Source of the DNA: Patescibacteria group bacterium
GTDB taxonomy: Bacteria > Patescibacteriota > Patescibacteriia > UBA10025 > JAHIVO01
Assembly: GCA_041660605.1 (NCBI GenBank)
Contig: JBAZWB010000003.1
Location: 82,680 to 146,679 of the forward strand
DNA length: 64,000 nt
Direction: 5' to 3'
Shown: positions 1 through 64,000 of the stretch, one piece after another
Layout of the letters: each line of letters opens with the position of its first letter
Position numbering within the stretch: the first letter of the stretch is position 1
Notes under the pieces: generated by a model
The model's input: only the letters and a program-made list of their open reading frames with translations
Told to the model about the DNA's origin: nothing
Databases searched by the model: none
Program-made: the position numbers and the translations under genes

Positions 1-20
1 AAGAAAAAATTGATGATTCT

Positions 21-632
21 ATGCGATTAAACTCGCATCGGGAACCATTAATAGCGAGAAACTCAAGAGGATATCGAACCTTTGTTTTTTCTTATTGGCT
101 GATTGCGACTGTTGCTGCTTTTCTCCCTGCTATGATTGAGTTTTTTGAAACAAAATCATTCGAGTTTGGTAAAATCATTGGATTAATTGTTGATATTGTA
201 ATTAGTTTCGCTGTCTTCTACGCTCTATTTTTTATCATTCAAAAGGCAATCGTAAAAAAAGAATTTTTTATAAAACATAAAGAAAATATAAAAAAAATAG
301 TTATACTTTTATATATTATATCATTCCCACTAATTATATTTCTTGGTATATCCGCGTTCATCCCAATAATTGATTGGCTACTCATACTTGGTTTTATATA
401 TATAGTATTTTGGCTTTATAGAAATCGTTTAAAATATGGTTTAAAGTTTCCTCCCTATTTACTTTTATTAATAGTAGGATTTAGTTTATTTACTGTAATA
501 TATTTTATTAGCATTAAGCCTATACAATTACGTAGGGCATGCTACCGAGAGATTGGCTCCAATACAACTTATTATAACCTCTGTATTGATGGTAATTACA
601 ATTTTATCACAAAACATTTTCTAACTAAATAA
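21..632 (+). CDS. hypothetical polytopic membrane protein (very AT-rich)
   Basis: ORF of 203 aa with several hydrophobic segments. No family recognised. Confidence 0.4.
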   Translation: MRLNSHREPLIARNSRGYRTFVFSYWLIATVAAFLPAMIEFFETKSFEFGKIIGLIVDIVISFAVFYALFFIIQKAIVKKEFFIKHKENIKKIVILLYIISFPLIIFLGISAFIPIIDWLLILGFIYIVFWLYRNRLKYGLKFPPYLLLLIVGFSLFTVIYFISIKPIQLRRACYREIGSNTTYYNLCIDGNYNFITKHFLTK

Positions 633-635
633 CTT

Positions 636-890
636 ATGAAACACACTCTATTGTCTCAACTTACTGAGTATGCCAGAATTCCAATGACTAGTGCGGCAAA
701 AACTCAGATTGAAAATAATTTCACCGAAGTGGAAATAATTGAAGAATTGAAACATTTTAATGGTAATAGAATAATTTTACTAATGCAGACGCTGAATCCT
801 CAATTCAGAAAAGATACTTTAAAACCACCCCTTATCCAACCATTCAAGTGCGAAAATCAAGATTGTTATAAACTGTCGAATGAAGATTAA
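636..890 (+). CDS. hypothetical protein
   Basis: 84-aa ORF directly following the previous one. No motif recognised. Confidence 0.25.
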   Translation: MKHTLLSQLTEYARIPMTSAAKTQIENNFTEVEIIEELKHFNGNRIILLMQTLNPQFRKDTLKPPLIQPFKCENQDCYKLSNED

Positions 891-900
891 TATCAAGCCT

Positions 901-942
901 ACTAGCCACTAGTGGCTAATTACTAGGTACTAACTACTAACC
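901..942. repeat. CTAGT/CTAAC-rich palindromic repeat block (left flank of four-helix-bundle gene)
   Basis: Contains actagccactagtggctaattactaggtactaactactaacc. CCACTAGTGG is palindromic, and the motifs recur at 1312-1435. Confidence 0.6.
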
Positions 943-943
943 C

Positions 944-1297
944 ATGAACTCCTACAAAGAACTAACTGTTTGGCAAAAATCGATTGAACTGGTAACAGCA
1001 ATTTATAAACTGACTGAGCAATTTCCAAAATCTGAAATATTCGGATTAACTTCACAAATAAAAAGATCAGCAGTATCAATTCCGTCTAATATTGCCGAGG
1101 GTTTTAACAGGAAATCTCGTCTCGAATACGCCCATTTCATCAGAATTGCCTTTGGTTCAGGCGCAGAATTAGAAACTCAAATACTAATAGCTAAAAAACT
1201 AAAGTTTATTAATGAAACAAGCTATAATCAAATTGATGCTTTATTAACAGAAGTAATGAAAATGCTTAATAAATTAATCAGCGCATTAAAATCGTGA
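944..1297 (+). CDS. four-helix-bundle protein (TIGR02436-like, 23S rRNA intervening-sequence protein family)
   Basis: 117 aa. The pattern WQKSIELV...IPSNIAEGF...GSGAELETQ is characteristic of this small family. Confidence 0.75.
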   Translation: MNSYKELTVWQKSIELVTAIYKLTEQFPKSEIFGLTSQIKRSAVSIPSNIAEGFNRKSRLEYAHFIRIAFGSGAELETQILIAKKLKFINETSYNQIDALLTEVMKMLNKLISALKS

Positions 1298-1311
1298 AAG
1301 TATAATATCAA

Positions 1312-1435
1312 TCCACTAGTAACTAGTGGCCAATAAACTAATTACTAACTCACTAGGTACTAACAACTAGTGGCTAACAACTAACTAAACCAACCCCCAC
1401 TAGTTGCTAATGACTAGTGGCTAACCTACTAACAC
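1312..1435. repeat. CTAGT/CTAAC-rich repeat block (right flank)
   Basis: Multiple copies of actagtggctaa, cactaggtactaac and ccactagt. Same motif set as 901-942. Confidence 0.6.
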
Positions 1436-2815
1436 ATGATCTGGGCAAATTTCCTACACATCTACCAGCCACCCACGCAGAAAGAATACTGGGTGAAGAA
1501 AATAGCCAATGAAAGCTACCGCAAGCTAACTAAGGGGCTGAAAGCCAACCCCCAGGCCAGACTGACTCTGAATATTAATGCCGTGCTGACGGAACTTCTT
1601 GATAAATACAATTGTCGAGATGTTATTGCAGATATTAAATTTCTGGCTGAACGCGGACAAATTGAGCTGACGGGCAGTGCCAAATACCACCCTTTCCTGC
1701 CATTGATGCCAAAAGAGGAAATAGTCAGACAAATCGAATTAAATGCCAGAACAAATAAAAAATATTTTGGTAAAGTTTTTAATCCGCAGGGTTTTTTCCC
1801 GCCAGAAATGGCCTACAACCGCCAGGTCGGCGAAGCCATAGCCAAAGCCGGCTTCCGCTGGCTGATCCTGGACGAACTGGCCTATTCAGGAAATATTAAA
1901 GACATTGACTGGTCAAAAATTTACGAGCTCAAAAGCCTAAAAGATTTTTTTGTATTTTTCCGCGAACGGGAAGCCAGTTTCCGCATACTTTCGGCGGAAA
2001 TCGGCATGAGCGTTTTTTCCGGCAATATGCTGGTACAGCTGCTCGGCGACCGGATCAACCGGAATGAATACCTGATCACCGCTATGGACGGCGAAACATT
2101 CGGACACCACCGTCCAGGGCTGGAAGACCTGCTGTTTGACCTGTATAACACCGAGAAGCTCAAGCCGGCAACAATTTCTGAGTTGCCAAATCTTTTCCCA
2201 AAACGGCAAACTATCGATCCCCGGCCCTCTACCTGGGCGCTGATGAAAAAAGATATCGAGAGAAATACGCCATTTTCTCGCTGGAAAGAAAAAAACAATA
2301 CCATCCACACCATGCAATGGCAGTTGACCAACCTGGCCTTGAAAAGTTTCAAATCTATTAAAACAACCGATAAGCAATTTAAAAGAGTGCGACACAATCT
2401 GGACAAGGCTATTCACTCCGACCAATACTGGTGGGCTTCAGCCATGCCCTGGTGGAGCATTGAAATGATTGAGGCCGGAGCCAGGGATTTGAACGGCGTG
2501 GTGCAGGAATCTCCGGTACCTGAAAAAATTAAAAAGCTGGCAGAATCGCTCTACCACAAAATCATCTTCACCGCTTTTGATTGGCAGCGCTCGGGCAAGG
2601 TTGATGTGCTGGCAAAAAGCGCGGATGAGGATGTGACCCAACGCATTACTACGGAAATGCCTTACATACCCGAGGAGGAATTCAATAAAATCGTCGGCAA
2701 CCTGGAAAAACAGATGCTGGAAGCAGCCAAGGCCCGGGAATACGAACGGGCCGCGCAAATTCGCGATCGGGTAAATGAACTGAAAGAAAAAAAAGACCAA
2801 ATAACCAGAAAATAG
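1436..2815 (+). CDS. glycoside hydrolase family 57-like protein with C-terminal UVR domain
   Basis: N-terminus NFLHIYQPP resembles the GH57 HNHQP motif, and MDGETFGHH resembles the catalytic region. The C-terminal YERAAQIRDRVNELKEKK is a UvrB/UvrC-type UVR motif. Confidence 0.5.
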   Translation: MIWANFLHIYQPPTQKEYWVKKIANESYRKLTKGLKANPQARLTLNINAVLTELLDKYNCRDVIADIKFLAERGQIELTGSAKYHPFLPLMPKEEIVRQIELNARTNKKYFGKVFNPQGFFPPEMAYNRQVGEAIAKAGFRWLILDELAYSGNIKDIDWSKIYELKSLKDFFVFFREREASFRILSAEIGMSVFSGNMLVQLLGDRINRNEYLITAMDGETFGHHRPGLEDLLFDLYNTEKLKPATISELPNLFPKRQTIDPRPSTWALMKKDIERNTPFSRWKEKNNTIHTMQWQLTNLALKSFKSIKTTDKQFKRVRHNLDKAIHSDQYWWASAMPWWSIEMIEAGARDLNGVVQESPVPEKIKKLAESLYHKIIFTAFDWQRSGKVDVLAKSADEDVTQRITTEMPYIPEEEFNKIVGNLEKQMLEAAKAREYERAAQIRDRVNELKEKKDQITRK

Positions 2816-2818
2816 ACA

Positions 2819-3811
2819 ATGCCTACCAAGGGAGAAATAATGGAAAACGAACGCCTAGATGCGGTCAGGCAAATTGCCAAGGATATTATTTCCTGGGAAG
2901 ATTTTAAAATAATAAAAAAAATCCGCTTCGGCCCGCGCTATTTCATTGCCGAGGGGCTGAGGAACAAACAGAAGTGCGTTTTCAAGATCTGCCTGTACAC
3001 CGACTCCATAGACCACCTGACCAATGAAAAATTCTCCCGGGAAATATTATTCCTGAATTTCATCCAGTACTCCAAATTTCATCAGGTAAAATCGGTTACT
3101 CCTCGCATCCAGGCCTTCGGGCTGAAGCCACGCGCCTGGTATATGCGCGAATATTTAAGCGGCAAGTTTTATAATGTCAACGGCGGCAATATCAGATTCA
3201 AAAAAACATTTTTCACCAAACCGAACCTGGACTGGTTCGTAAAAACCTTTACCAACCTGCAAAGCATCAAACCAGCCGACCTGCCGGTAAATCTCAAAAA
3301 ATTTTTATACCGCCCGGATTTTACCAGGAACCTCTGGCGTTTTATCAGCCCCCACTGGCAAAAAATAGAGCAGTACATGAAATGGCCTGGCGTGTCCCGC
3401 CTTATTAAAATAGAATTTACCAAATACGCTTCAATATATAATACCGCTCCCCAGGTGCTGGCGCATCAGGAACCGTATTCCTGCCATTTCCTGCGCACGC
3501 AGCAGCGCCTGCATGTGATTGACTGGGAAAATATCGGCTGGTCCAACCCCAACCATGACCCGGTAGTACTCTGGATGCGGGCTTATAATGACCCTGGCTG
3601 GCAAAAAATACTTTACCAGAAATTCAGAAAAAAATACGCCGGTTATAAGGAATTTGACGACCTCTGGATTATCGAGGTGCTTATCCAGTCTGTTTTCAAT
3701 ATTATCAGTTATTATTTTTATGAAGATAAAAAAGACATTCAGGAGATGGTAAGCTTTTCAGATAAAAAAATAAGGGAAATTCTGACCAATACTTTTAAGC
3801 TCTATAATTAA
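2819..3811 (+). CDS. hypothetical protein, possible kinase-like (APH/CotS) fold
   Basis: 330 aa. HVIDWENIGWSNPNHD resembles the IDWE catalytic-loop region of APH-like phosphotransferases. Weak. Confidence 0.35.
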   Translation: MPTKGEIMENERLDAVRQIAKDIISWEDFKIIKKIRFGPRYFIAEGLRNKQKCVFKICLYTDSIDHLTNEKFSREILFLNFIQYSKFHQVKSVTPRIQAFGLKPRAWYMREYLSGKFYNVNGGNIRFKKTFFTKPNLDWFVKTFTNLQSIKPADLPVNLKKFLYRPDFTRNLWRFISPHWQKIEQYMKWPGVSRLIKIEFTKYASIYNTAPQVLAHQEPYSCHFLRTQQRLHVIDWENIGWSNPNHDPVVLWMRAYNDPGWQKILYQKFRKKYAGYKEFDDLWIIEVLIQSVFNIISYYFYEDKKDIQEMVSFSDKKIREILTNTFKLYN

Positions 3812-4686
3812 TGGCATACATCGACCTGCATACCCATTCAGTTTATTCCGAGGGTGCCTTGAGCTGCCGGGAGCTGCTGGGTGCCGCCAGTAAGTACGGG
3901 ATAAAAGTTCTCTCGCTGACCGATCATAATGTCATCGACGGCGTACCGGAAATAACCAGACTGGCGGAAGAGCATAAAATCAAAATAATCCCTGGCGTGG
4001 AAATTTATACCAGGCACCAAAATAAAGGCTTCCATTTGCTGGGCTATAATTTTAAGCCGGGAAAGACCGTACTGGCCGATTCTTTAATCGTCCTTCAGGC
4101 TGACCACCAGCAAAAAGTCAGGCAGACGGTGGCAGAACTGATCAAACAAGGCTTTATAATCAACGCTGAATCCCTATTCTCCGGGCCTTCGCGTTATTTA
4201 GGCGTGGTGCACCTCATCAAAGAATTGGAAAAAAATCCGGCCAACCTGAAAAAAATGGAAGTAGAACTGCCGCCCGCAGAAAATAATTACTTCGGAAAAG
4301 TCTATCATTATTTCGGCTACGGGCAGCCGGCTTATCTGCCGCAATCTGAATTGCCAACCGCGGAAGCAATTGATATCATTAAAAAAAGCGGCGGACTGGC
4401 CGTACTGGCGCATCCGGGCCAGCAACTCACTTTTGAAGAAGACCCAATCATTGGAGATTTGATAAAAAACCAGCTTGATGGCCTGGAAGTGCTCTCCCCT
4501 TACCATAACTGGCGGCAGGTAGAACATTACCAGAAAATGGCGCTGGATAATAATTTAATCATCACCGGCGGCAGCGATTATCATACTGACGTAGATATCT
4601 CAAAAAAGGAACTGATCAAGAAGCAATGGGATTATTTCAAAGTGCCTTACGAGATTTATAAAAACTTAAATAGAAACTTAAATTAA
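3811..4686 (+). CDS. PHP domain phosphoesterase
   Basis: N-terminus IDLHTHSVYS...LTDHN is the PHP histidine motif. The start overlaps the previous stop (ATGA). Confidence 0.75.
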   Translation: MAYIDLHTHSVYSEGALSCRELLGAASKYGIKVLSLTDHNVIDGVPEITRLAEEHKIKIIPGVEIYTRHQNKGFHLLGYNFKPGKTVLADSLIVLQADHQQKVRQTVAELIKQGFIINAESLFSGPSRYLGVVHLIKELEKNPANLKKMEVELPPAENNYFGKVYHYFGYGQPAYLPQSELPTAEAIDIIKKSGGLAVLAHPGQQLTFEEDPIIGDLIKNQLDGLEVLSPYHNWRQVEHYQKMALDNNLIITGGSDYHTDVDISKKELIKKQWDYFKVPYEIYKNLNRNLN

Positions 4687-4688
4687 AT

Positions 4689-6152
4689 ATGAAGAAAATA
4701 AAAGTCCTCTTTGTCTCTTCTGAACTGACGCCCCTGGCCAAAGTCGGCGGGCTGGGTGATGTGGCCGGCGCTCTGCCAAAAGCCCTGATCAAGCTTGGTG
4801 TGGATGTGCGCATTGCCATCCCCCGATACGGCGTTATTGACGCGCAGAAATACCCGCAGAAAAAAGTGGCGGAAAACGTCATAGTGCCTTTTAACGGAGC
4901 TAATGAGCCGGTGGCAATATTTGAAACTCCTCTGCCGGGCAGCGAAGTGCCTGTTTATCTGATTGATCATAAAAAATATCTGGGGGAGAACGGCATTTAT
5001 TTTGAAAAAGACGCCTCCTCCAGCGGCTCAAACCGCGAAGCGGAGCGTTTTACTTTTTTGGCCAGGTCCAGCGTGGGTTTTTTTGAAGCCCTGGACTGGT
5101 ATCCGGACATAGTGCACTGCCAGGACTGGCATGCCGGCATGATCCCGGTAATCCTAAAGGTGCTGGCAAAGAAAAATAAAAAACTGGGTAATATAAAAAC
5201 AATGCTGACCATCCATAATATGGAATACCAGGGCTGGTACCAGGCGGAAACTATTTTTAAGGCACTAGGATTTTCGGCCAGCGACTACCCAGCATTAAAA
5301 ATACAAAAAGATGGCCATATTTCCAGCCTGCAGCAGGCTATTCTGGCCAGCGACTATTTAAATACCGTCAGCCCGTCCTATGCCGAGGAAATTTTAACTC
5401 CAGAATACGGCGCCGGGCTGGAAAATGACCTGCTTACCCGGAAAAATGAGCTGGTCGGCATATTAAACGGCATTGACGTGGAAAGATTTGATCCGGAAAC
5501 AGATGAGAGCATTACGGCTAATTTTTCTGCCAAAGACCTATCCGGAAAAGCTAAATGCAAAGAAGGGCTGCAGCAAATATGCAATTTTAAAAAGGATAAA
5601 AATATCCCTGTCCTGGGAATTGTCTCACGCCTGGCCGACCAAAAAGGCATTGACTTGATTTATGAGGTAGCTGATAAATTAGCCCGGGAAAATATCCAGT
5701 TTGTCCTGCTCGGCACCGGCGATCCTAAGCTGGAAAAAATGATGGCGGAGATCAGTCATAAATATCCGCAAAAAATGTATGCCAAGCTGGAATTCAATGC
5801 CAAATTTGCCCAGGAAATCTATGCCGGTTCTGATATTTTTCTGATGCCCTCAAAATTCGAGCCCTGCGGCCTGGGCCAGATGATCGCCATGCGCTACGGC
5901 ACAGTACCGATCGTCCGGGCTACTGGCGGGCTGAAAGATACAGTCGCTGATTATCACGAAAATGACGGGGAAGGCTTTGTTCTTAAAAATTACGATTCCG
6001 CGGAATTCTTTGAGACAGTCAAGCGCGCTATTAATACTTTCCAGGACCAGAAAAAATGGTATAATATAGTTGAAAAAGACATTAAAAAAGATTTCTCCTG
6101 GAAATCTTCCGCCAAGAAATACATCCAGCTGTACAAAAAATTATCAAAATAA
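4689..6152 (+). CDS. glgA: glycogen/starch synthase
   Basis: The N-terminal KVGGLGDV motif is the GlgA GT5 signature. Length 487 aa. Confidence 0.9.
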   Translation: MKKIKVLFVSSELTPLAKVGGLGDVAGALPKALIKLGVDVRIAIPRYGVIDAQKYPQKKVAENVIVPFNGANEPVAIFETPLPGSEVPVYLIDHKKYLGENGIYFEKDASSSGSNREAERFTFLARSSVGFFEALDWYPDIVHCQDWHAGMIPVILKVLAKKNKKLGNIKTMLTIHNMEYQGWYQAETIFKALGFSASDYPALKIQKDGHISSLQQAILASDYLNTVSPSYAEEILTPEYGAGLENDLLTRKNELVGILNGIDVERFDPETDESITANFSAKDLSGKAKCKEGLQQICNFKKDKNIPVLGIVSRLADQKGIDLIYEVADKLARENIQFVLLGTGDPKLEKMMAEISHKYPQKMYAKLEFNAKFAQEIYAGSDIFLMPSKFEPCGLGQMIAMRYGTVPIVRATGGLKDTVADYHENDGEGFVLKNYDSAEFFETVKRAINTFQDQKKWYNIVEKDIKKDFSWKSSAKKYIQLYKKLSK

Positions 6153-6162
6153 AAGCCTGACA

Positions 6163-7122
6163 ATGACAGCAAAAAAAATCAAAGCTAAGACGTCCGCATG
6201 CAAAAGCGAAATTCGTATAGATGAAATTCATGACCGTTTTATTATTGTGGCGCCGAAAAGAAGCGGGCGTCCCCACGATGCCGCCCGGCACCAGGAGATT
6301 CCGGTCAAATCGAAGGACTGCCCATTCTGCCAGGAAGTAAAAAAACCCTCCCAGCCGGCGCTTTACCAGGTTGGTCCGGAACAGTGGTGGGAGATAAAAG
6401 TCATAAAAAATATTTTTCCGTTTGTCTCTGTTGACAACCCCAAGGCTTACGGCCATCAGGAAGTAATCATTGAAACCCCGCATCATAATAAAGAATTGGC
6501 GGAATTCGGCCAGGAACATATTTTCAGGCTGCTGCAAACCTACCAAGCCAGGACCAAAGCCCTGTCCGAAGATCCAAGGGTAAAATACATAATAATATTC
6601 AAAAACCACGGCGGTATTGCCGGCGCCTCGCTGGTGCACGCCCACTCCCAGATAATGGCGGCGGGATTTGTACCTAACCATATTATCAACAAACTGGCCA
6701 GGGCCAGGAAATACCAGATAAAAAACGGCTATTCATATTATCAGCACCTGGCGGTGGTGGAACCACGCGGTCCGCGAAAAATATATAATGACAAATACAT
6801 TTCCGTATTTTGCCCCTATGCCTCGTCATACAATTACGAAGCCTGGTTCGTGCCCAAACGACAGGTTGATAATATTACCCTTTTGAATGAAGGGGAACTG
6901 AAATCCCTGTCGCATGCGCTGAAGCTGGTCCTGCAAAAAATAAACAAGTTGAATCTCCCCTATAATTTTTACATGCACCAGACACTCACTGACCAAAACG
7001 AATATTTTTACCTGCGCGTCTGTCCGCGCCGCGACACCTGGGCAGGCGTGGAGCTCGGTTCGCGCGTCATTATCAATACCGTACCTCCAGAGGAAGCAGC
7101 AAAATTCTACCGGGGAAAATAA
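6163..7122 (+). CDS. GalT-like nucleotidyltransferase (galactose-1-phosphate uridylyltransferase / ADP-glucose phosphorylase family)
   Basis: Has the zinc motif CPFC and the HIT-like active site VHAHSQ. Start trimmed from 6070 to the first ATG after the glgA stop. Confidence 0.7.
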   Translation: MTAKKIKAKTSACKSEIRIDEIHDRFIIVAPKRSGRPHDAARHQEIPVKSKDCPFCQEVKKPSQPALYQVGPEQWWEIKVIKNIFPFVSVDNPKAYGHQEVIIETPHHNKELAEFGQEHIFRLLQTYQARTKALSEDPRVKYIIIFKNHGGIAGASLVHAHSQIMAAGFVPNHIINKLARARKYQIKNGYSYYQHLAVVEPRGPRKIYNDKYISVFCPYASSYNYEAWFVPKRQVDNITLLNEGELKSLSHALKLVLQKINKLNLPYNFYMHQTLTDQNEYFYLRVCPRRDTWAGVELGSRVIINTVPPEEAAKFYRGK

Positions 7123-7331
7123 ACGCGGTCCCTAAAAACAGACATAAATATAAAGTGCCTGTTTTTATATAAATAAAATTACCCTAAATTTGCATACTAA
7201 ATGATAACTTGATAGTCTTAAATTAATAGGAAATGCGACTTAAGTTCGCATAATAAGCAAATATTGCGTTAATTTACGAAAACACTACGTATAATAATGA
7301 GTTGTATGCTATGGCGAAAATGTTTTTTAAA

Positions 7332-7365
7332 AAGATAAAAGCCGCTGGGTAAAACCATACGGCTT
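7332..7365. terminator. bidirectional stem-loop terminator
   Basis: aaaagccgctgggtaaaaccatacggcttttgt, with T-runs on both strands. Lies downstream of minus-strand ORF 7406-7657. Confidence 0.4.
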
Positions 7366-7405
7366 TTGTGTCGGAATAATATTGATCAGCTGGAGTGTGG
7401 TTGGT

Positions 7406-7657
7406 TTAGAGTTTGATGAGATGCTTCGTGGCGTGGTCCTCCCGCGTGCTGGCGCAACCGGTTTGACCATCGGGTTGCGTCCAGATCTGATTCTGCTCAT
7501 CGAAACCTACAACCAAGGCGGTCTTCCCACTTAAATGAGGAAAACACTCATCAGTATACCGCACACGATCACCTGCCCGGAAACCAGCTATTTCTCCTTC
7601 TTGCGTAATGCTGACTTCCGATCCATCACCCTTTTGAATAAAGTGCTGCTTTCCCAT
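7406..7657 (-). CDS. hypothetical protein (GC-rich patch)
   Basis: 83 aa. Good SD (GGAAGGTG) upstream on the minus strand. Composition differs from neighbours. Confidence 0.45.
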   Translation of the reverse strand: MGKQHFIQKGDGSEVSITQEGEIAGFRAGDRVRYTDECFPHLSGKTALVVGFDEQNQIWTQPDGQTGCASTREDHATKHLIKL

Positions 7658-8026
7658 TAGTCACCTTCCTTTCTCAATAGAGATACTACGTAGCAATGAT
7701 GCGTCTCTTCGTTTTATCCACTTTAATCGCTCTATCGTTATAGAAAGAGCTGATTACACACAGTATCACCAAAACAACCGTATGTCAACCCTATGCATAG
7801 TGTGGATAAATTGAAAAGGATCCTAAATCAAGGTAAAATCATGAAAGAATTTCTCATTTGTTCCGCCCAAATTGTCTATTCATTCCAATGTTAGGCCACA
7901 GGCCAAATTATTACACTTCTATTCATAGACAACTTCAGATACCCCGAAACGTTAAAGAAAAATAATTTTCAATAATAAAAGCCTCTAGTCTGCCGACCAG
8001 AAGCTTTTTGGTTGCGCCATTGAAGG

Positions 8027-8764
8027 CTATATAGATAGATTAAACAACAATGCCAGCCCCCAACTGCTTGAAGGCTCCAGGCTGAACGCCGCGGACTTGT
8101 TTTTCGGCGACCAGCTGTTAATATAGCGAGTTAACCGCAAACCGGCGGAAAAAATCCCGAACTGGCTGCGATTAGCGTCCTGCAGGGTAACCAGGCCGTC
8201 AATGAAGAAAGTATGCTCTCTCCAGACTCCCAGGCTGTTATCCTCGAAGCCGCTGTAATCGTCCAGGCTTTGCCGGAGCCGTACCGTCCGACCAAAAGGA
8301 TCGGCTGTACCGCCCATTCTCAGTTTCAGCCAAAACCAGGGGTAGCTGCTGGATGGCTGAAAGAATTCAGTGGCCACCATCGCCGCCAGCCCAAGCTGCG
8401 TCTGACCCATGGCAATTTCTTGCCAGTTACCGCCGGAATAATCATCCAACACGATTCTCTGGCTGTTGGCTGCGCTACAGTTGCGCAGATACCCGCCAAG
8501 CGAAAAAATGTGCTGCCGGATAGTCAGCATGGCTTCAAAGCCGCCGGTTTGTTCGTACTTAAGGGCGGTTCCAGCCGCGGTCCCGGTTGATACGTGACTG
8601 GCCTCATAGCCCCGGTTTGTTAAAAGGCCAAAGGTCAGATCCACTAATCTAGTTGAGCGGCGGTCTCGGTCGTAATCGCCTCGTGATTGGGCAGACAATA
8701 ATGCCGGCAAAAGAAACAGCCAGACAGCCAACAGGCAGACGGTTCGTTTCAAAAATAAATGCAT
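8027..8764 (-). CDS. secreted hypothetical protein with signal peptide
   Basis: N-terminus MHLFLKRTVCLLAVWLFLLPALLSAQS is signal-peptide-like. Strong SD AAGGAGGAAAG. GC-rich. Confidence 0.5.
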   Translation of the reverse strand: MHLFLKRTVCLLAVWLFLLPALLSAQSRGDYDRDRRSTRLVDLTFGLLTNRGYEASHVSTGTAAGTALKYEQTGGFEAMLTIRQHIFSLGGYLRNCSAANSQRIVLDDYSGGNWQEIAMGQTQLGLAAMVATEFFQPSSSYPWFWLKLRMGGTADPFGRTVRLRQSLDDYSGFEDNSLGVWREHTFFIDGLVTLQDANRSQFGIFSAGLRLTRYINSWSPKNKSAAFSLEPSSSWGLALLFNLSI

Positions 8765-9062
8765 CTTCTTTCCTCCTTGGGAAGATTGTGGTTTTTTTAT
8801 CTATCTATATAAATTCATCCAATGAAACTTTTTATTAAGGAACGCGGAAAAATCCACCTTACCGCGAAAAAAAACAGCTGTCAAGCAATCCTGTAAAAAT
8901 TTAAAATATAAGTCATTATAATTCACCGTGTATACCTATTCAAGCATACCTTTTCCCAAGGTGCACTCGCCAGTTCATAATACGGCTATTGACAAGGCCC
9001 CCGCAACATGCTACACTGCCACATTGAAATATAAATTGAAACCAAAACCAAAGGAGCCAATA

Positions 9063-9506
9063 ATGATCATTACCAGAAAAATATTGTCGTCAGAGATGTC
9101 ACTGTATACTACCGCCTTCATCGTGTGCCTCTACTATTCTTTTTTCTACTTTTTTGCAAATGGAATAATGACATCATTTGAGGTGCTACGAATAACAATG
9201 GGCCTCATAGCTTTCTGTCTGGCGATCATCGCTCTCGTTGGTGCAGTTTTGTTCATAAGATACGAGCACAAAGTCAGTCGGCGGGGTGATAAAGTTATTC
9301 TGCAATTGCCGGTATTCAGCACCCTTTTCGCGGCCATACTTGCCTTTGCATTTTTGCCACACATCTACCGGTGGTTCGGCATCCTGCAGAACAGGGGAGT
9401 CGATTATTATCTGATCGGCGTCTTCATCGCCTTTGTAGTCTACTGCGCTTACGCCACCGTTCTTTTCTGCGAGCAGCCAGACAAGGCTACAGCGACAAGT
9501 ACTTAA
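9063..9506 (+). CDS. hypothetical membrane protein
   Basis: ORF trimmed to the ATG preceded by AAGGAGCC. Four hydrophobic helices. Confidence 0.45.
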   Translation: MIITRKILSSEMSLYTTAFIVCLYYSFFYFFANGIMTSFEVLRITMGLIAFCLAIIALVGAVLFIRYEHKVSRRGDKVILQLPVFSTLFAAILAFAFLPHIYRWFGILQNRGVDYYLIGVFIAFVVYCAYATVLFCEQPDKATATST

Positions 9507-9573
9507 CCATACGTTTACACCAAGCATTCTGCGCCCTTCCGGCCATCCGGTTGGGCTTTTTTTAACCTCATAT

Positions 9574-9595
9574 TCGGATTGTCAAACTTTAGTTT
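9574..9595. promoter_or_regulatory. 22-bp palindrome ttgtcaaactttagtttgacaa (operator-like)
   Basis: Perfect 10-bp arms separated by 2 bp, in an intergenic region between convergent or divergent membrane protein genes. Confidence 0.3.
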
Positions 9596-9735
9596 GACAA
9601 AAAATTCCTCATAGCTTCCTATTTCTTCTTTTGTTAAAAATTTTAACAGCCGGGCTGGTTGTCCAAGAAAATTAAAAGCCAAACTGCCAAAAAACGGCAG
9701 CAAATCAATTCAGATAAACAATTTTCGCCCCCAGC

Positions 9736-10305
9736 TTATCTGCCCAGCAGCACCGACAGCAAAGCCAGCTCTAATATTAAAACGTAAAGTTTTTGCACCG
9801 GGGAATGGAATGGCCTGGCTTTTTTTAAATCCGCCCGGAAGGCTAGATTAGCAATAGCCCAGACTATAAAATATACTATGAAAGCAACGATATTTACGCG
9901 GAGCAGCCAGGAGTGGTATTCCAGATTAATGACATAAAGCGCCAAGTTCAAGCCAAAAACCGACAGCATCACCAGAAAGCCATGCAGTACTTGCTGAAAT
10001 TTTTCATAAGGAAAGACTATCGTGCCGATCAGGGACAGGGAACCGATAATGCCCGCGATTTGTATCAGCAGAATGTGGTTATCAACAAAATTACCGATAC
10101 TCAACCAGACGACGCTGTAGCCCAAGCCGAAAATAACCGTACCGCTGACGTTGAAAAAGCGCGAAACAAAACCATTCTTCGAATATGCCAGATCGCTGTA
10201 GTAATTCCACCAATAGCGGTAGGGCTTATAAAAAGTCGCCATGGACAGATGGGTGCCGAGAAAATATAATACTAGCGCTAAAATGCCAATGATTATTATA
10301 GCCAT
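9736..10305 (-). CDS. hypothetical polytopic membrane protein
   Basis: 189 aa and strongly hydrophobic. Confidence 0.45.
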   Translation of the reverse strand: MAIIIIGILALVLYFLGTHLSMATFYKPYRYWWNYYSDLAYSKNGFVSRFFNVSGTVIFGLGYSVVWLSIGNFVDNHILLIQIAGIIGSLSLIGTIVFPYEKFQQVLHGFLVMLSVFGLNLALYVINLEYHSWLLRVNIVAFIVYFIVWAIANLAFRADLKKARPFHSPVQKLYVLILELALLSVLLGR

Positions 10306-10318
10306 GTGAGAGTTAAAA

Positions 10319-11527
10319 TTATTTTACCAGTTTTATAAATTTACGCTTGCCAACCTGCAGCACCTTGCCGGCACCGGCCTTGATAACGGCTTGCCAATCT
10401 TTAACCAATTTCTGGTCATAACGCACGCCTCCCTGAGTGACCAGGCGGCGGGCCTCACCTTTGGATTTAGCCAGATTGGCCTCAGTAATCAATTCTATAA
10501 TGGCATACTGACTTTTTGTCGCTTTGAATTCCGGTATGCTGCTTGGCGCCTTTTTGTTTTTAAAAACCTGGTCAAACTCCGCGGCCTCAGCCTGCGCATT
10601 TTTATCGCCATGATACATCGCTACCAGCTCCTTAGCCAGTAAAAACTTATAATCACGGGGATTGGCGCCTTTTTTGATAGCCTGATCAAACTCAACAATT
10701 TTTTTCAGTGATAAATCCGTCAGCAAGGTAAAAAACTTGATAATCAGCCCGTCGGGGATGGACATCACCTTGCCGAACATATTTTGCGGAGAATCCGACA
10801 AATCTATGGTATTTCCCGTGCTTTTGCTCATTTTTTTCTGGCCATCAGTGCCTTCTAACAGCTGCACGGTCATGATATCCTGTGGCGGCTGGTCATAATG
10901 CGGCTGCAGGGTTCTGGCCGCCAGCATATTGAAAGTCTGGTCAGTGCCGCCCAGCTCCACGTCCGCCCGCAGGGCTACTGAATCATAGGCCTGCAGGATT
11001 GGATACATCATTTCATGGACCCAGAGAGGTTTTCTAAGCTGGATCCTTTTTTTAAACATATCGCGCTCCAGCATTTGATTGACGGTAAAACGGCTGGCTA
11101 CGGAAAAAAGCTCGGCAAAGTCCATATTGCCATGCCACTCGGAATTATGCCTGATTTCCACTTTTTTCAGATCCAATATCTTGCCAACCTGCTCCTTATA
11201 TAATTTCATGTTCTCCGTAATCTGTTCTTTGGTCAAAGGCTGACGCGCTGACAGGCGGTCAGAGGGATCGCCGATCTGCGCGGTAAAATCACCGATTAAA
11301 AAAATAACTTGGTGCCCCAGGTTCTGGAAAGCCTTCAATTTTCTCAGAACTACAGAGTGCCCCAAATGTATTTTTGGCGAGGTGGGATCAACTCCGAACT
11401 TGATGCGCAGCTTCTTGCCTGAGATCAATTTTTCTGATAAACTTTTCTGCACGATTACTTCTTCTACCCCCCGGGACAGAATCTCTTCAGTTAGCACTTT
11501 TTTATCCATAATTATTTTTTCCTTCAT
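10319..11527 (-). CDS. tyrS: tyrosine--tRNA ligase
   Basis: HIGH-type motif KIHLGHSV, KMSKS motif KMSKSTGN, and a C-terminal S4-like domain. Confidence 0.92.
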   Translation of the reverse strand: MKEKIIMDKKVLTEEILSRGVEEVIVQKSLSEKLISGKKLRIKFGVDPTSPKIHLGHSVVLRKLKAFQNLGHQVIFLIGDFTAQIGDPSDRLSARQPLTKEQITENMKLYKEQVGKILDLKKVEIRHNSEWHGNMDFAELFSVASRFTVNQMLERDMFKKRIQLRKPLWVHEMMYPILQAYDSVALRADVELGGTDQTFNMLAARTLQPHYDQPPQDIMTVQLLEGTDGQKKMSKSTGNTIDLSDSPQNMFGKVMSIPDGLIIKFFTLLTDLSLKKIVEFDQAIKKGANPRDYKFLLAKELVAMYHGDKNAQAEAAEFDQVFKNKKAPSSIPEFKATKSQYAIIELITEANLAKSKGEARRLVTQGGVRYDQKLVKDWQAVIKAGAGKVLQVGKRKFIKLVK

Positions 11528-11577
11528 TTATATTATAGCTTAATTCTGTTATAATAAAAAGGCTAATCTAAAACATT

Positions 11578-12474
11578 ATGGCAACTTACACGCTGGGTCT
11601 AGATGTCGGCGGCACTAAAATTCAGGCTGGCCTGGTTAACCAGCAAAATCGGATTATTGCCAGCAAGAAATTTATCATAAATAACCACAATAAAAAAACC
11701 GTGCTAACCGACATTTTGGCTAGCAGCGGCGGTTTATTTACTTCCCAGGTCAGAGGCATCGGCATCGGCATCACTGGACAGGTAAAAAACAAATCCGGCA
11801 TAGTAGTCAGCAGCCCAAACCTCCCGGCTGACTGGCATAATGTGCCTTTGAAACAGATACTAGAAAAAAGATTCAGGGTACCGGTTCATCTGGATAATGA
11901 CGCCAATTGCGTTGCCCTGGCTGAGGCGGTTGTCGGGGAAGGGAAGAAATATAATACCTGCCTGACGATAACGATCGGTACGGGGATCGGCGCGGGGCTG
12001 GTAATCAATAAAAAGATTTATCACGGCGCTCAGGGCATAATTGAATTCGGGCACACGACCATCGCCACCGGCTCGCCGGTCTGCAGCTGCGGGCGCTACG
12101 GGCACTTCGAAGCGCTGGTTTCCGGTTCAGCAGCGGTAAAAATTTATAAAAAAATCACCAAACAGACCAAAACCCCGTATCAGATAGAAGATGAAGCAGC
12201 ACACAACAAAAAAAATGCCCTGAAAGTATTTCAGCTTATGTCATGCCACCTGGCCATTGGATTGGCTAACGCGATTCACAGCTACAATCCCGATATCATC
12301 ATTCTTGGCGGCGGGATGTCGAAGGTCGGATTGCTTATTAATACCGCCATAAATTCCGTTAATGATAAAATAATATATCCGGAGTTGAAAAAAACTAAGA
12401 TTGTCGCTTCTAAGCTGAAATATCAGGCTGGCGTGATCGGTGCAGCCATTATTTGTTCTAAACAATACAGATAA
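11578..12474 (+). CDS. ROK family glucokinase
   Basis: N-terminus LGLDVGGTKIQ plus the ROK zinc motif CSCGRYGHFEA. Confidence 0.8.
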   Translation: MATYTLGLDVGGTKIQAGLVNQQNRIIASKKFIINNHNKKTVLTDILASSGGLFTSQVRGIGIGITGQVKNKSGIVVSSPNLPADWHNVPLKQILEKRFRVPVHLDNDANCVALAEAVVGEGKKYNTCLTITIGTGIGAGLVINKKIYHGAQGIIEFGHTTIATGSPVCSCGRYGHFEALVSGSAAVKIYKKITKQTKTPYQIEDEAAHNKKNALKVFQLMSCHLAIGLANAIHSYNPDIIILGGGMSKVGLLINTAINSVNDKIIYPELKKTKIVASKLKYQAGVIGAAIICSKQYR

Positions 12475-12480
12475 AATAAA

Positions 12481-15066
12481 ATGCCTATCCCCCAATTAAG
12501 AGATTCGAAGTTTCACATAAGAAAGATTGGCGAACGACTGGTAAAAAGAACCAGAGAGGGCCAAGGGAAAAAACCTTTGTTCAAGAGAATCCTTTCGCAT
12601 TGGCTGCAGATTCTGGTGGTATTTTTTTTAGTGATTGTTATCGGGATGATCGGCTTGTTTACCTGGGTCTCGCGGGACCTGCCCGATCCTAATAAAATTA
12701 TTGACCGGACTGTCGCTGAAAGCACGAAAATTTACGCTAACGACGGCAAAACTATACTATATGAAATTCACGGCCCTGAGAAAAGGACGATTATTCAGCT
12801 TGAGAACATTCCCGCCTACATGAAAGACGCCACTATTGCCGTTGAAGACAAGGATTTCTTCAAGCATGGCGGTTTCGACATCCCGGCCATCGGCATGGCC
12901 CTCTGCCATGAAGCATTCGGCAACCTGGGAGGACTGTGCCCTCCCCGCGGCGGCTCTACCATTACCCAGCAATTCGTTAAAAACGCGATACTCACTTCAG
13001 AACACTCATACACAAGAAAAATCAAAGAAATTATTTTGTCTTACCAGCTGGAAAAAAAATTTAGCAAAGATCAGATCCTGCAGCTATATTTAAATGAAAT
13101 ACCCTACGGTTCAACCGCCTACGGAGTTGAGGCGGCGTCCCAGACATTTCTTGGTAAATCGGCGAAAGATTTAACTCTGTCTGAGTCAGCTTTTCTGGCT
13201 GCCCTGCCTCAGCTGCCCACCTACTATTCACCGTTCGGCACGCATACTGACGAACTTTCCAACCGGCTGCATTTGATATTGGACCTCATGGTAACTCAGG
13301 GCTATATCACCAGAGACCAGGCCGATGAAGCAAAGAAGGACAACATTTTAGAGCGCCTTAAGCCTCCGAGTGAAAGCTTGCTGGCGCCGCACTTCGTGAT
13401 GTACGTGCGCGAGCTGCTCAGCGAAAAATATGGAGAAACCGTACTGGAGCAAGGCGGACTGAAAGTTACTACCACGCTGAATATTGATAAGCAGAGGATT
13501 GCCGAGGAAGTAGTGACAAAATACGCTGATAAAAATGCGACAAATTACAAAGCCAGCAATGCCGCCCTAGTTTCTCTGGATACAAAAACCGGCCAGATTT
13601 TAGCCATGGTCGGATCCAAGGATTATAACGACGAAAGCATAGACGGCAACGTAAATGTCGTTTTAAGGCCGCGGCAGCCCGGCTCTTCCTTCAAGCCGAT
13701 AGTCTATCTCACTGCTTTCCAAAAAGGCTATACTGCCGATACGATTCTCTTTGATCTGGTAACCAGATTCAAAACAGATACCAAAGATTACACGCCAAAA
13801 AATTATGATTTGAAAGAACACGGGCCCGTAACCATGCGCCAGGCCCTGGCCGGATCACTGAATATCCCGGCCGTGAAAACTCTTTATTTAGCCGGCATTG
13901 ATACTGTCATTGATACGGCGGAAAAGCTCGGCTATTCAACTTTTTCAGACCGCAGCCGCTTTGGCCTGTCCTTAGTGCTAGGCGGCGGCGAAGTGACGCT
14001 CTTAGACCATACTTCCGCCTATGCCACCTTTGCCAGAGAGGGAATCAGAAATCCGGTTACCGCCATTCTGAAAGTCGAGGATAAAAACGGAAAAATTCTG
14101 GAAGAATATAAAAACCACGAGGAAAGGGTAATAGACGAAAAGCCGGTCAGATTATTAAACAACATACTCTCAGACAATGGCGCGCGTGCCTACATTTTCG
14201 GAGCGGCCAACCACCTGACCCTTCCTGACCGCCCGGTCGCCGCCAAAACTGGCACTACCAATGACTATCATGACGCCTGGACTATCGGCTATACTCCGTC
14301 AATCGCCACCGGCGTATGGGTGGGCAATAACAATAATTCTGAAATGACGCGCGGTGCAGACGGCTCGGTGGTGGCAGCGCCTATCTGGCAGGAATACATG
14401 AAACGCACTGTCGGCGGTCCAGCAGAGCCATTCAAACAGCCTGATGCCAATAATTCCGAAAAACCGATACTGCGCGGAAACTATGGCGAAGGAGTAACCG
14501 TCAAAATTGACAAGACCACAGGCAAGACAATCCCCGATTCCTGCCTAAGCACTTACCCGGCTGAATTCATCCAGGAAAAAACTCTTAAGATTGCCCACGA
14601 TATCCTTTTCTATGTTGATAAGGATAACCCTCAGGGACCAGTCCCGGATGACCCTGCCAAGGATCCGCAGTTTGCCAATTGGGAAGAGCCTGTCCAAAAA
14701 TGGGCCAAGGAAAACGGCTACATAGACACGAAACCGCCTCAAGGCGACTGCAGCCTTCGAGCTAAGGAAAATTTTCCCGCCGTAGAATTTATTCAGCCGG
14801 CTAACGGTGCCACTATTAACACGCCGACTTTCACCATTGACTCTGCGCCAGCGCCTAAAACCGGCCATTATGTAAATAAGGTTGAATACTATCTTGATGG
14901 CAATCTGATCAAGACATTGACTAAGGTGCCGTTTACCGTCCATTATACTGCCACGGGATTACAAAACGGGTTTCATGATTTGGAGGTTAAAGTTTATGAT
15001 GAAGTTGGCAACCACGGATCCAGCAAAATCACCTTCAACTACCTGGTACCGGAAGCTGCACAATAA
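12481..15066 (+). CDS. penicillin-binding protein 1A (transglycosylase/transpeptidase)
   Basis: Has the GT51 motif EDKDFFKHGG and the transpeptidase motif SGSSFKP. N-terminal TM helix. 861 aa. Confidence 0.85.
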   Translation: MPIPQLRDSKFHIRKIGERLVKRTREGQGKKPLFKRILSHWLQILVVFFLVIVIGMIGLFTWVSRDLPDPNKIIDRTVAESTKIYANDGKTILYEIHGPEKRTIIQLENIPAYMKDATIAVEDKDFFKHGGFDIPAIGMALCHEAFGNLGGLCPPRGGSTITQQFVKNAILTSEHSYTRKIKEIILSYQLEKKFSKDQILQLYLNEIPYGSTAYGVEAASQTFLGKSAKDLTLSESAFLAALPQLPTYYSPFGTHTDELSNRLHLILDLMVTQGYITRDQADEAKKDNILERLKPPSESLLAPHFVMYVRELLSEKYGETVLEQGGLKVTTTLNIDKQRIAEEVVTKYADKNATNYKASNAALVSLDTKTGQILAMVGSKDYNDESIDGNVNVVLRPRQPGSSFKPIVYLTAFQKGYTADTILFDLVTRFKTDTKDYTPKNYDLKEHGPVTMRQALAGSLNIPAVKTLYLAGIDTVIDTAEKLGYSTFSDRSRFGLSLVLGGGEVTLLDHTSAYATFAREGIRNPVTAILKVEDKNGKILEEYKNHEERVIDEKPVRLLNNILSDNGARAYIFGAANHLTLPDRPVAAKTGTTNDYHDAWTIGYTPSIATGVWVGNNNNSEMTRGADGSVVAAPIWQEYMKRTVGGPAEPFKQPDANNSEKPILRGNYGEGVTVKIDKTTGKTIPDSCLSTYPAEFIQEKTLKIAHDILFYVDKDNPQGPVPDDPAKDPQFANWEEPVQKWAKENGYIDTKPPQGDCSLRAKENFPAVEFIQPANGATINTPTFTIDSAPAPKTGHYVNKVEYYLDGNLIKTLTKVPFTVHYTATGLQNGFHDLEVKVYDEVGNHGSSKITFNYLVPEAAQ

Positions 15067-15119
15067 AATAATTTAAATAAAAAACGGGGTTGAAATTAAT
15101 CCCGTTTTTTTATAATCAA

Positions 15120-16226
15120 TTACTGCTTGATCGGCATTATTATATACACGTAAGTATTGTCACTTTTCGGCCGCAGCAGTCCAGGCGTGGTATTGCTGCT
15201 CATTTCAAAAACGCATTCTTCGTCATTAATATTCTGCAGCCCATCAAGCAGATAACGGTAGTTAAAAATAATATTATTATCTTCGCCTTCCAGATCAGCC
15301 TCCTGTCTGGCTTCGCTTTCGCCTATCTGTAAATTATTGGCAGTCACTAATACCTCTTTTGCCCCAACGCTTAATTTCAGCATAATATCGTTACCGCCCG
15401 GCTTGCAAAAAAGGCTCGCTCTCTTAACCGTGTTAATGAAACTTTTCGTGTTCACTACCGCGCTAGTCCGGTGTTCCTTGGGAATAATTTGCTGATAATC
15501 GGGATATTTGCCTTCAATAATTCTCGAGGATAAATTGCATTCCCCAAAAGAAAATAAAATCTGATTCTCATTGACGGAAATAGTCACAGACTCTCCTTCC
15601 TCGCTGCCCAGAATCCTGATTAACTCCTGTATGGTACGCAGGGGAACAATGGCATTGTAAGGCTGGCTAACGTTTTTTCCCAGATCGATTTCCTTCTCCG
15701 CCAAACGGTAACTGTCGGTTGAAACCAGGGTAAGCTTATTGTCCGCAAATTGGAAATAGACCCCGCTGATTTCCGGGCGCGTTTCATCGATAGCCACAGC
15801 AAAAGAAACGGTCGATAAGGCGTCTTTCAACTGTTTTGTTTTGATCTGATAATTGCTGGCGGAAGCAACCTCGGGAATAAGAGGAAATTCTGAAGATTCC
15901 ACCCCTTTCATAACCGTTTTTGAGCCTTTTCCCTCGATTTTTAGGCTTTGATTATCCAATTCAATCGCCACGTTTTCTTTTGGCAGTAGGCTGATATAGT
16001 CGCTTAATGTTTTTGCCTGCACGGTGAACGACCCTTCTCTTTCTACCTTCCCCCTGACTTTACAAATAACGCCAATTTCCAGATTTGTGGTCATTAAAAT
16101 AATGCCTCCCTTTTCAGCTTTAATTAAAACGTTGTTTAAAATTGGCAGGGAAATATTTTTACTGGCAATATGACTGACGAGCTGCAGCCCCCTGTTTAAA
16201 TTTTCCTGTGTACATATTACTTTCAT
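15120..16226 (-). CDS. dnaN: DNA polymerase III beta sliding clamp
   Basis: 368 aa, N-terminus MKVICTQENLNRGLQ, positioned directly downstream of dnaA. Confidence 0.9.
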   Translation of the reverse strand: MKVICTQENLNRGLQLVSHIASKNISLPILNNVLIKAEKGGIILMTTNLEIGVICKVRGKVEREGSFTVQAKTLSDYISLLPKENVAIELDNQSLKIEGKGSKTVMKGVESSEFPLIPEVASASNYQIKTKQLKDALSTVSFAVAIDETRPEISGVYFQFADNKLTLVSTDSYRLAEKEIDLGKNVSQPYNAIVPLRTIQELIRILGSEEGESVTISVNENQILFSFGECNLSSRIIEGKYPDYQQIIPKEHRTSAVVNTKSFINTVKRASLFCKPGGNDIMLKLSVGAKEVLVTANNLQIGESEARQEADLEGEDNNIIFNYRYLLDGLQNINDEECVFEMSSNTTPGLLRPKSDNTYVYIIMPIKQ

Positions 16227-16490
16227 ATTTATTTATTTATTAAATTAACTATATATATAGTAACGGAGTGGATAAGTGGAAAAGTTTTTTTAATGTTGCT
16301 TTTGGCTCGATGAAGCTTGGGTATAGTGAAGGAGTAAATTTATTTACAGTGTGGAGGAATCCTTAAGTGGGAGCTGGTTAGCGGTGGATCAATTGGGAGT
16401 AATTTTATTATTTTTTTCGTGTTGAATATATTTTATGGAAATATGCGCTTATGCTCCACATCTTTTACCAGCCTTATCCCCAAGCTAAAT
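16227..16490. other. candidate oriC segment (dnaA-dnaN intergenic, AT-rich with DnaA-box-like 9-mers)
   Basis: AGTGGATAA at 16267-16275 matches 8 of 9 of the TGTGGATAA consensus. GGTGGATCA at about 16383. AT-rich tracts. Confidence 0.4.
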
Positions 16491-17858
16491 TTATTTATTA
16501 TATAGGCGTTCCCGTATCAGGTTTATATCCTGTCTGATCTTTTCGTCTTCCTCAATGGCTTTTTTAATTTTCTGGCAGGCATGCATAGCTGTAGTGTGGT
16601 CCCGGCCGCCTAATTCCAGGCCGATAGCCGGGAAAGAGCATTTTGCTTCTTCGCGCATCAGAAACATAATAATCTGTCGCGGGGTAACCAGCTCCTTTTT
16701 GCGCCCGCTGCCCAGCAAGTTTTCTATAGAAGTATCAAAAAATTCAGAAACCGTAGAAATTATTTGTTTGGTAGTGATAGCGCCGTCTCTTTTGCGGTAG
16801 TTATTTAAGCTGGAAATTATATTTTTAACGGATTCCACGGTCGGCTCGGTTTTATTCAGCTGGTGGTAGGCAATAATCCTGTTCAGGGCGCCCTCAAGCT
16901 CGCGTACGTTGCTCTGGATGGAGCTGGCGATCAAAGCCATCACTTCCCTGGATAATCCGCATTTTTTCTCCTCGCATTTTGAGTTTAAGATAGCCACCCT
17001 GGTCTCGTAATCCGGCTGAGCGACATCGGCGATCATGCCCCATTCGAAACGGGAAATAAGCCTGTTTTCCAGAGCGGGAATGGCTTTAGGAGGGCGGTCG
17101 GAGCTTATGACTATCTGTTTGTTTTGCTGATGCAGGGCGTTGAAAGTATGGAAAAACTCTTCCTGAGTGCCCTCTTTCCCGGCCAGGAACTGGATGTCGT
17201 CAATCAATAGGAGGTCGGCCGCCCGATAAAAATCCTTGAAACTATTGGCGTTTCCCCGGGTAATGGCCCGGATAAATTCATCAGTGAATTTTTCGCACGT
17301 TACGTAAATTACTTTTTTATTTGGGGATTTTTTCAGCACTTCGTGGGCTACGGCCTGCAATAAATGGGTTTTTCCCAGCCCAGCTCCGCCGTATAAAAAT
17401 AGGGGGTTATAGACTTCACCCGGCTTCTGCGCTACTGCCTGGCAGGCGGCATGAGCCAGTTCATTACCCTTGCCAACCACAAAATTTTCAAAGGTGTACT
17501 GGCTGATCAGCCCGAAACCATTTTTCTTCCCGCCGTTTATTTCCGGAACTGCTGTGATTTGCTGAACAGGTTGGCCGGCGCTTATTTTTTCGTGAGAAAC
17601 TGGTTTTTTTGAAGATTCGACTATGTATGATATTTCTTTGACTTTATGGTCGGAAATATTATCGAGCGCCTTGGCTATTTCCTTATGGTATTTATTTTCC
17701 AGCCAGGTTTTGGTAAATGAATTTGGGGCGCCAATTACAACATTATCTCCTTCATACGAAGAGATGAAAGTATTTTTGAACCAGGTAGTGAAATTTGCCT
17801 TGCTAATCGAGAGTTCAAGTTCTCCTAATGCCGCCTGCCACAATTGTTCTTTGTCCAT
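16491..17858 (-). CDS. dnaA: chromosomal replication initiator DnaA
   Basis: Walker A GGAGLGKTHLL, AAA+ domain, C-terminal DNA-binding helix. 455 aa. Confidence 0.92.
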   Translation of the reverse strand: MDKEQLWQAALGELELSISKANFTTWFKNTFISSYEGDNVVIGAPNSFTKTWLENKYHKEIAKALDNISDHKVKEISYIVESSKKPVSHEKISAGQPVQQITAVPEINGGKKNGFGLISQYTFENFVVGKGNELAHAACQAVAQKPGEVYNPLFLYGGAGLGKTHLLQAVAHEVLKKSPNKKVIYVTCEKFTDEFIRAITRGNANSFKDFYRAADLLLIDDIQFLAGKEGTQEEFFHTFNALHQQNKQIVISSDRPPKAIPALENRLISRFEWGMIADVAQPDYETRVAILNSKCEEKKCGLSREVMALIASSIQSNVRELEGALNRIIAYHQLNKTEPTVESVKNIISSLNNYRKRDGAITTKQIISTVSEFFDTSIENLLGSGRKKELVTPRQIIMFLMREEAKCSFPAIGLELGGRDHTTAMHACQKIKKAIEEDEKIRQDINLIRERLYNK

Positions 17859-18056
17859 AAAATACGCAGTGAAAAATAAAGCGTACTATATATAGTATCA
17901 CAAATATTATTAATACAGAACACTTAATGTGTAGATTGTTTGTGCATAAGCTGTTGATAGCATGAGGACAATTCTTTTTGATTGACCTTAGGCGGATTAA
18001 TTGATATACTGGAGTAACTTCAAGCAATGGTTTTTTAGTATTCATTTTTGTAATAT

Positions 18057-18194
18057 ATGCCAAAAAGAACGTATCAGCCGAAGAAAAGACACAGACAGAG
18101 GGTCCATGGATTTAGGAAGAGGATGCGCACTAAAAATGGGCGGAAAGTGCTGGCCAGGAGAAGGAAAAGAGGACGCCGAATGCTTTCGCACTAA
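18057..18194 (+). CDS. rpmH: 50S ribosomal protein L34
   Basis: Hand-translated, not in the ORF track: [45 protein letters not shown]. Confidence 0.9.
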
Positions 18195-18198
18195 ATTT

Positions 18199-18543
18199 AT
18201 GCTACGCCGGCAATTTAGGATTACCAAAGAGGAGGACTGGGCCAGGCTGCATCGTTATGGCCGGACGGCGTTTTCACCGCAGTTAATATTGAAAATTTTG
18301 AAAAATCGTCTTCCGGAATCCCGTTTTGGCTTTTCTATCAGCACAAAAACAGTAAAGAAAGCGACTAAACGAAACCGCCTGAAACGCCAGCTGCGCGCCA
18401 ACATTGAAAATATGCGGACGAAGATTGTGCCCGGCTATGACGTTATTTTTATTATCAGGCCGGCGCTGCAGGAGTTGAGGCAGGCGGAGTTTCGTGATTT
18501 TTTGCTAAAATTGCTTAAAAAAGCCAGATTAATAGAACCCTAG
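18199..18543 (+). CDS. rnpA: ribonuclease P protein component
   Basis: FGFSISTKTVKKATKRNRLKRQLR is the RnpA signature. Trimmed to the ATG after the rpmH stop. Confidence 0.85.
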   Translation: MLRRQFRITKEEDWARLHRYGRTAFSPQLILKILKNRLPESRFGFSISTKTVKKATKRNRLKRQLRANIENMRTKIVPGYDVIFIIRPALQELRQAEFRDFLLKLLKKARLIEP

Positions 18544-18544
18544 A

Positions 18545-18784
18545 ATGATAAATAAAATATTTTTAGCCATCATCAGAGTTTATCAAAAAACGATTTCGCC
18601 GGATCATGGAATTTTTGCCTATAAGCACCCATACGGTTACTGCCGCTTCCAGCCGACCTGCTCAGAATATGCATACCAGGCTATAGAAAAATATGGCTTG
18701 ATTAAGGGCTTTTTTCTCGCTACCAAACGGGTTTTAAAATGCAATCCATTTAATAAAAATATCGGAGTTGATCAATTAAAATAA
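18545..18784 (+). CDS. yidD: membrane protein insertion efficiency factor YidD
   Basis: 79 aa with conserved cysteines and Y..C..GYD-like pattern. Canonical position after rnpA. Confidence 0.8.
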   Translation: MINKIFLAIIRVYQKTISPDHGIFAYKHPYGYCRFQPTCSEYAYQAIEKYGLIKGFFLATKRVLKCNPFNKNIGVDQLK

Positions 18785-19557
18785 TGATAAGTAATATTTA
18801 TAATTTGGTATTATTTGAGCCACTTTTCAATGGCTTGGTTTTTATTTACAATTTCATTCCGGACTTAGGAGTGGCGATAATAATTTTAACCTTAATTATC
18901 AAGGTAATATTATACTTCCCTTCCCGCTCTTCAATCAAATCCCAGAAATTACTGCAACAGGCCCAGCCGAAGCTCAAAATTCTGCAGGATAAATTTAAAA
19001 ATAATAAAGAAGAGCTGGGACGCCAGATGATGAAATTTTATAAGGAAAACAAGGTAAATCCGTTCTCCTCATGCCTGCCATTGCTCATACAATTGCCGAT
19101 TTTAATCGCCCTTTACCGGGTTTTTCTGGTAGCCGCCCAGACAGACGCCACCACCCATATTCTGGTCATAGATCAGCTGAAGCATTTGTATGAACCCCTG
19201 AGAAATATTTTCACTACCAAGGCGATAAACCCCACTTTTTTGGGGATTTTTGACCTTTCACAGAGTAAAAATTATCTGTTTGCCATATTAGCCGGCGCGG
19301 CGCAATTCTGGCAGACCAGAATGCTACAGGCAAAAATGCCTCCGAAACTGCCTGGTGCCAAGGATGAGAGCATGACGGCGGGCATAAACAAGCAAATGAT
19401 GTATTTTATGCCCATCATTACCGTATTTTTTGGCATTCAATTCCCCGCCGGTCTGACCCTTTACTGGCTGGTTTCCACGTTATTTACGGTGGCTCAGCAG
19501 TACTATATATTCAAGAAAGAAAATGATAAAAAGGATAAGGAAGTCGTTTCCCCATGA
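18784..19557 (+). CDS. yidC: membrane protein insertase YidC (short form)
   Basis: Oxa1-family hydrophobic core and a lysine-rich C-terminal tail. Synteny with rnpA-yidD. Confidence 0.85.
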   Translation: MISNIYNLVLFEPLFNGLVFIYNFIPDLGVAIIILTLIIKVILYFPSRSSIKSQKLLQQAQPKLKILQDKFKNNKEELGRQMMKFYKENKVNPFSSCLPLLIQLPILIALYRVFLVAAQTDATTHILVIDQLKHLYEPLRNIFTTKAINPTFLGIFDLSQSKNYLFAILAGAAQFWQTRMLQAKMPPKLPGAKDESMTAGINKQMMYFMPIITVFFGIQFPAGLTLYWLVSTLFTVAQQYYIFKKENDKKDKEVVSP

Positions 19558-19838
19558 GAATTTCCAAAGGAGATTTAATCGGATTGCCTGCCTATACTCT
19601 GTCAGAAAATTTTCTTGGCAAGGTCAGCGATTTCGACCTTGATCCGGTTTCGCATTTTATTACGCATTATCATATTAAGAGCGGCGATTTGATAAAGGGA
19701 TTGTTAAATCAGGAACTGCTGGTGGCCAAGGATCAGGTACTCTCTATTTCTAAGGAAAAAATGGTGGTAGAAGACAGTATAATTGAAAGTCAAGAAGCAA
19801 AAAAGCAGGTCCTGGAAAAACCCTTGGCGGCTAATTAA
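19554..19838 (+). CDS. hypothetical protein, possibly PRC-barrel-like
   Basis: 94 aa. Sits in the position usually held by jag but lacks KH/R3H motifs. Confidence 0.35.
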   Translation: MRISKGDLIGLPAYTLSENFLGKVSDFDLDPVSHFITHYHIKSGDLIKGLLNQELLVAKDQVLSISKEKMVVEDSIIESQEAKKQVLEKPLAAN

Positions 19839-19859
19839 ATTTTTTTTGAAAACATAGAT

Positions 19860-20300
19860 TTATTCGCTATGTTTTTTTGTTATTTTTATTTTTCTGATGT
19901 TTTTATCAATGAAGAAAAAATTCAGCCATGTTTTTTCGTAGGGCTTTAATATTTTTTCAATGCGGTCCGCCCATTCAATGACAGTCACGGTATCCCGCCG
20001 CCCCAGGTACTCAGCCAACCCGGCTTCAATGATTTCCCCCGGTCTTTTCAGCCGATAGGCATCCACATGGCAGAAATATCTTATCAATTGACGTTTTAAA
20101 GGATGAATCTTCATTAAAACGAAACTAGGGCTGGAAATCAGATTTTTTACGCCTAAACCCCTGGCAAAGCCCTTGGTAAAACAGGTTTTTCCGCCACCCA
20201 GATCGCCAACCAGAGCGAATATTTCGCCAGCTTTAGTTTTTTTTGCTAATTTTAGCCCTAATTTTTGGGTATCTGCGGCTGATGTTGTGGTTATGGTCAT
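19860..20300 (-). CDS. tsaE: tRNA threonylcarbamoyladenosine biosynthesis ATPase TsaE
   Basis: P-loop GDLGGGKT and YjeE family length (146 aa). Confidence 0.8.
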   Translation of the reverse strand: MTITTTSAADTQKLGLKLAKKTKAGEIFALVGDLGGGKTCFTKGFARGLGVKNLISSPSFVLMKIHPLKRQLIRYFCHVDAYRLKRPGEIIEAGLAEYLGRRDTVTVIEWADRIEKILKPYEKTWLNFFFIDKNIRKIKITKKHSE

Positions 20301-20407
20301 ATCATTATTTTACTTAATAATTCGCTGTCCGCCAACCTTGACAGACAAATACCCATCTTGTATACTAATTTATTCAACTTAAAATTTTTTTATCGTTTTG
20401 TTTAAAT

Positions 20408-21553
20408 ATGGAAAGAACTCCAGCCCAGCAATCAATAGAATTGATTGAGAAAAGCAAGAATATAATTATTGCTCTGCCCAGCATTCCCTCGACTGACGCC
20501 GTCGCTGCCGGTTTGGGTTTGTTTTTAGCCCTGGAAAAAATCGGGAAAAAAGTAAAAGTAGTCTGTAGTGATTTCAGCCTCCCTCCTTCCCACCAGTTTC
20601 TGCCGAAGAGCAAGGAAATCCATACCGACCTGACGGTTTTGCGTAAATTTATAATCTCGCTTGATCTATCCAGGACCCGTGTCCAGGAATTGAGCTACAA
20701 TATCAGCCAGGACAGCAAACTGGATATTTTTATCACGCCAAAAGGCGGTTTTTTTGAAGAGAGAGACGTCACCACTTCCGCCTCGTCATATGAGTATGAT
20801 TTGATCGTAGTCCTGGATGCCCCGGAACTTGAGACGTTGGGGAAAGTATATGACGATAATACTGATTTTTTCTATCATACCCCCATCGTCAACATCGACC
20901 ACAATCCGGCCAATGAATATTTCGGAGAAATAAACGTCGTTGACCTGGTGGCCACTTCGACTTCAGAAATAGTTTTCGAATTATTCAGGGGCTTTAAGGA
21001 AAAATTATTGGATGAATATATCGCCACTAGCCTTTTGACCGGCATCATTTCCAAAACCAAAAGCTTCCAGAGCAACAACGTCACTCCGAAATCGCTGGCC
21101 ATCAGCAGCCATTTGATAGAAAATGGCGCCCGGCGGGACGATATCATAAAAAATTTGTACCGAACCAAATCTATCAACACTTTGAAGCTCTGGGGCAGGG
21201 CTTTAGCCAGGCTGAAAACCGATGCTGAAGGGCAGGTTGTCTGGACTTTGCTGAATAAGCAGGATTTCCAGAAGTCTGGCGCCGGCGCCAGTGATTTAGA
21301 GGGTGTGATTGACGAGCTGATCATCAATACGCCAAAAGCGGAAATTATCATGGTTATTTATGAAAGCAACCATGGAGTGGAAGTAATCGTCAATACGTCC
21401 AGAGCGATTGACGGCGCCGCGTTGTTCAAGGAGTTTCATCCCACTGGGACAAGAAATTTCACCAAATTCTTTATTGCCAATGCTGATCTGTTATCTGTTG
21501 AGCAGAGGGTGCTGATTATCGCCAAGGGGTATATGCAGGGTAAAATCAGCTAA
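20408..21553 (+). CDS. DHH/DHHA1 family phosphoesterase (NrnA-like)
   Basis: 381 aa with a DHH-family layout. DHN variant of motif III and a C-terminal DHHA1-like region. Confidence 0.65.
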   Translation: MERTPAQQSIELIEKSKNIIIALPSIPSTDAVAAGLGLFLALEKIGKKVKVVCSDFSLPPSHQFLPKSKEIHTDLTVLRKFIISLDLSRTRVQELSYNISQDSKLDIFITPKGGFFEERDVTTSASSYEYDLIVVLDAPELETLGKVYDDNTDFFYHTPIVNIDHNPANEYFGEINVVDLVATSTSEIVFELFRGFKEKLLDEYIATSLLTGIISKTKSFQSNNVTPKSLAISSHLIENGARRDDIIKNLYRTKSINTLKLWGRALARLKTDAEGQVVWTLLNKQDFQKSGAGASDLEGVIDELIINTPKAEIIMVIYESNHGVEVIVNTSRAIDGAALFKEFHPTGTRNFTKFFIANADLLSVEQRVLIIAKGYMQGKIS

Positions 21554-21575
21554 ACAAAAAAAACGGTAAAAAAGC

Positions 21576-21600
21576 CCGATAAATGGGGCTTTTTGTTTTT
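21576..21600 (+). terminator. rho-independent terminator
   Basis: agcccgataaatggggct stem-loop followed by ttttgttttt. Confidence 0.5.
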
Positions 21601-21668
21601 ACCCACGCACCAGAACGCCATGGGCATAAACCCGTGGATGAATGGCTGCCCCGTAAATTTACGGGGCG

Positions 21669-23501
21669 GTGTGGGGTTCCACTAAATGGTCATTGTCTGA
21701 TATAATGCCTGATATGGACGGTGATCAAGAAAAAATTTCAGGTAATGGCATTATCGGCCGGGCGCCCGGCTTGAATGATCGCATTCAAATCAGCTCGGAT
21801 GAAGTTGAGGAAAAATTGCACGAGAAGATGAAGGAGCTTGACGAGAAGAGGAAAGAAGAAGCGATCCGCAGCCAGGCAGCGCAAGCCGGAGCCAATTATA
21901 TCTTTTTAAAAGGTTTTCCGATTTCTCCGGAAGCCCTGATTATGATACGCGAGGAGCAAGCCAGCGAGCTGAAATTAGTGTGTTTTTTAAAAACTGACAA
22001 CGAATTTCGTTTAGGGACGGTCAACCCCTCCAACCCCAAGGTAATGGAGATATTGAGAGATCTGGAAAGAGATACCAAAAGCCACGGAGAAGTTTATCAG
22101 ATTTCCGAATTAAGCCTGGCGGCGGCCATGAAATTGTATGCCACCATACCGAAACTGCGAAAATATGAGGGCGGCGTGGAAATTACCGCGAGCGATCTGG
22201 AGCATTTTAAAAATGAGATACGCTCTTTCAGGGATTTGGGGGAGAAAATTCAGCATGTTTCCATGACTGACATGCTGGTCCTGGTGCTGGCCAGCGCCAT
22301 CAAGTCTGACGCCTCGGATGTGCATATTGAGGCGGAGCAGGATGACATCAAGATTCGTTTCCGCATTGACGGTTTTTTGCATGACGTGGCGGTCATAGAC
22401 AAAAAGCTGTGGCAGAAAATCATCAACCGCATAAAATTAACGGCCAAGCTCAAAATTAACATAGCTGATATTCCCCAGGATGGGCGTTTCAGCATTTATT
22501 TGAAAGAAGAATTCATAGACGTGCGTGTTTCCACGGTGCCAACCTCATACGGAGAAAGCGTAGTGATGAGGCTTTTGATGTCGTCAGCCACGGCTTTTAA
22601 TCTGGAAGATTTGGGGCTCACCGGGCTGGCTTATGAAAGGCTGAAGAAGGAAATTGAGCGTCCTAATGGCATGATTTTGAATACCGGCCCCACCGGTTCC
22701 GGCAAAACCACCACGCTTTACGCAGTTTTGAAAAAACTCAACAAGCCGGAATCAAAAGTCATCACTCTGGAAAATCCCATTGAGTACCGGTTAAAAGGCG
22801 TGATCCAGAGCCAGGTGGAAACCACCGATCTGGCAGAGGAAGGCAAGGAGTCCGCGGCTCTGACAGGCACCAGCGGCCGTAAGAGGCATTTTACCTACGC
22901 TATTGCCCTGAAATCCGTTTTGCGCCAGGATCCGGACGTGGTGATGATCGGAGAAATTCGCGACAAGGAGACGGCGGAAATCGCCATCCAGGCGTCATTA
23001 ACCGGCCATCTGATGCTCTCCACCCTGCACACAAATTCCGCCGCCGGCGCTATCCCCCGACTGCTGTCTATGGAAGCCAAGCCGTTTTTACTGGCTCCGT
23101 CGTTGAATATGGTTATCGGCCAGCGCTTAGTCCGCAAAAATTGCGAATACTGTAAAATAGAGTATAAAATTTCCGACGACATACGGGAGAGGATCATCAA
23201 AGTTTTGGATTCATTGCCGCCGGGCGAATTAGCGAAAGTTGATAAAAATAACATTAAATTATTCAAAGGCCAGGGCTGCGATAAATGCAATAAGATAGGC
23301 TATAAAGGGCGGCTTGGTATTTTTGAGATATTGACCATGAATGAAGACATCCAGAATTTAATTTTGGAGGGGCATATCGCGGAAACGCAAATCAAGGAAG
23401 CTGCCAAAAAAAATAACTTCATTACCATGGTGCAGGACGGGATAATGAAGGCGCTCCAAGGCAAGACCACCCCGGATGAAGTGTTCAGGGTGATTGAATA
23501 G
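21669..23501 (+). CDS. type IV pilus assembly / type II secretion ATPase (PilB/GspE family)
   Basis: Walker A GPTGSGKTTT, GSPII_E N-terminal domain, C-terminal zinc-finger cysteines. The annotated GTG start is uncertain; an alternative ATG lies at 21705. Confidence 0.85.
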   Translation: MWGSTKWSLSDIMPDMDGDQEKISGNGIIGRAPGLNDRIQISSDEVEEKLHEKMKELDEKRKEEAIRSQAAQAGANYIFLKGFPISPEALIMIREEQASELKLVCFLKTDNEFRLGTVNPSNPKVMEILRDLERDTKSHGEVYQISELSLAAAMKLYATIPKLRKYEGGVEITASDLEHFKNEIRSFRDLGEKIQHVSMTDMLVLVLASAIKSDASDVHIEAEQDDIKIRFRIDGFLHDVAVIDKKLWQKIINRIKLTAKLKINIADIPQDGRFSIYLKEEFIDVRVSTVPTSYGESVVMRLLMSSATAFNLEDLGLTGLAYERLKKEIERPNGMILNTGPTGSGKTTTLYAVLKKLNKPESKVITLENPIEYRLKGVIQSQVETTDLAEEGKESAALTGTSGRKRHFTYAIALKSVLRQDPDVVMIGEIRDKETAEIAIQASLTGHLMLSTLHTNSAAGAIPRLLSMEAKPFLLAPSLNMVIGQRLVRKNCEYCKIEYKISDDIRERIIKVLDSLPPGELAKVDKNNIKLFKGQGCDKCNKIGYKGRLGIFEILTMNEDIQNLILEGHIAETQIKEAAKKNNFITMVQDGIMKALQGKTTPDEVFRVIE

Positions 23502-23569
23502 AGAATTGCGAGCTATAAACCTTTAACCAAGAGCTATTATGTTATTCAATTTACAATTAATTCAATAAT

Positions 23570-23794
23570 ATGAGGGCAGAGACAGGGTTTGATCCGGAAC
23601 AACTTGAAAAGATTAAAAGAATGGCTGCGCCAGCCGCGGCTAGAGCAACTGAAGCTAGGCAAATGAAGAAAGGGGAAAATATTGAAATACGTGCAGAAAG
23701 TCGACGCCAGAGAGATTTTCGTAAAAGTTCGCCATATTCCAGTTCAGACGTTAGAATAGCTAACCAAGCTAAATACAGAAGAACAGTCCATTAA
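23570..23794 (+). CDS. hypothetical small basic protein
   Basis: 74 aa, Arg/Lys-rich, no SD. Weak. Confidence 0.2.
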   Translation: MRAETGFDPEQLEKIKRMAAPAAARATEARQMKKGENIEIRAESRRQRDFRKSSPYSSSDVRIANQAKYRRTVH

Positions 23795-23814
23795 GTGAAG
23801 TTTAAAACCGTGGC

Positions 23815-26334
23815 TTAGAGCAGCTTTTTCAGCCGTTCTTTCTGCTCTTTCAGTTTTTCCTGCTCTTTGGCGACTATCTCTTTCGGCGCTTTATCAGTGA
23901 AATTTTTATTGGCCAGTTTTTGCTCCAGCTGCTGGATGTATTGGGAGATTTTTTCAATCTCTTTTTTGATTTTTTTATCGTCGTGCCGGTAATCAATGAA
24001 GTAATCAAGGCCGGACAGGGAGCCGGTGGCTTTCAGCTGTTTTTTGTTTTCCAGATTTTCAATTCTGGCCAGTGATTTCACAATTTCTAAGTTTTTACTA
24101 ACCAAACCGGCCCGTTCCCCCCAGAAATAAGCAGAGATTTTTTCAGAGAGCGCGATTTTGTGTTCCGCCCGGAAATTTCTAGCGCCAATTATAAAATCTT
24201 TAAGCGAAGTAAATTCTTTTTCTGCCTCTGGATCAGCAAAAGTTTTTTCGTAAGTCGGCCACGGCTGGATAATCAGCATTTTTGATTTTTCCGTGCCATG
24301 CCAACGAGACCAAATTTCTTCCGTGACGAATGGCATGAAAGGATGCGCCAGTTTAATGACCGTTTCCAGGACATAATGCAGGATGGAGGTATTCTGTTTT
24401 ATTTTGGTGGCTTCCAGGTACCAATCGGCAAATTCGTGCCATAAAAATTCGTAGATCAGCGTGCCGGCTTCCGAGAACTGATAGCCGTCCAGATATTCCG
24501 TGGCCTGTTTGGTGACAGTCTGCAAGCGGCTTAATATCCACTGATCAGCCAGGTTTTTAGCAGTCGGTTCTTTGACCGGACCGGCGGCCTGAGAGAGTAT
24601 ATAGCGTGAAACATTCCAAAGTTTGTTGATAAAATTGCGATAGCCGGCGATCTTCTCTTCGTAAAGGCGGAAATCCTGGCCAGGCGACGTGCCCAATACT
24701 AGCGACAAGCGGATAGCATCCGTACCGTATTTTTCCGTCATAGGGATCGGATCGACGCCAGTGCCTTTTGATTTGGACATTTTTTTGCCCTGCCTGTCGA
24801 GAACCAAGCCGTGCAAATACACTGTTTTGAAGGGTACCTGCCCGGTGTGATACAAGCTCATCATGATCATGCGCGCTACCCAGAAAAAGAGGATGTCCCA
24901 GCTGGTTTCCATGACCGAAGTGGGATGGAAGGTTTTGAAGTCTTTGGTTTTTTCCGGCCAGCCCAGGGTGGAAAAAGTCCACAAGCCGGAGGAAAACCAG
25001 GTATCCAGAGTGTCAGGGTCCTGCGTCCAGCCTTCGCCGGGCTTATCAACCGAAGCCTTTATTTTATCGTCTTTATACCAGACCGGTATCTGATGCCCCC
25101 ACCAAAGCTGGCGGGAGATGCACCAGTCTTTTATATTATTCATCCAGTGAAAGTAAATTTTTTCATATCTCTGCGGAATGATTTTAATTTTACCGCTGGT
25201 GACGGCTTTGATGGCCGGCTTGGCCAGTTTTTTTATATCCACAAACCACTGTTTGGAGATCAGGGGTTCTATCGGCGTGCCGCATCTTTCGCACCTGGCC
25301 AGGTTGTGTATATAATCTACGGTGTTATCCAAGAGCTCATCTTCCTCCAGCCGTTTCAGAATGCTGTGGCGGGCCTCCTGTACGCTTTGGCCATAAAATT
25401 CTCCGGCTTGTTTGGTCAGGCGGTTGTCAGGCCCGATAATATTTATTATGGCTAGCTTGTGATCCTGGGCGATTTCATAATCAAGATGGTCGTGTGCCGG
25501 AGTAACCTTCACTGCTCCGGTACCGAAAGACTGGTCAACGCGCCGGTCGGCGATGATGGGTATTTCCCGGTTCATAATCGGCAATAAAACAGTTTTACCG
25601 ATGTATTTTTCGTAACGCTTATCATTTGGATTGACCGCCACGGCTGTGTCGCCCAGCATGGTCTCCGGCCGGGTTGTCGCCACCACCAGGTATTTAGTGC
25701 TGCCAAAAAGCGGGTAGCGCAGATACCACAGCTTGCTGGAAGTTTCCTGGTGTTTAACCTCGAGATCAGAAAGGGCGGAAGCGCAGCGCGGACACCAATT
25801 GACTATCCTCTGGCCGCGGTAGATCAGCTTGTCTTTGAACATTTTTATAAAAGCCTCCTGCACCGCCTTGGTCAGCGTGGCGTCCATGGTGAAGTGCTCG
25901 CGCGACCAGTCGCAGGAAGCGCCGATTTGCCTGGTCTGCTCGGTAATGCGAGAACCGTATTTCTTTTTCCACTGCCAGACGCGCTGGAGGAATTTATCCC
26001 GCCCCAGCTTGTGCCGGTCCAGGCCTTCTTTGGTAATCAGCCGCTCAACCATGACCTGGGTGGAGATGCCGGCATGGTCGGTGCCCGGCAGCCAGAGCGT
26101 TTTGTCCCCTAGCATCCGGTGGTAGCGGGTGAGAATGTCTTGGACAGTGAAACCGACTGCGTGTCCGAGGTGCAGCTCGCCGGTGACATTTGATGGCGGC
26201 ATGGAAATACTGAAAACTTTTTTGCGCTTGCCCGGCAGGTTATTGGGATTAAAATAGCCGGATTTTTCCCAGGCCTGGTAAATCCTTTTTTCGATGTTTT
26301 GCGGTTGATAGGCTTTTTCCAGTTCTTTCTTCAT
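23815..26334 (-). CDS. valS: valine--tRNA ligase
   Basis: HIGH motif PPSNVTGELHLGHA, KMSKS motif KMSKSKGTG, editing domain, C-terminal coiled coil. 839 aa. Confidence 0.92.
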   Translation of the reverse strand: MKKELEKAYQPQNIEKRIYQAWEKSGYFNPNNLPGKRKKVFSISMPPSNVTGELHLGHAVGFTVQDILTRYHRMLGDKTLWLPGTDHAGISTQVMVERLITKEGLDRHKLGRDKFLQRVWQWKKKYGSRITEQTRQIGASCDWSREHFTMDATLTKAVQEAFIKMFKDKLIYRGQRIVNWCPRCASALSDLEVKHQETSSKLWYLRYPLFGSTKYLVVATTRPETMLGDTAVAVNPNDKRYEKYIGKTVLLPIMNREIPIIADRRVDQSFGTGAVKVTPAHDHLDYEIAQDHKLAIINIIGPDNRLTKQAGEFYGQSVQEARHSILKRLEEDELLDNTVDYIHNLARCERCGTPIEPLISKQWFVDIKKLAKPAIKAVTSGKIKIIPQRYEKIYFHWMNNIKDWCISRQLWWGHQIPVWYKDDKIKASVDKPGEGWTQDPDTLDTWFSSGLWTFSTLGWPEKTKDFKTFHPTSVMETSWDILFFWVARMIMMSLYHTGQVPFKTVYLHGLVLDRQGKKMSKSKGTGVDPIPMTEKYGTDAIRLSLVLGTSPGQDFRLYEEKIAGYRNFINKLWNVSRYILSQAAGPVKEPTAKNLADQWILSRLQTVTKQATEYLDGYQFSEAGTLIYEFLWHEFADWYLEATKIKQNTSILHYVLETVIKLAHPFMPFVTEEIWSRWHGTEKSKMLIIQPWPTYEKTFADPEAEKEFTSLKDFIIGARNFRAEHKIALSEKISAYFWGERAGLVSKNLEIVKSLARIENLENKKQLKATGSLSGLDYFIDYRHDDKKIKKEIEKISQYIQQLEQKLANKNFTDKAPKEIVAKEQEKLKEQKERLKKLL

Positions 26335-26594
26335 AATTTAATAATTGTAGCTGATTAAACGGTTTTTTCCCAGTGCTTGGCGCCGGTAGTGATAATCATT
26401 TAGCTCAATAATACATTTTAATTATACTGCTCGTTCATTGGTTTGGAAAGTTAAACTGGAAGGTAATAATATGACTTGAAATAAACTAACCATCCTGGTT
26501 GAGATTTGTAGAGTTGACAAATTTGCCAATAATAGATAAGTTAGGATAAAGTAATTGTTTTGGAAAATAGAAACTTTCACTTACGGAGGGTAAG

Positions 26595-27140
26595 ATGGAA
26601 CCTATTAGAAGTATTGTGGTATCTGGCGAAGAGGTTGCTTTTCCAGAGGTCGGGGCAATGCCCAAAGCGCCGGAAATCAAGGTTTTACCGGGTGAGTATC
26701 CGGCAGAGGTCATTGCCAATCCTGGGGGCAAACAGTTACAGCCATTCGTCATTATCAATGTGGCCGGCAAAAAGCTGGGCATGACTGAGGCAGGATGGAT
26801 GACGCGAGCCAACAGGCCGGGGGCGGGGTTCTCATTGACCCTGCCTAATATTACTTCCATTGGGATCCTCAAGGCTGAAATTGCGTTGCCGGTGGTTAGG
26901 TGGGTACTAGCTAGCGGAGAGGCAAAGAAGGACGCTGCGGTTGTGTTTTGCCCGCGGGAAGCCGCCTATACAGCGATTTACGAAAGCGACCCAGGCGGAG
27001 CAGAAAAGCCTCAGCTGGTTACCATAGAAGACTTAGTAACCAGCGCCGATAAACCTAACGAGCGGGTGACCGTCGGCATGACCGCCCTAGAGTGGTTCTT
27101 GCGCGCCAGAGGCAATCCCAAAATTCTCTTAGCATACTAA
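26595..27140 (+). CDS. hypothetical protein (GC-rich island)
   Basis: 181 aa. SD GGAGGG, own terminator at 27164-27198. No family recognised. Confidence 0.5.
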   Translation: MEPIRSIVVSGEEVAFPEVGAMPKAPEIKVLPGEYPAEVIANPGGKQLQPFVIINVAGKKLGMTEAGWMTRANRPGAGFSLTLPNITSIGILKAEIALPVVRWVLASGEAKKDAAVVFCPREAAYTAIYESDPGGAEKPQLVTIEDLVTSADKPNERVTVGMTALEWFLRARGNPKILLAY

Positions 27141-27163
27141 GTATCCGAAAACAGCTTATATCA

Positions 27164-27198
27164 AGCTGTCCAGAGCCGTGAGGTTTACCCCGCGGCTT
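27164..27198 (+). terminator. rho-independent terminator
   Basis: agccgtgaggtttaccccgcggct followed by a T-run. Confidence 0.45.
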
Positions 27199-27297
27199 TT
27201 TTATAAGCAAGGTTGTTTTGCTTGATTTATTTTATATTATAGTTTAGGATATTTAGAAGTGAAAATAATGAAAAAAGTGCATTAAAGAGGACGTTTA

Positions 27298-27516
27298 ATG
27301 GACATAAGACCAAACGACGATCAGAATCCCGCTGCCGATGATATGACTGCAGAACAGGCAAGCTGTGAGCATGAGGGGATTAATCACTGCGGAAAGTGCG
27401 GCTTTCATATGAGCGACAAAGTTCTGCCAGGAAGGCAACACGAAGCCACCGGGCATCCTATTATGAAAGCACAAGGGAAGAAGTTTTGCACCATTTGCGG
27501 CAAGCCGCTCAACTAA
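27298..27516 (+). CDS. zinc-ribbon small protein
   Basis: 72 aa with two CxxC pairs (CGKCG, CTICG). SD AAGAGGA. Terminator at 27524-27570. Confidence 0.45.
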   Translation: MDIRPNDDQNPAADDMTAEQASCEHEGINHCGKCGFHMSDKVLPGRQHEATGHPIMKAQGKKFCTICGKPLN

Positions 27517-27523
27517 ACGGAGG

Positions 27524-27570
27524 ATGAACATTCAGACGGCTCACGATTCAATGAATCGCGAGCCGCTTTT
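27524..27570 (+). terminator. rho-independent terminator
   Basis: cggctcacgattcaatgaatcgcgagccg stem followed by ctttttttatt. Confidence 0.5.
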
Positions 27571-27631
27571 TTTATTTGAATATTTATTTTCGTCTGTCCC
27601 GCCCCAGAATAAATGAGGTAAAAAAATTTCC

Positions 27632-27665
27632 CCAGGAATCCGTAGCAGGACCCCTGGGGTGATTT
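27632..27665 (-). terminator. rho-independent terminator for the 424-aa minus-strand gene
   Basis: ccccaggggtcctgctacggattcctgggg stem with a T-run on the minus strand. Confidence 0.45.
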
Positions 27666-27702
27666 TATTGTGTTAACTTATTAATACGAAAGAACGTGCT
27701 GT

Positions 27703-28977
27703 CTAGCCCTTAAGCCAGTCTGCCCAACCTTCTTCAGTCGGAGGCTGGCGCAGAATACTCCTGATGATCTGCAAGACGGTCTCCACGCTCAAGCAAGTCA
27801 CCGGGACGTTTGGCAGGGTAAACGATCCGTTCGCGAGCATAGTCGGCGTATGCCCGTTGGTCTGGTAGAACCAGGCCGGACAACCTGCCAGCAGGCCGGC
27901 TTTTGCCAACTGTTCAAAGCTGAAATCAGCCTGAGCGCCAGCCGAATGCATTTCCTCCAGACGGATAGCCCGCGTGATCATCTGCATGTAGCGCGGATCC
28001 AGCTGGCTCATGCCGATGATTTGAATGTGTCCGGTCGCGCGCTGGACGACCAATAAATCCAAGTTCAGATCCAGATAGCGAGCGGCTGCTGTCAGACAGC
28101 GGTTGTTCATCGGATTTCTCTGGCTATCAACGGCCAGGACGGTGATGTCGCCGTCAGGTAAAAACTGATGGCAGCCAGTTGTTCTCGGAGTTAGCTTCTT
28201 GAGAATGTTGACTGCCGCCACAAAGTCCTGCTGGTGCCGGACAGCGGCGTTAAACACCGGCGCGATCCAGTTATACGCCGCTTCCTGGCCGTTAGCGGAA
28301 GTAGCGCACAGAAGGGCCACGCCTTCAGCGAGGTTCAGGATTCTTGACGGCTGAGACTGTCCAGCCGCATTGACCATGCGCTTCAGCTGGTCCAGAGCGG
28401 CCAGTTCGGGCGTTTTTTCCCTTAACCACCTATGATACAGGGAATCAAGAATGCGGGCACCCCGGTCAATTATAGGGAAGACCAGACCGGTTTCCTGATG
28501 GCCGCTGGCTGGCTGATGAGGTCGGATAGTCAGCTCCGGATTGAAAAAGGCGTCAAAGAAGACGTTCAACCAGGACTCTATCTGCCAAGGTTCCCAGCCG
28601 ACATGCGTCAGCAGATACACGCAGTGCCCGAGGTTAAGCGGCGAAGACTTGCCGGTAGTGGCGGTATTGGCCAGGTCTACCAGCATCTTCACCTTGCGGT
28701 TTGAACTAGTGTCAGTGAGGTCGGCAATGGTCGCAGCCACGGGCTGTCCTACGTTTTCCTCGCCGATGCCCAGCCACAACTGTCCGTAGTGCCGGAAGTA
28801 GAGTGAAGTACTCATTTTTTGTGGCCGACTGCCGTCGCGCGGGGCGATCAGCGCCGTCTTAATTCCCGGCCAAATGCCATCACCAAAACGGCGGGCAATT
28901 TCTAAGCCGAGGTAATCATCAATCCTCGGTTCAGTAAAAGTCACCACTTTTTTGGCTATCGTGTTTTGCAAAGTCAT
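27703..28977 (-). CDS. hypothetical protein (424 aa, GC-rich island)
   Basis: Trimmed to the ATG (MTLQN) preceded by AAGGAGAGG. No recognised domain. Confidence 0.55.
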   Translation of the reverse strand: MTLQNTIAKKVVTFTEPRIDDYLGLEIARRFGDGIWPGIKTALIAPRDGSRPQKMSTSLYFRHYGQLWLGIGEENVGQPVAATIADLTDTSSNRKVKMLVDLANTATTGKSSPLNLGHCVYLLTHVGWEPWQIESWLNVFFDAFFNPELTIRPHQPASGHQETGLVFPIIDRGARILDSLYHRWLREKTPELAALDQLKRMVNAAGQSQPSRILNLAEGVALLCATSANGQEAAYNWIAPVFNAAVRHQQDFVAAVNILKKLTPRTTGCHQFLPDGDITVLAVDSQRNPMNNRCLTAAARYLDLNLDLLVVQRATGHIQIIGMSQLDPRYMQMITRAIRLEEMHSAGAQADFSFEQLAKAGLLAGCPAWFYQTNGHTPTMLANGSFTLPNVPVTCLSVETVLQIIRSILRQPPTEEGWADWLKG

Positions 28978-29262
28978 ACGCCTCTCCTTGCGTTTGACGT
29001 TTCCGGTTTCCCAGTGCAAACTCAACTATGTTTTATCATAGCTAAGCCACTGGCGTTCTTTGGCTACATCCACTTTTTTTAATGAGCAGGGTAGCCAGCT
29101 AGACTATCATACTTTTGGCTGACTGTCAAGGCCTAATCTGAATAAGGATCAGTAATGTTGTTGTTTTGCTCTTTTTGCGTATGGTGTTGGATTTTTAATA
29201 TCATGCTGATGGGCGAGACGGTTGTTTTCTGGGGTACTAAGAGATAGCGCAACTAATAAGAG

Positions 29263-29292
29263 CGCCAGGAATATTGGCGCTTCATTTTTTAT
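29263..29292 (+). terminator. orphan plus-strand terminator
   Basis: gcgccaggaatattggcgc followed by ttcattttttatt. No annotated plus-strand gene upstream. Confidence 0.35.
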
Positions 29293-29340
29293 TATCCTTT
29301 GCAGTGTTTTTGATTATTTATGCTAACAGGAGCTTTTTAT

Positions 29341-30141
29341 TTAGATCGTTAGTTTCAATCCATCCCGCCCCATTATAAAACCTTTATTTGTACGACAGAA
29401 TTTTTTAGCATAAGCTAGAAGCCGCGGCTGTACGTGCACCAGCAGTGTTTTTTTCGCCTGTGCCTGACTAGCCACCGTTTTTACCTGTTGGAGAGTGAAG
29501 TGGTTAGCCGTTGGTTGGATAGAAGCACCCTCAATAATCAGCAGATCGGTTTCTTTTACTTCTTTAATTAATTCCGTGATGTTTTGCCGCGAACCCAGGT
29601 CTCCGGTATAGACAATTTTTTTACCACCCAGCGTGAGTGTGGCGCCGACAGAGGGAAACCACCTGACATGCCTGACCGGAAAGGCTTTGAGTGCCAGTTT
29701 GTTAAACTTAAAATTGCCCGAGCCCTCTTTAAATGTCAAAGGGTAAAATTCTTCCGGTTCCGGCCAAAAAATTTTGCGCCACTGCCTGTATCTTTTATTA
29801 ATGCCCCGCGGGCCGACAAACAGCAGTTTTTTATGTTTCCGATGGCGGTAGGCGTCATCCACCCAGCGGCTGTGCACCAGACTGAAAGCATCGCCGAAAT
29901 GGTCGGTGTGGAAGTGGGAAATGAAAACAACATCAATATCCTGGATATTATACCCGGTATCGGTTAAGCGTCGGATAGTGCCGTGCCCGGCGTCAAGCAG
30001 GATTTTTTTATTTGCCGTTTCCACCAGGAAGCCGGCCGGGTTACTGGTTTTAGTCGGCACCATAGTGCCGCAGCCGAGAATGGTGAGTTTTATCTTTGGC
30101 ATAGGTTTGTAGTTGAAGTGAATTGCTTCCCGTATGTTCAA
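29341..30141 (-). CDS. MBL-fold metallo-hydrolase
   Basis: The HFHTDHFGD motif (HxHxDH) is typical of RNase Z/ElaC-like beta-lactamase-fold enzymes. Confidence 0.8.
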   Translation of the reverse strand: MNIREAIHFNYKPMPKIKLTILGCGTMVPTKTSNPAGFLVETANKKILLDAGHGTIRRLTDTGYNIQDIDVVFISHFHTDHFGDAFSLVHSRWVDDAYRHRKHKKLLFVGPRGINKRYRQWRKIFWPEPEEFYPLTFKEGSGNFKFNKLALKAFPVRHVRWFPSVGATLTLGGKKIVYTGDLGSRQNITELIKEVKETDLLIIEGASIQPTANHFTLQQVKTVASQAQAKKTLLVHVQPRLLAYAKKFCRTNKGFIMGRDGLKLTI

Positions 30142-30261
30142 GTATTGTAATTATACCTTTTCAAAAATGTTATTAAAAGTGATGCGTATTAATTTGACTA
30201 GAACGAGAATGTAGCCTAAAATAAGCGCAGCAAAATAACACAAAAGCCCAGGAGGTTAATA

Positions 30262-30675
30262 ATGTACATTTCTAGCATTGGTGAAATCACTAATGATGTA
30301 ATCACTGAGTTGGACCGGGCAATATTAAGATTGCAAGCACAATTGATTGCCAAGGGTTCACAGCGCATTGAGGAAGTGCGCAAAGAATTACGCGCGCAGG
30401 CGCAGGTTGCTATTAACCTGGATGAATTGCGCGATTCAAAGGGCAGTATGTTTGTTATGCCCGGTCAAAGGAACAGTGACGGGTATATGGAAGCCACTTC
30501 ACAGAATCAAGAGAAAGCGTATCGCTGTCCGTCAGGATGTGGCTGGGTTAAAGGCGCTCCTGAGAAGCAGCCATATGATGATTTTCACGGCGGAACCTGC
30601 GGATCGTCAGGCGTAGAATACTCTTGCGTTATTTGCCAGCAGAAAATTGGGCGAAAGGTTCTTGTACAATCATAA
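30262..30675 (+). CDS. hypothetical protein with Cys-rich C-terminus
   Basis: 137 aa. Coiled-coil N-terminus. The C-terminus has CPSGCGW...CGSSG...CVICQ. Confidence 0.4.
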   Translation: MYISSIGEITNDVITELDRAILRLQAQLIAKGSQRIEEVRKELRAQAQVAINLDELRDSKGSMFVMPGQRNSDGYMEATSQNQEKAYRCPSGCGWVKGAPEKQPYDDFHGGTCGSSGVEYSCVICQQKIGRKVLVQS

Positions 30676-30718
30676 GAGAAAAATGGGCAACCAGTCGGGT
30701 AGCAATACTCGACTTTTT

Positions 30719-31738
30719 TTATATCAGCTCCCAGTTCGGATCCGGCTCAAGTTTTTTCCAGGTAGTGAAGTTTTTTTTCTGCGCCTGGAAATATCCGGCA
30801 ATAGCGATCATGGCGGCATTGTCCGTGCAGAGTTTCAAAGGCGGAAAATAGTACCCGACTCCCGGAAGATTATTTTTAATCTCTTCACCCAGTTTTTCCC
30901 TTAATGGCCCGTTAGCCGCTACCCCGCCGGCCAATAAAACATTTTTTACCCTGAAGGTTTTGGCGGCAGCCAGGGTTTTGGAGATGAGGACGTCGGTGAC
31001 CGCCTGCTGGAAGCTGGCGCAGATGTCGGCGACCGGCGCTTTTTTATTGTTAAACTCTTTTTTTAAAAGATACAGCACGGAAGTTTTCAGTCCGGAAAAG
31101 CTGAAATCGAAATTCTTATAATTAATCATCGGCCTAGGAAAATCAAAAGCCGTTGGGTTCCCCTTTTCCGCCATGGCCTGAACTTTCGGTCCGCCGGGAT
31201 AGCCGAGGCTCAGGAGCTTGGCCACCTTATCAAAAGCCTCGCCGGCCGCGTCATCCCGCGTCCGGCCGATCAATTTATAGTTATTGTGTTTTTTCATCAG
31301 AATCAATTCAGTATGCCCGCCGGAAACTACCAGGCAGAGAACCGGAAATTTTATTTGCGGGTTATTATACCAATTGGCGTAGATGTGTCCTTCCATATGG
31401 TTGAGGCCGACCAGCTTTTTATCCCAAAGATAGGCCAGCGTTTTGGCTGCCTGCGTGCCCACGCGCAGGGAGGTAATCAGGCCAGGCCCTCTGGTCACGG
31501 AAATGACGTCAATTTTGGCAGGCTTGATTTTTGCCTGCCGTAAAGCCACGTCAATGACCGGAACAATGTTTAATACATGCTGGCGGGCGGCCACTTCCGG
31601 CACTACGCCGCCATACAGGCTGTGGGTTTTTATCTGCGAAGCGATGATATGGGAAAGGATTTTTATCTTTCCCCGTTCGCCTTTTATAATGCTGGCGGCG
31701 GTTTCGTCGCAGGAGGTTTCGATACCTAGAACTATCAT
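30719..31738 (-). CDS. tsaD: tRNA N6-adenosine threonylcarbamoyltransferase
   Basis: N-terminus MIVLGIETSCDETAASII is the Kae1/TsaD signature. 339 aa. Confidence 0.9.
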   Translation of the reverse strand: MIVLGIETSCDETAASIIKGERGKIKILSHIIASQIKTHSLYGGVVPEVAARQHVLNIVPVIDVALRQAKIKPAKIDVISVTRGPGLITSLRVGTQAAKTLAYLWDKKLVGLNHMEGHIYANWYNNPQIKFPVLCLVVSGGHTELILMKKHNNYKLIGRTRDDAAGEAFDKVAKLLSLGYPGGPKVQAMAEKGNPTAFDFPRPMINYKNFDFSFSGLKTSVLYLLKKEFNNKKAPVADICASFQQAVTDVLISKTLAAAKTFRVKNVLLAGGVAANGPLREKLGEEIKNNLPGVGYYFPPLKLCTDNAAMIAIAGYFQAQKKNFTTWKKLEPDPNWELI

Positions 31739-31922
31739 ATTAACAGTAAATAATTATATTATGCAGCCGTATGTTCAGACTTCCGCCATAGGCGGACCCC
31801 GCTGGCTAGCGGGGCTATGCCTAAAATTATCATATATATTATTTCTTTCTGATGTTATTGTAGCATAATCAAGCTAAATTAGGGTTGAGGCCGGATTTAT
31901 AATGATAAAATCGTCCTACTCT

Positions 31923-31957
31923 TGACAGTGGGCATATTTTTTGCTAGCATTGATGGA
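31923..31957 (+). promoter_or_regulatory. sigma70-like promoter
   Basis: TTGACA, then 17 nt, then TAGCAT, upstream of the small ORF at 31992. Confidence 0.4.
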
Positions 31958-31991
31958 AAGTTAAGAAAGGTAAATTTCCAAGGAGGAACGG

Positions 31992-32147
31992 ATGCCTGAT
32001 TGGGTATATGTGATTTTAGCGATTGCATTGGCGGCGTTGTTTACAGTTTGGTACTTTAGGCGCCTGCGGCGCGGACAGAAAAGGATGGTCCGATATCAGC
32101 CTAGCAGGTCTGAACGGAGAAGAATCCGTAAACAACAAGCTTATTAG
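31992..32147 (+). CDS. small single-pass membrane protein (51 aa)
   Basis: Not in the ORF track. SD AAGGAGG 6 nt upstream. One TM helix followed by an Arg-rich tail. Terminator follows. Confidence 0.5.
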   Translation: MPDWVYVILAIALAALFTVWYFRRLRRGQKRMVRYQPSRSERRRIRKQQAY

Positions 32148-32211
32148 GGTCGGCAGATTCTAATTTCTATTGTTGACGATAGCTAGGCTTAAATGCAATC
32201 CAAGTGTATTG

Positions 32212-32250
32212 TGGGCAGCACCCTGCGTGTTGCCCTCTTTTTTATTTTGA
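32212..32250 (+). terminator. rho-independent terminator
   Basis: gggcagcaccctgcgtgttgccc followed by tcttttttatttt. Confidence 0.5.
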
Positions 32251-32265
32251 AAAAATATAGAATGT

Positions 32266-33126
32266 TTAGCGGCTTGTCTGAATATCAGGCGCAGGCGGTG
32301 ATTTAGCCCGTGACAGCCATAAGGCCAGGAGTGAAAGCGGAACAATAATCACATAGTACGGGATGGCCACGCCAGCGAACGCCGGAATAATTGCCCTTAA
32401 TATAAAACGCGCGAAAGCTATGATGAAAGCGATGATGATGGCTTGCCTGACATTCCGATAGTAAATAAAGGCAGCGACAATCAAATAGCCTAGGAAAAAG
32501 TCGCCGATACCAAGCGAGGCAGAGCCGAAAACAATATTGCCGTTGAAAAGCAGGGAGACGTCGCTGAATAGGCCTGAAGAAGCGGGGGCGAGCCAAACAT
32601 TATAGGCATCAATAAGCGTGGCAATTATCAGCCCAGCAATAAAACATTTTTGTGGGATTCTAAATCTTTTGAATAAAAATATACCCACCCAGATGATTGA
32701 GCCGGCAGTGACGATGTTTTGGAGCATTTGCCAGCGGGTAAGGATAGTGAGAGCAAAAAATGGGATTGGCAGGCAGAGAGCGGCGATAATTCGCCTTTTC
32801 AATGATTTTTGCTGAATAAGCAGGAAGCAGCCGATCACCGCGCTTAAGTAGTAGAGTACGCCATAAAAATATTCCAGCAGCACCGGGTTGGAGTGATAGA
32901 TAAAAAGGTAGCCAACTCCGACTGCCACGAGAATATCGGCGAGAAAAAAGAAGACCAGAGTGCGGCGCGATAGCCGTATGGCAGAGCCGATTGACAGGAG
33001 TTTCGGATCAAAACGGCGGTACGCCAATATCGAAATTATCAGAAAGGCAAAGAAGAAAAGGGACAGAAAGAATGAATTAAGCATATAAATAATTGTACAG
33101 AATAGGGCCGGCCTTAGCAATCGCAA
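32266..33126 (-). CDS. polytopic membrane protein (possible A24-type prepilin peptidase-like)
   Basis: 286 aa, about 8 TM helices, contains a GIGDFFLG motif. The family assignment is weak. Confidence 0.4.
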   Translation of the reverse strand: MRLLRPALFCTIIYMLNSFFLSLFFFAFLIISILAYRRFDPKLLSIGSAIRLSRRTLVFFFLADILVAVGVGYLFIYHSNPVLLEYFYGVLYYLSAVIGCFLLIQQKSLKRRIIAALCLPIPFFALTILTRWQMLQNIVTAGSIIWVGIFLFKRFRIPQKCFIAGLIIATLIDAYNVWLAPASSGLFSDVSLLFNGNIVFGSASLGIGDFFLGYLIVAAFIYYRNVRQAIIIAFIIAFARFILRAIIPAFAGVAIPYYVIIVPLSLLALWLSRAKSPPAPDIQTSR

Positions 33127-33230
33127 TTTTTAATAATACTACAATAAAAAGTCAGAGCAATATCATAATTGCCCCCTATTTAGCAGAGGTTAGCCGGTAG
33201 CCCCGAGAATTGTTGATAAGAAGCTGAGGA

Positions 33231-33689
33231 TTACCGGTGCCTTTGCTTTTTAATATAGATGTATTGCCGCACGCCGTCTAGCCAGCCGCCGGAAAAATAA
33301 TCTTCTGGGACAAACGCCTCAGGCTCTATCCACTTCGTTTCCGTGTGGGCGTCAGATAGTTTGATGATCCCGGCTTCTAAAGTAGCAATATACCCAAGCG
33401 CAAAAATTCTGGCTTCTGGATCGTCACCCATTTGTTCTTCCCGTTTATGCCTCATAAATATTTCCGGAGATGGGCACAACTCATATTTCAGATCCAAGCC
33501 TAGTTCCTCCGATAGTTTTCTTTTAATGATTTGATCAAGCGGTGCATCAAATTCATTTCGCTTAATCCTGCCTCCGGGTAAATCCCAGTGCCCGTATGCA
33601 TCCTTCAGTATTAAAAGCTTTCCGCCTTTTTCTAAAAAGACCTTGACCGCCACAAAGTATCTGTCTTTTTGTTTGTTATCTTTATCCAT
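33231..33689 (-). CDS. NUDIX hydrolase
   Basis: Nudix box GGRIKRNEFDAPLDQIIKRKLSEELGL. Confidence 0.8.
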   Translation of the reverse strand: MDKDNKQKDRYFVAVKVFLEKGGKLLILKDAYGHWDLPGGRIKRNEFDAPLDQIIKRKLSEELGLDLKYELCPSPEIFMRHKREEQMGDDPEARIFALGYIATLEAGIIKLSDAHTETKWIEPEAFVPEDYFSGGWLDGVRQYIYIKKQRHR

Positions 33690-33737
33690 TCAGTTCATTG
33701 ATGAAAGTTGGATTGGCAGAGGAGAATGTCTTGAAGG

Positions 33738-34130
33738 TTATTTTTTTGCAGCGTTGATTTTCGCGGCAATCTTTTTTTCCAGATGGTCCATAGTGCCCAC
33801 AAAAGCGTCTTCAATATCGATATCGTATTCCTTCGCCAATATTAAAATCGACCAGAGGCAGTCGGCCAATTCGTATTTCAATTCATTGTCGATATTTTCA
33901 ATGTCACGCAGCCCGTCTTTGGCCATGACCAGTTTCATGAAGTCGCCAACGTCGCTGACAAAACCCTGGGCAATTTCCGATCGCGTCCACGCCCGTCCGT
34001 GTTTTTTCTGCTCCAGCACTGCAAGCTTTCCCCGGATTTCAATTGCCCGTTTTGTAAGTTCTTTGATATCCATATCATTTGGAAATTTATAAGTTGTGCT
34101 TTTTAGCCCCACGGGGAATTTTCGCGTCAC
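33738..34130 (-). CDS. MazG-like nucleotide pyrophosphohydrolase
   Basis: LADCLWSILILA and EIRGKL resemble the all-alpha NTP-PPase (MazG/dCTPase) motifs. Confidence 0.65.
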   Translation of the reverse strand: MTRKFPVGLKSTTYKFPNDMDIKELTKRAIEIRGKLAVLEQKKHGRAWTRSEIAQGFVSDVGDFMKLVMAKDGLRDIENIDNELKYELADCLWSILILAKEYDIDIEDAFVGTMDHLEKKIAAKINAAKK

Positions 34131-34560
34131 CCCGCCCTTGGGCGGGGCTCCTTGTCCTGGTCAGCAGTGATTTAAAAACTTCTGTCCCGGGGCGTCACGG
34201 CGGTTCCCGCATCGTGCCGCCCGCGCTCGCGGCCGCGACTGAAGCAGTTCAGTCGCTTTTTTCCGCTCGCGCCCGTTCGATTCCCCTCTATTTTTATTGT
34301 GCCTACATTCTTAAAAGCTATTTGAGTATTTAATACTGGTTCATTTTAGCCCCACGGGGAATTTTCGCGTCACCCCGCCCATGGGCGGGGCTCCTTGTCC
34401 TGGTCAGCGCCAAATGCTCCTGATGGTCGCATTTGTCGGCGTTCGACTTACCCTTCGACTTCGCTCAGGGTTGTCTCACTTCTGACCGTTCGATTCCCCT
34501 CTATTTTTATTGTGCCTACATTCTTAAAAGCTATTTGAGTATTTAATACTGGTTCATTTT
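34101..34560. repeat. two tandem units (about 245 and 214 bp) each carrying a copy of the tRNA-Glu 3-prime 16-mer and a conserved 74-bp tail
   Basis: tagccccacggggaat occurs at 34104-34119, 34347-34362 and in the tRNA at 38703-38718. The 74-bp segment at 34273-34346 matches the one at 34486-34560. Each unit also has the hairpin ccccgccc(tt/at)gggcgggg. Confidence 0.7.
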
Positions 34561-34694
34561 ATGGCTTTACAACGAAGTACGAACCTATTTCAAAGAGAAT
34601 TATTGATTTGATTGCGGGGCGGAAGGGGGGTTTGGGGGGAATTCCGCCCCGCATCCCTCTGCGCCTCTTTCTTAAAAAGCCAGAGATTTTTCGT
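34560..34694. repeat. 135-bp inverted repeat, left arm
   Basis: Perfect reverse complement of 36866-37000 (135 of 135 by manual alignment). Confidence 0.85.
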
Positions 34695-34724
34695 TGCGCC
34701 GATTACGGCGCGCGCCGCGGTGAT

Positions 34725-35051
34725 TTATTTAGTATTTTGTTTACCCTCCCATTTGAATATAAATATAGAGATTACCATAAACACCCCAACAATTAAATCA
34801 ATTACACTCCAAACCTCACGATTGAAATGGATAACGATAAATGGATTAAAAAGTACTGCAAGAAATCCAAAAATCCAAATCCATTTTTCTTTTTTTGTTT
34901 CATACGCCATCCATGCAACATACATAGAACTGGTAAATACCACGAAGCGTAAAAGTGTAAACAGTCCATAAGGTAAACCATCAATTAAAGCTACAAAAAG
35001 AAAAGCGGCGGCAATAAGTAATGCTACATTTTTCTTTCTATTCTGTTTCAT
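34725..35051 (-). CDS. small membrane protein
   Basis: Trimmed to the internal Met (MKQNRKK). Three TM helices. Lies inside the IR-flanked cassette. Confidence 0.4.
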   Translation of the reverse strand: MKQNRKKNVALLIAAAFLFVALIDGLPYGLFTLLRFVVFTSSMYVAWMAYETKKEKWIWIFGFLAVLFNPFIVIHFNREVWSVIDLIVGVFMVISIFIFKWEGKQNTK

Positions 35052-35055
35052 CACT

Positions 35056-35451
35056 TTATATACCAAACCATTCGCTGCGCTTTTCGCCCTTCTTAGATGA
35101 AAATTTTTCCTCTCTAAGAATCCGACGCCTCTTTTTTGCAGCTTCAAACAGCCGATTGGCCTCTTCCTCATCCAATAGCTTATCTAAAAGCCGATTTAGT
35201 TTCATTTTAGCTTGATGGCGCTTATATGTAAGGTAAGCTCCCGCCCAATATAAACCAATTACTAAATAAACGCCGAGTTTCATCAACTCGCCATTTTCAT
35301 CTATCCTAATAATTGGATCTTTAATAATAAGGAAATAAAGCAGGATTGGGATGATCAAGAAAACAACAATAGCTACAAAAATTCTTTTACTATAACCAAA
35401 GCGCTCACCAGTATATTCGTAATCTTTAGTTAGCCAATCCCAGAAAGCCAT
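35056..35451 (-). CDS. small membrane protein with charged coiled C-terminus
   Basis: 131 aa, two TM helices, C-terminus rich in Lys/Glu/Arg. Confidence 0.4.
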   Translation of the reverse strand: MAFWDWLTKDYEYTGERFGYSKRIFVAIVVFLIIPILLYFLIIKDPIIRIDENGELMKLGVYLVIGLYWAGAYLTYKRHQAKMKLNRLLDKLLDEEEANRLFEAAKKRRRILREEKFSSKKGEKRSEWFGI

Positions 35452-35718
35452 ATTTTATATTGATTAGTTTTATATTTCTTGCACTGATAAAGCGTGAGTA
35501 TAAATTACCTCTCGTCAGGGTGATCACCCCAGCCCTCATTTGGTTTTAACATTGCTCTTCGTTTTTCTCGGAATCGTTGCCGTCCGGCATCAACAATATC
35601 AATTATTCCACACTTTGGGCACCTTGACTTGCAAACGGCACAATATTATTCACCGCAGTTTTTACAAATGATAAGTTCATCAGCGTGTGGCATAGGGGCT
35701 GGTTATAGCTCTTCTAAA

Positions 35719-36492
35719 TTATGATGATGACACTTTTGGAGCTTCCGGAGGCTGTGGTAAGGCAGGTGGGCTTGGGAGTTTTGGAGGCGATATAATACCC
35801 GCACCCGTTGATGTGGGTTCATAATCTTGGCTGAAGACCCCAGCAGCAGACAATAACCCTATTACAAGCCACAGTATCACTAAAATGACAATCACCCATA
35901 ATAGTTTTTTTATTTTTTTAGATTTTGGTGGTTTAATCTTTCCTTTATTGGAAATAATTTTTGCACCACATGACCAACAATACAAAGCATCATTTGTAGC
36001 TTTTTGCCCGCATTTTGAACAATACGCATCCGCTATAGGATTCTTCTGCTCTACAACATTTGTTGATTTAGTTATTATTCTATGTTTCTCTACCTGATAC
36101 GCTGGATACACAAAATAAGCTAGAATGTATAGCGCAATTAGTGCTCCAAGTAATTGGATAGGGTTAATTAGGGTTATAACCAGAGCGTTGAGTAATACTA
36201 CTGTAAACGCAATGACTACGCCTGTCTTTGTCCATTTATAAATTACAACCGAGATAGCTAACCCAATCGCCAACAAAGCATATCCCAGCCCCTTGCTAGT
36301 TTCAAGATTTTGACCAATAAACTGCGTCCAGCCGAGAAAATATAAAATCGAATAAGCCAGGCTGGCTTTCCCGCGCATTGACTTTAAACCCGACAACTGA
36401 TTGTAGTTTTCAAGTTGATAACTCAACGCCTCATCCGTTAGTTTCACGGCAAAAAATCCAGATCGACCAGTTTTAGATTTTTTGTTATTCAT
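35719..36492 (-). CDS. membrane protein with internal zinc ribbon and Pro-rich tail
   Basis: CSKCGQK...CWSCGAK zinc ribbon between TM segments. C-terminal PPKLPSPPALPQPPEAP. Confidence 0.5.
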   Translation of the reverse strand: MNNKKSKTGRSGFFAVKLTDEALSYQLENYNQLSGLKSMRGKASLAYSILYFLGWTQFIGQNLETSKGLGYALLAIGLAISVVIYKWTKTGVVIAFTVVLLNALVITLINPIQLLGALIALYILAYFVYPAYQVEKHRIITKSTNVVEQKNPIADAYCSKCGQKATNDALYCWSCGAKIISNKGKIKPPKSKKIKKLLWVIVILVILWLVIGLLSAAGVFSQDYEPTSTGAGIISPPKLPSPPALPQPPEAPKVSSS

Positions 36493-36498
36493 AGGATT

Positions 36499-36720
36499 TT
36501 AATTAATAAAATAATTCATTGGTCGTTTGTATATCTTGGCTATTTTTTTCAGCTCAATAACATCAATCTTACGTTGCCCAACCTCAATCTTTGAAATATA
36601 GGACTGAGATCGGCTAAGTCGTTTGGCAGCCTCCATTTGGTTAAATCCGGCCTCTTTGCGGGCTTGTATTATGCGTTCTATGAGCTTTTTATGCTCTTTT
36701 GAGTAGATTTCACTATTCAT
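36499..36720 (-). CDS. XRE-family helix-turn-helix transcriptional regulator
   Basis: 73 aa. QARKEAGFNQMEAAKRLSRSQSYISKIEVGQR is a classic Cro/CI-type HTH. Confidence 0.8.
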   Translation of the reverse strand: MNSEIYSKEHKKLIERIIQARKEAGFNQMEAAKRLSRSQSYISKIEVGQRKIDVIELKKIAKIYKRPMNYFIN

Positions 36721-36865
36721 ATTGATTGTTCCATATTTTTATGGTAAAGTCCAGTATGGAATAGTCCAAAGTGGACTTATGCGCATAGGGAGCAAACCTT
36801 GCCCGCGCACGGGTGGGTGGGGCAAGGGCAACTCTTTACCGCGGCGCATCCCGCCTTCGCGGGAT

Positions 36866-37000
36866 ACGAAAAATCTCTGGCTTTTTAAGAAAGAGGCGCA
36901 GAGGGATGCGGGGCGGAATTCCCCCCAAACCCCCCTTCCGCCCCGCAATCAAATCAATAATTCTCTTTGAAATAGGTTCGTACTTCGTTGTAAAGCCATA
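36866..37000. repeat. 135-bp inverted repeat, right arm
   Basis: Reverse complement of 34560-34694. Contains the internal palindrome gcggggcggaa...ttccgccccgc with a G6TTTG6 centre. Confidence 0.85.
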
Positions 37001-37186
37001 CCACTATCATACTTTCCAAAAATTTACCGATTTTCTCTCTGGCGCTGGATATGGCAAACCAGTGTTTTTGTGGGCGAAATTCTGGGATAGGGCGGACTTT
37101 CCCGAAACCCAGGACGAGGTTCGCCTCCCGCGCGATTTTGAAATTCTGTCTCGTTTTCTTTTCTTAATTACTAATTATTAAACTAT

Positions 37187-38740
37187 ATGAACAACCAAAA
37201 GTTTTTTCTCTACGCCCGCAAGTCCACCGACGTAGAAGATAAGCAAGTTTTGAGCATTGAAGCGCAGATCGTTGAATTGCGCACCTTTGCTAAAAAGGAA
37301 AGTTTAACAATAGTAGAGGAATTAGTGGAAAAGAAATCGGCCAAAGTGCCCGGACGCAAGATATTCAACTCAATGTTGGACAGAATAGCGAAAGGCGAAG
37401 CGCAAGGAATTGTGAGCTGGCACCCTGATAGATTGGCGCGCAATTCGGTGGATGGCGGGCGAATCATTTATCTGCTGGATACTGGCCAGCTTGCGGCTTT
37501 GAAATTCCCCCAATTCTGGTTTGAATCAACGCCGCAAGGAAAGTTTATGCTAAATATTGCCTTCGGACAGAGCAAATACTATGTGGATTCGCTATCAGAG
37601 AATGTAAAACGCGGATTGCGCCAAAAAGCCAGACGAGGAGAGTATTCGGGCATAGCCCCGCTTGGCTACATCAACGATTTACGTACCAAAACTGTGGTGG
37701 TAGACAAAACGCAGGCGAAAATCGTGAGCCAGGCGTTTGAACTGTACGCCCAAGGCAATTCTCGACTAGAGGATATTTCCACCTTTTTGGCCCAACATAA
37801 TATAACCTCGCGCAATGGCAAACCACTAAAACGAGACAGAATTTCTTTTATCCTTTCCAATCCTTTTTATGTTGGTTTCTTTACTTATGCCAAGGAATTA
37901 TATGAAGGCAAGCACCAGCCAGTCATCTCAAAGAAAATTTTTGACCAAGTGCAAATAATATTGAAACAAAAGGGCAGACCGCACCACAAAACCAAGAACG
38001 AGCCGCAACCCTATTGCGGTCTGCTGCGGTGTAACACCTGCGGAATGGGTATAACTGGCGAATACAAGACAAAGCACCAAAAGAACGGTAACGAACACAA
38101 TTATATTTACTACCACTGCACGAAAAAGAATAAGGCCATCAAATGTCACGAGCCATGTATTCGCCAAGAATCATTGGATGAACAAATTACTCCTTTACTG
38201 CAAAAATTTTCTTTGAGATCTGATTGGGCGGACAGCTTGTTACATCAACTAGAGCAAGACACTTCCGAGTCCGCCCACTCCTCTGTCGCTTTTGTTCAAG
38301 AGACGGAAAACACTATCCAAGGTATCGAAACCAAGCTCCAGCGACTTTTAGACAGCTATCTGGAGCAAGATATTGACCGAGACGCGTACCTGGAGAAGAA
38401 GGCTGGCCTCTTAGGAGAGAAAAAGTCCCTCACGGAGAAAATGACCCGTCTTGAACAAAAGCGGACTGGCTGGGTCGAACCGATGCGGAAATGGATAAAT
38501 ACGGCAGCAGAGCTGCCGAAAATCGCGCGGGAGAGCGACCTTTTTCTCCGAAAGGTCGCGGCCAAAGAAATCTTTGGCTCGAACCTCGTCCTGGGTTTCG
38601 GGAAAGTCCGCCCTATCCCAGAATTTCGCCCACAAAAACACTGGTTTGCCATATCCAGCGCCAGAGAGAAAATCGGTAAATTTTTGGAAAGTATGATAGT
38701 GGTAGCCCCACGGGGAATCGAACCCCGATTACCACATTGA
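37187..38740 (+). CDS. large serine recombinase (resolvase/integrase family)
   Basis: Catalytic LYARKSTDVEDKQ (Ser in the YxRxS motif), a recombinase domain, zinc ribbon CGLLRCNTCG and a coiled coil. The 3-prime end reads into the tRNA-Glu gene. Confidence 0.88.
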   Translation: MNNQKFFLYARKSTDVEDKQVLSIEAQIVELRTFAKKESLTIVEELVEKKSAKVPGRKIFNSMLDRIAKGEAQGIVSWHPDRLARNSVDGGRIIYLLDTGQLAALKFPQFWFESTPQGKFMLNIAFGQSKYYVDSLSENVKRGLRQKARRGEYSGIAPLGYINDLRTKTVVVDKTQAKIVSQAFELYAQGNSRLEDISTFLAQHNITSRNGKPLKRDRISFILSNPFYVGFFTYAKELYEGKHQPVISKKIFDQVQIILKQKGRPHHKTKNEPQPYCGLLRCNTCGMGITGEYKTKHQKNGNEHNYIYYHCTKKNKAIKCHEPCIRQESLDEQITPLLQKFSLRSDWADSLLHQLEQDTSESAHSSVAFVQETENTIQGIETKLQRLLDSYLEQDIDRDAYLEKKAGLLGEKKSLTEKMTRLEQKRTGWVEPMRKWINTAAELPKIARESDLFLRKVAAKEIFGSNLVLGFGKVRPIPEFRPQKHWFAISSAREKIGKFLESMIVVAPRGIEPRLPH

Positions 38741-38774
38741 AAGCGTGGTGTCCTAACCGTTAGACGATAGGGCC
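38700..38774 (-). tRNA. tRNA-Glu (anticodon UUC)
   Basis: Hand-folded. Acceptor GGCCCTA/TGGGGCT with 2 G-U pairs, anticodon arm CCACG-CTTTCAA-TGTGG, T-arm CGGGG-TTCGATT-CCCCG, encoded CCA. Close to E. coli tRNA-Glu. Confidence 0.8.
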
Positions 38775-38779
38775 ATAAA

Positions 38780-39034
38780 TCATTCGAAGCTGTATTTAAT
38801 GGATTGTTTAAGAAAATCTCGTTGGCGACCATGATGCTTCAGATTCCATTCTCTTTGCGTTGCATCACGTTTATCACGATATCCTTCATAATAAATCAAT
38901 ATCCACTTGCCAGCAACATTCGTTGATTTTGTTTTACCAATATTATGTTCTTGAACACGTTGGCGTATGCTCTTGGTATATCCAATATAAAGCTTTTTAT
39001 TCTTAGAATTTTGTAATATATAAACGTAATACAT
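38780..39034 (-). CDS. GIY-YIG nuclease family protein
   Basis: N-terminus YYVYILQNSKNKKLYIGYTKSIRQRVQEHN is the GIY-YIG motif. 84 aa. Confidence 0.8.
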   Translation of the reverse strand: MYYVYILQNSKNKKLYIGYTKSIRQRVQEHNIGKTKSTNVAGKWILIYYEGYRDKRDATQREWNLKHHGRQRDFLKQSIKYSFE

Positions 39035-39049
39035 ATCTCAGCCAGTTAT

Positions 39050-39082
39050 CTGCCCATAGGGCAGACCCGCCCTTTGGGCGGG
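39050..39082. repeat. two adjacent GC hairpins (ctgcccatagggcag and cccgccctttgggcggg)
   Basis: Perfect short palindromes. The second is the same type as the hairpins at 34128 and 34372. Confidence 0.5.
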
Positions 39083-39238
39083 GACGATAGGGCCGTAAAT
39101 TTGATTAGTAAAAAAATTTTAGCTTGGATTTCATTAAAAGTCAAGATAGAAGCCCAGTCTGCCAGTTAGAGAATATTTGTCAAAAGATTTTTTGTATATT
39201 ATAATATAGACACTTTTATCACTAATCACCCTCCAAAT

Positions 39239-39697
39239 ATGAATAATAACGACAAGAAATCCTCAGTAAAGGTTAATGAATACGACATTGTCAAAGAACT
39301 GCAAAAAGAGAACGCGATGCCGGAAAATCCTGAAAACAAAACCTGGCTTGATGAAGAGGATTATGGTGGCCAGCTGGCCGTGGATGTTTACCAATCTGAG
39401 GGCGAAATAGTGATCAAATCCACTATTGCGGGAGTCAGGCCGGAAGATATCGATATTTCCGTAAATAACGATATGATTACTGTTCGCGGAAAAAGGGCCA
39501 AGGATCATGAAGTGAAAGAAGAAGATTATTTTTACCGTGAGTGCTATTGGGGAGGCTTTTCACGCTCGATCATCCTGCCCTGCGAGGTAAAAGTGGACAA
39601 GATCAGGGCGACCATGAAGAATGGCGTTTTGACGGTGGTCCTGCCAAAAGCCTCTAAAGCCAGCAAGGTGACAGTGGTAAAAGTAAAGGAAGAGTAA
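39239..39697 (+). CDS. Hsp20/alpha-crystallin family small heat shock protein
   Basis: Alpha-crystallin domain (VDVYQSEGEIVIK...GVLTVVLPK). Confidence 0.85.
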   Translation: MNNNDKKSSVKVNEYDIVKELQKENAMPENPENKTWLDEEDYGGQLAVDVYQSEGEIVIKSTIAGVRPEDIDISVNNDMITVRGKRAKDHEVKEEDYFYRECYWGGFSRSIILPCEVKVDKIRATMKNGVLTVVLPKASKASKVTVVKVKEE

Positions 39698-39716
39698 ATT
39701 TAAGGGAAGAATCAAT

Positions 39717-39950
39717 ATGTCGAAATCAGGGCCGGATTACCAGCTCAAGGTGCTGATAAAGAAATTTGAGGGAAAATTTGCGGTATTGGAAACAGATGAC
39801 AAGCAAAATTTATTATGGCCGATAAAGAATTTGCCTGATGATGCGGAAGCGGGCCGTCAGGTCAAACTTTTTATTTCTACGACTCTCAGCGATCAGGCTG
39901 AGCAGGAGAAGCTGGCCCGGGCGATGTTAAATCAAATTTTATCCGGATAA
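39717..39950 (+). CDS. hypothetical small protein
   Basis: 77 aa, tightly linked to Hsp20. Confidence 0.35.
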   Translation: MSKSGPDYQLKVLIKKFEGKFAVLETDDKQNLLWPIKNLPDDAEAGRQVKLFISTTLSDQAEQEKLARAMLNQILSG

Positions 39951-39952
39951 AT

Positions 39953-40336
39953 ATGCCAAAGTTGCTTAACGGCAAAAAAACAGCGGCCAGCCTGCCGAAA
40001 AATAAACCTCTGCCGCTGCTGCCAGAACCCAAAATTACCATTTGGCCGGATTTTATATTGATTTCTTTGCCGGTAATTTTTGTGCTCGTCTATGCTTTTA
40101 TACCGCAGTTTGGCATTTCCAACGGCTCCGTGAGGTTAATCATAGAAGTGGCGATATTTACGTTCTTGTTTGCTTTAGTTGCCCTGATATTTACTTTTGT
40201 CAGGTATTTATATGATCTGATCAAGCCCAGACCGGCGCAGGCGGCAACTGACAAGGGCATTTTAATTTTATTATTCGTTTTCCTGCTGTCCCTGGCTTTT
40301 TTAACGGTAATCGTCTGGATGATCGAGCTGTATTAA
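39953..40336 (+). CDS. hypothetical membrane protein
   Basis: 127 aa, three TM helices. Confidence 0.4.
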   Translation: MPKLLNGKKTAASLPKNKPLPLLPEPKITIWPDFILISLPVIFVLVYAFIPQFGISNGSVRLIIEVAIFTFLFALVALIFTFVRYLYDLIKPRPAQAATDKGILILLFVFLLSLAFLTVIVWMIELY

Positions 40337-40345
40337 TCCCCTCTT

Positions 40346-42169
40346 ATGTCCAAAAATGCAAAAAATAAAAAACCTGGATTAGGAATTCCAAAACCGCGGT
40401 TTCGGGGGATAATTATTTTTCTCCTGGCAATTTTCGTTTTGGGAGGAGCGGTGATCGGCTTTGTTTTTTATTTTGATGCCCATTATAATGATAAAATTTA
40501 TCCCGGTACTGCTGTCGGGTCGCTTGATATCGGCGGGCTGTCCTATAACCAGGCGCAGGAAGCTATCCAGAGCAAAATGAATGAGATAATCGACCAGGGT
40601 TTGCCTTTCAAATACGGTGACGAATCTTTCGTAATCCATTCCACCGCCGGGGACGTGGTCAACCCTGAGCTTTCTTCAAAAATCATTTCTTTTAACATTG
40701 ATAAAACCATTAACACCTTAAAAACGGAGCAAGCCAGGATGAATGAGGCGGAGCATATTTATAATTGGCTGGCGGGCTATCAAACCAGCGTCGCCGTGGA
40801 GATTGACCAGGATAAATTGACAGAAGCTCTGGCAGCGGAGGTTTCTTCTTATGAACAGCCGGCAGTCAATTCTAGATTGATAATCAATGAAGATTATAGC
40901 CTGGAAACCAGCCAGGAAAAAAGCGGCCAGGCATTTAATTATAATAAAATTTACCAGGAGGCGGGCAGACAGCTGGAAAGGCTGTCCGTTGCACCGGTGA
41001 TTCTGCGGTTGCAGGAGGATAATCCAAAAATAACGCGCGCATCAGCGGAAACGGTACTGCCATTAGTCAGGCAGGTGCTGGAGACAGCGCCCTTTACCGC
41101 TGTTTATGATGATTATGCCTGGTTAATCGACAAGGAACAGGTACGGCAGTGGCTGGAGCTGGAAATTGATAATGGCAAACTGACTGTAGGCCTGGCGGAC
41201 AGCAGCTTAACGCCTTATCTGGAGGAGATGGCCGGGATTATTAATATAGAAAAAAAGGAAGGCAAATTCAGCATGGAGAACGGCAAGGTGACTGAATTTC
41301 AGCCTTCGCAAAAGGGACGCGAGCTGGACATCCGGGCCTCCAGAGAAAATATTAATGAAAAAATCCGGCAAGTGGGCATCACAGAGATAGATTTGGCCGT
41401 AAAAGAAACTGAACCGGAATTGTCCACGGAAAAAGTGAATAATCTGGGAATCAACGAGCTGATCGGCGAAGGCAGATCAAATTTTGCCGGCAGCCCGACC
41501 AATCGCCGGCACAATATAACCGTTGGCGCTAACACCCTGAACGGTATTTTGATCGCTCCTGACGAGGAATTCTCTTTGGTAAAAACTCTGGGCAAGATTG
41601 AGGCCTCAACCGGCTATCTGCCGGAGCTGGTGATCAAGGGCAATAAAACTACTCCGGAATACGGCGGCGGGCTGTGCCAGATCGGCACCACGACATTCCG
41701 CGCGGCCGTCAACGCCGGGCTGCCTATCACCGCCCGGACCAACCATTCATACCGCGTCTCCTATTATGAACCAGCCGGTACTGACGCGACCATTTATGAT
41801 CCCAAGCCGGATATGAAATTTATTAATGACACCGGACATCATATTCTTTTTACCACGGAAATATCCGGCAATGACCTGATTTTCCGCTTTTACGGCACGG
41901 CGGACGGCCGCAAGGTAGAGGTCACAGACCCGCGCGTATATAATTTGGTCAAGCCGGGTCCATCCAAACTAGTGGAAACTACTGATTTGGCACCGGGAGT
42001 AAAGAAATGCACGGAAAAAGCGCACACCGGCGCGGATGCCGAATTCAGCCGGACGGTTACTTATGCTGATGGCGAGAAAAAATCCGACACTTTCAAAAGC
42101 CATTATAAGCCCTGGCAGGAAGTTTGTTTGATCGGCGTGGAAAAACTGTCCGAGCCGGTAAGTGATTAG
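40346..42169 (+). CDS. VanW family protein
   Basis: N-terminal TM segment. C-terminal YGGGLCQIGTTTFRAAVNAGLPI is the VanW-domain signature. Confidence 0.8.
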   Translation: MSKNAKNKKPGLGIPKPRFRGIIIFLLAIFVLGGAVIGFVFYFDAHYNDKIYPGTAVGSLDIGGLSYNQAQEAIQSKMNEIIDQGLPFKYGDESFVIHSTAGDVVNPELSSKIISFNIDKTINTLKTEQARMNEAEHIYNWLAGYQTSVAVEIDQDKLTEALAAEVSSYEQPAVNSRLIINEDYSLETSQEKSGQAFNYNKIYQEAGRQLERLSVAPVILRLQEDNPKITRASAETVLPLVRQVLETAPFTAVYDDYAWLIDKEQVRQWLELEIDNGKLTVGLADSSLTPYLEEMAGIINIEKKEGKFSMENGKVTEFQPSQKGRELDIRASRENINEKIRQVGITEIDLAVKETEPELSTEKVNNLGINELIGEGRSNFAGSPTNRRHNITVGANTLNGILIAPDEEFSLVKTLGKIEASTGYLPELVIKGNKTTPEYGGGLCQIGTTTFRAAVNAGLPITARTNHSYRVSYYEPAGTDATIYDPKPDMKFINDTGHHILFTTEISGNDLIFRFYGTADGRKVEVTDPRVYNLVKPGPSKLVETTDLAPGVKKCTEKAHTGADAEFSRTVTYADGEKKSDTFKSHYKPWQEVCLIGVEKLSEPVSD

Positions 42170-42368
42170 ATTGGCTTATGGCGTATAGCTTATAGTGCTA
42201 TAAACAATATTAAAACTATAAGCAATATGCTATAAGCGATTTGCCAATAAAAAAAGAAGCTCGAGTCACAGTCCTATGCGACACGAGCTTGTAGCTTGTT
42301 GGGTAAGTAGATTGGGGCATAATTCTATCCCCTTAAATGAGCGGTTTGGGTGGGTGTGGCCGAGAAGG

Positions 42369-42959
42369 TCACGGTTTTTCGGGAGCTGTCTGCTGGTCAG
42401 CGCTGCGGTTCGGTTTGCCTTTCACACTTTCTGGCGAAGTACTTTTGCTGAGATCGTTGTTGATGTCAGCGGCAGTTGCCATCATTTCGCCAGTACCAAG
42501 GCTAATGTAGTGCACCAGGCTGGTGCCAAGAGCTGAGCCGTTTCTTCTGTTCATATAGGCTCCGGCCGAACCAGCAACATACAGCGCAAGCAGTAAGAAG
42601 ACCAAGCCAATATAATGCGGTTGAATCCTTCCCGGCAGTCTTTCTATCGAAGAATAACGTGCTGCTATCCATCCGACTAATGGTTTGCACAGGATCGTGA
42701 TTACGATCACGGAACCAATCATGAGAAAGACCGGTGAGTAGTCAGTACTGTCGAGATAGTACTTTTCTATGCCGAAAAGGTACGGGAGGGTACCATGGAG
42801 GTGGTACCACTTTTCGCCTAGACTGACGGCGAAGGGGTACATGAGCAAAGTGCACAAAAAGGCAAATCGCTGCCACCCTTTTTGATTAGCCTTAGCCCAG
42901 GCTGCCACAATAATTACGGCGAACCCCAGGATCACTCCTATCTGTAGAAGTATTGGCAT
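42369..42959 (-). CDS. hypothetical membrane protein
   Basis: Trimmed to the ATG (MPILLQ) preceded by AAGGAGG. Confidence 0.45.
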   Translation of the reverse strand: MPILLQIGVILGFAVIIVAAWAKANQKGWQRFAFLCTLLMYPFAVSLGEKWYHLHGTLPYLFGIEKYYLDSTDYSPVFLMIGSVIVITILCKPLVGWIAARYSSIERLPGRIQPHYIGLVFLLLALYVAGSAGAYMNRRNGSALGTSLVHYISLGTGEMMATAADINNDLSKSTSPESVKGKPNRSADQQTAPEKP

Positions 42960-43511
42960 GTGAACCTCCTTGAAGGTTGCAGGTGTAAAAAGGTTTAAAT
43001 GTATTTGCTTCATTATGATGTCAAAGGTACGTCTATATAATAAATGCCCACTAATCTGTAGTCCCCCGTAAGAAACCTTCGATTTCTGTCGGGGTAGCAA
43101 GAAGATTGTCGTTCCTGATGTCTAAATATAATACCATAATCATACGGAAGGACAATCCCCAGGCTGGCTCCGTATAATTTTTCACGTAAATCTGCACTCA
43201 AGAAGATTGTTCCAAGGGATGATCAAAGTAATAAAACTCTAATTATCCTCAGAACAACCCCCATGCTTGTCGTGAGTGCAGGTTTCCGTGAAAGATTGCG
43301 TCTTCGCTGAAGACTAAAAAATATACGGAGCTTTTATAACTGCAGGTTAGTGGGCACTGTTTGGCGTTTGCTTTTAATTGGTTGTAAAATAGGCCTTTTT
43401 GGCGAATTTTTTCGAATAACAGTCAATAGTATCACAGGAGACAAGGCTTGTCAAGGGGTGCAGTTAAGTGATAAGATTTTAGTACCTTATTCGATAAAAT
43501 TTTTAAAAAAT

Positions 43512-44516
43512 ATGATGACTATCAAGCAAATCTATAACCTGGCCATACAGCTGGGCATTAAGAATGACCTGCGGGGAGAAACCGTGGTCAGGAAGAGATT
43601 AGCCCGGAAAAATAAGATATATGAAAACCTGCCTGCGGAAAAAAAGCGGGAGTTTGATTTAGAGAGCCTGACTAATCCTTTTTCCGATTCACGCATGTAC
43701 GCGCAGAATCCGGATAAGCCGGTCAGGCGCATTTTAGCCGGCATTGACGTTGAGACTGAGGAGATTTTGCTGGCCAGCGAACTGTCGCGGCAAAAGCCGA
43801 TAGACCTGGTTTTGGCCCATCATCCGGTCGGGCCGGCGCTGGCGGGTTTGCATGAAGTGATGGATTTGCAGGCAGAAGTGCTGGCTATGTACGGCGTGCC
43901 CATCAACATCGCCGAAAGCCTGATGCGCATCCGCCTGCAGGAAGTTTCCCGTTCGATCGCGCCGTATAACCATAACCGGGTTCTGGACGCCGCCAAACTG
44001 CTGGGATTGGACGTAGTTTGCACCCACACTATCGCGGATAATATGGTGGCAAATTATTTGCGGAAATTATTGAAGAAAGAAGAAAAAAACATAGAGCGCG
44101 TCGGCGACCTGATAAAAATTTTGAAGACTGTACCTGAATACCAGGCCGGCATGAAGCTGAAAGCCGGTCCGGTGATTTACACTGGCAACGAAGAAAATTT
44201 CACCGGCCGCATCGCCCTGACGGAAATCACCGGCGGCACTGAAGGGTCGAAAGAAATGTACGGGAAAATCGCCCAGGCCGGCATCGGCACTATCGTCGGT
44301 ATGCATTTGCATGAGGAATACAAAAAAGAGGCGGAAAAGAACCATCTGAACGTTGTGATTGCCGGACATATGTCATCGGATTCCATCGGTATGAACCTAT
44401 TGTTAGATGAATTGGAGAAAAAAGGCATTGAGATAATCACCTGTTCCGGCCTGATCAGAATCAAGCGCATAAATTCTCCCGCCAAGAAACGGACCAGCCG
44501 CAGGCCTAAACGCTAA
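43512..44516 (+). CDS. NIF3-like dinuclear metal centre protein
   Basis: DLVLAHHPV matches the NIF3 HHP motif. Trimmed to MMTIKQ. C-terminal basic extension. Confidence 0.65.
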
Positions 44517-44521
44517 TTTAT

Positions 44522-45550
44522 ATGGCTTTGCCAAACAATAGAACCATCACGTCCAAGGAGCGACCGGAAGACCGCAATCTTGACACGACTTTGCGTCCGA
44601 AAAGCATGAAGGAGTTTATCGGGCAGGACAAGGTGAAAAATAACCTGAATGTTTTTATTTCCGCGGCCAAGCAGAGGCGCGAGTCGCTGGAGCACGTCCT
44701 CCTGCACGGGCCGCCGGGCATCGGAAAAACCACACTGGCTTACATCATTGCCAATGAAATGGGAGTCAATGTCCGCGTCACCTCCGGCCCGGCCATTGAG
44801 AAAGCCGGAGACCTGGGCGCCATCCTGACTAATCTGGAAGATGGCGATATTCTATTCATCGATGAAATTCATCGGCTCAATCGGGTAATTGAAGAAGTGC
44901 TGTATCCGGCTATGGAAGAATATGTCCTTGATATTGTCGTAGGCAAAGGGCCGTCCGCCCAGACCTTGCGTCTGGATCTGCCCAAGTTTACCCTGGTCGG
45001 CGCCACCACCCGCGTGCATTTGCTCTCTTCCCCTTTGCGCGACCGCTTTGGCACGATTTTCCGTTTGGATTTTTATAACCATGATGACATTGAAAAGATT
45101 ATTAAGCGTTCTGCAAGTATATTAGACGTGGATGTCCATCCTGCCGCTCTCGGCGAACTAGCCCGCCGCGCCCGTCGCACGCCGCGCATTGCCAATCGCT
45201 TATTGAAAAGAGTACGTGATTACGCCCAGGTCAAAGGCGACGGCAAAGTCACCCCGCAAGGCGCTGTTGATGCCTTGTCCATGATGGAGATAGATCACAT
45301 CGGCCTGGATGAAGTTGACAGGAAAGTTTTAAGCACGATTATTGATAAATTCGGCGGCGGCCCGGTCGGCTTAAATACCATTGCCGCGTCAATCTCCGAG
45401 GACCAGTCAACGCTGGAAGAAGTGTATGAGCCGTTTCTAATGCAGATAGGGTTGCTGGCGCGCACGCCGCGGGGCCGGGTAGTGACGGAATCAGGCTATC
45501 GCCATTTAGGCAGAAAAGTGCCGGAAGACCTGCAAAAAAAGCTGATATAA
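44522..45550 (+). CDS. ruvB: Holliday junction branch migration helicase RuvB
   Basis: Walker [15 protein letters not shown]+ domain, winged-helix C-terminus. Confidence 0.92.
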
Positions 45551-45647
45551 AAGCCATTTGGCAGTATTACCGTCGATTGGTATAATAAGGCCGCAGCCTT
45601 AGTTTTTTGATACTTTGGCTGGAAAACGTTTTCCCAGGAGGGTTATA

Positions 45648-45761
45648 ATGTTTTCTAATTTGCACCTGGAAATCGGCGACCCGTACGTACCGGCAGCTTT
45701 CTTTAGGGCTTATGGTTTGTTTGGTGTAATGCCGAATTCCGAAGCTGAGGACGATATTTAG
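45648..45761 (+). CDS. possible 37-aa small protein
   Basis: Hand-found. SD AGGAGGG. Sits in a unit with an extended -10 promoter (45585-45594) and a terminator (45802-45835). Confidence 0.2.
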   Translation: MFSNLHLEIGDPYVPAAFFRAYGLFGVMPNSEAEDDI

Positions 45762-45950
45762 TGCGATTATTTGCTCTAAGATTGTTCTCATTAGCTTTAA
45801 GCGGGTGTTCGATGGCGGACACCCTTTTTTTATCCCCTTTACATTTATTAAAATAATAATTGACAGTCTAGCTATCGTTTGTTAAGGTGAAATATTATTG
45901 AATTGAAACAAAAAGCAGTAAACAAAAGAACTCGAACCAACGGAGGAGTA

Positions 45951-47078
45951 ATGAAAAGAGATCTTAAACAAGTTATGGCGGTGATTAGAGGACTTTGCCG
46001 CAGGCAAGGCATTGATTATCTGCTCACCAGAGATTTCGCCAATATTTTCAGAATGACGGGACTCCAGCTGCATTGCCTTGGCGACGCTCTCGTTCTGATC
46101 ACGCCAAGAAGAATCGTACTGTGTACCGACGATCGGTATCGGGGTACGGCAGAACGCCTGGTAGCCGGCAATCCGCTGATCAAACTTGTCATCTGTGACA
46201 AGGAAGGCCCGCTGGAAACCTTACTGCGTCTGGTAAAAAAGGGCAGCAATCTTGGTTTCGAATCAGACAGCGAATCCTGCTCTTACAAATTCGTTCTCAA
46301 ACTGAGGCAGGCCGCGAAAAAGCGTGGAGTGCAGACCAAGGCCGTCAAGCCGATTATCGAGATTGTCCGCCTGATCAAATCGCCGTATGAGTTGGCCATG
46401 ATAAGAAAGTCGGCCGCGCTTACTGACCTGGCGTTCCGTTATATTCTCCGGCGGATAAAAGTCGGCCGAACGGAACTTGAGCTCGCTCACGAGCTGAGCA
46501 CGCGGTTGCGTAAATTATCAGGCTGCGACGAGTTATCATTCCCGACAATCGTTGCCAGCGGACCGAACAGCGCCATTCCCCACCATATGCCAGGTAATCG
46601 CAAGCTTCGGCTCGGCGATGTTATCACCTTTGATTTCGGATGTATCTACAAAGGGTACCATTCCGACATGACCAGGACAGTGTTTCTGGGCGAGCCGAGC
46701 GGGAAGTTAAGGGAGATTTACGAGATCGTCCTGGCGGCACAGCAGGCTGCTGCCAAGCTGGCGCGCCCTGGCATGACCGGCCAGCAGATAGACCGGATTG
46801 CCCGGGATATAATCATCAAAGCTGGTTATGGGAAGTATTTCGGCCACGGCCTTGGCCATGGTATTGGCATTGAGGAACATGAAGGGCCTCGCGTCAGTCC
46901 AACTTCCTTTGGGAAGATTGTTGTCATAGTCGGCATGACTCATTCCATTGAGCCGGGTATCTATATTCCGGGGCTAGGCGGCGTCCGGATTGAGGATATC
47001 GGCGTGGTAACCAAGAGAGGTTTCCGTTCTTTCTGCCGGTCGACTAAAAAGTTAGTCATCCTGCGAAGGGCGGCATAA
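45951..47078 (+). CDS. M24 family Xaa-Pro aminopeptidase
   Basis: HGLGHGIGIEEHEGP metal-binding motif. Trimmed to the ATG after GGAGGAG. Confidence 0.8.
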   Translation: MKRDLKQVMAVIRGLCRRQGIDYLLTRDFANIFRMTGLQLHCLGDALVLITPRRIVLCTDDRYRGTAERLVAGNPLIKLVICDKEGPLETLLRLVKKGSNLGFESDSESCSYKFVLKLRQAAKKRGVQTKAVKPIIEIVRLIKSPYELAMIRKSAALTDLAFRYILRRIKVGRTELELAHELSTRLRKLSGCDELSFPTIVASGPNSAIPHHMPGNRKLRLGDVITFDFGCIYKGYHSDMTRTVFLGEPSGKLREIYEIVLAAQQAAAKLARPGMTGQQIDRIARDIIIKAGYGKYFGHGLGHGIGIEEHEGPRVSPTSFGKIVVIVGMTHSIEPGIYIPGLGGVRIEDIGVVTKRGFRSFCRSTKKLVILRRAA

Positions 47079-47268
47079 CTTAGCTAAAAGTAGTTTCTTG
47101 TCAAAGGCGTGGGGACGAAAACCTGCGCCTTTTTTTATTGTGTATTAGTATTGGTATTTGTCGCATTTGCAATGAAAGATACCGATGGCTTGACAAACCT
47201 TCGTTTTATGCGTATCATGTTAAGTTCATTGACAAAAGGTATTCACTGTAACAGAAGAGGAGTAAATC

Positions 47269-48633
47269 GTGAAAATCATCGAAAAGGTGATGATAGTATG
47301 GATGGTTTTGTTAGGTTCTTTGTTATACGGCCAGCAGGCGCCGGCATTCGACAAGGAGCATGGGCACGTCCTGGACCAGGCTGGTCTTTTTTCAGTGGAA
47401 GAAATACGTCAACTAGACAGTATTCTCACTGTCTATGATGATTCGACCAGTATTGATATAATCGTTGCCGCCACCAAAGATAGAGGTGGCTACACGATGT
47501 CTGACTATACGCAGGATCTCTTTGATACCTTGCAGCCAGGCAAAAAAGGTCTGGATAACGGAATCATCTTGCATATTAGCATGGATCCAGCAGGACGCCA
47601 GGTCCGTATCCAACCGGGTTACGGCATTGAGGGGGATCTGCCGGATGTCGTTTGTGGGCATATTATAGACGATTCTATGTTCGTACCGTTGAAAGAGGGA
47701 CATTACTTTCAGGCGACAAAGGCCGGAGTTGACGGGATCATTGCCCATCTCGGAAATGATGCCTGGCAGCAACGCGAAGCGTATCGGCGACAACAAGACG
47801 AACGTAGAAAAGAAACCCTGAGAGTACTTGGGCGAATCCTTATTTATTGCGCAGTAATAGGTATTATCGTTACACCGATAATCCTGATTGTTTCGCGAAA
47901 ACGCAAACGCCGAGAAATGCTGAAGGAGATTAGCCGTCTGGTGCAAGTCGCGGAGAGTAATCTGGCGCAAGCGAAGAGTAGATTGTCGAAAGCGCTAGAA
48001 GCGCTGGAGTCCATGAGGTCAGGTTATCCTCCGAGTACGACCAGTGAATTCGGCGATCTAGAGGAGAAGTTGGCGCAGGCCAACAGGACTCTTACCGATT
48101 CGACAGCCAAAATCAGGAGGTTGAATGATTCTCGCAAGGTGAGCCAGGCCTTGGGAGTTGCCCAGGAAGTGAGTACCATTGCCGAAGATCTTTCTAAGCT
48201 CATCGCTTCCGCACCCACCAAACTGAAAGGCCTGGAGCAAGCGAAAAAGGATTTCCCCACAGCGTTGAAATTCACCCAAGAGATGTTTTTAGAACTGGAA
48301 CCAAAGATCCTGGTGTCAGGCGTCGGTGATACGACCAGGGAGTTGGTTGCTTCTGCAAAAAGCAAGCTTGCCAAGGCCGAAGCGATGGCGCTCAAAGAAC
48401 CGGTTGATTGGCTAGTAGCCAGGCGGTTATTAGCTGAAGCAGCTTTAGATTTGAGCGCTGCACAGCGTCAGGCCTATCGGGATTTGCATCCGGTTAAAGT
48501 GGTCCTTGATGCTTTTGAATCGTCTATGGCTAGCTCGACGCACCATGATTCTGGCTCAGGTCACCCGTCTGGCGGTGGTGGGTCCGACCGCGGTGGTCGG
48601 TCCGGTGGTGGTGGCGCAGAGCGCAGTTTCTAA
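47269..48633 (+). CDS. TPM-domain membrane protein with coiled-coil and Gly-rich tail
   Basis: GTG start after AGAGGAG. TPM-phosphatase-like domain (GIILHISMDPAGRQVRIQPGYG). TM helix. C-terminal GGGGS repeats. Confidence 0.65.
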   Translation: MKIIEKVMIVWMVLLGSLLYGQQAPAFDKEHGHVLDQAGLFSVEEIRQLDSILTVYDDSTSIDIIVAATKDRGGYTMSDYTQDLFDTLQPGKKGLDNGIILHISMDPAGRQVRIQPGYGIEGDLPDVVCGHIIDDSMFVPLKEGHYFQATKAGVDGIIAHLGNDAWQQREAYRRQQDERRKETLRVLGRILIYCAVIGIIVTPIILIVSRKRKRREMLKEISRLVQVAESNLAQAKSRLSKALEALESMRSGYPPSTTSEFGDLEEKLAQANRTLTDSTAKIRRLNDSRKVSQALGVAQEVSTIAEDLSKLIASAPTKLKGLEQAKKDFPTALKFTQEMFLELEPKILVSGVGDTTRELVASAKSKLAKAEAMALKEPVDWLVARRLLAEAALDLSAAQRQAYRDLHPVKVVLDAFESSMASSTHHDSGSGHPSGGGGSDRGGRSGGGGAERSF

Positions 48634-48704
48634 TAGCTCTTTCAAATCGACATATTTCCAAAGGACGTGGTCACAGGAGTGATTGCGTCTTTTTTAATTT
48701 GGAA

Positions 48705-49427
48705 TTATTGTCCGTTAGTATTGGTTGCCGGGCCGTAAGTCGCCAGTTCATCCAGTTCGCACACGGCGATGTAGCGTTTGAGTGCGGTATTTAAAGGATA
48801 CGAGGTCTGCAAAGTCAGCATGGTTCGCTCGTAATTATACTGGTCCAGCACGGAAACGTCTTTTGGCCCGACGATTTTCGTTTCAATAACTTTGAAAATA
48901 AAAAGTTCGCCCTGGTCATTAGTGATTTTTACCTGCGTCCCCACCGGGATATCAATCAGCGGCTTGAAAACCTGCTTGTAATTTCCCGCCTTCCAGGGGT
49001 AATCCGATGAGTGGCCGAAAATGTAGGGATTGCCCGGCTCGCCCGGCAGGGCGGTGTCAGGATAGTGGACCACGCCTCTGGTCAGGGCTTCCTGAAAGAC
49101 TTTTTCATCAGCCTCGGTAATAAAGACTACCGGCGCTTCTATGCCGCGGTCAGGAATGCTTAGAAAGTTCGGTTCCCCTGTTCCCAGAGGCGTACGCTTC
49201 GGTGGCAGTGGATCGTCATTAGTTGGCAGCTGGTTCACGTTAAGATTGGCAGAATTGGTTGTTTCTATAATCTGCGTCTGATTGCTCCAGAGACGAATAC
49301 CCAAAACCACCATCCCGGACAGCAAGATCACGGCCAGTAAAGGCAGGTACATTTTTAAATTCTTTTTTTTATTCCTTTTGAGTGGCATAAGTGGAATTAT
49401 TGTAGCAGGGAGGCGTTTCTTTTTCAA
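48705..49427 (-). CDS. sortase-family (transpeptidase-like) protein
   Basis: N-terminal TM segment. IFGHSSD and LTLQTS...KRYIAVCEL resemble the sortase His / TLxTC / Arg layout, but the Cys position is atypical. Confidence 0.5.
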   Translation of the reverse strand: MKKKRLPATIIPLMPLKRNKKKNLKMYLPLLAVILLSGMVVLGIRLWSNQTQIIETTNSANLNVNQLPTNDDPLPPKRTPLGTGEPNFLSIPDRGIEAPVVFITEADEKVFQEALTRGVVHYPDTALPGEPGNPYIFGHSSDYPWKAGNYKQVFKPLIDIPVGTQVKITNDQGELFIFKVIETKIVGPKDVSVLDQYNYERTMLTLQTSYPLNTALKRYIAVCELDELATYGPATNTNGQ

Positions 49428-49649
49428 GGCAATTGGCTGGTTATTAGGCTTAGTCTGCGCTATACTGATAGTTAGTTATATACTCAAAAGCCGTTTAATT
49501 TTTTTATGAGTGATCGCTTATCGTTTGCGGTTTCGCTGCTCGTATCGTTAAACGGTTTCGTTATACGACTTTATTTGATAAAGACGCAACCTTAAAACGA
49601 AACCGATACGCGCCGCAACAACGTTAAACGCAAACTTAGTATTCAGTAT

Positions 49650-49910
49650 ATGCATATTACGCCATTTATATTTTTAATCGTCTATTTAATAGGAGTAGCG
49701 CTTTTTGTTTTATTATTTATTTTGAATGTCTATCACATCTTGCGATATAGCCATTTGAGCGCGCCGACGATTATCACCACCTTTGTTTTTTTGGGCCTGA
49801 TAGTCGGCATTGTCGCCGGCACTATGGTCATGCTCGATCAAGTCAAATGGCAGGAGCCGATAAATTTTTCCCTGCCTTTTGTAAATTCCGCCAATGATCA
49901 ACTTAAATAA
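49650..49910 (+). CDS. small membrane protein
   Basis: 86 aa, two or three TM helices. Confidence 0.35.
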   Translation: MHITPFIFLIVYLIGVALFVLLFILNVYHILRYSHLSAPTIITTFVFLGLIVGIVAGTMVMLDQVKWQEPINFSLPFVNSANDQLK

Positions 49911-50508
49911 ATTTTATTTTCCTGGCAAGGAGCCGAATGAGCAGGTGATGATGGCCCTGCGCCGGCACCCGGTGGTTATAATTAAGAAAATCATTGACTT
50001 AATATTTATCGGCTTGATACCTATTTTGCTTTATCTGGCGGCGAATATTTATACTGATTGGCTGGATAACCACGCTAGCCTTTTGTATGTATTAGTTGTT
50101 TTGTTTGCCAGCCTGGTTATGCTCTTTGCCACTGTCATGATTTACTATGCCTGGATGGATTATTATCTGGACATCTGGATCATTACTGACCAAAGGATTA
50201 TCGCGGCTGAACAGAAAGGCCTTTTTAACAGGTCGGTTTCCGAGCTGCGCATGCACCAGATACAGGATGTCAGCAGCGAGGTGAAGGGTCTGCTGCCGAC
50301 TTTGCTGAAGTACGGCAGTATCCATGTGCAGACAGCGGCCGAGCAGGATAAATTTAATTTCCGTCAGGTAAAAAATCCGGAAATAGTGGCCAGGGCTATA
50401 CTCGAACTGCATGAAAAGTACATCAGTTTGAATAAAACCGCAGGCAGCGCAAGTCCAACCATTCCGCCGAAGCCAGCGGCAGATAATTTACCGCCGGCGG
50501 GAAAATGA
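49894..50508 (+). CDS. bacterial PH-domain (YdbS/YdbT-like) membrane protein
   Basis: Two TM helices followed by a bPH_2-like segment (WIITDQRIIAAEQKGLFNRSVSELRMHQIQDV). Confidence 0.55.
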   Translation: MINLNKFYFPGKEPNEQVMMALRRHPVVIIKKIIDLIFIGLIPILLYLAANIYTDWLDNHASLLYVLVVLFASLVMLFATVMIYYAWMDYYLDIWIITDQRIIAAEQKGLFNRSVSELRMHQIQDVSSEVKGLLPTLLKYGSIHVQTAAEQDKFNFRQVKNPEIVARAILELHEKYISLNKTAGSASPTIPPKPAADNLPPAGK

Positions 50509-51581
50509 AACGGGAATTATTTGATTATCATCTGCCGGCAAAATTAATCGCCCAAACGCCCATCAGCCCCCGCGACAGCTCGCGACTGCTGGTTTATGAT
50601 CGCCAAACGGAAAAAATCAGGCACGACTTTTTTTATAATCTGCAAAAATATTTAACGTCCGGGGATATTTTAGTTTTTAATGATACCAAGGTTTTCCCGG
50701 CGCGCCTTTGGGGGCGGAAAATTACCGGTGGCCGTATGGAAATTTTTTTATTGAAGCCTCTACGCGGCCAGGTTTGGGAAGCGTTGGTTGGCGGCAAAGC
50801 CAGACGGGCCGGTTTAATTATTAAATTTTCCCATGGGCTGGAATGCACCACGGTTAAAAAGCTTGAAGGCGGAATTTGGCAGGTACGGTTTAATAAGACT
50901 AGGCAGGCGGTTTATAAAATCGCCGATCAGATCGGCTCAACGCCGACCCCGCCGTACGTAAAAAAACTGGCCAAGCTTTCCGATTATCAGACGGTTTATG
51001 CCAGCAAAGTCGGATCAGTGGCCGCGCCCACGGCGGGTTTTCATTTCACCAAACGGTTGTTGGCGCGTTTGAAAAATCTTGGCGTACAGTTTGAATACGT
51101 AACACTGCATGTTGGTTATGGCACTTTCCAGCCGGTGAAAGTTAAAGATATAGAAAAGCATCAGATACACGTGGAATATGCAGAGGCGGATTTGGCTACG
51201 CTAAAACGATTGATTAAAGCAAAGCAAGAGGGCCGGCGCGTTATTGCCGTGGGCACTACGACGGTTCGGGTGCTGGAGACGGTATTTCAGAATAAAAAGT
51301 TTAGCCGCGGAGCCCTCGCTCTGCGGCGGGATTTGGTTAGAGCGAGGGCTCTAACCTCCCCGCAGGGAGGGTTCAAGAGCTGGATTAACACTTTTATTTA
51401 TCCGGGTTATAAATTTAAAATGGTTGACGCCATGATTACCAATTTTCATTTGCCGCAGTCTTCGTTGTTAATGTTGGTCTCGGCTTTTGCCGGTAGGCAG
51501 CAGGTATTAAAAATATACAATAAGGCCGTCCAAGAAAAATACCGTTTTTACAGTTTTGGGGATGGGATGCTGATTGTGTAA
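50505..51581 (+). CDS. queA: S-adenosylmethionine:tRNA ribosyltransferase-isomerase
   Basis: N-terminus FDYHLPAKLIAQTPISPRDSSRLLV is the QueA signature. 358 aa. Confidence 0.9.
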   Translation: MKRELFDYHLPAKLIAQTPISPRDSSRLLVYDRQTEKIRHDFFYNLQKYLTSGDILVFNDTKVFPARLWGRKITGGRMEIFLLKPLRGQVWEALVGGKARRAGLIIKFSHGLECTTVKKLEGGIWQVRFNKTRQAVYKIADQIGSTPTPPYVKKLAKLSDYQTVYASKVGSVAAPTAGFHFTKRLLARLKNLGVQFEYVTLHVGYGTFQPVKVKDIEKHQIHVEYAEADLATLKRLIKAKQEGRRVIAVGTTTVRVLETVFQNKKFSRGALALRRDLVRARALTSPQGGFKSWINTFIYPGYKFKMVDAMITNFHLPQSSLLMLVSAFAGRQQVLKIYNKAVQEKYRFYSFGDGMLIV

Positions 51582-51754
51582 AACACTGCAGATTATCGGG
51601 TAGTCGAGGCGTTTCTGCCTCGACTGTCAGCCAAGGCATAAAAGCCTTGGCTACCCTTAGTAAAAAGTGGGTTTAAAAACTAGCAACCTTCCCACCAGAG
51701 GCAGACATGCGTGGCCTCGCGATTATTTATTATATTATTTAAGAAAATTAACCA

Positions 51755-51795
51755 TTGACAAATATTTGGCAAATGCGCTAGGGTTAGATATAATT
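51755..51795 (+). promoter_or_regulatory. sigma70-like promoter with about 115-nt leader
   Basis: TTGACA, then 18 nt, then TAGATATAAT. Confidence 0.45.
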
Positions 51796-52018
51796 TCTTA
51801 TATGGATCGATCTTTGATTTTGAATATTTCGTGCAATCATGTAGCTATTGGCTTTGAATGGAATCAATTTACAGCGCAATACTGCACTGCGCATTTATCC
51901 TAACATAGGAGGTGGGAAATGTTGAACACTCTAATGAGTGCAGGCACAATAGCTCATGCTAAAGCGCGAATTTTATTCTTTGACGAAACCGTAAAACAGG
52001 AAAGGAGAGCATCTAATC

Positions 52019-52867
52019 ATGCTCAAAAAAGTCTTTTTTGCGGCTATCGTATTCTTTTTCATGGCACCAGTGATGGTGATGGGATGTCCTGCAGGCTCAT
52101 CTGCTGCGCAGGTTCAGCTGACGAACGACGTGTCGCCGCCTTCCCAGATTACAGGCGCTATGATTCAATACGATCCCGGTCTCGACGCTAGCAATCCGAT
52201 GAACACAATCGCATCGAACGCTGGCTTTCAGTCGTCTTCGCCGCCAACCGCGTACCTGGTTGACGTGAAGAACGGCGCGCTGTCCGACAATTCATCCGGT
52301 GTGGTGAATGAGGACGATATTATAGTGGTTAACGACAATTTGATTCTGGCTTCGGCTATTTCGCCGCCGATCACATTTACGATGACGATGAATACGCCGA
52401 ACGCCAAGATCGCCCGCCCGCCGTCTATGATCTCGCAGCAGGAAATGAACGCGGAAAATATGACGGCCAATAGTCACCCACTGTCAATCAATTCGCAGAT
52501 GAACAGCGCGAATTTCGACGGAACGGTGGCTGACGCCTCGACTGGCTGCTTCCAAAATGGTCAGAGCGCGGCGAATTGTAAGATGACAATGGCCACGACC
52601 AGTTCGCCCCCCGGGCCTTCCGCTCAGAGCGTGACGAATGTTGTCGTGGCAAAGAAGTTACTGCTTATTAAGTCCCGGCCGATTACCAGCGAGGTTGCGA
52701 ATACCATGAAGTGTCCCGACTTTGCCGACCCGGTTATGGGGTATGTCACCAGCGACACACAAGACGCTGTGCAGGTGACTCTCAATCCTAAGTGGAATGA
52801 TGTATCGACCCGGAAGTTGTCGCCGTTCGCGAGTACTGATGTGGTAACTAGCGTGACGGTAACATAG
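52019..52867 (+). CDS. secreted Ser/Thr/Asn-rich protein
   Basis: Signal peptide MLKKVFFAAIVFFFMAPVMVMGCPAGSSAAQ. Low-complexity, GC-rich. Terminator at 52950-52993. Confidence 0.5.
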   Translation: MLKKVFFAAIVFFFMAPVMVMGCPAGSSAAQVQLTNDVSPPSQITGAMIQYDPGLDASNPMNTIASNAGFQSSSPPTAYLVDVKNGALSDNSSGVVNEDDIIVVNDNLILASAISPPITFTMTMNTPNAKIARPPSMISQQEMNAENMTANSHPLSINSQMNSANFDGTVADASTGCFQNGQSAANCKMTMATTSSPPGPSAQSVTNVVVAKKLLLIKSRPITSEVANTMKCPDFADPVMGYVTSDTQDAVQVTLNPKWNDVSTRKLSPFASTDVVTSVTVT

Positions 52868-53052
52868 CAGATCTTCGTATGGAAGGTTGTTCATAGTAAT
52901 GTCCTTCCAAAAAACTTTTTCTAGCATTCAGTGAGAATGCGAAAGAAAGTTACAAACAAGCCGGTGGTTGCGTTTAGCGACCGCCGGCGATTTTTTTTAT
53001 ATTCTGACAATTTTATTTAATCATTTTTTTAATGTCTTGTCACCGGCCAGAG

Positions 53053-53081
53053 CTTGACAAAAAAGCTCATGCGAGTATAAT
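53053..53081 (+). promoter_or_regulatory. consensus sigma70 promoter
   Basis: TTGACA, then 17 nt, then TATAAT: an exact consensus. Confidence 0.55.
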
Positions 53082-53137
53082 ATAGTTTCAAACTTTTTTA
53101 ATATCAATTTTCAATACTTCTGGAGGGATTGCACATT

Positions 53138-53278
53138 ATGGCCAAAAAACGAACGTCCAACTATAAAATTCCGCACAAAACTGCTTGGCAACTGTACTCG
53201 TTGCAAAAACTGAATACTACGAAATTTATCAAAGTCGTCAATTTGATACTTCGACAAGAGCATCAGTGTATAAAGTAG
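53138..53278 (+). CDS. 46-aa basic small protein
   Basis: Hand-found: MAKKRTSNYKIPHKTAWQLYSLQKLNTTKFIKVVNLILRQEHQCIK. SD TGGAGGG. Terminator at about 53300-53335. Confidence 0.4.
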   Translation: MAKKRTSNYKIPHKTAWQLYSLQKLNTTKFIKVVNLILRQEHQCIK

Positions 53279-53407
53279 TTTTCCGGGTTTGTCTGGACTT
53301 CACCAATTCAAAACCTCCCGAGGGATGCTATCTCTCAGGCGGTTTTTTATTAAAAAAAAGGAACGACTTGCGTCGTTCCAGCTGAAGTATCGGGTAGATT
53401 TCAGCGG

Positions 53408-53956
53408 TCAGGGTAGTTCGGGTATGTCCGGCTTTTTTGCGTGGCCACTTCCGAAAAGGTGCTTGAAGAATCCGCGGCTGGCCTCATGCTTGTAGTAGGC
53501 GTACCAGGGCATCAGATTGGTGACCAGGGTATCGCGTACTGAGATCTCCTCCTGCAATTGCGAGATCTGATTGTCAGCGAATTGGATTTTAGCTTTTTGT
53601 TCGCCTAACTCTTCCCAACACTTTGGTAATTGGGCACTGACGGCCTTGAGGCTATCAACGTCCGCCATCAGCTTGGCAGTCTTTGCCTTTTCAGCCTTGA
53701 GCGCCTTTGTTTTGGCAGCCAGGCTAGGTTCGAGTTTGGCAATCTGCTGTCTGGCGGTGTCGAGCTGGTTTAGCGCTGCGTTACGCTCATCTAGAGCTTT
53801 ACTGTACAAAGCTCCTGTCTCATTGCGTTCAGTCCTTAAGGAGTTGATCAACTCTTGGGCAGTTGAGAGCTGAATTTTCAGATCAGCCTCTTTGTTTGCG
53901 CAGCCAGCGAATGTAAGGGTGACCGCCACCATTAATAAAAGTGCATACCGGTACAT
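53408..53956 (-). CDS. coiled-coil lipoprotein
   Basis: Lipobox LTFAGC after a signal peptide. Long alpha-helical, Ala/Lys-rich region. Confidence 0.6.
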   Translation of the reverse strand: MYRYALLLMVAVTLTFAGCANKEADLKIQLSTAQELINSLRTERNETGALYSKALDERNAALNQLDTARQQIAKLEPSLAAKTKALKAEKAKTAKLMADVDSLKAVSAQLPKCWEELGEQKAKIQFADNQISQLQEEISVRDTLVTNLMPWYAYYKHEASRGFFKHLFGSGHAKKPDIPELP

Positions 53957-54098
53957 GATGAACCTCCATTAGGTTAAAGTTGGTATTTTTGCAACATTTC
54001 TTATCTCAAGTAAGTAAATAAGCTTAGCTAAATTTAGCGAATAAGTCAATAAAAAATCAGCAGTCTTTTTCTGGGACGGTTATATTTAACTTTATTAG

Positions 54099-54345
54099 TT
54101 AAGCAAAGTTTTAATTCTGCTGGCCTGGGCAGCCCCGCCTACGCTAAAGCTCCGACGGGGCGGTAAGATAGTGGAAGGCTTATAACCGAAAAATTTCGTT
54201 TTTAGTTTAGTAGTGTTTTAATTCTACTTGCCTGCGCCGTCCCGCTAGTCAGCGGGACTGCTTGATTAAAAAACGCTTACATTCTGAAAAAGCCGTGGTT
54301 AGTTTAATAAAGTTTTGATTCTGCTAGCTTGGGCAGCAAACGCGC
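54099..54345. repeat. three about-100-bp periodic units (gttttRattctgctRgc motif plus GC hairpin)
   Basis: Units begin near 54107, 54207 and 54307. The third is the actual 3-prime end of the 54299-54967 CDS. Confidence 0.55.
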
Positions 54346-54967
54346 CCCAGTAATTCTTGTCGCGCTTGGCCTGCAGTTCGCCGGCTATTTCCTCCCAGTC
54401 GTGTGCGGAGACGCGCACCAGCTTGAATTTTTCCGGATCAATAATTTTCATATAAGAGGCCAGCTTGGTAAATTTACCCGTGATGTCCTGCTGCCGATAG
54501 TCATTGAGCTTGCCTATAATGCCCTCCCAGGCCTGGTCTTCAATTTTCAATCGGGAGAATCTTTGCGGATCAATAATTTTCATATGGTGGGCGTGCGAGG
54601 CAAAATGTTCCCAGTTGCTCTGGGTAATGGCTGTTTTCAGGATGCCAATCATTTTTTCCCAATGCCGGTCAGTCACTTCAATGTCCTGGGCGCGCACCGG
54701 GTCAATCAGCTTCATCCGCGCCAGCCGTGCGGCAAAGGCATCCCAGTTTTCCTGGTTATGATAATTTTCCAGCTCACGGCCCATGCCCAGCCATTCGTTG
54801 TCCGTGATGAGGATGCCTCTGAACTGTTCCGGATCAATCACCGCCATACGCGCGGCGTGCCAGGTATAATCCCGCCAGAATTTACCCAGTGAATAATTGC
54901 GCAGCTCGTCTTTCATATTCTGCCAGTCGGATTCGATAACTTCAATGTTTGGGCCGATTATCGTCAT
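54299..54967 (-). CDS. tandem-repeat protein (five about-44-aa Trp-containing repeats)
   Basis: Repeats read ...W..(F/I)...A..MK.IDP..F..L.I.D..W.. Confidence 0.55.
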   Translation of the reverse strand: MTIIGPNIEVIESDWQNMKDELRNYSLGKFWRDYTWHAARMAVIDPEQFRGILITDNEWLGMGRELENYHNQENWDAFAARLARMKLIDPVRAQDIEVTDRHWEKMIGILKTAITQSNWEHFASHAHHMKIIDPQRFSRLKIEDQAWEGIIGKLNDYRQQDITGKFTKLASYMKIIDPEKFKLVRVSAHDWEEIAGELQAKRDKNYWGAFAAQASRIKTLLN

Positions 54968-55132
54968 GTCTATATTATACTAAAAAACAGCGCTAATTAA
55001 CATCAGAAGTGTTGAGGGCTTTAATAAGTCTTATAACTTTTGTCACTCTGAGCCCTTCGGCAAAGGCAGGTCATCCCGCCTTCAGCGGGACTCCTCAGAA
55101 TGACAGTAAAAACATCCAGGCTTAATAATTTT

Positions 55133-57079
55133 TTAGTAGATTTTTTCTACCTTAGTTCCAGTATAGTAGTGCTTTAATATCCAGTCATACGTTTTCTCTT
55201 CTTCAGTCGCATACCCTCTGGCACCCTGGGCGGATAAACCAACCATGTGGTTGCCTGAGAGCGTGTTCCAATTGGAAATTTTTCCGTACGGATCGACAAC
55301 CGAGACCAGCCAGGGGAAGCCGGAGCCTTTCCAGACCTCTGTCCATGATCTGGTGCGGCCGTCAGTGCCGGAGGAGTAAGCGGCCACGGCAATGCCCAGC
55401 GGGTTCACCTGGCTGATGGCGTCCGGATGGGTGATGACAATGCCCTGCGTGGCCACAACTGCTTGTATCGGGTCAATTGATCTTGATTCAAACCCGTAGC
55501 CGCGGTAAACCTGGTCGGTGGTGGCATTGATGTCATAAAAGTTATCCGGGTGCTTGCCGCCGCGAATTTCGTGCCAGAGCGCGTAGGAGCGGGCAGCGGT
55601 AATCAGAGCTTTCAGATATTCTTCCGGCTGTTCGTTGGATACTTCAGCCAGGCCTTTTAAATATGATTCAATGGGCAATTCATTAATCACCCACATTTCT
55701 TTTGTTTCAGCGGAATAGCGGATCTCAATTGTGCCGCGGAATTTATTGTCGTTTAAACTTTTGTTCCACACCGGTGCATTATCAAAACTGGTAATTTCCA
55801 TAATGGTATTGACTGACTGGGGCACCAGTCGCACGTAAGTGTCATCTGAATAATTAATGGTAGTTGTTTGTGAAGCTGATTTCAGGCTTTCGTCGCCGGT
55901 GGTCATTTCAATAACTTTATATTTTCCGTCAGCGGTAATTGTTACCGGATCGGCTGTTTCGTACAAACCGATTCTGACGTTTGGTTCGTCAGTAATCAAA
56001 TTATCAGCAGTTTGCTCCGGCGGGTTGCCAACTTTGAACTGCATGGTAAATTCCCCGCCCGGAATCCACATGAGATTCTCGGCTACCAGGGCGAATTTTT
56101 CTGTATAATATCCCTCAACATTCGGAGCCTGCAGGGCAAAGCGGAACCGTCCGCCTTCTCCGGGGTAGATGCGCGTCTGCAGCAGCCTGGTGGGCCGATA
56201 ATAATATTCGCTCCAGAAATCGTGCTTGAAATCGCTGACGCGTCCGATCGGATCGGTGACGTTAAGGGCGACAAAATGTCCATTATTATTGTACCAATTT
56301 TTCAGTCCGGTATTTTTGAAATCAACCCAAAAAGTAAAAGCCTGCCCCGGCTTTACGGATATCACACCGCCATTACTGCGTTCTATTTCCTGCGCCTGAT
56401 AATCGGGAATTTTATTTACTTTTTCGCCAACACCGATGTTGATTTCAAAATATCCGCCTTCGATCCAGGTCAGATTTTCAGAGACCAGGTTAAACTTTTC
56501 CAGATAAAGGCCGGTCTCCTGCGGCGCTTGCAGGGCGAAACGAAAGCGACCGGTCTGGCCGGGCTTCACTTCGCTTTGCAAAAGCCGTCCTGGGCGGTAG
56601 TAGTACTGGCTCCAGAAGGGATGCTGGAATGGGCTATGCCGGCCAGCCGGGCCAGTGAGATTGACGGCGACGAAATTATTTCCGCTGTTGTGCCAGGTGG
56701 ATGCGCCGGTATTTAAAAAATCAATCCAGAACGTTACTGCTTGTCCTGGATTTAAATTTATTGTTGAATTGCTTCTGTCTATCTCCTGCGCCTGGTAATT
56801 CGGCCCGGAGTTGGCCGCCTGGGTGAAGATGCCCAGCACCTTGGGATTAAAATTTTCCTGGGCAGGCACTGGCATCGGTCCGTAGCTGCCGATATAGCCG
56901 GCGGTCAGATAGTCGGAGATCTGTGTTTTGCCGGATGAAGCATAGCTGGTCGGTATGCCGATAAAATCAGTAGCCTTCGTTTCCGCATTAAAATTCTGCT
57001 CAATATATGCCGGGACAAAAGGTATCAGCATGAGCATCATTACTACAGCAAAAAGCGCTGTGTAGCTCTTTTTTTGCAT
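55133..57079 (-). CDS. SpoIID/LytB-domain protein with two N-terminal repeat domains
   Basis: C-terminal YLKGLAEVSNEQPEEYLKALITAARSYAL is SpoIID-like. Two about-115-aa internal repeats. Signal/TM N-terminus. Confidence 0.7.
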   Translation of the reverse strand: MQKKSYTALFAVVMMLMLIPFVPAYIEQNFNAETKATDFIGIPTSYASSGKTQISDYLTAGYIGSYGPMPVPAQENFNPKVLGIFTQAANSGPNYQAQEIDRSNSTINLNPGQAVTFWIDFLNTGASTWHNSGNNFVAVNLTGPAGRHSPFQHPFWSQYYYRPGRLLQSEVKPGQTGRFRFALQAPQETGLYLEKFNLVSENLTWIEGGYFEINIGVGEKVNKIPDYQAQEIERSNGGVISVKPGQAFTFWVDFKNTGLKNWYNNNGHFVALNVTDPIGRVSDFKHDFWSEYYYRPTRLLQTRIYPGEGGRFRFALQAPNVEGYYTEKFALVAENLMWIPGGEFTMQFKVGNPPEQTADNLITDEPNVRIGLYETADPVTITADGKYKVIEMTTGDESLKSASQTTTINYSDDTYVRLVPQSVNTIMEITSFDNAPVWNKSLNDNKFRGTIEIRYSAETKEMWVINELPIESYLKGLAEVSNEQPEEYLKALITAARSYALWHEIRGGKHPDNFYDINATTDQVYRGYGFESRSIDPIQAVVATQGIVITHPDAISQVNPLGIAVAAYSSGTDGRTRSWTEVWKGSGFPWLVSVVDPYGKISNWNTLSGNHMVGLSAQGARGYATEEEKTYDWILKHYYTGTKVEKIY

Positions 57080-57351
57080 AATTTTTATTGTTTATTTTTG
57101 TTTTTGGACAGAAAAGCAGGCTTATTGTTCCCGCGATAAGTACAAAAGCCAGATTAGCTATTTTGGTTAAAGTGGTTTTTGTATTTATTTACCTCAATGT
57201 ATTCAGTGAGCTCCGTTTATAATCTTGGGAGCTTATTTTTGATTTTTATTTTGGATTTTTCTGTCTCTATTGATAATATTAGCACAATTTTTACCGTTTG
57301 TCAATCTCTTTATTACGTGTTACGATTACTTTGGTTTTTTAGATCTGGCTA

Positions 57352-58788
57352 TTGATATTCAGTCTTTTTTTTATGTCTTACACGCGTAAAATTGCGCATA
57401 ATACCATCATACAGATAGCTGGCAAAGCTATTAGCACCGTTATAGGGATGGTGGTCATCGGTATGCTGACGCGCTATTTGGGGGAGAGCGGTTTTGGACA
57501 GTATTATACGATTATGATTTTCCTGCAGCTTTTTGGCGTGCTAGTTGATTTGGGCTTGTATATTATTTTGGTAAAGAGGATTTCCGAACCGGGAGTTGAT
57601 GAATCCCGGTTGACCAGCAATATTTTTACCTTGCGTCTGATTTCTGCGGTTTTATTTCTTGGTCTCGCTCCGGTCATTGTGCTGTTTTTTCCTTATGCCG
57701 CTATCGTCAAGGTGGGCGTTTTAATCACTAGCTTTTCATTTTTAGCTATTACTTTAAACCAAGCACTGTCTGGAGTTTTTCAGAAGCATTTGCGTATGGA
57801 CAGAGTGGTGATTTCCGAATTAGTCGGTCGCGTAGTTTTGATAGGATTTACCTGGTATGCAATCAGCGCCAATCTTGGCTTGCTGGCTGTTATGGCCGCA
57901 GTGGTGGCTGGCAGTATAGCTAATTTTTTGTTAACTTTCATTTTTGTCAGACAGCTAGTCAAGATAAAGTTAGCTTTTGACTGGCGGCTGTGGCGGGAAA
58001 TAATTTATCAAGCCTGGCCGATCGCCTTGTCTATAGCTTTCAATCTTATTTATTTAAGGGGTGACGCAATAATATTATCTCTTTACCATCATGAAACGGC
58101 AGTGGGTATCTATGGCGCTCCCAATAAAGTACTGGAGGTTTTAGTGACTTTTCCGGCCATGTTTGCCGGACTGGTTTTGCCCTTACTGACAGCTGCCTGG
58201 GCACTGGCTGACCGGGAAAAGTTTAAACGCATTCTTAATAAGTCTTTTGACGCCATGATTATTTTGGCAGTACCTTTGATGGTGGGTACCTGGTTTGTGG
58301 CTAAGCCGATCATGAATCTACTCGCCCCGAATTTTCATCAGGCCGATGCCTTACTGCGAATATTAATTATCGCCACCAGTATAATATTTGTTGGTAACCT
58401 GTTCGGCAATACCGTCGTTGCGCTCAATCGCCAAAAAAGCATGATGTGGCTATATCTTTTGGTAGCAATTTTTTCCTTGATTGGCTATTTTGTATTTATT
58501 CCGCGCTATTCGTATTTTGGCGCAGCCTGGGTGCGCACAGCTTCGGAGCTGGCCATCACCATTGCAGCCAGCTGGCTAGTTTTGAGAATTACGCGAGTGA
58601 GATTGGATTTAAAGGTTTTTCTTAAAGTAATTTTGGCCAGTGGATTGATGGCACTAGCGATGTATTGGCTGAGGTCAATTAATTTTATATTATTAATATT
58701 AGTCGGCTGCGCAGTTTACCTTTTAGCGCTCCTGGCCTTCAGGGTTGTTAATCGGGAAACCCTCCGGGAAATTACCCGAATAAATTAG
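57352..58788 (+). CDS. polysaccharide biosynthesis flippase (Wzx / MOP family)
   Basis: 478 aa, about 12 TM helices, N-terminal pattern typical of O-unit flippases. Confidence 0.7.
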   Translation: MIFSLFFMSYTRKIAHNTIIQIAGKAISTVIGMVVIGMLTRYLGESGFGQYYTIMIFLQLFGVLVDLGLYIILVKRISEPGVDESRLTSNIFTLRLISAVLFLGLAPVIVLFFPYAAIVKVGVLITSFSFLAITLNQALSGVFQKHLRMDRVVISELVGRVVLIGFTWYAISANLGLLAVMAAVVAGSIANFLLTFIFVRQLVKIKLAFDWRLWREIIYQAWPIALSIAFNLIYLRGDAIILSLYHHETAVGIYGAPNKVLEVLVTFPAMFAGLVLPLLTAAWALADREKFKRILNKSFDAMIILAVPLMVGTWFVAKPIMNLLAPNFHQADALLRILIIATSIIFVGNLFGNTVVALNRQKSMMWLYLLVAIFSLIGYFVFIPRYSYFGAAWVRTASELAITIAASWLVLRITRVRLDLKVFLKVILASGLMALAMYWLRSINFILLILVGCAVYLLALLAFRVVNRETLREITRIN

Positions 58789-58790
58789 TT

Positions 58791-59915
58791 ATGCAAAACA
58801 TTTTAATATTAAAATTTCCTTATTCATCATTATTCGGCGGCGGCGAGAAGCACACGCTTATTTTGGTAGAGCAGATGCAGCAGAAAGGCTTTAATTTTTT
58901 CCTGGTTTCTTCCTGCCCGGTCCTGCTGAAAGAATTCAAATCGCGCCGCTGGTTCGCTAAAAAAGCCTGGGCCGGCCGTGAACCGGTTTCCAAGGGCACT
59001 CTTCTGCTCTGGCCGCTGGTGGCGCCGCTGGCTTTTTTTAATTTATTTTTAATTTTACTGCAGTACCGGTTCGGAAAAAAAGTAAAAATACTATACTGTC
59101 TGTCGCTGACGGAAAAAATACTGGCCACGGTGCCGGCCCGGATGCTGGGCATGAAAGTATTCTGGGTGGAACATGTGACCTTTGAACGCTGGCTGACTAA
59201 AAATCCGCTGAAGATATTTTATCGTTTTTTTTCCCGATTCGCCAACGTAGTGGCCATTTCCCAGGTCATCAAACGGCAGCTGATAGAAAAGATAAAAGTG
59301 CGACCGGAAAACATTACAGTTATTTACAATGGCATAGATCTGCGTCAGTTTAGCATGAAGCGCTTCCGCTGGGAGAAAGGCGCACGCTTCAACATCGGCT
59401 GCGTGGCCAGGCTGGAAAAGGAAAAAGGCATCGAGTTTCTGATCCAGGCCATAAAAATTGTCAGAGAGTTTGTGCCTTTTGTCAGGCTGATCATTGTCGG
59501 CGAGGGCGGTGAAAAAAAGAAGCTGGTTTGGCTGTCAGAGAGAATGAACCTGAAAGAAATAATTCAGTGGGTGGGGCATCAGCAAGAGATTGATAAATGG
59601 TATGGTTACTTTGATGTCTATGCCCTGCCTTCGGTTAAGCGAGAATCATTTGGCATTACTCTGGTAGAAGCGATGGCTAGCGGAGTGCCGGTGGTCGGGT
59701 CCAACCTCGGCGGCATACCGGAAATAATTGATAATAAGGTAAACGGGCTTTTGGCCGAGCCGGGCTCCAGTCGTGATCTGGCCGATAAGCTATTATATTT
59801 ATTCAATAACCGCGGCGAGGCCAGGGAAATGGTGCTCCAGGCCCGCGATAAGGTGGAAAAAAACTTCAGCGTGGAACGCATGATCAGGGATTTTTACATA
59901 TTATTAAAAAAGTAA
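58791..59915 (+). CDS. GT4 family glycosyltransferase
   Basis: EX7E-type C-terminal motif FGITLVEAMASGVPVV. GT-B fold length. Confidence 0.85.
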   Translation: MQNILILKFPYSSLFGGGEKHTLILVEQMQQKGFNFFLVSSCPVLLKEFKSRRWFAKKAWAGREPVSKGTLLLWPLVAPLAFFNLFLILLQYRFGKKVKILYCLSLTEKILATVPARMLGMKVFWVEHVTFERWLTKNPLKIFYRFFSRFANVVAISQVIKRQLIEKIKVRPENITVIYNGIDLRQFSMKRFRWEKGARFNIGCVARLEKEKGIEFLIQAIKIVREFVPFVRLIIVGEGGEKKKLVWLSERMNLKEIIQWVGHQQEIDKWYGYFDVYALPSVKRESFGITLVEAMASGVPVVGSNLGGIPEIIDNKVNGLLAEPGSSRDLADKLLYLFNNRGEAREMVLQARDKVEKNFSVERMIRDFYILLKK

Positions 59916-59917
59916 AT

Positions 59918-61375
59918 ATGGAAGGCGAGACGGGATTAAAATTACCCCCCAAGAGAACTGTGCTGGCACTTTTATCCGGTTTAGGGGCGGCGGTCGTTTT
60001 AAGCATAGCCAATGCATTTTTACCCGGGTTTGTGTTTATTGGCCTGCTGCTGCTTGCGGTTGTCGCCTTTTTTGTTACAAAAGAGCCCTGGCTGGGAGTG
60101 CTGTTGGTGGTCTTTTTCCTGCCTTTTGAACGCCTCGGCGCTTATGAGCTGGGAGGTACAACCATCCGCATCTCGCAGATTATATTGATTATTACTTTGG
60201 GCGCTTGGTTTTTCAGCCTGATTATAAGGAAAAAATTTAATTTCGCAAAAAATCCGGCGTTGGTTTTTTGGATTTTGTTTATTGCCATTAATATAGTTGG
60301 CCTGGCCAACAGTTTGAATTTAGAACGCTCCGTCATGGTGTTAATATATATTATCTTCACCTCTTTATTGGCGTTTTTAGTGCCAAATTTGATTTCAGAT
60401 AAGGAGCGAGTAAAAAAAGTGGTGAGCATATTGCTCATCAGTTTCGTTATTGTTTCAATTTTTGGGTTGTGGCAGTTTCTGGGAGATATGGCGGGCCTGC
60501 CTACGACGATGACCGGTTTGCGCGAACTTTATACAAAAAGTGTCCTGGGTTTTTCCCGGGTTCAGTCAACTGCTTATGAGCCGTTGTATTTCGCCAATTA
60601 TTTGCTGCTGCCGATTTCCCTGCTCTTCGCCTTATTTTTATCGGGGCGCAATGCCATCAAGTCTGGCTGGCTGATTATTTTGATCGGCCTGGGCATGGTA
60701 AATTTGATACTGACAGTCTCGCGCGGCGGCTATCTGGCTATCGCCTTTTCCCTGCTGGTCATTGGAATTTATTTTTTACGGCGTCTTTTAACGGTCAGGA
60801 ATCTGGTTGTTTTTGGATTGGCCGCGGTGCTAGTGGGCTACATTACAGTCAGAGCGCTGGGTTCGGGCGGGCAGCCGTTGACCCTGGAAAAATTTCAGGG
60901 GCACGTAATCAATGCCTTCTATGGAGCTTCGTATGAAGAACGCGTAGAGACATTTACCAATGCTTTTACCATCTGGCGGGAATATCCGGCAGTGGGCATC
61001 GGACCCGGCAGCTTCGGCCCTTATGTCGCGCCACATCCATACTACATGCCTAAGGATGGGTGGAAAATTGTTAATAATGAGTTTATTGAAATATTGGCGG
61101 AAAACGGCCTGATTGGTCTGGCTGTTTTTTCGTTATTTTGCCTTTTTCTGATTATCAGATCGGCCAAGGCTATCAGCCGCTCCGGGGACCGCTATTTGCG
61201 GGCGGTGATGATCGGCTTGCTTGGTGCTTTCATAGGAGTACTGGCACAATACCAGACATTCTCCACATTATATATAATGCAGATCTGGTTTATGATCGGG
61301 CTGATGATCGCCGTGCAAAATATAATATTCGCCAAGCAAAAAAATAATCATGAGGTCCTGGATAAAGCACAATAA
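59918..61375 (+). CDS. O-antigen ligase / polymerase family membrane protein
   Basis: Polytopic with the Wzy_C-like segment SRGGYLAIAFSLLVIGIYF. Confidence 0.65.
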   Translation: MEGETGLKLPPKRTVLALLSGLGAAVVLSIANAFLPGFVFIGLLLLAVVAFFVTKEPWLGVLLVVFFLPFERLGAYELGGTTIRISQIILIITLGAWFFSLIIRKKFNFAKNPALVFWILFIAINIVGLANSLNLERSVMVLIYIIFTSLLAFLVPNLISDKERVKKVVSILLISFVIVSIFGLWQFLGDMAGLPTTMTGLRELYTKSVLGFSRVQSTAYEPLYFANYLLLPISLLFALFLSGRNAIKSGWLIILIGLGMVNLILTVSRGGYLAIAFSLLVIGIYFLRRLLTVRNLVVFGLAAVLVGYITVRALGSGGQPLTLEKFQGHVINAFYGASYEERVETFTNAFTIWREYPAVGIGPGSFGPYVAPHPYYMPKDGWKIVNNEFIEILAENGLIGLAVFSLFCLFLIIRSAKAISRSGDRYLRAVMIGLLGAFIGVLAQYQTFSTLYIMQIWFMIGLMIAVQNIIFAKQKNNHEVLDKAQ

Positions 61376-62858
61376 AACTGAATTCATAATATTAGCGATA
61401 ATATTAGTCATTGGCGCTTTTTTACGCCTGTACCATGTAGGCGGTTGGATGCATTTCGGTTCTGACGAGGCCAGGACAGCCGCGGCCGTGCAGGAAATGG
61501 CTAAGGGAGAGAAGTTTTATTTACTTGGCCCGGCCGCCCAGAATAACCGGCCGGATTTCAGTCTGGGGCCGTTTTTTTATTATTTACTGGTGCCTGGCCA
61601 GCTGCTATTCGGCAGTTCGCCAGCCAGCGGCGCCTGGACAGTCGCCATATTCTCGGTCATTTCAATTTTTTTGGTGTATTTTCTAGCGCGTCAGTTTTTC
61701 GGCAGAGCCGCCGGCTTGATGGCCGCTGGCCTTTATGCCACCAGTTTTGTCATGGTTTATTACGGCCGCTGGGTCTGGAACCCGAATGTCGTGCCGTTTT
61801 TTATTTTACTGATATTCATTTCTTTATATAAATTAACGCAGCTGGCCGACAGCAGGAAAAATGAAAAATATTTACATATACTGGCGATTTGTTTCGGTAT
61901 AATAATCCAGTTGCACGGCACTGCCCTTTTTATTCTGCCGATTACATTAATCTTATATTTTTTAATTTTCCGGCCAAAAATATCCTGGAAAAAATACCTT
62001 TTGGCATTATTGATTGTGGCGATTTTGAATTTGCCGGTAATAATTAATGAATTAGGCAGCAATTTTTCCAACACCCGCGGCCTGATCCGGGTATTAACGC
62101 AGGCTGACAGCGGCGCTTCCCCGGGACTGGCCTCGCAAATCGAGCAGACGGCTCGGACCTGGAAAAATTTTTGGTACGAAAGCCTGCTACATGAAAAGTT
62201 AAAATTGCTATTCTATGGCCTACTTCTGCTGTCACTTGGCTATCTGGCAGTTAAATTATTGATTGACGTCAGGAAGCGCGTAAAGAATCCGGCCAGCATC
62301 TTGCTCGCCCTTTGGCTGATACCGACGTTTTTGGTTTTTATCATATATAAGGAAGCCACGCCCACACACTATTTTAGCCTGGTTTTTCCCCTGCCTTTTA
62401 TTCTACTGGCTGGCGCACTGAATATTTTTTGGAAAAAACGTTTTCTCCGCGTCATCCCGGTTGTTATTGCACTAGGCCTGTTTGGCCTGCAGCTATATTA
62501 TTCAGGATTCTTGCTATACGACTTACGGCCAAACGGTTCCCGGGCCAGCTCATATCCGGTAACGCTGACTGATATGGAGCAGGCGGTTGATTTTATAAAA
62601 AATGACGTTAAGGGGCAGAATTTTAATTTTCAGGAGCAGGTAACCACCGGTTATGATAATAGTTACAGGTATTTGTTTTCCCTGCAATCCATAGCGCCAA
62701 GCCAATCGTTACAACCGATTGAATATGATATTTTTATCGGCAAAGTTATCGTCATTGCCAATGAACTGCCTGGCCAGCCGGTGACGGAGGTCAAGAATTT
62801 TGGCAACGTGACCGTGGTAAAAATTAGCCGTCAACCGCTTGACAAACCCGTGCAATGA
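61350..62858 (+). CDS. GT39/GT83 (ArnT/PMT-like) glycosyltransferase
   Basis: The N-terminal FGSDEAR-type loop after the first TM helix is typical of dolichyl-phosphate-mannose / ArnT-family enzymes. 502 aa. Confidence 0.65.
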   Translation: MRSWIKHNKTEFIILAIILVIGAFLRLYHVGGWMHFGSDEARTAAAVQEMAKGEKFYLLGPAAQNNRPDFSLGPFFYYLLVPGQLLFGSSPASGAWTVAIFSVISIFLVYFLARQFFGRAAGLMAAGLYATSFVMVYYGRWVWNPNVVPFFILLIFISLYKLTQLADSRKNEKYLHILAICFGIIIQLHGTALFILPITLILYFLIFRPKISWKKYLLALLIVAILNLPVIINELGSNFSNTRGLIRVLTQADSGASPGLASQIEQTARTWKNFWYESLLHEKLKLLFYGLLLLSLGYLAVKLLIDVRKRVKNPASILLALWLIPTFLVFIIYKEATPTHYFSLVFPLPFILLAGALNIFWKKRFLRVIPVVIALGLFGLQLYYSGFLLYDLRPNGSRASSYPVTLTDMEQAVDFIKNDVKGQNFNFQEQVTTGYDNSYRYLFSLQSIAPSQSLQPIEYDIFIGKVIVIANELPGQPVTEVKNFGNVTVVKISRQPLDKPVQ

Positions 62859-62879
62859 AGTAGTTTTTAGTTATAGAGT

Positions 62880-63254
62880 ATGAATAAATTCCCTTCAGTA
62901 GAAATGTTTTATATCACCGCCATAATTTTGGTTGGGTGTTTTGGCCTGGGTTTCTCCTGGCAATATCTGAATGATTCCCGGCCAGTTGTTTCCGTTGCCC
63001 AAATAGTCAATCGCACCCCGCAGATTCTCGGCGCCAGTTCTGAGCGTTCTGCGGCTGAGCTTGATGGGCCCGTCTTGTTTTCTGATGAGATCAATAATTT
63101 ATTTCAGGAATTATGCCTGCGGCCGGCCAGTCAGGAAGAAATCCAGCAATGGACAGGGCAAAGCCGTATTGAGCTGCAGGCCAGCCTGGAACACAGCCAA
63201 GTGTATATTGAGAGGTACCATGGACGGTATTTGGATGGCTGTTTTATCCGTTAG
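62880..63254 (+). CDS. hypothetical membrane-anchored protein
   Basis: 124 aa, one N-terminal TM helix. Terminator at 63283-63310. Confidence 0.4.
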   Translation: MNKFPSVEMFYITAIILVGCFGLGFSWQYLNDSRPVVSVAQIVNRTPQILGASSERSAAELDGPVLFSDEINNLFQELCLRPASQEEIQQWTGQSRIELQASLEHSQVYIERYHGRYLDGCFIR

Positions 63255-63638
63255 AAATTAGCTGAGAATCTAATAACTCCGCTTTTTAGCGGATTTTTTA
63301 TTAAGTGAAATTCGTTTATTTATGTTATAATGTCTTTGTAATGAATGACGTGAAACTGGCGGGTTATTTCAGTAAAGTAAATAATTTCTCTTTCTCCTTC
63401 TTTTCTGTGCAAACAGAAAAGAAGCAAAAGAATTGCCGCCTTGATAAAAAATTATCGAAAAAGGGCTCGTCGTCATTCCGCGTTGTAAACTCGCTCCTCG
63501 CTGTCGCTGCGTTCGCTCAAACAGTACAACGCGGTTGCCCATGGGCAACCATTCCTCCTCACTCCTTTTTCTTTTAAATTTTTTATAATGGCGGATTAAA
63601 TTATTATTTGTATATAAAAAAATAAGCGATTTTAATTA

Positions 63639-64000
63639 ATGTTAGAAACAATTTTAATAATTCTATTCACGGCGGTATTCTTCCTGATTGCCTGGCGGAA
63701 GCTCGACTGGGCGATTGTTTTGGCTTTATTGCTGCTGCCCAGCTATTTGCTGAGATTTCAGGCCTGGTTTGTCCCGATGACTATTCTGGAAACGATGCTG
63801 CTGGTCCTTTTTATCGTCTGGCTGATCAAAACCCTCGGCTGGCATAAAAATTCCCTGGCTGAGAAATTTAAAAGCATTTGGTGGCCGTGGAAATGGAGCT
63901 TACTGGTTTTTTTGCTGGCTGGCGTTTTAGCCGTGATTATTTCTCCTGATACCAGGCAGGCACTGGGGCTCTGGAAAGCCTATATTATTGAGCCGCTGCT
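63639..64000 (+). CDS. polytopic membrane protein, 5-prime partial (runs off window)
   Basis: ATG at 63639. Hydrophobic helices. No stop before the window end. Confidence 0.4.
   Translation, partial: MLETILIILFTAVFFLIAWRKLDWAIVLALLLLPSYLLRFQAWFVPMTILETMLLVLFIVWLIKTLGWHKNSLAEKFKSIWWPWKWSLLVFLLAGVLAVIISPDTRQALGLWKAYIIEPL

Follow-up and report, generated by a model that had tools for sequence, protein, structure and literature searches.

The locus described here raises the question of why a glycogen synthase gene is packed against a gene for a GalT-type nucleotidyltransferase, and of how the synthase obtains its nucleotide-sugar donor when no GlgC was found in the window (the 64-kb stretch of Patescibacteria DNA that was analysed). 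Five genes are packed on the + strand between positions 1436 and 7122. They encode a GH57 protein with a C-terminal UvrB/UvrC helical-hairpin motif (GH57-UVR; 1436-2815, 459 aa; Pfam GH57 9e-31, UVR 3e-8), an APH/choline-kinase-fold small-molecule kinase (2819-3811, 330 aa; assigned by Pfam APH, AF2 and Foldseek), a PHP-family metal-dependent phosphoesterase of the TrpH/YciV type (3811-4686, 291 aa; Pfam PHP 2.5e-14), a GT5 glycogen/starch synthase (4689-6152, 487 aa; TIGR02095, Pfam Glyco_transf_5 and Glycos_transf_1) and a class-I GalT/HIT-type nucleotidyltransferase (GalT-like; 319 aa; Pfam GalP_UDP_transf and DUF4931_N). The GalT-like open reading frame opens at TTG 6070; the gene itself spans 6163-7122, and its product is public protein P0001 (100% identity and coverage). 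We use the name GlgA1 for the GlgA copy coupled to the GalT-like gene. The kinase and PHP genes overlap by 1 nt and the other three junctions have gaps of, in order, 3, 2 and 10 nt; the identities and tight packing given in the original prediction both hold.

The same proposal had regarded the pathway as reduced, a description that does not stand, since genes for GH15, a second GlgA (GlgA2) and a second GH57 protein (GH57b) sit just upstream of window position 1. The window genes are best read as the 3' half of an alpha-glucan (glycogen) operon conserved in Patescibacteria, of which the full order is GH15, GlgA2, GH57b, an insertion, GH57-UVR, APH-like kinase, PHP (where present), GlgA1 and GalT-like. 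The cluster order is kept in 13 GTDB genomes, complete chromosomes among them (e.g. CP060223.1 and CP181398.1), and also in 80 metagenome loci. Dozens of independent Patescibacteria contigs show the same gene order, which puts the arrangement far beyond chance. We found no description of a GalT-coupled glycogen module in the literature searched.

Among the 65 GalT-like loci with sufficient upstream DNA, GlgA lies immediately 5' of the GalT-like gene in 44, and the median gap between the GlgA stop and the GalT-like ATG is 4 nt. In 39 clusters drawn from these 44 loci the APH-like kinase gene is found just before GlgA in 32, and a PHP gene is present in 11. Kinase and PHP had been taken as equal members of the module; the kinase is indeed a core partner, whereas PHP is an accessory gene of some clades only. 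The other members, counted in 33 clusters, are GlgA2 (31/33), GH57b (30/33) and GH57-UVR (26/33). In clades without an adjoining GlgA the GalT-like gene is preceded by a gene for a GT4 glycosyltransferase or a PfkB sugar kinase, and in locus L009 a GT4 gene lies upstream together with an APH kinase. Since GT4, APH and PfkB partners are found where GlgA is missing, the constant partners are a glycosyltransferase and a kinase. These results show a genetic coupling of the GalT/HIT-type enzyme with a sugar-kinase-like gene and with a retaining glycosyltransferase, either GT5 GlgA or, in other clades, GT4. The near translational fusion of GlgA and GalT-like genes across the lineage points to a function connected with the NDP-glucose donor, as originally suggested, and the GalT-like enzyme probably handles the NDP-glucose of the glycosyltransferase to which it is coupled.

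GlgA1 matches TIGR02095 over its full length with 532 bits (cut-off 328), as well as Pfam Glyco_transf_5 (1.7e-71) and Glycos_transf_1 (1.9e-18). It has the features of a GT5 bacterial glycogen synthase and scores as the ADP-glucose type, this being its predicted donor. A Phe occupies what we take, by manual alignment, to be the position of the adenine-stacking Tyr355 of the E. coli enzyme, which is suggestive only. In agreement with the predicted absence of GlgC from the window, tblastn of the 64 kb with a Pfam-validated GlgC query found no NTP_transferase (GlgC/GalU) homologue. A search of 1.24 Mb of related loci gave no GlgC-like gene either, and one of these loci, L083, contains a GalU-like gene. 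Window ORFs of at least 150 aa scanned with Pfam included no GH13 GlgB, GalK, GalE, PGM or GlgP, and GH13 GlgB was not found in the related loci. The locus thus shares with the classical GlgC-GlgA-GlgB system a GT5 GlgA of the ADP-glucose type in an operon with glucan-remodelling enzymes, but differs from it in having two GlgA, two small GH57 proteins, an APH-like kinase and a GalT-like protein, with GlgC and GH13 GlgB not found. A HIT/GalT route was not found in the searched part of a 2024 Chem Rev survey of prokaryotic alpha-glucan enzymes (PMC11046441).

The GalT-like protein has the motifs of class-I GalT enzymes, namely HxHxQ with a nucleophilic second His and a zinc site made up of CxxC and His. 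Within its H159-A-H161-S-Q163 motif, residues H159, H161, S162 and Q163 do not vary among 34 homologues, and HAHSQ aligns with the HSHSQ of 1Z84. The zinc-site residues C53, C56 and H108 are kept in at least 90% of sequences, and the CPFC aligns with that of the plant enzyme At5g18200. The protein nonetheless falls below the curated GalT cut-offs (82.9 vs 102.1 bits for TIGR00209 and 99.3 vs 448 for NF008724). When the single sequence was compared with PDB sequences, which were the only references used for this relationship, the best match was At5g18200 (1Z84/2H39; 1.7e-36), compared with 3e-21 and 6e-14 for uridylyltransferases. A profile of the family scored 213 bits with At5g18200, 148 with Pyrobaculum GalT, 102 with E. 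coli GalT and 91 with human GALT. Judged by these scores and PDB references rather than by a tree, the sequence is nearer to the ADP-glucose phosphorylase At5g18200 than to uridylyltransferases. It can be seen that the predicted kinship with ADP-glucose phosphorylases is borne out, and we conclude that the GalT-like protein resembles such an enzyme, which is its predicted role. Since it shares only 29% identity with At5g18200 (over the full length), its nucleotide and acceptor specificity are a prediction. The two proteins are similar in size (319 and 351 aa) and have in common the class-I GalT/HIT fold family, HxHSQ and the CPFC/His zinc site. The reaction of At5g18200 (EC 2.7.7.36) is ADP-Glc + Pi <-> ADP + Glc-1-P, and its Km is given as 7 uM in PMC4136846, which cites McCoy 2006; the plant protein is a stand-alone, cytosolic enzyme and is described as degradative (PMC4136846). 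The GalT-like gene, by contrast, is linked to those of glycogen synthase and a kinase, and this points to a biosynthetic use.

The Pfam APH match of the kinase is weak (7e-4; score 19.8, below the gathering score of 23.2). Its AF2 model (pLDDT 93) gave top Foldseek matches that are all small-molecule kinases of the APH/ChoK/MTR-kinase type, with a probability of 1.0 to many APH, Mph and ChoK structures, and the relatives are APH(4), APH(9), Mph, homoserine kinase, MTR kinase and ChoK. The family is lineage-specific, with 47 homologues among 5.8 billion proteins, and K56, E75, H216, E218 and D235 are invariant. The protein has a bilobal kinase fold that keeps the beta3 Lys and alphaC Glu as well as the Mg-binding Asp of the IDxE motif, and its IDWEN sequence is intact. 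However, the canonical HxDxxxxN catalytic loop is not found in the window clade, which has H216-Q-E218-x-Y-x-x-H223 instead of HGD...N; the kinases at the same position in other clades have the canonical HGDxxxxN...IDF/W motif. The replacement of the catalytic Asp by Glu could mean altered chemistry or inactivity of the window-clade kinase. The APH-fold anomeric kinases NahK, Mak and MtnK each phosphorylate their own sugar at the anomeric position. Sequence and PDB fold searches found no likeness of our kinase specific to any of these three beyond the common fold. We propose that it acts on a sugar, possibly phosphorylating it at the anomeric position.

GH57-UVR was modelled by AF2 with a pLDDT of 87 and has a GH57 core of ~395 aa. 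Its top Foldseek matches are all GH57 (TM ~0.6, E 1e-15 to 1e-17), with T. litoralis 4-alpha-glucanotransferase, GH57 branching enzymes and amylopullulanases as relatives. Residues H8, Q11, P12, E124, D218 and E220 are the same in all of 34 homologues. The active-site comparison with GH57 structures that had been called for matched E124 to the nucleophile region of 1K1W and 3N8T, and E124 and D218 are candidate catalytic residues. With its (beta/alpha)7 barrel fold and its nucleophile Glu and acid/base Asp regions, GH57-UVR is a GH57 alpha-glucan enzyme and a candidate branching enzyme, 4-alpha-glucanotransferase or amylase. It scores far below the branching-enzyme models NF041133 and NF041566 (35.5 and 29.5 bits; cut-offs 1000 and 920), the matches spanning only ~70 residues against a full branching-enzyme architecture of ~520 aa. 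The fold and Glu/Asp motifs are common to the GH57 branching enzymes of T. thermophilus and T. kodakarensis and to the T. litoralis enzyme, but GH57-UVR is ~120 aa shorter than the branching enzymes, carries the UvrB/C hairpin and has 14-19% identity to its Foldseek matches. The PHP protein has a PHP domain (Pfam 54 vs 26 bits) and misses, for the TrpH/YciV (pAp phosphatase/RNase AM) group, the equivalog cut-offs of NF041577 (130 vs 400 bits) and NF047791 (107 vs 375). The nearest NCBIfam models, both below cut-off, are 3',5'-nucleoside bisphosphate phosphatase and RNase RNM, and PDB relatives are 9ETK, 3E0F, 2YB1 and 7UG9.

The conserved association of kinase, GalT-like enzyme and glycosyltransferase suggests a sugar-activation route feeding GlgA. 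The kinase would make a hexose 1-phosphate, in the simplest case by glucose + ATP -> Glc-1-P + ADP. The GalT-like enzyme would then form a covalent His161-NMP intermediate and turn Glc-1-P into NDP-glucose for GlgA1, its likeliest reaction being that of ADP-glucose phosphorylase in reverse (ADP + Glc-1-P -> ADP-Glc + Pi; EC 2.7.7.36). Glucan chains would be extended by GlgA1 and GlgA2 and branched or remodelled by one GH57 enzyme or by both. Breakdown would be hydrolytic, with GH15 and GH57 freeing glucose, a ROK kinase converting it to Glc-6-P and a neighbouring PGI leading it into glycolysis; PHP would have no step. If this mechanism were true, storage would have a net cost of one ATP per glucose instead of two and GlgC would be dispensable, possibly giving the tiny, uncultured Patescibacteria a cheaper way to activated glucose for glycogen. 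We put forward the specific sequence of kinase, reversed ADP-glucose phosphorylase, GlgA and hydrolytic breakdown tentatively, at somewhat less than an even chance. The phosphorylase equilibrium, on published and textbook values, reportedly favours ADP + Glc-1-P by 5- to 40-fold, and the overall reaction Glc-1-P + glucan -> glucan+1 + Pi is feasible only at Pi/Glc-1-P below ~4, so that a high and insulated pool of Glc-1-P would be required. The Asp to Glu change in the kinase, its want of specific NahK, Mak or MtnK likeness, the GalU-like gene in L083 and the lack of a step for PHP also count against the mechanism. An APH-fold C1-kinase encoded beside a GalT-type transferase is already known from the bifidobacterial GNB/LNB operon, in the form of NahK and GalT2 (bioRxiv 10.64898/2026.09.13.751320). 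The Leloir pathway and the GNB/LNB pathway (NahK, GalT2 and GalE) likewise follow a sugar-1-kinase with HIT/GalT-type nucleotidyl transfer, but an epimerase was not found here and the output is coupled to polymer synthesis, not catabolism. Moreover, BlGalT2 belongs to the class II GalTs, which makes it <15% identical to class I (bioRxiv 10.64898/2026.09.13.751320), whereas the GalT-like protein is class I-like.

The bifidobacterial NahK/GalT2 pathway operates by exchange (bioRxiv 10.64898/2026.09.13.751320), and the GalT-like protein might likewise be an exchange transferase (NDP-sugar + Glc-1-P <-> NDP-Glc + sugar-1-P) tapping another enzyme's pool, for example UDP-GlcNAc from GlmU, GlmU and the GalT-like enzyme together replacing GalU or GlgC. 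Such a reaction would avoid the unfavourable equilibrium of reverse phosphorolysis and would fit the class-I GalT fold and motifs, the rank of Pyrobaculum GalT, a real uridylyltransferase, as second-best structural relative, and the linkage of the gene to GT4 enzymes besides GlgA, both of which would then use UDP- or ADP-glucose. We nevertheless consider it unlikely: an ADP-glucose phosphorylase is nearer than any uridylyltransferase among the PDB references, the GalT equivalog cut-offs are missed, the cluster has neither an epimerase nor a partner NDP-sugar enzyme, and GlgA1 scores as the ADP-glucose type. Operation in the known direction (ADP-Glc + Pi -> ADP + Glc-1-P) would make the enzyme either a safety valve removing excess ADP-glucose from a GlgC encoded elsewhere, or part of a two-enzyme glycogen phosphorylase in which GlgA runs backwards and ADP is a catalytic carrier. 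Pi/Glc-1-P ratios in vivo favour phosphorolysis, and no GlgP was found among the window ORFs scanned. This is also the sole direction demonstrated for the closest characterised relative, according to PMC4136846, and ADP-glucose build-up is reported as toxic in cyanobacteria lacking GlgA (PMC7242066). On the other hand, the GT4 and kinase linkage in clades without GlgA fits sugar activation better, the cluster already has the hydrolytic degradation genes GH15 and GH57, and no GlgC was found in the 1.24 Mb of flanking DNA. To our knowledge appreciable GlgA reversal has not been shown for bacterial enzymes, and we regard this direction as improbable.

A GlgE-like route is very unlikely. In it the kinase would act as a maltokinase, its product maltose-1-phosphate would be polymerised by the neighbouring GH57-UVR, and GlgA and GalT-like would form a separate branch. 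The kinase gene is always directly 3' of GH57-UVR, and retaining GH57 enzymes could in principle take a glycosyl phosphate donor. The maltokinase of the mycobacterial GlgE pathway, Pep2/Mak, belongs to the same fold family: it is an anomeric sugar kinase of the APH/ELK fold whose gene lies in a cluster for alpha-glucan. However, the PDB matches of our kinase show no sequence or fold preference for Mak, no specific similarity to Pep2/Mak was detected, the cluster is without TreS or GH13 GlgE, and we know of no GH57 enzyme that uses maltose-1-phosphate. The near-fusion of GlgA and GalT-like genes would also be left unexplained. That near-fusion (44/65 loci, median gap 4 nt) also speaks against an ordinary glycogen operon merely adjoined by a Leloir galactose GalT, a reading that we disfavour as extremely improbable. 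The IMG label of the homologues is UDPglucose--hexose-1-phosphate uridylyltransferase and the HxHxQ and zinc motifs are common to GalT, but the TIGR00209 and NF008724 cut-offs are missed and the closest relative is not a GalT. The companions galK and galE, named in the original prediction as marks of a Leloir enzyme, were not found in the window or 97 related loci by tblastn with E. coli queries used without a positive control.

In the preferred sugar-activation route, glucose released by hydrolysis would leave through the ROK-family sugar kinase, a glucokinase-like protein encoded on the + strand at 11578-12474 (Pfam ROK 4e-63; TIGR00744 170 bits, below cut-off). In 12 of 37 loci a ROK gene occurs no more than 10 kb downstream of the GalT-like gene, and in L017 and L063 it follows directly; GH15, PGI and ROK share one neighbourhood. 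The ROK gene is a loosely conserved downstream neighbour, and its product is likely to pass hydrolytically released glucose into glycolysis.

The insertion that splits GH15-GlgA2-GH57b from GH57-UVR is seen in this genome only; GH57b abuts GH57-UVR in relatives. It holds three small low-GC ORFs of 203, 84 and 117 aa on the + strand (21-1297; gene calls and Pfam in L014), which are not part of the pathway, and its GC content is 0.35, compared with ~0.46. The 117-aa ORF encodes a bAvd/23S-rRNA-IVS four-helix protein, and CCACTAGT palindromes lie on both sides of its gene.

All five genes of the original prediction are present on the forward strand between positions 1436 and 7122, where they were identified by matches to Pfam and TIGR02095. 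They encode a GH57 protein with a C-terminal UvrB/C motif (GH57-UVR, 1436–2815; Pfam GH57 9e-31, UVR 3e-8), a kinase-fold protein with a weak APH match (2819–3811; 7e-4), a PHP phosphoesterase (3811–4686), a GT5 glycogen synthase, GlgA (4689–6152; TIGR02095 532 bits, cut-off 328), and a GalT/HIT-type nucleotidyltransferase whose sequence is that of the public protein P0001 (319 aa). The open reading frame of the last has its first start, a TTG, at 6070, the actual gene spanning 6163–7122. Packing is as tight as proposed, the genes being in turn 3 nt apart, overlapping by 1 nt, 2 nt apart and 10 nt apart, and scans for promoters and terminators across window positions 1–8000 gave counts no higher than shuffled sequence. 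Window position 1 corresponds to position 8566 of L014, the locus on the window's own contig (184,930 bp). Directly upstream of the window, on the same strand, lie genes for a 360-aa GH15 enzyme (nearest model 'oligosaccharide amylase', below its cut-off), a second glycogen synthase, GlgA2 (496 aa; TIGR02095 489 bits), and GH57b, a further GH57 protein of smaller size (406 aa), with a cupin-type PGI gene farther upstream. Since GH15-GlgA2-GH57b lie upstream, the module is not the 'reduced' pathway that had been proposed, and the idea that its five genes form such a pathway in full was discarded.

Relatives of the GalT-like protein are encoded in 13 GTDB genomes and 80 metagenome contigs, leaving 87 loci once duplicates were removed, and homologues carry the labels Patescibacteria, Kerfeldbacteria or Nomurabacteria. 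GlgA lies immediately upstream on the same strand in 44 of the 65 loci (68%) that reach 1.5 kb or more upstream, and a median of 4 nt separates the GlgA stop codon and the ATG of the GalT-like gene (51 loci). Among the 39 GlgA-GalT-like loci with at least 4.5 kb upstream, an APH-like kinase gene just precedes GlgA in 32 (82%). PHP is present in 11 (28%); it is limited to some clades and was for that reason rejected as a core component. Where at least 8 kb of upstream DNA was available, GlgA2 was found in 31/33 loci, GH57b in 30/33, GH57-UVR in 26/33 and GH15 in 9/33, and a ROK glucokinase-like gene occurs within 10 kb downstream of the GalT-like gene in 12 of 37 loci. The same gene order is seen in a complete 1.08-Mb Nomurabacteria chromosome (CP060223.1), which also shares the wider surroundings (YebC and RuvC upstream; TyrRS, PBP and DnaN downstream). 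The kinase, in part PHP, GlgA and the GalT-like gene are thus genetically coupled inside a glucan operon with two synthases and two GH57 proteins.

At some loci the GalT-like gene has no adjoining GlgA. A GT4 glycosyltransferase is then found upstream in four loci, L009 (5503–10921, a run of GT4 genes where an APH kinase is again present), L017 (255–10077, also a run of GT4 genes, with a trehalase/GH63-like hydrolase; a ROK gene lies immediately downstream), L038 and L070; a PfkB sugar kinase takes this place in two others (L042, 9029–10921; L043, 7183–9267) and an ATP-grasp protein in one. Because the upstream genes are GlgA, GT4 or kinases, it is a retaining GT-B glycosyltransferase and a kinase that constantly accompany the GalT-like enzyme, which appears to be a general glycosyltransferase partner in these bacteria. 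Several of the metagenome-assembled genomes with a typical Patescibacteria cluster (L002, L007–L011) bear the title 'uncultured Gammaproteobacteria bacterium', and one contig of 2 kb is placed in Zixiibacteriota; mislabelling or contamination of public records probably explains both.

The catalytic motifs of the GalT-like protein are intact by alignment: H159, H161, S162 and Q163 (HxHSQ motif) are invariant among the homologues, and the zinc site (the CPFC cysteines and H108) is kept in at least 90% of sequences. Its nearest solved structure is the Arabidopsis ADP-glucose phosphorylase At5g18200 (PDB 1Z84, 2H39; 29% identity over the full length), with a single-sequence E-value of 1.7e-36 (Pyrobaculum GalT, 3e-21; E. 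coli GalT, 6e-14). Family-profile scores follow the same order (At5g18200 213 bits, Pyrobaculum 148, E. coli 102, human 91), and the protein falls below the curated GalT cut-offs (82.9 against 102.1 bits; 99.3 against 448 bits), in agreement with the link to ADP-glucose phosphorylases originally suggested. ADP-glucose phosphorylase reversibly converts ADP-Glc + Pi to ADP + Glc-1-P, its Km for ADP-Glc being ~7 µM (PMC4136846). We conclude from these similarities that the GalT-like protein probably acts as this group does, through a covalent His-NMP intermediate and with Glc-1-P as one substrate; ADP-glucose phosphorylase is put forward as its nearest relative, and family membership is not claimed.

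The kinase family is small, with 47 proteins among 5.8 billion. An AF2 model (pLDDT 93) resembles aminoglycoside, macrolide, homoserine, choline and 5-methylthioribose kinases (TM 0.5–0.6), and K56, E75 and an IDWEN motif are invariant. In the catalytic loop, residues 216–223 read H-Q-E-x-Y-x-x-H instead of HGDxxxxN (H-Q-E-P-Y-x-x-H in the window clade), other related clades having H-Y-E. Strict conservation of this change within the family suggests altered chemistry rather than decay. The positional counterpart in other clades encodes a more canonical APH-type kinase (HGDxxxxN...IDF/W), so the kinase is a core component and presumably active, and the Asp-to-Glu change is a clade-specific trait. 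Searches of PDB sequences with the single sequence, the family profile and a canonical homologue from CP060223.1 (L016) gave insignificant or generic matches, linking the kinase to maltokinase, NahK or MTR kinase by nothing more than the fold. Between GH57-UVR and GlgA, some clusters hold a tandem pair of APH-like kinases, which may instead be one fused double kinase of ~700 aa (L011, 6461–8555; L037, 6466–8556; L047, 1235–3403; L048, 6260–8389; L060; L073).

The structure model of GH57-UVR adopts the GH57 fold, and E124 and D218, the candidates for nucleophile and acid/base, are invariant. The protein shows equally low identity (14–19%) to glucanotransferase, to branching enzymes and to amylopullulanases, and scores much below the branching-enzyme equivalog cut-offs. 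PHP belongs to the TrpH/YciV group (relatives of pAp phosphatase and RNase AM), again below the respective cut-offs. No GH13 GlgB, GalK, GalE, PGM or GlgP was detected in Pfam scans of window open reading frames of at least 150 aa, antisense frames nested within identified genes being left out. Because there is no GH13 GlgB and a GH57 gene comes after each GlgA, the economical reading is that at least one of GH57-UVR and GH57b has a branching role. The noted absence of ADP-glucose pyrophosphorylase from the window also held, tblastn finding no match there to E. coli GlgC or GalU queries; the GlgC query itself scores 230 bits to Pfam NTP_transferase, which supports it.

Taken together, the module admits a tentative model of sugar activation feeding GlgA, the most plausible of the readings though short of even odds. 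Its boldest form we regard as possible but rather unlikely: glycogen synthesis independent of GlgC, and possibly of PGM, at one ATP per glucose, through an APH-fold anomeric glucose 1-kinase, a HIT/GalT-type ADP-glucose phosphorylase acting in the reverse direction, and GlgA. The kinase would form a hexose-1-phosphate, most simply by Glc + ATP → Glc-1-P + ADP, for which the membership of anomeric sugar kinases in the APH fold offers a precedent. The GalT-like enzyme would turn Glc-1-P into NDP-glucose, most likely by condensing the two kinase products (ADP + Glc-1-P → ADP-Glc + Pi), and the translationally coupled GlgA would pull this step by polymerisation as it elongates a glucan that the GH57 enzymes would branch or remodel. 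GH15 and GH57, then ROK and PGI, would return stored glucan by hydrolysis to glycolysis. By values ascribed to McCoy et al. 2006 and textbooks, the ADP-glucose phosphorylase equilibrium lies 5- to 40-fold toward ADP + Glc-1-P, and the net conversion, Glc-1-P + glucan → glucan+1 + Pi, shares the equilibrium of glycogen phosphorylase (Pi/Glc-1-P ~3.6). Net synthesis would thus require Glc-1-P to be abundant; an anomeric kinase driven by ATP would see to this, and the conservation of the kinase makes the model coherent.

The data also allow a phosphorylase that runs toward breakdown or clearance, with GlgC encoded elsewhere; a related locus, L083, has a GalU-like gene, so genome-wide absence cannot be assumed. 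Also allowed are an exchange transferase tapping another NDP-sugar pool, with the At5g18200 match standing on the side of a phosphorylase, and a maltokinase/GlgE-like branch. A Leloir GalT adjacent by chance is disfavoured: neither GalK nor GalE, the partners expected of it, has a homologue in the window or across the related loci, 1.24 Mb in all (queries without a positive control), and the curated GalT cut-offs are not reached.

Textbook bacterial glycogen synthesis comprises two routes, GlgC-GlgA and GlgE, and we know of no clear physiological role for ADP-glucose phosphorylase since the 1960s. If GlgC-independent synthesis proved true, it would add a third bacterial route and give this enzyme its first such role. 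Patescibacteria, a large share of bacterial diversity, are thought to be severely limited in energy and genes, and the conserved operon is a concrete, testable candidate for a cheaper third route to the glucosyl donor. Scoring of carbon storage in Patescibacteria reconstructions would be affected, as 'GlgA without GlgC' may now read as an incomplete pathway, and the module enzymes could serve ATP-sparing in-vitro synthesis of ADP-glucose and alpha-glucan. Should glgC exist elsewhere, the module would amount to no more than an accessory that recycles ADP-glucose in an otherwise ordinary pathway. Our literature searches found no description of the module or of glgC status in these lineages; the searched text of a 2024 survey of prokaryotic alpha-glucan enzymes does not contain it (PMC11046441), and a CPR paper mentions 'starch or glycogen' genes in passing only (PMC5220378).

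The window is Patescibacteria chromosome close to the replication origin, with dnaN (−), dnaA (−), rnpA (+) and yidC (+) at 15120–19557 and a cumulative GC skew minimum at ~14–16 kb; the glycogen module lies ~10 kb from oriC, and its placement, with TyrRS, PBP and DnaN downstream, recurs in CP060223.1. In the window genome only, GH57b and GH57-UVR are split by three small open reading frames of GC 0.35 (surroundings ~0.46) at 21–1297 (L014 8586–9862), one of them encoding a 117-aa bAvd/23S-rRNA-intervening-sequence four-helix protein. This gene is flanked by CCACTAGT/ACTAGTGG palindromes (906–915, 1313–1329, 1366–1373 and 1397–1420), of which the window holds 8 copies against 0.69 expected, and the segment looks like a small insertion. 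A surface-glycan cluster at 57352–62858 (Wzx-like flippase, GT4 glycosyltransferase, O-antigen-ligase-like protein and PMT_2 glycosyltransferase) represents additional nucleotide-sugar consumers in a window without an NTP_transferase gene. At 37187–38774, a gene for a large serine recombinase (517 aa; Resolvase, Recombinase, Zn_ribbon_recom) overlaps at its 3' end a tRNA-Glu gene of the opposite strand, which may mark an integrated element.

What the first reader, a model, noticed from the sequence alone, without database searches (positions are those of the whole stretch)
26340..30700. GC-rich island of uncharacterised genes, each with its own SD and terminator
Between valS and tsaD the base composition becomes visibly more GC-rich. 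The genes there are a 181-aa protein, a 72-aa double-CxxC zinc-ribbon protein, a 424-aa protein with no recognisable motif, an MBL-fold hydrolase and a Cys-rich 137-aa protein. Three of them are followed by clean rho-independent terminators and are arranged convergently. The composition shift plus the orphan gene content suggest horizontally acquired DNA of unknown function.
Basis: partly seen in the sequence, partly recalled or inferred. Interest (0 to 1): 0.6.

Follow-up and report, generated by a model that had tools for sequence, protein, structure and literature searches.

The report
Small accessory-gene insertion splitting tsaD–valS
A 4.4-kb stretch of mostly orphan genes was inserted between two normally adjacent housekeeping genes of a Patescibacteria (CPR) bacterium; its largest gene is a catalytically dead relative of DHH phosphoesterases, and the "GC-rich foreign island" reading holds only in part.

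Summary
The five ORFs, four Shine-Dalgarno sites and four clean intrinsic terminators are real. The GC excess is not region-wide. The region is 48.0% GC against 45.3% for the window, and 14% of equal-sized windows are as high or higher. Only p424 (55.7%) and p181 (53.7%) stand out.

Synteny shows a genuine insertion. In four of the five closest relatives, tsaD ends 33-48 bp before valS. Here 4.4 kb separates them, and the closest relative carries an unrelated 2.7-kb insert at the same junction. There is no integrase, tRNA or flanking repeat.

- **p424:** not motif-less. It belongs to a Patescibacteria-wide family with no Pfam model. Its AF2 model (pLDDT 93) matches DHH/DHHA1 proteins (RecJ, Cdc45, NrnA). 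It has lost 6 of 8 near-invariant His/Asp/Glu positions and substituted a seventh, while all conserved C-terminal positions remain, so it is probably a pseudoenzyme.
- **GC and SD of p424:** homologues in other genomes are also GC-richer than their flanks and SD-led, and p424's codon usage is native-like. Its composition is therefore a family trait, not evidence of transfer.
- **MBL gene:** an RNase Z-like phosphodiesterase with ~55% orthologues in housekeeping contexts.
- **p181, p72, p137:** orphans.

Verdict: an ordinary accessory islet at a recombination hot spot, not one coherent system.

The parts
23815..26334 (-). valS (left flank). In relatives it lies directly downstream of tsaD.
   Evidence: Pfam tRNA-synt_1/Anticodon_1 in the gene table. 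Orthologues at 63-71% identity in L003-L011.
26335..26594 (.). AT-rich (31.9% GC) left border of the insert. Holds promoter-like sites for valS (26449-26421, -) and p181 (26523-26552, +).
   Evidence: These are consensus matches only, and promoter function is inferred.
26595..27140 (+). p181, a 181-aa orphan protein, Ala/Val/Pro/Gly-rich with no signal peptide; GGAGG SD.
   Evidence: Only self in the word-index search of 5.8 billion proteins. No Pfam, NCBIfam, PHROGs, PADLOC or PDB match. Codon score is 0.227 in frame against -0.13 or lower in the other frames. The single-sequence AF2 model has pLDDT 34 and is unusable.
27172..27205 (+). Intrinsic terminator of p181.
   Evidence: Hairpin plus U6, folding z -3.25.
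27298..27516 (+). p72, a 72-aa zinc-ribbon protein (C31xxC34 ... C64xxC67).
   Evidence: Weak Zn_Ribbon_1/DZR matches, E 0.001-0.1. Cys positions. Coding score is ambiguous at -0.02.
27534..27574 (+). Intrinsic terminator of p72.
   Evidence: Folding z -4.18, stem plus U7.
27620..27659 (-). Intrinsic terminator of p424, convergent with that of p72.
   Evidence: 12-bp stem with 8 GC pairs, then a U-run; z -3.83.
27703..28977 (-). p424, a DHH/DHHA1-fold protein of a Patescibacteria-wide unannotated family whose catalytic His/Asp/Glu motifs are lost (probable pseudoenzyme).
   Evidence: 168 HMMER relatives. AF2 pLDDT 93.1, pTM 0.91. Foldseek top hits are Cdc45, RecJ, NrnA, TM1595 and GdpP in PDB, and DHH phosphohydrolases in BFVD. 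Motif loss shown.
29155..29247 (+). Candidate uncalled 30-aa hydrophobic Cys/Trp-rich small ORF (MLLFCSFCVWCWIFNIMLMGETVVFWGTKR) with an AAGGA SD.
   Evidence: Conservation was not tested, so this is speculative.
29260..29282 (.). Bidirectional hairpin. It is a good terminator on the + strand (after the small ORF) and has a weak U tail on the - strand (after the MBL gene).
29341..30141 (-). MBL-fold, RNase Z/ElaC-type phosphodiesterase, 266 aa from TTG or 253 aa from the ATG at 30102. The metal motifs are intact and there is no SD.
30142..30261 (.). Divergent promoter region between the MBL gene and p137, with promoter-like sites at 30173-30144 (-) and 30194-30222 (+).
   Evidence: consensus matches only.
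30262..30675 (+). p137, an orphan protein whose five Cys all lie in the C-terminal third; AGGAGG SD.
   Evidence: No significant family or PDB match and no phage match. Its 90%-identity cluster holds only itself. No remote-homology search was run on it.
30693..30720 (+). Intrinsic terminator of p137, abutting the tsaD stop codon.
   Evidence: 9-bp stem plus U7.
30719..31738 (-). tsaD (right flank).
   Evidence: PF00814 in the gene table. Orthologues at 52-67% lie directly upstream of valS in relatives.

Best explanation
The region is a lineage-specific 4.4-kb insertion of accessory genes that split an ancestral tsaD-valS operon in a Patescibacteria genome. The junction behaves as a recombination hot spot.

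The block is not one system. It is five, possibly six, separate monocistronic units. Four of them have their own SD and terminator.

1. **p424** is a displaced member of a CPR-wide family with the DHH/DHHA1 phosphoesterase fold. The family signature is H-x3-H-x-D-E ... G-x-G-G-G-x-F-D-E-H. p424 has lost these metal-ligand and catalytic positions but keeps every conserved C-terminal residue. It most likely no longer hydrolyses phosphodiesters and, at most, binds a nucleotide or oligonucleotide ligand (inferred).
2. **The MBL gene** is an intact Zn-dependent phosphodiesterase of the RNase Z/ElaC branch that appears to lack the tRNA-binding flexible arm. It has chromosomal orthologues in other CPR.
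3. **p181, p72 and p137** are orphan proteins. p72 has a zinc-ribbon Cys pattern and p137 carries five C-terminal Cys.

As a consequence of the insertion, valS must now be transcribed from its own promoter in the AT-rich left border (inferred).

The higher GC and the strong SD of p424 are traits of its gene family, not marks of recent foreign origin.
For: **Insertion and hot spot**
- The tsaD-valS gap is 33-48 bp in L004, L005, L006 and L011, and 105-467 bp in L007, L008, L010 and L046. It is 4384 bp here.
- The closest relative, L003, has an unrelated 2661-bp insert of small, partly SD-led orphan genes, including Zn-ribbon proteins.
- It is not an assembly artefact. Two independent assemblies from different sequencing runs are 100% identical across both junctions.

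**p424 family and fold**
-.
- Of 43 columns conserved at 75% or more, p424 differs at 15. All 15 lie at or before residue 107, and none of the 15 conserved C-terminal columns differs (Fisher p = 4e-4).
- The eight near-invariant positions H,H,D,E,D,E,H,D read F,R,D,D,-,-,-,T in p424.
- MYG1, a characterised DHH enzyme whose motifs line up with the family's (hhalign, not significant), is inactivated by mutating its DHH triad (PMC6582341).

**Displaced rather than foreign**
- P0003 and P0005 lie in a shared locus (permease-Macro-x-Carb_kinase-x | gene | SRAP).
- P0005 comes from the same MAG as L011, where tsaD and valS are adjacent.
- P0003 and P0005 are only 30% identical to each other, so p424's 31-37% identity to them is within the orthologue range.
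- Codon usage is native-like.
- Homologues are GC-richer than their flanks, and all 8 checked have an SD.

**No system**
- Family members sit alone in varied housekeeping contexts.
- MBL orthologues are never next to other island genes.
- No PADLOC hit is meaningful.
Against: - The canonical locus of the window's own genome could not be inspected because only 64 kb is available. Relocation versus transfer from a related CPR is therefore unresolved.
- The DHH assignment rests on fold matches with modest E-values (1e-4 to 1e-1) and low global TM-scores (0.15-0.36). Pfam DHH and MYG1 models do not hit. Profile-profile alignments place the motifs as expected but are not significant (E 0.011 and 0.31).
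- Loss of activity is inferred from sequence alone.
- SD-led genes are enriched in the island (3 of 4 against 5 of 45, p = 0.011). For the orphans, this could still reflect foreign origin.
- There are no expression data.
Confidence: 0.62

Rival explanations
1. A recently acquired horizontal-transfer island from a GC-richer donor. The whole block arrived together and has not yet ameliorated.
For: - The block is an insertion relative to relatives.
- p424 and p181 are the two GC-richest genes in the window.
- The 27501-29000 window is a tetranucleotide outlier.
- Island genes carry SDs, whereas most native genes do not.
- Three genes are orphans.
Against: - Region-level GC is unremarkable: 14% of same-size windows are as high or higher.
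- The MBL gene and p137 have average GC.
- Codon usage of p181 and p424 is native-like.
- GC excess and SD are shared by p424 homologues at their own loci in other CPR genomes.
- There is no integrase, tRNA or direct repeat.
- No phage or viral relatives were found.
- The genes do not travel together elsewhere.
Confidence: 0.2
2. A functional nucleotide-signalling or (anti-)defence module. An Apyc1-like MBL phosphodiesterase would degrade a cyclic nucleotide or oligonucleotide signal. The dead DHH-fold protein would act as a ligand sensor or sponge, with the zinc-ribbon proteins as partners.
For: - The MBL gene gives weak Apyc1 and cyclic-nucleotide phosphodiesterase matches: PF23023 at 24 bits, and NF041851 at 64 bits over its full length.
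- DHH-fold proteins include cyclic-dinucleotide and nanoRNA phosphodiesterases such as GdpP, NrnA and TM1595.
- The MBL gene and p424 are adjacent on the same strand.
Against: - All family scores are far below their cut-offs (50 and 400 bits).
- There is no significant PADLOC hit.
- The genes are separate transcription units with terminators between them.
- Neither gene is linked to the other, or to Zn-ribbon genes, in any other locus examined.
- MBL orthologues sit next to infB/rbfA and deaminase genes.
Confidence: 0.08
3. A mis-assembly or binning chimera of a metagenome-assembled genome.
For: The source is a MAG. Composition changes locally.
Against: Two independent Logan assemblies from different runs (SRR6484324 and SRR18595301) reproduce 11.4 kb and 8.4 kb across both junctions at 100% identity. 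NCBI, JGI and ENA records carry the same proteins on ~185-kb contigs.
Confidence: 0.02

Closest known systems
DHH/DHHA1 phosphoesterase superfamily (RecJ, NrnA, GdpP, TM1595 PDE; non-catalytic Cdc45)
   Same: The predicted structure of p424 matches these proteins. They are the top hits in both PDB and BFVD. The parent family has His/Asp/Glu motifs in the places where DHH motifs I and III lie.
   Different: - No Pfam DHH or DHHA1 hit.
- Profile-profile comparison with a canonical DHH alignment is not significant.
- The family motif is D-E-H rather than D-H-H.
- p424 itself lacks the motifs. In that respect it resembles Cdc45, a DHH fold without catalysis (my own knowledge of Cdc45, not tested here).
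MYG1 / UPF0160 3'-5' RNA exonuclease (PF03690)
   Same: The motif layout matches. T-H-x-x-P-H-L-D-E aligns with T-H-N-G-T-F-H-C-D-E, and G-G-G-x-F-D-E-H aligns with G-G-E-Y-D...Y-D-H-H, as hhalign places them. The DHH triad of MYG1 is catalytic (PMC6582341).
   Different: - The alignment is not significant (E 0.011, probability 3.9%).
- There is no PF03690 hit in 97 family members.
- The MYG1 sequence used was recalled from memory. It was validated only by its 459-bit match to PF03690.
RNase Z / ElaC and arm-less relatives (YhfI, BA1088, PhnP, Apyc1)
   Same: The MBL gene has the HxHxDH motif (HFHTDH) and the downstream His/Asp/His motifs. Its best family is RNase Z TIGR02651 (1.6e-32). NCBI annotates it as ribonuclease Z.
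   Different: - The score of 112.8 bits is below the 292.95 cut-off.
- At 253-266 aa the protein is ~40-50 residues shorter than RNase Z.
- The alignment to E. coli RNase Z stops at residue 142, where the flexible arm is expected to begin.
- Full-length matches are instead to 250-270-aa arm-less hydrolases (1zkp, 6kns).
Genomic islets at integration hot spots between conserved core genes
   Same: Variable, unrelated gene cargo sits at one conserved junction in two related genomes (the window and L003). The cargo is mostly small orphan genes.
   Different: No recombinase, tRNA or repeats at this junction. A serine recombinase next to tRNA-Glu lies about 7 kb away but is separated from the block by native genes.

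Membership tests
DHH/DHHA1 superfamily (p424) | Two-domain DHH + DHHA1 fold | tested here: met
DHH/DHHA1 superfamily (p424) | Catalytic metal-binding motifs (DxD, D, DHH) | tested here: not met
   The family consensus H,H,D,E,D,E,H,D reads F,R,D,D,gap,gap,gap,T in p424. The motifs are present in about 90% of relatives.
DHH/DHHA1 superfamily (p424) | Match to Pfam PF01368 (DHH) or PF02272 (DHHA1) | tested here: not met
   No hit for p424 or for 97 relatives. hhalign against a canonical DHH alignment gives E 0.31.
MYG1/UPF0160 (PF03690) | Profile match to PF03690 or a significant profile alignment | tested here: inconclusive
   No PF03690 hit. hhalign aligns both motifs as predicted, but E is 0.011 and probability 3.9%.
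RNase Z (TIGR02651) (MBL gene) | Score at or above the curated cut-off | tested here: not met
   112.8 bits against a 292.95 cut-off.
RNase Z (TIGR02651) (MBL gene) | HxHxDH and the downstream metal ligands | tested here: met
   HFHTDH, VRH, TGD and VHV are read directly in the sequence. Lactamase_B and Lactamase_B_2 hit.
RNase Z (TIGR02651) (MBL gene) | Flexible arm (exosite) for tRNA binding | tested here: inconclusive
   The protein is 40-50 aa shorter than RNase Z. The alignment to 2cbn covers only residues 3-142 of 306. This suggests the arm is absent, but no structural check was made.
Apyc1 anti-Pycsar phosphodiesterase (PF23023) | Score at or above the gathering threshold | tested here: not met
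   24.2 bits against a cut-off of 50. The PDB Apyc1 hit has E 7e-4 over the N-terminal part only.
Mobile genomic island | Present here, absent at the same site in relatives | tested here: met
Mobile genomic island | Integrase or recombinase, flanking direct repeats, or an adjoining tRNA | tested here: not met
   None within 26335-30718.
Mobile genomic island | Deviant composition of the whole block | tested here: not met
   Region GC is at the 86th percentile of same-size windows. The tetranucleotide outlier covers only p424. Codon usage is native-like.
Known anti-phage defence systems (PADLOC) | Profile hit to a defence protein | tested here: not met
   Only LmuA (E 0.0027, 14.9 bits) and PDC-M48B (E 0.026) on the MBL core.

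The most novel reading that the evidence does not exclude
The most novel reading has two parts. First, p424's parent family would be an undescribed phosphoesterase family found across the Patescibacteria, with a MYG1-like H-x3-H-x-D-E / D-E-H active site and no Pfam model. Second, p424 and a few other degenerate members (P0005, P0020, P0035, P0055) would be DHH-fold pseudoenzymes retained for ligand binding through the fully conserved C-terminal domain. That would be a bacterial parallel to Cdc45. More speculatively, p424 might work with the neighbouring arm-less RNase Z-like phosphodiesterase in oligonucleotide or cyclic-nucleotide handling.
Probability: 0.3. Interest if true: 0.5.

Novelty: new member of a known kind. 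Interest (0 to 1): 0.3.

Why it matters
- The region is a worked example of why local GC and a strong SD can mislead as signs of horizontal transfer in CPR genomes. SD-led, GC-richer genes appear to form a class of their own beside SD-less housekeeping genes.
- It identifies a sizeable DHH-fold family in Patescibacteria that no Pfam model covers. The degenerate query alone found at least 168 clusters at 50% identity. This family deserves a model and a biochemical test.
- It documents a clean case of active-site loss with selective retention of the second domain.
- Beyond that, the locus is an ordinary accessory insertion with no sign of a new system.

Tried and rejected
**Searches that found nothing**
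- The word-index homology searches for p424, p181 and the A1 profile found only the query itself, or the query plus one relative. This was a sensitivity limit, not true orphan status for p424.
- Sequence searches of the PDB with p424, A1 and A2 gave only chance hits.
- p424 family members gave nothing in Pfam. Thirteen of 97 gave weak ChrB_C matches that I could not localise in ten re-scanned members.
- Viral contig scans for the p424 family and the MBL gene found nothing. tblastn of p181, p137 and p424 against phage genomes found nothing.
- An Rfam scan of 22-34 kb found nothing. A repeat search found no bounding repeats.

**Tools or analyses that failed**
- The single-sequence AF2 model of p181 was unusable at pLDDT 34, so no fold search was run on it.
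- hhalign of the family against a single NrnA-like sequence, a recalled MYG1 sequence and a canonical DHH alignment was not significant.

**Ideas considered and rejected**
- I tested whether p72 and p181 are homologous to the 71-aa Zn protein and the 176-aa ORF next to P0003 in L084. There was no similarity, and the gene orientations do not fit a simple inversion.
- p72 against the L003 Zn-ribbon protein shares only the generic K-[FY]-C-x2-C-G motif.

Full report
**1. Source and layout**

The window comes from a Patescibacteria (CPR) metagenome-assembled genome. NCBI names the proteins WCV50_06530 to WCV50_06550. Mean GC is 45.3%.

| Gene | Coordinates | Strand | Note |
|---|---|---|---|
| p181 | 26595-27140 | + | |
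| p72 | 27298-27516 | + | |
| p424 | 27703-28977 | - | ATG start after AAGGAGAGG |
| MBL-fold gene | 29341-30141 | - | 266 aa from TTG; NCBI calls a 253-aa version from the ATG at 30102 |
| p137 | 30262-30675 | + | |

**2. Checking the observation**

SD sites precede p181, p72, p424 and p137, but not the MBL gene. Hairpin-plus-U-run terminators follow p181, p72, p424 and p137. That is four clean terminators, not three. A fifth hairpin at 29260-29282 is a good terminator only on the + strand. p72/p424 and p137/tsaD are convergent pairs.

The compositional claim holds only in part:
- The region as a whole is 48.0% GC. Fourteen percent of same-size windows are as high or higher.
- p424 (55.7%) and p181 (53.7%) are the two GC-richest genes of the window. 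The MBL gene (47.3%) and p137 (46.6%) are average.
- Only the 27501-29000 window is a tetranucleotide outlier (z 2.4). The strongest compositional anomalies in the window are AT-rich and lie elsewhere.

**3. It is a real insertion**

I fetched valS loci from GTDB representative genomes and mapped the window's proteins onto them.

| Loci | tsaD-to-valS gap |
|---|---|
| L004, L005, L006, L011 (valS 65-69% identical) | 33-48 bp, same strand |
| L007, L008, L010, L046 | 105-467 bp |
| This window | 4384 bp |
| L003 (closest relative, valS 71%) | 2661 bp |

The L003 insert has no similarity to the window's. It carries five small ORFs, among them a double zinc-ribbon protein and a DnaJ-type CxxCxGxG protein. 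Two of the five have strong SDs. The junction is therefore a hot spot that has taken up different cargo at least twice.

No integrase, tRNA or bounding repeat is present.

The arrangement is not an assembly artefact. Two independent assemblies from different sequencing runs match the window at 100% identity across both junctions.

In relatives there is no room for a promoter between tsaD and valS. The insertion must therefore have uncoupled valS from tsaD. A TTTCCA-17-TATAAT site at 26449-26421 is a candidate new promoter (inferred).

**4. p424**

*Family.* Pfam, NCBIfam, PHROGs, PADLOC and PDB sequence searches were all empty. The word-index search found only the query. An exhaustive HMMER search found 168 relatives, seven below 1e-30. 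All named ones are 'hypothetical protein' from Patescibacteria lineages: Kerfeld-, Blackburn-, Nealson- and Berkelbacteria.

*Motifs.* The family has two striking N-terminal motifs: (I/V)-V-T-H-x-x-P-H-L-D-E ... F-P-G and G-x-G-G-G-x-F-D-E-H.

*Fold.* With a 97-sequence alignment AlphaFold2 gave pLDDT 93.1 and pTM 0.91.
- Foldseek against the PDB returned Cdc45, RecJ, NrnA, TM1595 phosphodiesterase, GdpP, RecJ2 and the DHHA1-like AlaRS C-Ala domain.
- Foldseek against BFVD returned DHH-family phosphohydrolases, with a best E of 1.4e-4.
- The fold assignment is therefore consistent, though E-values and global TM-scores are modest.

*Sequence-level link.* This remains unproven. hhalign against MYG1, a characterised DHH exonuclease, aligned both motifs as expected. 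The result was E 0.011 and probability 3.9%. hhalign against a canonical DHH alignment built from the window's own PF01368 gene gave E 0.31.

**5. p424 is a degenerate member**

The eight near-invariant His/Asp/Glu positions read H,H,D,E,D,E,H,D in about 90% of members. In p424 they read F,R,D,D,gap,gap,gap,T.

Of 43 columns conserved at 75% or more, p424 deviates at 15. All 15 lie at or before residue 107. None of the 15 conserved C-terminal columns deviates; these include R339, E342, W369, N383-G384-S385 and T394 (Fisher p = 4e-4).

In MYG1, mutating the DHH triad abolishes function (PMC6582341). I therefore infer that p424 is catalytically inactive but still under selection for its fold and its C-terminal domain. 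Four other members (P0005, P0020, P0035, P0055) are similarly degenerate.

**6. Is p424 foreign? Probably not**

- Its nearest relatives, P0003 and P0005, occupy a shared locus: permease-Macro-x-Carb_kinase-x | gene | SRAP.
- P0005 comes from the same MAG as L011, where tsaD and valS are adjacent. p424 therefore sits at a non-canonical site.
- P0003 and P0005 are only 30% identical to each other. p424's 31-37% identity to them is within the orthologue range for this fast-evolving family.
- Homologues are GC-richer than their own flanks in six loci, by +11, +9, +4, +4, +2 and +1 points.
- All eight homologues examined have strong SDs. Adjacent IF2, IF3, L20, L35, HU, LepA, SmpB, valS and tsaD genes have none.
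- p424 and p181 score 0.22-0.23 bits/codon on a codon model trained on native genes, whose range is 0.13-0.36.

The GC excess and the SD are therefore traits of the gene family. Whether p424 was relocated within the genome or exchanged with a related CPR cannot be settled from 64 kb.

**7. The other genes**

*MBL gene.*
- The metal motifs are intact.
- The best family is RNase Z at 112.8 bits, well below the 292.95 cut-off.
- The protein is about 40-50 residues shorter than RNase Z. Full-length PDB matches are to arm-less hydrolases, 1zkp and 6kns.
- It has 53-57% orthologues in metagenome contigs, next to deaminases, infB and rbfA. None of the other island genes lies near those orthologues.
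- It is a conserved CPR phosphodiesterase, not an orphan.

*Orphans.*
- p181 has no relative in a word-index search of 5.8 billion proteins. It is clearly coding. Its single-sequence model was unusable.
- p72 is a one-site zinc ribbon.
- p137 has five Cys in its C-terminal third.

*No linkage.* Members of the DHH-like family stand alone in varied housekeeping contexts. Nothing links the five genes functionally.

**8. Verdict**

This is an ordinary accessory-gene islet at a hot spot, holding one interesting protein. The HGT-by-composition reading is not supported. The insertion reading is supported.

The most interesting by-products are:
- the DHH-fold family in CPR that no Pfam model covers, with its pseudoenzyme members;
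- the split between SD-led, GC-richer genes and SD-less housekeeping genes in this genome.

Noticed in passing
whole window; SD-led ORFs at 8027-8764(-), 8928-9506(+), 26595, 28977(-), 30262, 45903-47078, 52019-52867, 53408-53956(-): Only 8 of 49 ORFs of at least 150 aa have an SD of 5 nt or more. valS, tsaD, tsaE, the MBL gene and most housekeeping genes have AT-rich, SD-less leaders. The SD-led genes are GC-richer (mean 0.51 against 0.45, p = 8e-4). They mostly lack Pfam domains. The same split is seen around p424 homologues in other CPR genomes.
   Followed up: partly
window 29155-29247 (+), terminator 29260-29282: An uncalled 30-aa hydrophobic Cys/Trp-rich small ORF (MLLFCSFCVWCWIFNIMLMGETVVFWGTKR). 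It has an AAGGA SD and its own + strand terminator, and lies in the 363-bp gap between p424 and the MBL gene. It could be a small membrane peptide or toxin-like gene. Conservation was not tested.
   Followed up: partly
window 34500-38774: A large serine recombinase (Resolvase + Recombinase + Zn_ribbon_recom; 37187-38740) overlaps the end of tRNA-Glu (38700-38774, -). Beside it is an AT-rich stretch (34.5-36.5 kb, ~38% GC) with a DUF6804 protein and a zinc-ribbon protein. This looks like an integrated element. It is separated from the studied block by native genes.
   Followed up: partly
window 1-2000: The strongest compositional outlier of the window (32% GC, tetranucleotide z 5.5). It contains a 23S-rRNA-IVS/bAvd-like four-helix-bundle protein (944-1297; PF05635 4e-41, bAvd 3e-8) and a 203-aa orphan. 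It may be part of a diversity-generating retroelement or another mobile element lying off the window's edge.
   Followed up: no
L084 2409-3279, compared with L088 7317-7428: Next to P0003, the closest p424 relative, one assembly carries a 71-aa 8-Cys zinc protein and a 176-aa orphan between the DHH-like gene and SRAP. The syntenic locus of P0005 has nothing there. The sizes mirror p72 and p181 in the window, but no sequence similarity was found and the orientations differ.
   Followed up: yes
L083 5159-5903, compared with L084: The same P0003 gene is followed in another assembly by an HTH_28/29/32 (IS630-like) transposase fragment. The two contigs diverge about 145 bp after the gene (L083 position 5159), so the region downstream of the DHH-like gene is unstable there too.
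   Followed up: partly
L003 7343-9928: The closest relative has an unrelated 2.7-kb insert at the same tsaD-valS junction. It holds five small ORFs: a double Zn-ribbon protein, a DnaJ-type CxxCxGxG protein and a 257-aa lipoprotein-like protein among them. They are mildly GC-elevated and two have strong SDs.
   Followed up: yes
window 20408-21553 (+): A canonical DHH-domain protein (PF01368, 381 aa) lies 6 kb from p424. It is conserved at 43-76% in relatives, so the genome keeps a standard DHH phosphoesterase beside the degenerate DHH-like p424.
   Followed up: partly
alignment A2 (family of p424), C-terminal tail: Many family members carry a C-terminal Cys cluster (CxxxxCxxxxC...C) that p424 lacks. 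Thirteen of 97 give weak ChrB_C (PF09828) matches, best E 2.4e-4. I could not reproduce these in ten members re-scanned.
   Followed up: partly

Follow-up and report, generated by a model that had tools for sequence, protein, structure and literature searches.

The window analyzed here, a stretch of 64,000 nucleotides from a Patescibacteria group bacterium, contains an intact tRNA-Glu(UUC) gene on the minus strand (38700..38774), recognized both by ARAGORN and by the Rfam tRNA model (61 bits). Directly 5' of this host gene lies an intact open reading frame (ORF) on the same strand (38780..39034), which encodes an 84-amino-acid protein followed by TGA and matches the GIY-YIG family (Pfam PF01541, 4.5e-17, residues 1-71); the 5' end of the tRNA is only 5 nt past its stop codon. 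The ORF and two abutting GC hairpins with 7-bp stems are bracketed by two copies of an 18-nt repeat, GACGATAGGGCC[A/G]TAAAT, which lie 320 bp apart and differ by a single A/G mismatch. The proximal copy (38763..38780, minus strand) consists of tRNA nt 1 to 12 (38774 to 38763) and 6 leader nt (38775-38780), the last of which (38780) is also the final base of the GIY-YIG stop codon. The distal copy (39083..39100, minus strand) is the displaced native 5' end of tRNA-Glu, again nt 1 to 12 (39094 to 39083) with 6 leader nt. Even when 3 mismatches are allowed, the window contains no further copy of the 18-mer, and none of 100 dinucleotide shuffles contained two or more matches to it. A previous sequence-only reading of this DNA had described the 18-bp duplication (38763-38780 and 39083-39100), the antisense tRNA 5' end in its first 12 nt (38763-38774), and the ORF and two tight GC hairpins between the copies, and each of these observations was borne out.

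The double hairpin element (39049..39082, minus strand) is built of two 17-nt hairpins, TCTGCCC-ATA-GGGCAGA (39049-39065) and CCCGCCC-TTT-GGGCGGG (39066-39082), each with a 3-nt loop, which adjoin each other and the distal repeat copy without a gap; it occurs once in the window. Between the hairpins and the ATG is a 14-nt spacer (39035..39048, minus-strand sequence TAACTGGCTGAGAT), the first four nt of which, TAAC (plus-strand 39045-39048), are nt 13 to 16 of the tRNA. The displaced piece extends from tRNA position -6 to +16, with the 34-nt double hairpin interrupting it after nt 12; what is left of the spacer consists of a degenerate remnant of the D arm and a weak ribosome-binding region. 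The counterpart of the spacer in an orthologous locus, L004, is a perfect copy of tRNA nt 13 to 23. The distal fragment is likewise present in orthologous loci, where it matches the local tRNA sequence (C6 in L004). The insert enters the tRNA gene internally, after nt 12 to 16, rather than at its 5' boundary as had been proposed, and the hairpins sit within the displaced tRNA piece. Rfam searches of the whole window at the gathering threshold and of 38500-39300 at E ≤ 5 matched tRNA alone; neither the hairpins nor the fragment fall within a known RNA family. No inverted repeat encloses the GIY-YIG ORF of the window. Elsewhere in the window, at 33900-34800, two imperfect copies of ~243 nt are visible by eye, and Tandem Repeats Finder reported none.

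A consensus scan placed a sigma-70-like promoter, TTGACT-17-TAAAAT (39116..39144, minus strand; 10 of 12 matches), ~20 nt upstream of the displaced fragment. In related loci that lack the insertion, TTGACx-17-TAnAAT lies about as far from tRNA +1, and nothing resembling a promoter or terminator was detected between the ORF and the tRNA. The element at 39116..39144 is presumably the original tRNA-Glu promoter, which would now drive the insert together with the tRNA.

The encoded protein has the motifs, the catalytic Arg and Glu and the alpha/beta core of the GIY-YIG superfamily (PF01541), and nine positions are invariant in 43 homologues (Y3, Y5, Y16, G18, R26, H30, E50, R61, and E62). Its best PDB sequence matches are 1zg2 (4e-6) and 1ywl (3e-3), followed by SLX1. 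An AlphaFold model of the 84-amino-acid protein (pLDDT 90.9) was closest in Foldseek to 1zg2 and the Slx1 structures 7cq2-4 (TMq 0.65 to 0.67), and the I-TevI catalytic core was also retrieved. The invariant Asn after E62 that marks the UvrC/homing-endonuclease lineage is absent from the homologue alignment, and the protein is a lone minimal domain with no auxiliary domain, as in the UPF0213/YhbQ/bacterial Slx1-like group. By sequence and predicted fold, it is therefore best described as a minimal UPF0213/YhbQ/Slx1-type GIY-YIG domain. The suggestion that the gene is a mobile cassette "rather than" a YhbQ-type gene thus rests on a false dichotomy. The NCBIfam group I intron endonuclease model scored 21 bits against a cutoff of 56, and the C-terminal DNA-binding region of classical homing endonucleases (NUMOD, Zn finger, or helix-turn-helix) is missing, leaving the catalytic domain alone. 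Since characterized GIY-YIG homing endonucleases do have DNA-binding domains, site-specific cleavage by a protein of this composition is doubtful. Compared with its ortholog in L003, the ORF has 31 synonymous and 17 nonsynonymous codon differences, and it is under purifying selection.

We compared the locus with tRNA-Glu/Hsp20 loci of relatives, all of them on metagenome-assembled genome (MAG) and metagenome contigs. The same layout is present in three Hsp20-linked orthologous loci, with GIY-YIG protein identities of 80% (L003), 78% (L100), and 62% (L004), and the closest GIY-YIG homologue, P0002 (82% identical), is also syntenic with Hsp20. Across the window, L003, L100, and L004, the double hairpin is near-invariant while its flanks diverge. 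Other relatives have empty sites (L094, L095, L102, L103, L130, L133, L143, L146, and L151), in which neither ORF nor hairpins are present, the tRNA is intact, and the promoter lies ~20 to 55 nt ahead of tRNA +1. At a further set of loci (L088, L090, L106, L126, and L149), the same tRNA-Glu is occupied by other GIY-YIG lineages, 30 to 43% identical, with hairpins in the anticodon loop and not in the D loop. Decayed copies were also found, with a stop at codon 2 (L100), a frameshift (L093), or a 35-amino-acid remnant (L109). Two loci are relics that retain the fragment and hairpins without an ORF (L162 and L125), and in a single case, L157, a relic GGCCCTATCG stands upstream of a tRNA beginning GCCGCCATCG. 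GIY-YIG and Hsp20 identities are incongruent: L095 is empty despite an Hsp20 identity of 77%, and L100 has an Hsp20 identity of 66% yet a GIY-YIG identity of 78%. An exact-sequence look-up with the Hsp20 of the window, made in search of same-species empty alleles, returned no match. In every related genome that carries the gene at this position the duplication is present too, and the empty sites have neither. The two observations that the sequence-only reading had named as refuting it, the gene without the duplication and a repeat explained by a conserved tRNA leader, were thus not made. Empty, filled, and differently filled alleles with incongruent GIY-YIG and Hsp20 identities are not what a vertically inherited, host-tracking repair gene of the UPF0213/YhbQ kind would leave, and presence/absence polymorphism with target-bound lineages is the pattern of homing endonucleases.

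The insertion in the lineage of the window is not recent, because L003 has the same layout with a GIY-YIG protein that is 80% identical and ~45% of the conserved codons synonymously changed. The fragment-plus-hairpin block differs at 1 position in ~47 nt over this same comparison, and sequence conservation of this degree indicates purifying selection on the block. The cassettes of the window, L003, and L004 could be related by vertical descent; for L003, the Hsp20 (79%) and GIY-YIG (80%) identities are congruent with each other. Under vertical descent, the perfect identity of the fragment would have to come from selection or gene conversion and not from recent reinsertion.

The arrangement recurs across the family. 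Among 75 loci from GTDB species representatives, retrieved with the pattern MYYVY... and hence biased toward the subfamily of the window's protein, a tRNA on the same strand starts within 30 nt of the GIY-YIG stop codon in 28 and within 150 nt in 35. The tRNAs abutted in this way belong to 13 amino-acid classes. The upstream fragment starts at -7 to +2 and ends at nt 11 to 50 in 28 of 49 tRNA-type loci, and an exact shared substring above the 99th percentile of permuted pairs was found in 14 of 35 loci. Because its start is anchored and its end variable, the duplicated piece behaves like a displaced gene terminus and not like a fixed-length target site duplication, and the earlier description of it as a target duplication in the transposon sense does not hold. 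A DNA transposon was also rejected as the identity of the unit, the duplication being ~11 to 50 nt long and always anchored at tRNA +1, with no inverted repeat around the window's ORF. Upstream GC hairpins are found at 1.03 per 130 nt, versus 0.15 in control windows. Further family members are located within genes for RNase P RNA (6 loci), 23S rRNA, and 16S rRNA, where a GC-rich inverted repeat encloses the ORF and no clear target site duplication is seen. GIY-YIG proteins at the same target are on average more alike than those at different targets (50.2% versus 44.1% identity; 0 of 2,000 permutations), and by this sequence measure the GIY-YIG lineages track their target RNA. The neighbor-joining tree, built on 84 amino acids, carries no support values. 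In L021, the ORF lies between two copies of the 5' part of a pseudo-tRNA, so duplication accompanies insertion even where there is no functional tRNA to restore. Full-text literature searches, with most subscription journals outside their scope, returned no published description of this arrangement. The recurrent layout looks like a widespread mobile element of ultrasmall bacteria.

Double hairpins of this kind, 37 across the loci, are nearly all at tRNA-like loop positions. In their strict form they measure 15+15 to 17+17 nt, with YCNSCC-nnn-GGSNGR occurring twice, and occupy D, anticodon, or T-loop positions of the tRNA. The sequence of the stems varies by locus while complementarity is kept. 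In 25 double hairpins we counted 71 double-sided changes versus 20±3 in shuffles, a circular comparison because the set was chosen by a finder that accepts only Watson-Crick pairs. The same finder makes the percentage of paired positions and the absence of G-U pairs circular, and the count does not separate function at the RNA level from function at the DNA level. Identity to the tRNA is 95% before the hairpin and 56% after it, a difference biased by the selection of loci with at least 8 of 10 matches before the hairpin. The idea that the hairpins are palindromes left by hairpin opening of broken ends was rejected, their arms being unrelated to the adjoining tRNA sequence.

Taken together, we consider it likely that a selfish GIY-YIG cassette occupies 38763-39100, within the 5' portion of the tRNA-Glu gene, and that it has rebuilt this gene. 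That the unit is mobile and not a fixed housekeeping gene had been suggested from the sequence of the window, and the suggestion is now supported by the polymorphic tRNA-Glu/Hsp20 loci, by the 13 kinds of tRNA involved, and by the members in RNase P RNA and rRNA genes. Read along the minus strand, the presumed tRNA promoter is followed by the displaced nt -6 to +16, with the double hairpin after nt 12, then by a promoterless ORF, and finally by the complete tRNA-Glu. The cassette would bring a replacement 5' terminus that restores the interrupted tRNA gene, and the 18-nt repeat would be the overlap of the displaced terminus and its replacement. Transcription from the tRNA promoter would read through the ORF and so express it, and RNase P would free the tRNA from a precursor of ~400 nt, thereby setting the 3' end of the mRNA. 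Spread between genomes may proceed by recombination, with conserved tRNA sequence on both sides serving as portable homology, and the GIY-YIG nuclease would probably stimulate it, in a homing-like manner, by breaking or nicking the DNA. As for the double hairpin, it would be a module of the cassette that acts in cis, as a site for the nuclease or for recombination or as a structure in the 5' part of the mRNA. Homing elements are usually self-immune, in that the element-bearing allele is protected. The presumed insertion site, ATCGTC|TAAC, is still present in the intact tRNA of the filled allele; since the rebuilt tRNA keeps this sequence, the usual self-immunity is left unaccounted for. Simple homing also does not explain how the architecture was first created at a new type of tRNA.

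An unlikely alternative is that the cassette is mobile in the form of a small excised DNA, possibly a circle, and inserts by a single crossover within the 5' homology of the tRNA, in a Campbell- or integron-like manner. The double hairpin would then be a recombination or cleavage site cut by a structure-specific GIY-YIG nuclease, and the 18-nt repeat the crossover core, with excision between the repeats giving back an empty tRNA. Such a route predicts every feature of the observed layout: a truncated copy, an ORF immediately after it, and a stop codon that abuts position -x of the complete copy, together with the few leader bases common to both copies. It is also consistent with empty sites that are intact tRNAs and with a predicted fold nearest to structure-specific Slx1, and it requires no self-immunity. 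The part before the hairpin is identical to the tRNA and the part after it often degenerate, which would fit as well, but this comparison carries the bias of locus selection noted above. Against it, a homology of 12 to 18 nt is short for recombination by RecA, a double-stranded circle of 320 bp would be strained, no recombinase is encoded, and neither a circular junction nor an excision product was seen.

That the ORF is an ordinary YhbQ-type repair or housekeeping gene cotranscribed with tRNA-Glu, with the repeat and hairpins serving as a conserved tRNA leader or attenuator, is very improbable. The UPF0213/YhbQ/YazA family is described as consisting of vertically inherited, predicted repair nucleases (PMC1564403, PMC7017083), and the window's protein belongs to this UPF0213/YhbQ/Slx1 lineage; like 1zg2 and 1ywl, it is a minimal domain of ~85 to 100 amino acids with the same set of motifs and no conserved C-terminal Asn. 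The locus has moreover been kept in three related lineages, with strong conservation of the fragment-plus-hairpin block. However, close relatives have the tRNA and its promoter without leader repeat, hairpins, or ORF, and these empty sites largely refute the housekeeping explanation. Copies also decay, different GIY-YIG lineages occupy different internal positions of the same tRNA, and the family extends into RNase P RNA and rRNA genes. Unlike the family as described, its members here act like horizontally moving inserts in stable-RNA genes.

A giant tRNA intron, in which the upstream 12 nt would be the true 5' exon and RNA processing would take out everything up to nt 13 of the downstream tRNA, including the hairpins, ORF, and second 5' copy, is scarcely credible. 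The hairpins do stand at loop positions, like archaeal introns, and in the minimum-free-energy structure of the 414-nt precursor the 3' acceptor strand of the tRNA is paired with the upstream fragment, but that structure is a prediction that chooses between two equivalent pairings, and we do not rely on it. We rejected both a group I and a bulge-helix-bulge intron. The downstream gene already encodes a complete canonical tRNA and has no need of splicing; in 38500-39300, neither group I introns nor any other Rfam intron family gave a match at E ≤ 5; and across loci the fragments end at nt 11 to 50, never with a matching 3' exon after them. Finally, although a 517-amino-acid serine recombinase gene abuts the 3' end of the tRNA and 16 nt of the tRNA 3' segment are repeated at a distance of 4.3 kb, the notion that the repeat is an att-type scar of this adjacent large element integrated at tRNA-Glu is almost certainly wrong and, with that of an integrase-mediated tRNA island, was rejected: the recombinase element has 16-nt repeats of its own and is found on the 3' side of the tRNA, the GIY-YIG duplication is of the 5' end and not of a 3' segment, L003 has the 5' duplication, hairpins, and GIY-YIG gene with no recombinase within 3.5 kb, and the same 5' architecture is found at dozens of other tRNAs.

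The selfish cassette that we favor has its closest parallel in the mobile ORFs (mORFs) of fungal mitochondria, which carry a replacement gene terminus, as at Allomyces atp6 and Glomus atp6, atp9, cox2, and nad3, the Glomus atp9 mORF being a GIY-YIG ORF (PMC3630166). In both, a free-standing endonuclease ORF is inserted with a copy of the terminus of its host gene, which leaves the gene whole and the native terminus displaced; the ORF is cotranscribed with the host gene, as we infer for the cassette, and is patchily present among relatives. The pair of termini, one completing the gene and one displaced, is found in the window and at the same 28 of 49 tRNA-type loci. The cassette is a mirror image of the mORFs, in that the 5' terminus is displaced upstream and the promoter kept, and it differs further in its host, a bacterial chromosomal tRNA gene, in its bare 84-amino-acid nuclease, and in the structured double hairpin within the unit. 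In mORFs the replacement terminus comes from a donor; in the window the two copies are alike at all but 1 of 18 nt, and the L157 relic is a single hint of such a replacement. Phage T4 SegB and other free-standing GIY-YIG homing endonucleases (Seg, I-TevI, and I-BmoI) offer a second parallel, with a GIY-YIG gene adjoining tRNA genes, no intron, polymorphic presence, and preferential inheritance together with the flanks (PMC2330249). Those enzymes, however, exceed 200 amino acids, have DNA-binding domains, and belong to the UvrC/homing-endonuclease lineage, unlike the predicted 84-amino-acid nuclease, and neither a tRNA-fragment duplication nor a hairpin module is described for Seg/Tev.

The hairpins resemble in form the double-hairpin elements that Paquin, Laforest, and Lang reportedly described in fungal mitochondrial DNA in 2000, the GC clusters of the same genomes, and the REP/MITE-like hairpin repeats of bacteria, all of them short GC-rich tandem hairpins at many sites in or near genes and alongside mobile endonuclease ORFs. 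The difference from the fungal double hairpins lies in the strict pairs seen here and their place at loop positions of displaced tRNA pieces. Intervening sequences (IVSs) and introns of CPR rRNA genes, reportedly described by Brown et al. in 2015, are a further point of comparison, and ORF-containing 23S IVSs occur in Leptospira and Coxiella. Relatives of the ORF in 16S, 23S, and RNase P RNA genes have a GC-rich inverted repeat like an IVS stem, but the tRNA version duplicates the gene end and has no enclosing stem. To our knowledge, the inserts published from CPR rRNA genes code for LAGLIDADG enzymes or for no recognizable product.

These results would move a large, uncharacterized family of UPF0213/YhbQ-like "repair nucleases," in ultrasmall bacteria at the very least, into the class of selfish elements inside stable-RNA genes. 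They point to a route into an essential tRNA gene that does not kill the host gene, since its 5' end is rebuilt and its promoter taken over; expression of the host tRNA-Glu would then depend on read-through of the parasite. The conserved double hairpin offers a compact, testable cis element for a nuclease without a DNA-binding domain. Cassettes, tRNA fragments, and hairpins of this kind can also confuse the annotation of tRNA, RNase P, and rRNA genes and the assembly of Patescibacteria MAGs. A wider reading, possible though on the whole doubtful, is that the minimal UPF0213/YhbQ/Slx1-like GIY-YIG genes with GC hairpins in Patescibacteria and neighboring phyla form an undescribed class of mobile elements colonizing tRNA, RNase P RNA, 16S, and 23S genes. 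Hairpin or cruciform DNA would be the substrate of the structure-specific nuclease, which lacks a DNA-binding domain; the strict double hairpins and the single GC hairpins would serve as its cis sites and be its nonautonomous, MITE-like derivatives, and the conserved sequence of the RNA genes would supply portable homology for entry into new hosts. Should this be true, a large share of a "repair" family of more than 6,000 50%-identity clusters would be selfish, and many tRNA genes in such genomes would be transcribed through a parasite.

The 18-mer GACGATAGGGCCATAAAT lies at positions 38763 to 38780 of the window, and a second copy with one mismatch lies at 39083 to 39100. No further copy was found elsewhere in the 64-kb window with up to three mismatches allowed, and two matches occurred in 0 of 100 dinucleotide-preserving shuffles. 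ARAGORN and Rfam place the sole tRNA in the window, tRNA-Glu(UUC), at 38700 to 38774 on the minus strand, so bases 38763 to 38774 are tRNA nucleotides 1 to 12. Between the copies lie an 84-amino-acid GIY-YIG ORF (38780 to 39034, minus strand; Pfam GIY-YIG, 4.5e-17) and two abutting 17-nt hairpins with 7-bp GC stems and 3-nt loops (39049 to 39082), the only pair with that sequence in the window. These results bear out the sequence-only reading, which had described an 18-bp repeat including the tRNA 5' end, with this ORF and two GC hairpins between its copies. Along the minus strand come atttacGGCCCTATCGTC, CCCGCCCaaaGGGCGGG, TCTGCCCtatGGGCAGA, TAACTGGCTGAGAT, the ORF (ATG to TGA), and lastly the tRNA, (a)tttatGGCCCTATCGTC-TAACGG.... 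Because the TAAC directly past the hairpins represents tRNA nucleotides 13 to 16, the upstream piece spans tRNA positions -6 to +16, split after nucleotide 12. The presumed native promoter, TTGACT-17-TAAAAT (39144 to 39116, minus strand), lies upstream of this displaced fragment, and no promoter-like or terminator-like site was found between the ORF and tRNA-Glu. A second double hairpin (TCCGCCataGGCGGA and CCCCGCtggctaGCGGGG; 31782 to 31814) is intergenic, upstream of a minus-strand gene (30719 to 31738), and adjoins no tRNA-like sequence.

We compared this locus with others (L-numbers), all from MAG or metagenome contigs, a few of which may carry erroneous taxon labels. The synteny of the GIY gene, tRNA-Glu, and the divergent Hsp20-DUF3006-VanW genes is kept in L003, the contig of the homologue P0002, and L004 to L006, with GIY proteins 80%, 82%, and 62% identical to the window protein, respectively. 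L003, L100, and L004 share the window layout: a copy of the first 12 nt of the tRNA is followed by the same hairpin pair, a short spacer, and the ORF, and an intact tRNA begins 0 to 5 nt past the ORF stop. In L004, both the tRNA and the upstream copy have C at position 6, and the fragment past the hairpins perfectly matches tRNA nucleotides 13 to 23. Across these three loci and the window, the block ATGGCCC[T/C]ATCGTC plus both hairpins is near-invariant while the leader and the 14- to 17-nt spacer ahead of the ATG diverge; judged from these sequences, the block is under tighter constraint than synonymous sites of the ORF. The ORF itself, with 37 codons identical, 31 synonymous, and 17 replaced relative to L003 (80% identical), is thus under purifying selection across substantial divergence. 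L004 (3919 to 3968) retains the stem of hairpin 1 around a loop holding a 29-nt AT-rich insertion; such loops may in turn serve as sites of insertion. An independent assembly (L002, an SRR6484324 contig) carries a 100% identical GIY gene and ends 30 nt past its stop, within the tRNA, consistent with an assembly confused by repeats or structural variation at tRNA-Glu.

In a survey of 80 metagenomic loci anchored on Hsp20, the ancestral neighbour of that gene proves to be a divergent tRNA-Glu(UUC). Nine sites (L094, L095, L102, L103, L130, L133, L143, L146, and L151) are empty: ORF, hairpins, and fragment are all absent, and a TTGACx-17-TAnAAT promoter stands ~20 to 55 nt ahead of tRNA +1. Other loci, whose Hsp20 is ~63 to 73% identical to that of the window, hold different GIY lineages, 40 to 43% identical to the window protein in L088, L090, L104, L106, L126, L149, and L150 and 30% in L089; in L088, L090, L106, L126, and L149, the fragment is longer (nucleotide 1 to ~41 to 50) and has the double hairpin within its anticodon loop. 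GIY and Hsp20 are incongruent, in that L095 (Hsp20, 77%) is empty and L100 (Hsp20, 66%) has a GIY protein 78% identical. The ORF is decayed in L100 (TAA at codon 2), L093 (frameshift), and L109 (35 amino acids left), and the ORF-less relics L162 and L125 retain fragment and hairpins. This pattern of invasion, decay, and loss is that expected for a selfish endonuclease gene and supports the earlier proposal of a mobile cassette; the window locus is an old member, either vertically retained or re-acquired. One locus without a GIY gene (L157) has a relic, GGCCCTATCG, ~45 nt upstream of a tRNA-Glu beginning GCCGCCATCG. Its sequence agrees with the other type of tRNA-Glu, as would be expected if a cassette had once replaced either the 5' end of the gene or the tRNA in full.

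A GTDB scan of one genome per species with one N-terminal peptide pattern gave at least 541 loci, mostly from Patescibacteria classes, with some from Omnitrophota, Elusimicrobia, and others; 80 of these were examined. Among 75 ORFs with enough downstream sequence, a same-strand tRNA starts between -30 and +30 nt from the stop in 28 and lies within 150 nt in 35. Chance adjacency would be ~0.1%, assuming genomes of ~1 Mb with ~45 tRNAs. The adjoining tRNAs represent 13 amino-acid classes. At 28 of 49 tRNA-type loci, by a score threshold without a null distribution, the stretch before the ATG can be aligned with the locus's own tRNA; these fragments begin at -7 to +2, finish at nucleotides 11 to 50, and lie 2 to 30 nt ahead of the ATG. 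The longest exact match exceeded the 99th percentile of permuted locus pairs at 14 of 35 loci. GC hairpins are enriched seven-fold upstream of family ORFs (1.03 versus 0.15 per 130 nt), and they follow tRNA nucleotides 8 to 13, 21 to 25, or 31 to 38, in or edging the D and anticodon loops. The double hairpins (n = 37) have in common the form YCNSCC-nnn-GGSNGR, present twice, with stems that vary among loci yet stay complementary; since a Watson-Crick-only finder chose the set, the independent evidence is their recurrence and regular shape, not the percentage paired. In five loci (L007, L008, L011, L149, and L150), pieces from the tRNA 3' part stand downstream of an intact tRNA, and their anticodon or T loops hold hairpins. 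In L021, the ORF lies ahead of the real tRNA and between two pseudo-tRNA-Asp 5' copies that both already contain a double hairpin, which indicates that duplication arises with the insertion process itself and not merely via selection to restore the tRNA. Stacks of pseudo-tRNA pieces with double hairpins in D, anticodon, or T loops stand either side of an intact tRNA (L007, 1031 to 1190; L021, 1436 to 2085, with two nested 5' fragments; L011, 1830 to 1972, with tandem 3' fragments each carrying the same hairpin pair; L008, 487 to 600) and suggest repeated rounds of invasion.

Family ORFs also lie inside RNase P RNA (L012, L019, L023, L041, L069, and L085; the Rfam match runs across the ORF in L019 and L041), 23S rRNA (L046), and 16S rRNA (L084). 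In members without an adjoining tRNA, GC-rich inverted repeats enclose the ORF (e.g., CCCCGCCCTTT...ORF...AAAGGGCGGGG). Their arms match those of window hairpin 1, which may therefore be an ORF-less derivative. A neighbor-joining tree of GIY proteins, drawn with no support values, has tRNA-Ser, tRNA-Cys, Ala/Val/Ile, and RNase P/rRNA clades and three separate tRNA-Glu clades. Same-target pairs are 50.2% identical versus 44.1% for different-target pairs (0 of 2,000 permutations), and the nearest neighbour has the same target in 32 of 56 cases; GIY lineages track their target RNA. Four loci from unrelated genomes (L014, L020, L044, and L047) have a common leader-like sequence ~10 to 90 nt past an inverted-repeat-enclosed ORF (GGGGTTTAATTCGC, a hairpin, then GCTCATTAAAGGAG), with no Rfam match at the gathering threshold; it may represent a structured but unannotated 5' UTR, likewise targeted by the element. 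In full-text literature that included few subscription journals, we found no description of a GIY-YIG cassette with a tRNA 5' duplication and double hairpins or of a GIY-YIG ORF inside RNase P RNA.

On the 3' side of tRNA-Glu, a 105-bp perfect inverted repeat (36999 to 37103 and 38600 to 38704) flanks a 517-amino-acid large serine recombinase gene (37187 to 38740; Resolvase, Recombinase, and Zn_ribbon domains) that extends 41 nt into tRNA-Glu in antisense. The right arm holds the recombinase C terminus and the last 5 nt of the tRNA (TACCA). An invertible segment, a rearrangement made by the recombinase, or an artefact of assembly could account for this arrangement. A 16-nt 3' segment of the tRNA (ATTCCCCGTGGGGCTA, 38703 to 38718) recurs in direct orientation at 34104 to 34119 and 34347 to 34362, within two imperfect ~243-nt copies. 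Ahead of each is a hairpin (CCCCGCCC-nn(n)-GGGCGGGG; 34130 to 34147 and 34373 to 34390) with the arms of cassette hairpin 1. The ~4.3 kb from these repeats to the tRNA (recombinase, HTH, 257-amino-acid, 131-amino-acid, and DUF6804 genes) resembles an island that has integrated at the 3' end of the tRNA, in which case tRNA-Glu would be parasitised from both sides.

We propose that the cassette consists of the hairpins, the ORF, and a replacement tRNA 5' end, and that the 18-nt repeat would be the overlap of the displaced native terminus with its replacement. Cassette and tRNA-Glu would be transcribed as one precursor of ~400 nt; RNase P cutting at tRNA +1 would free the tRNA and leave an mRNA ending 5 nt past the stop codon. 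Spread would be nuclease-stimulated, and the tRNA sequence on either side, being highly conserved, would provide portable homology. It may follow either of two routes: excision with single-crossover integration in the pre-hairpin core, or homing-type double-strand-break repair. Homing in its classical form is made less likely by the lack of any DNA-binding domain, by an insertion site that is intact in the rebuilt tRNA, and by the layout's origin at new tRNA types, which such homing does not explain; lacking a DNA-binding region, the unit also falls outside the classical GIY-YIG homing endonucleases. The cassette would resemble in function a free-standing homing-endonuclease gene that replaces a gene terminus, as in fungal mitochondrial mobile endonuclease ORFs, which bring a replacement 3' terminus and of which it is the 5' mirror (PMC3630166); T4 SegB, within a tRNA cluster, is likewise a free-standing homing-endonuclease gene (PMC2330249). 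Membership tests placed it among neither tRNA introns, integrase islands, nor TSD-forming transposons, and with displaced pieces ending so variably, the "target duplication" of the sequence-only reading is not supported in the transposon sense.

Among solved structures, those nearest in sequence to the 84-amino-acid protein belong to the UPF0213 proteins BH0048 (1zg2; E = 4e-6) and EF2693 (1ywl), with an SLX1 homologue next. Its AlphaFold model (pLDDT 90.9) matches 1zg2, yeast Slx1 (TM 0.65 to 0.67), and the I-TevI catalytic core. By sequence and predicted fold, the protein thus comprises only a catalytic GIY-YIG domain, one that belongs to the Slx1/YhbQ/YazA lineage (PMC7017083), and the sequence-only reading's opposition of a mobile cassette to a YhbQ-type gene has to be given up. 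The GIY-YIG motif residues are invariant across 43 homologues, and a profile search at E ≤ 1e-10 returned 6,267 cluster representatives (50% identity). The Slx1/YhbQ lineage has been described as predicted repair nucleases, inherited vertically (PMC1564403). The cassette contradicts this view of the UPF0213/YhbQ/Slx1-like family as vertically inherited repair genes.
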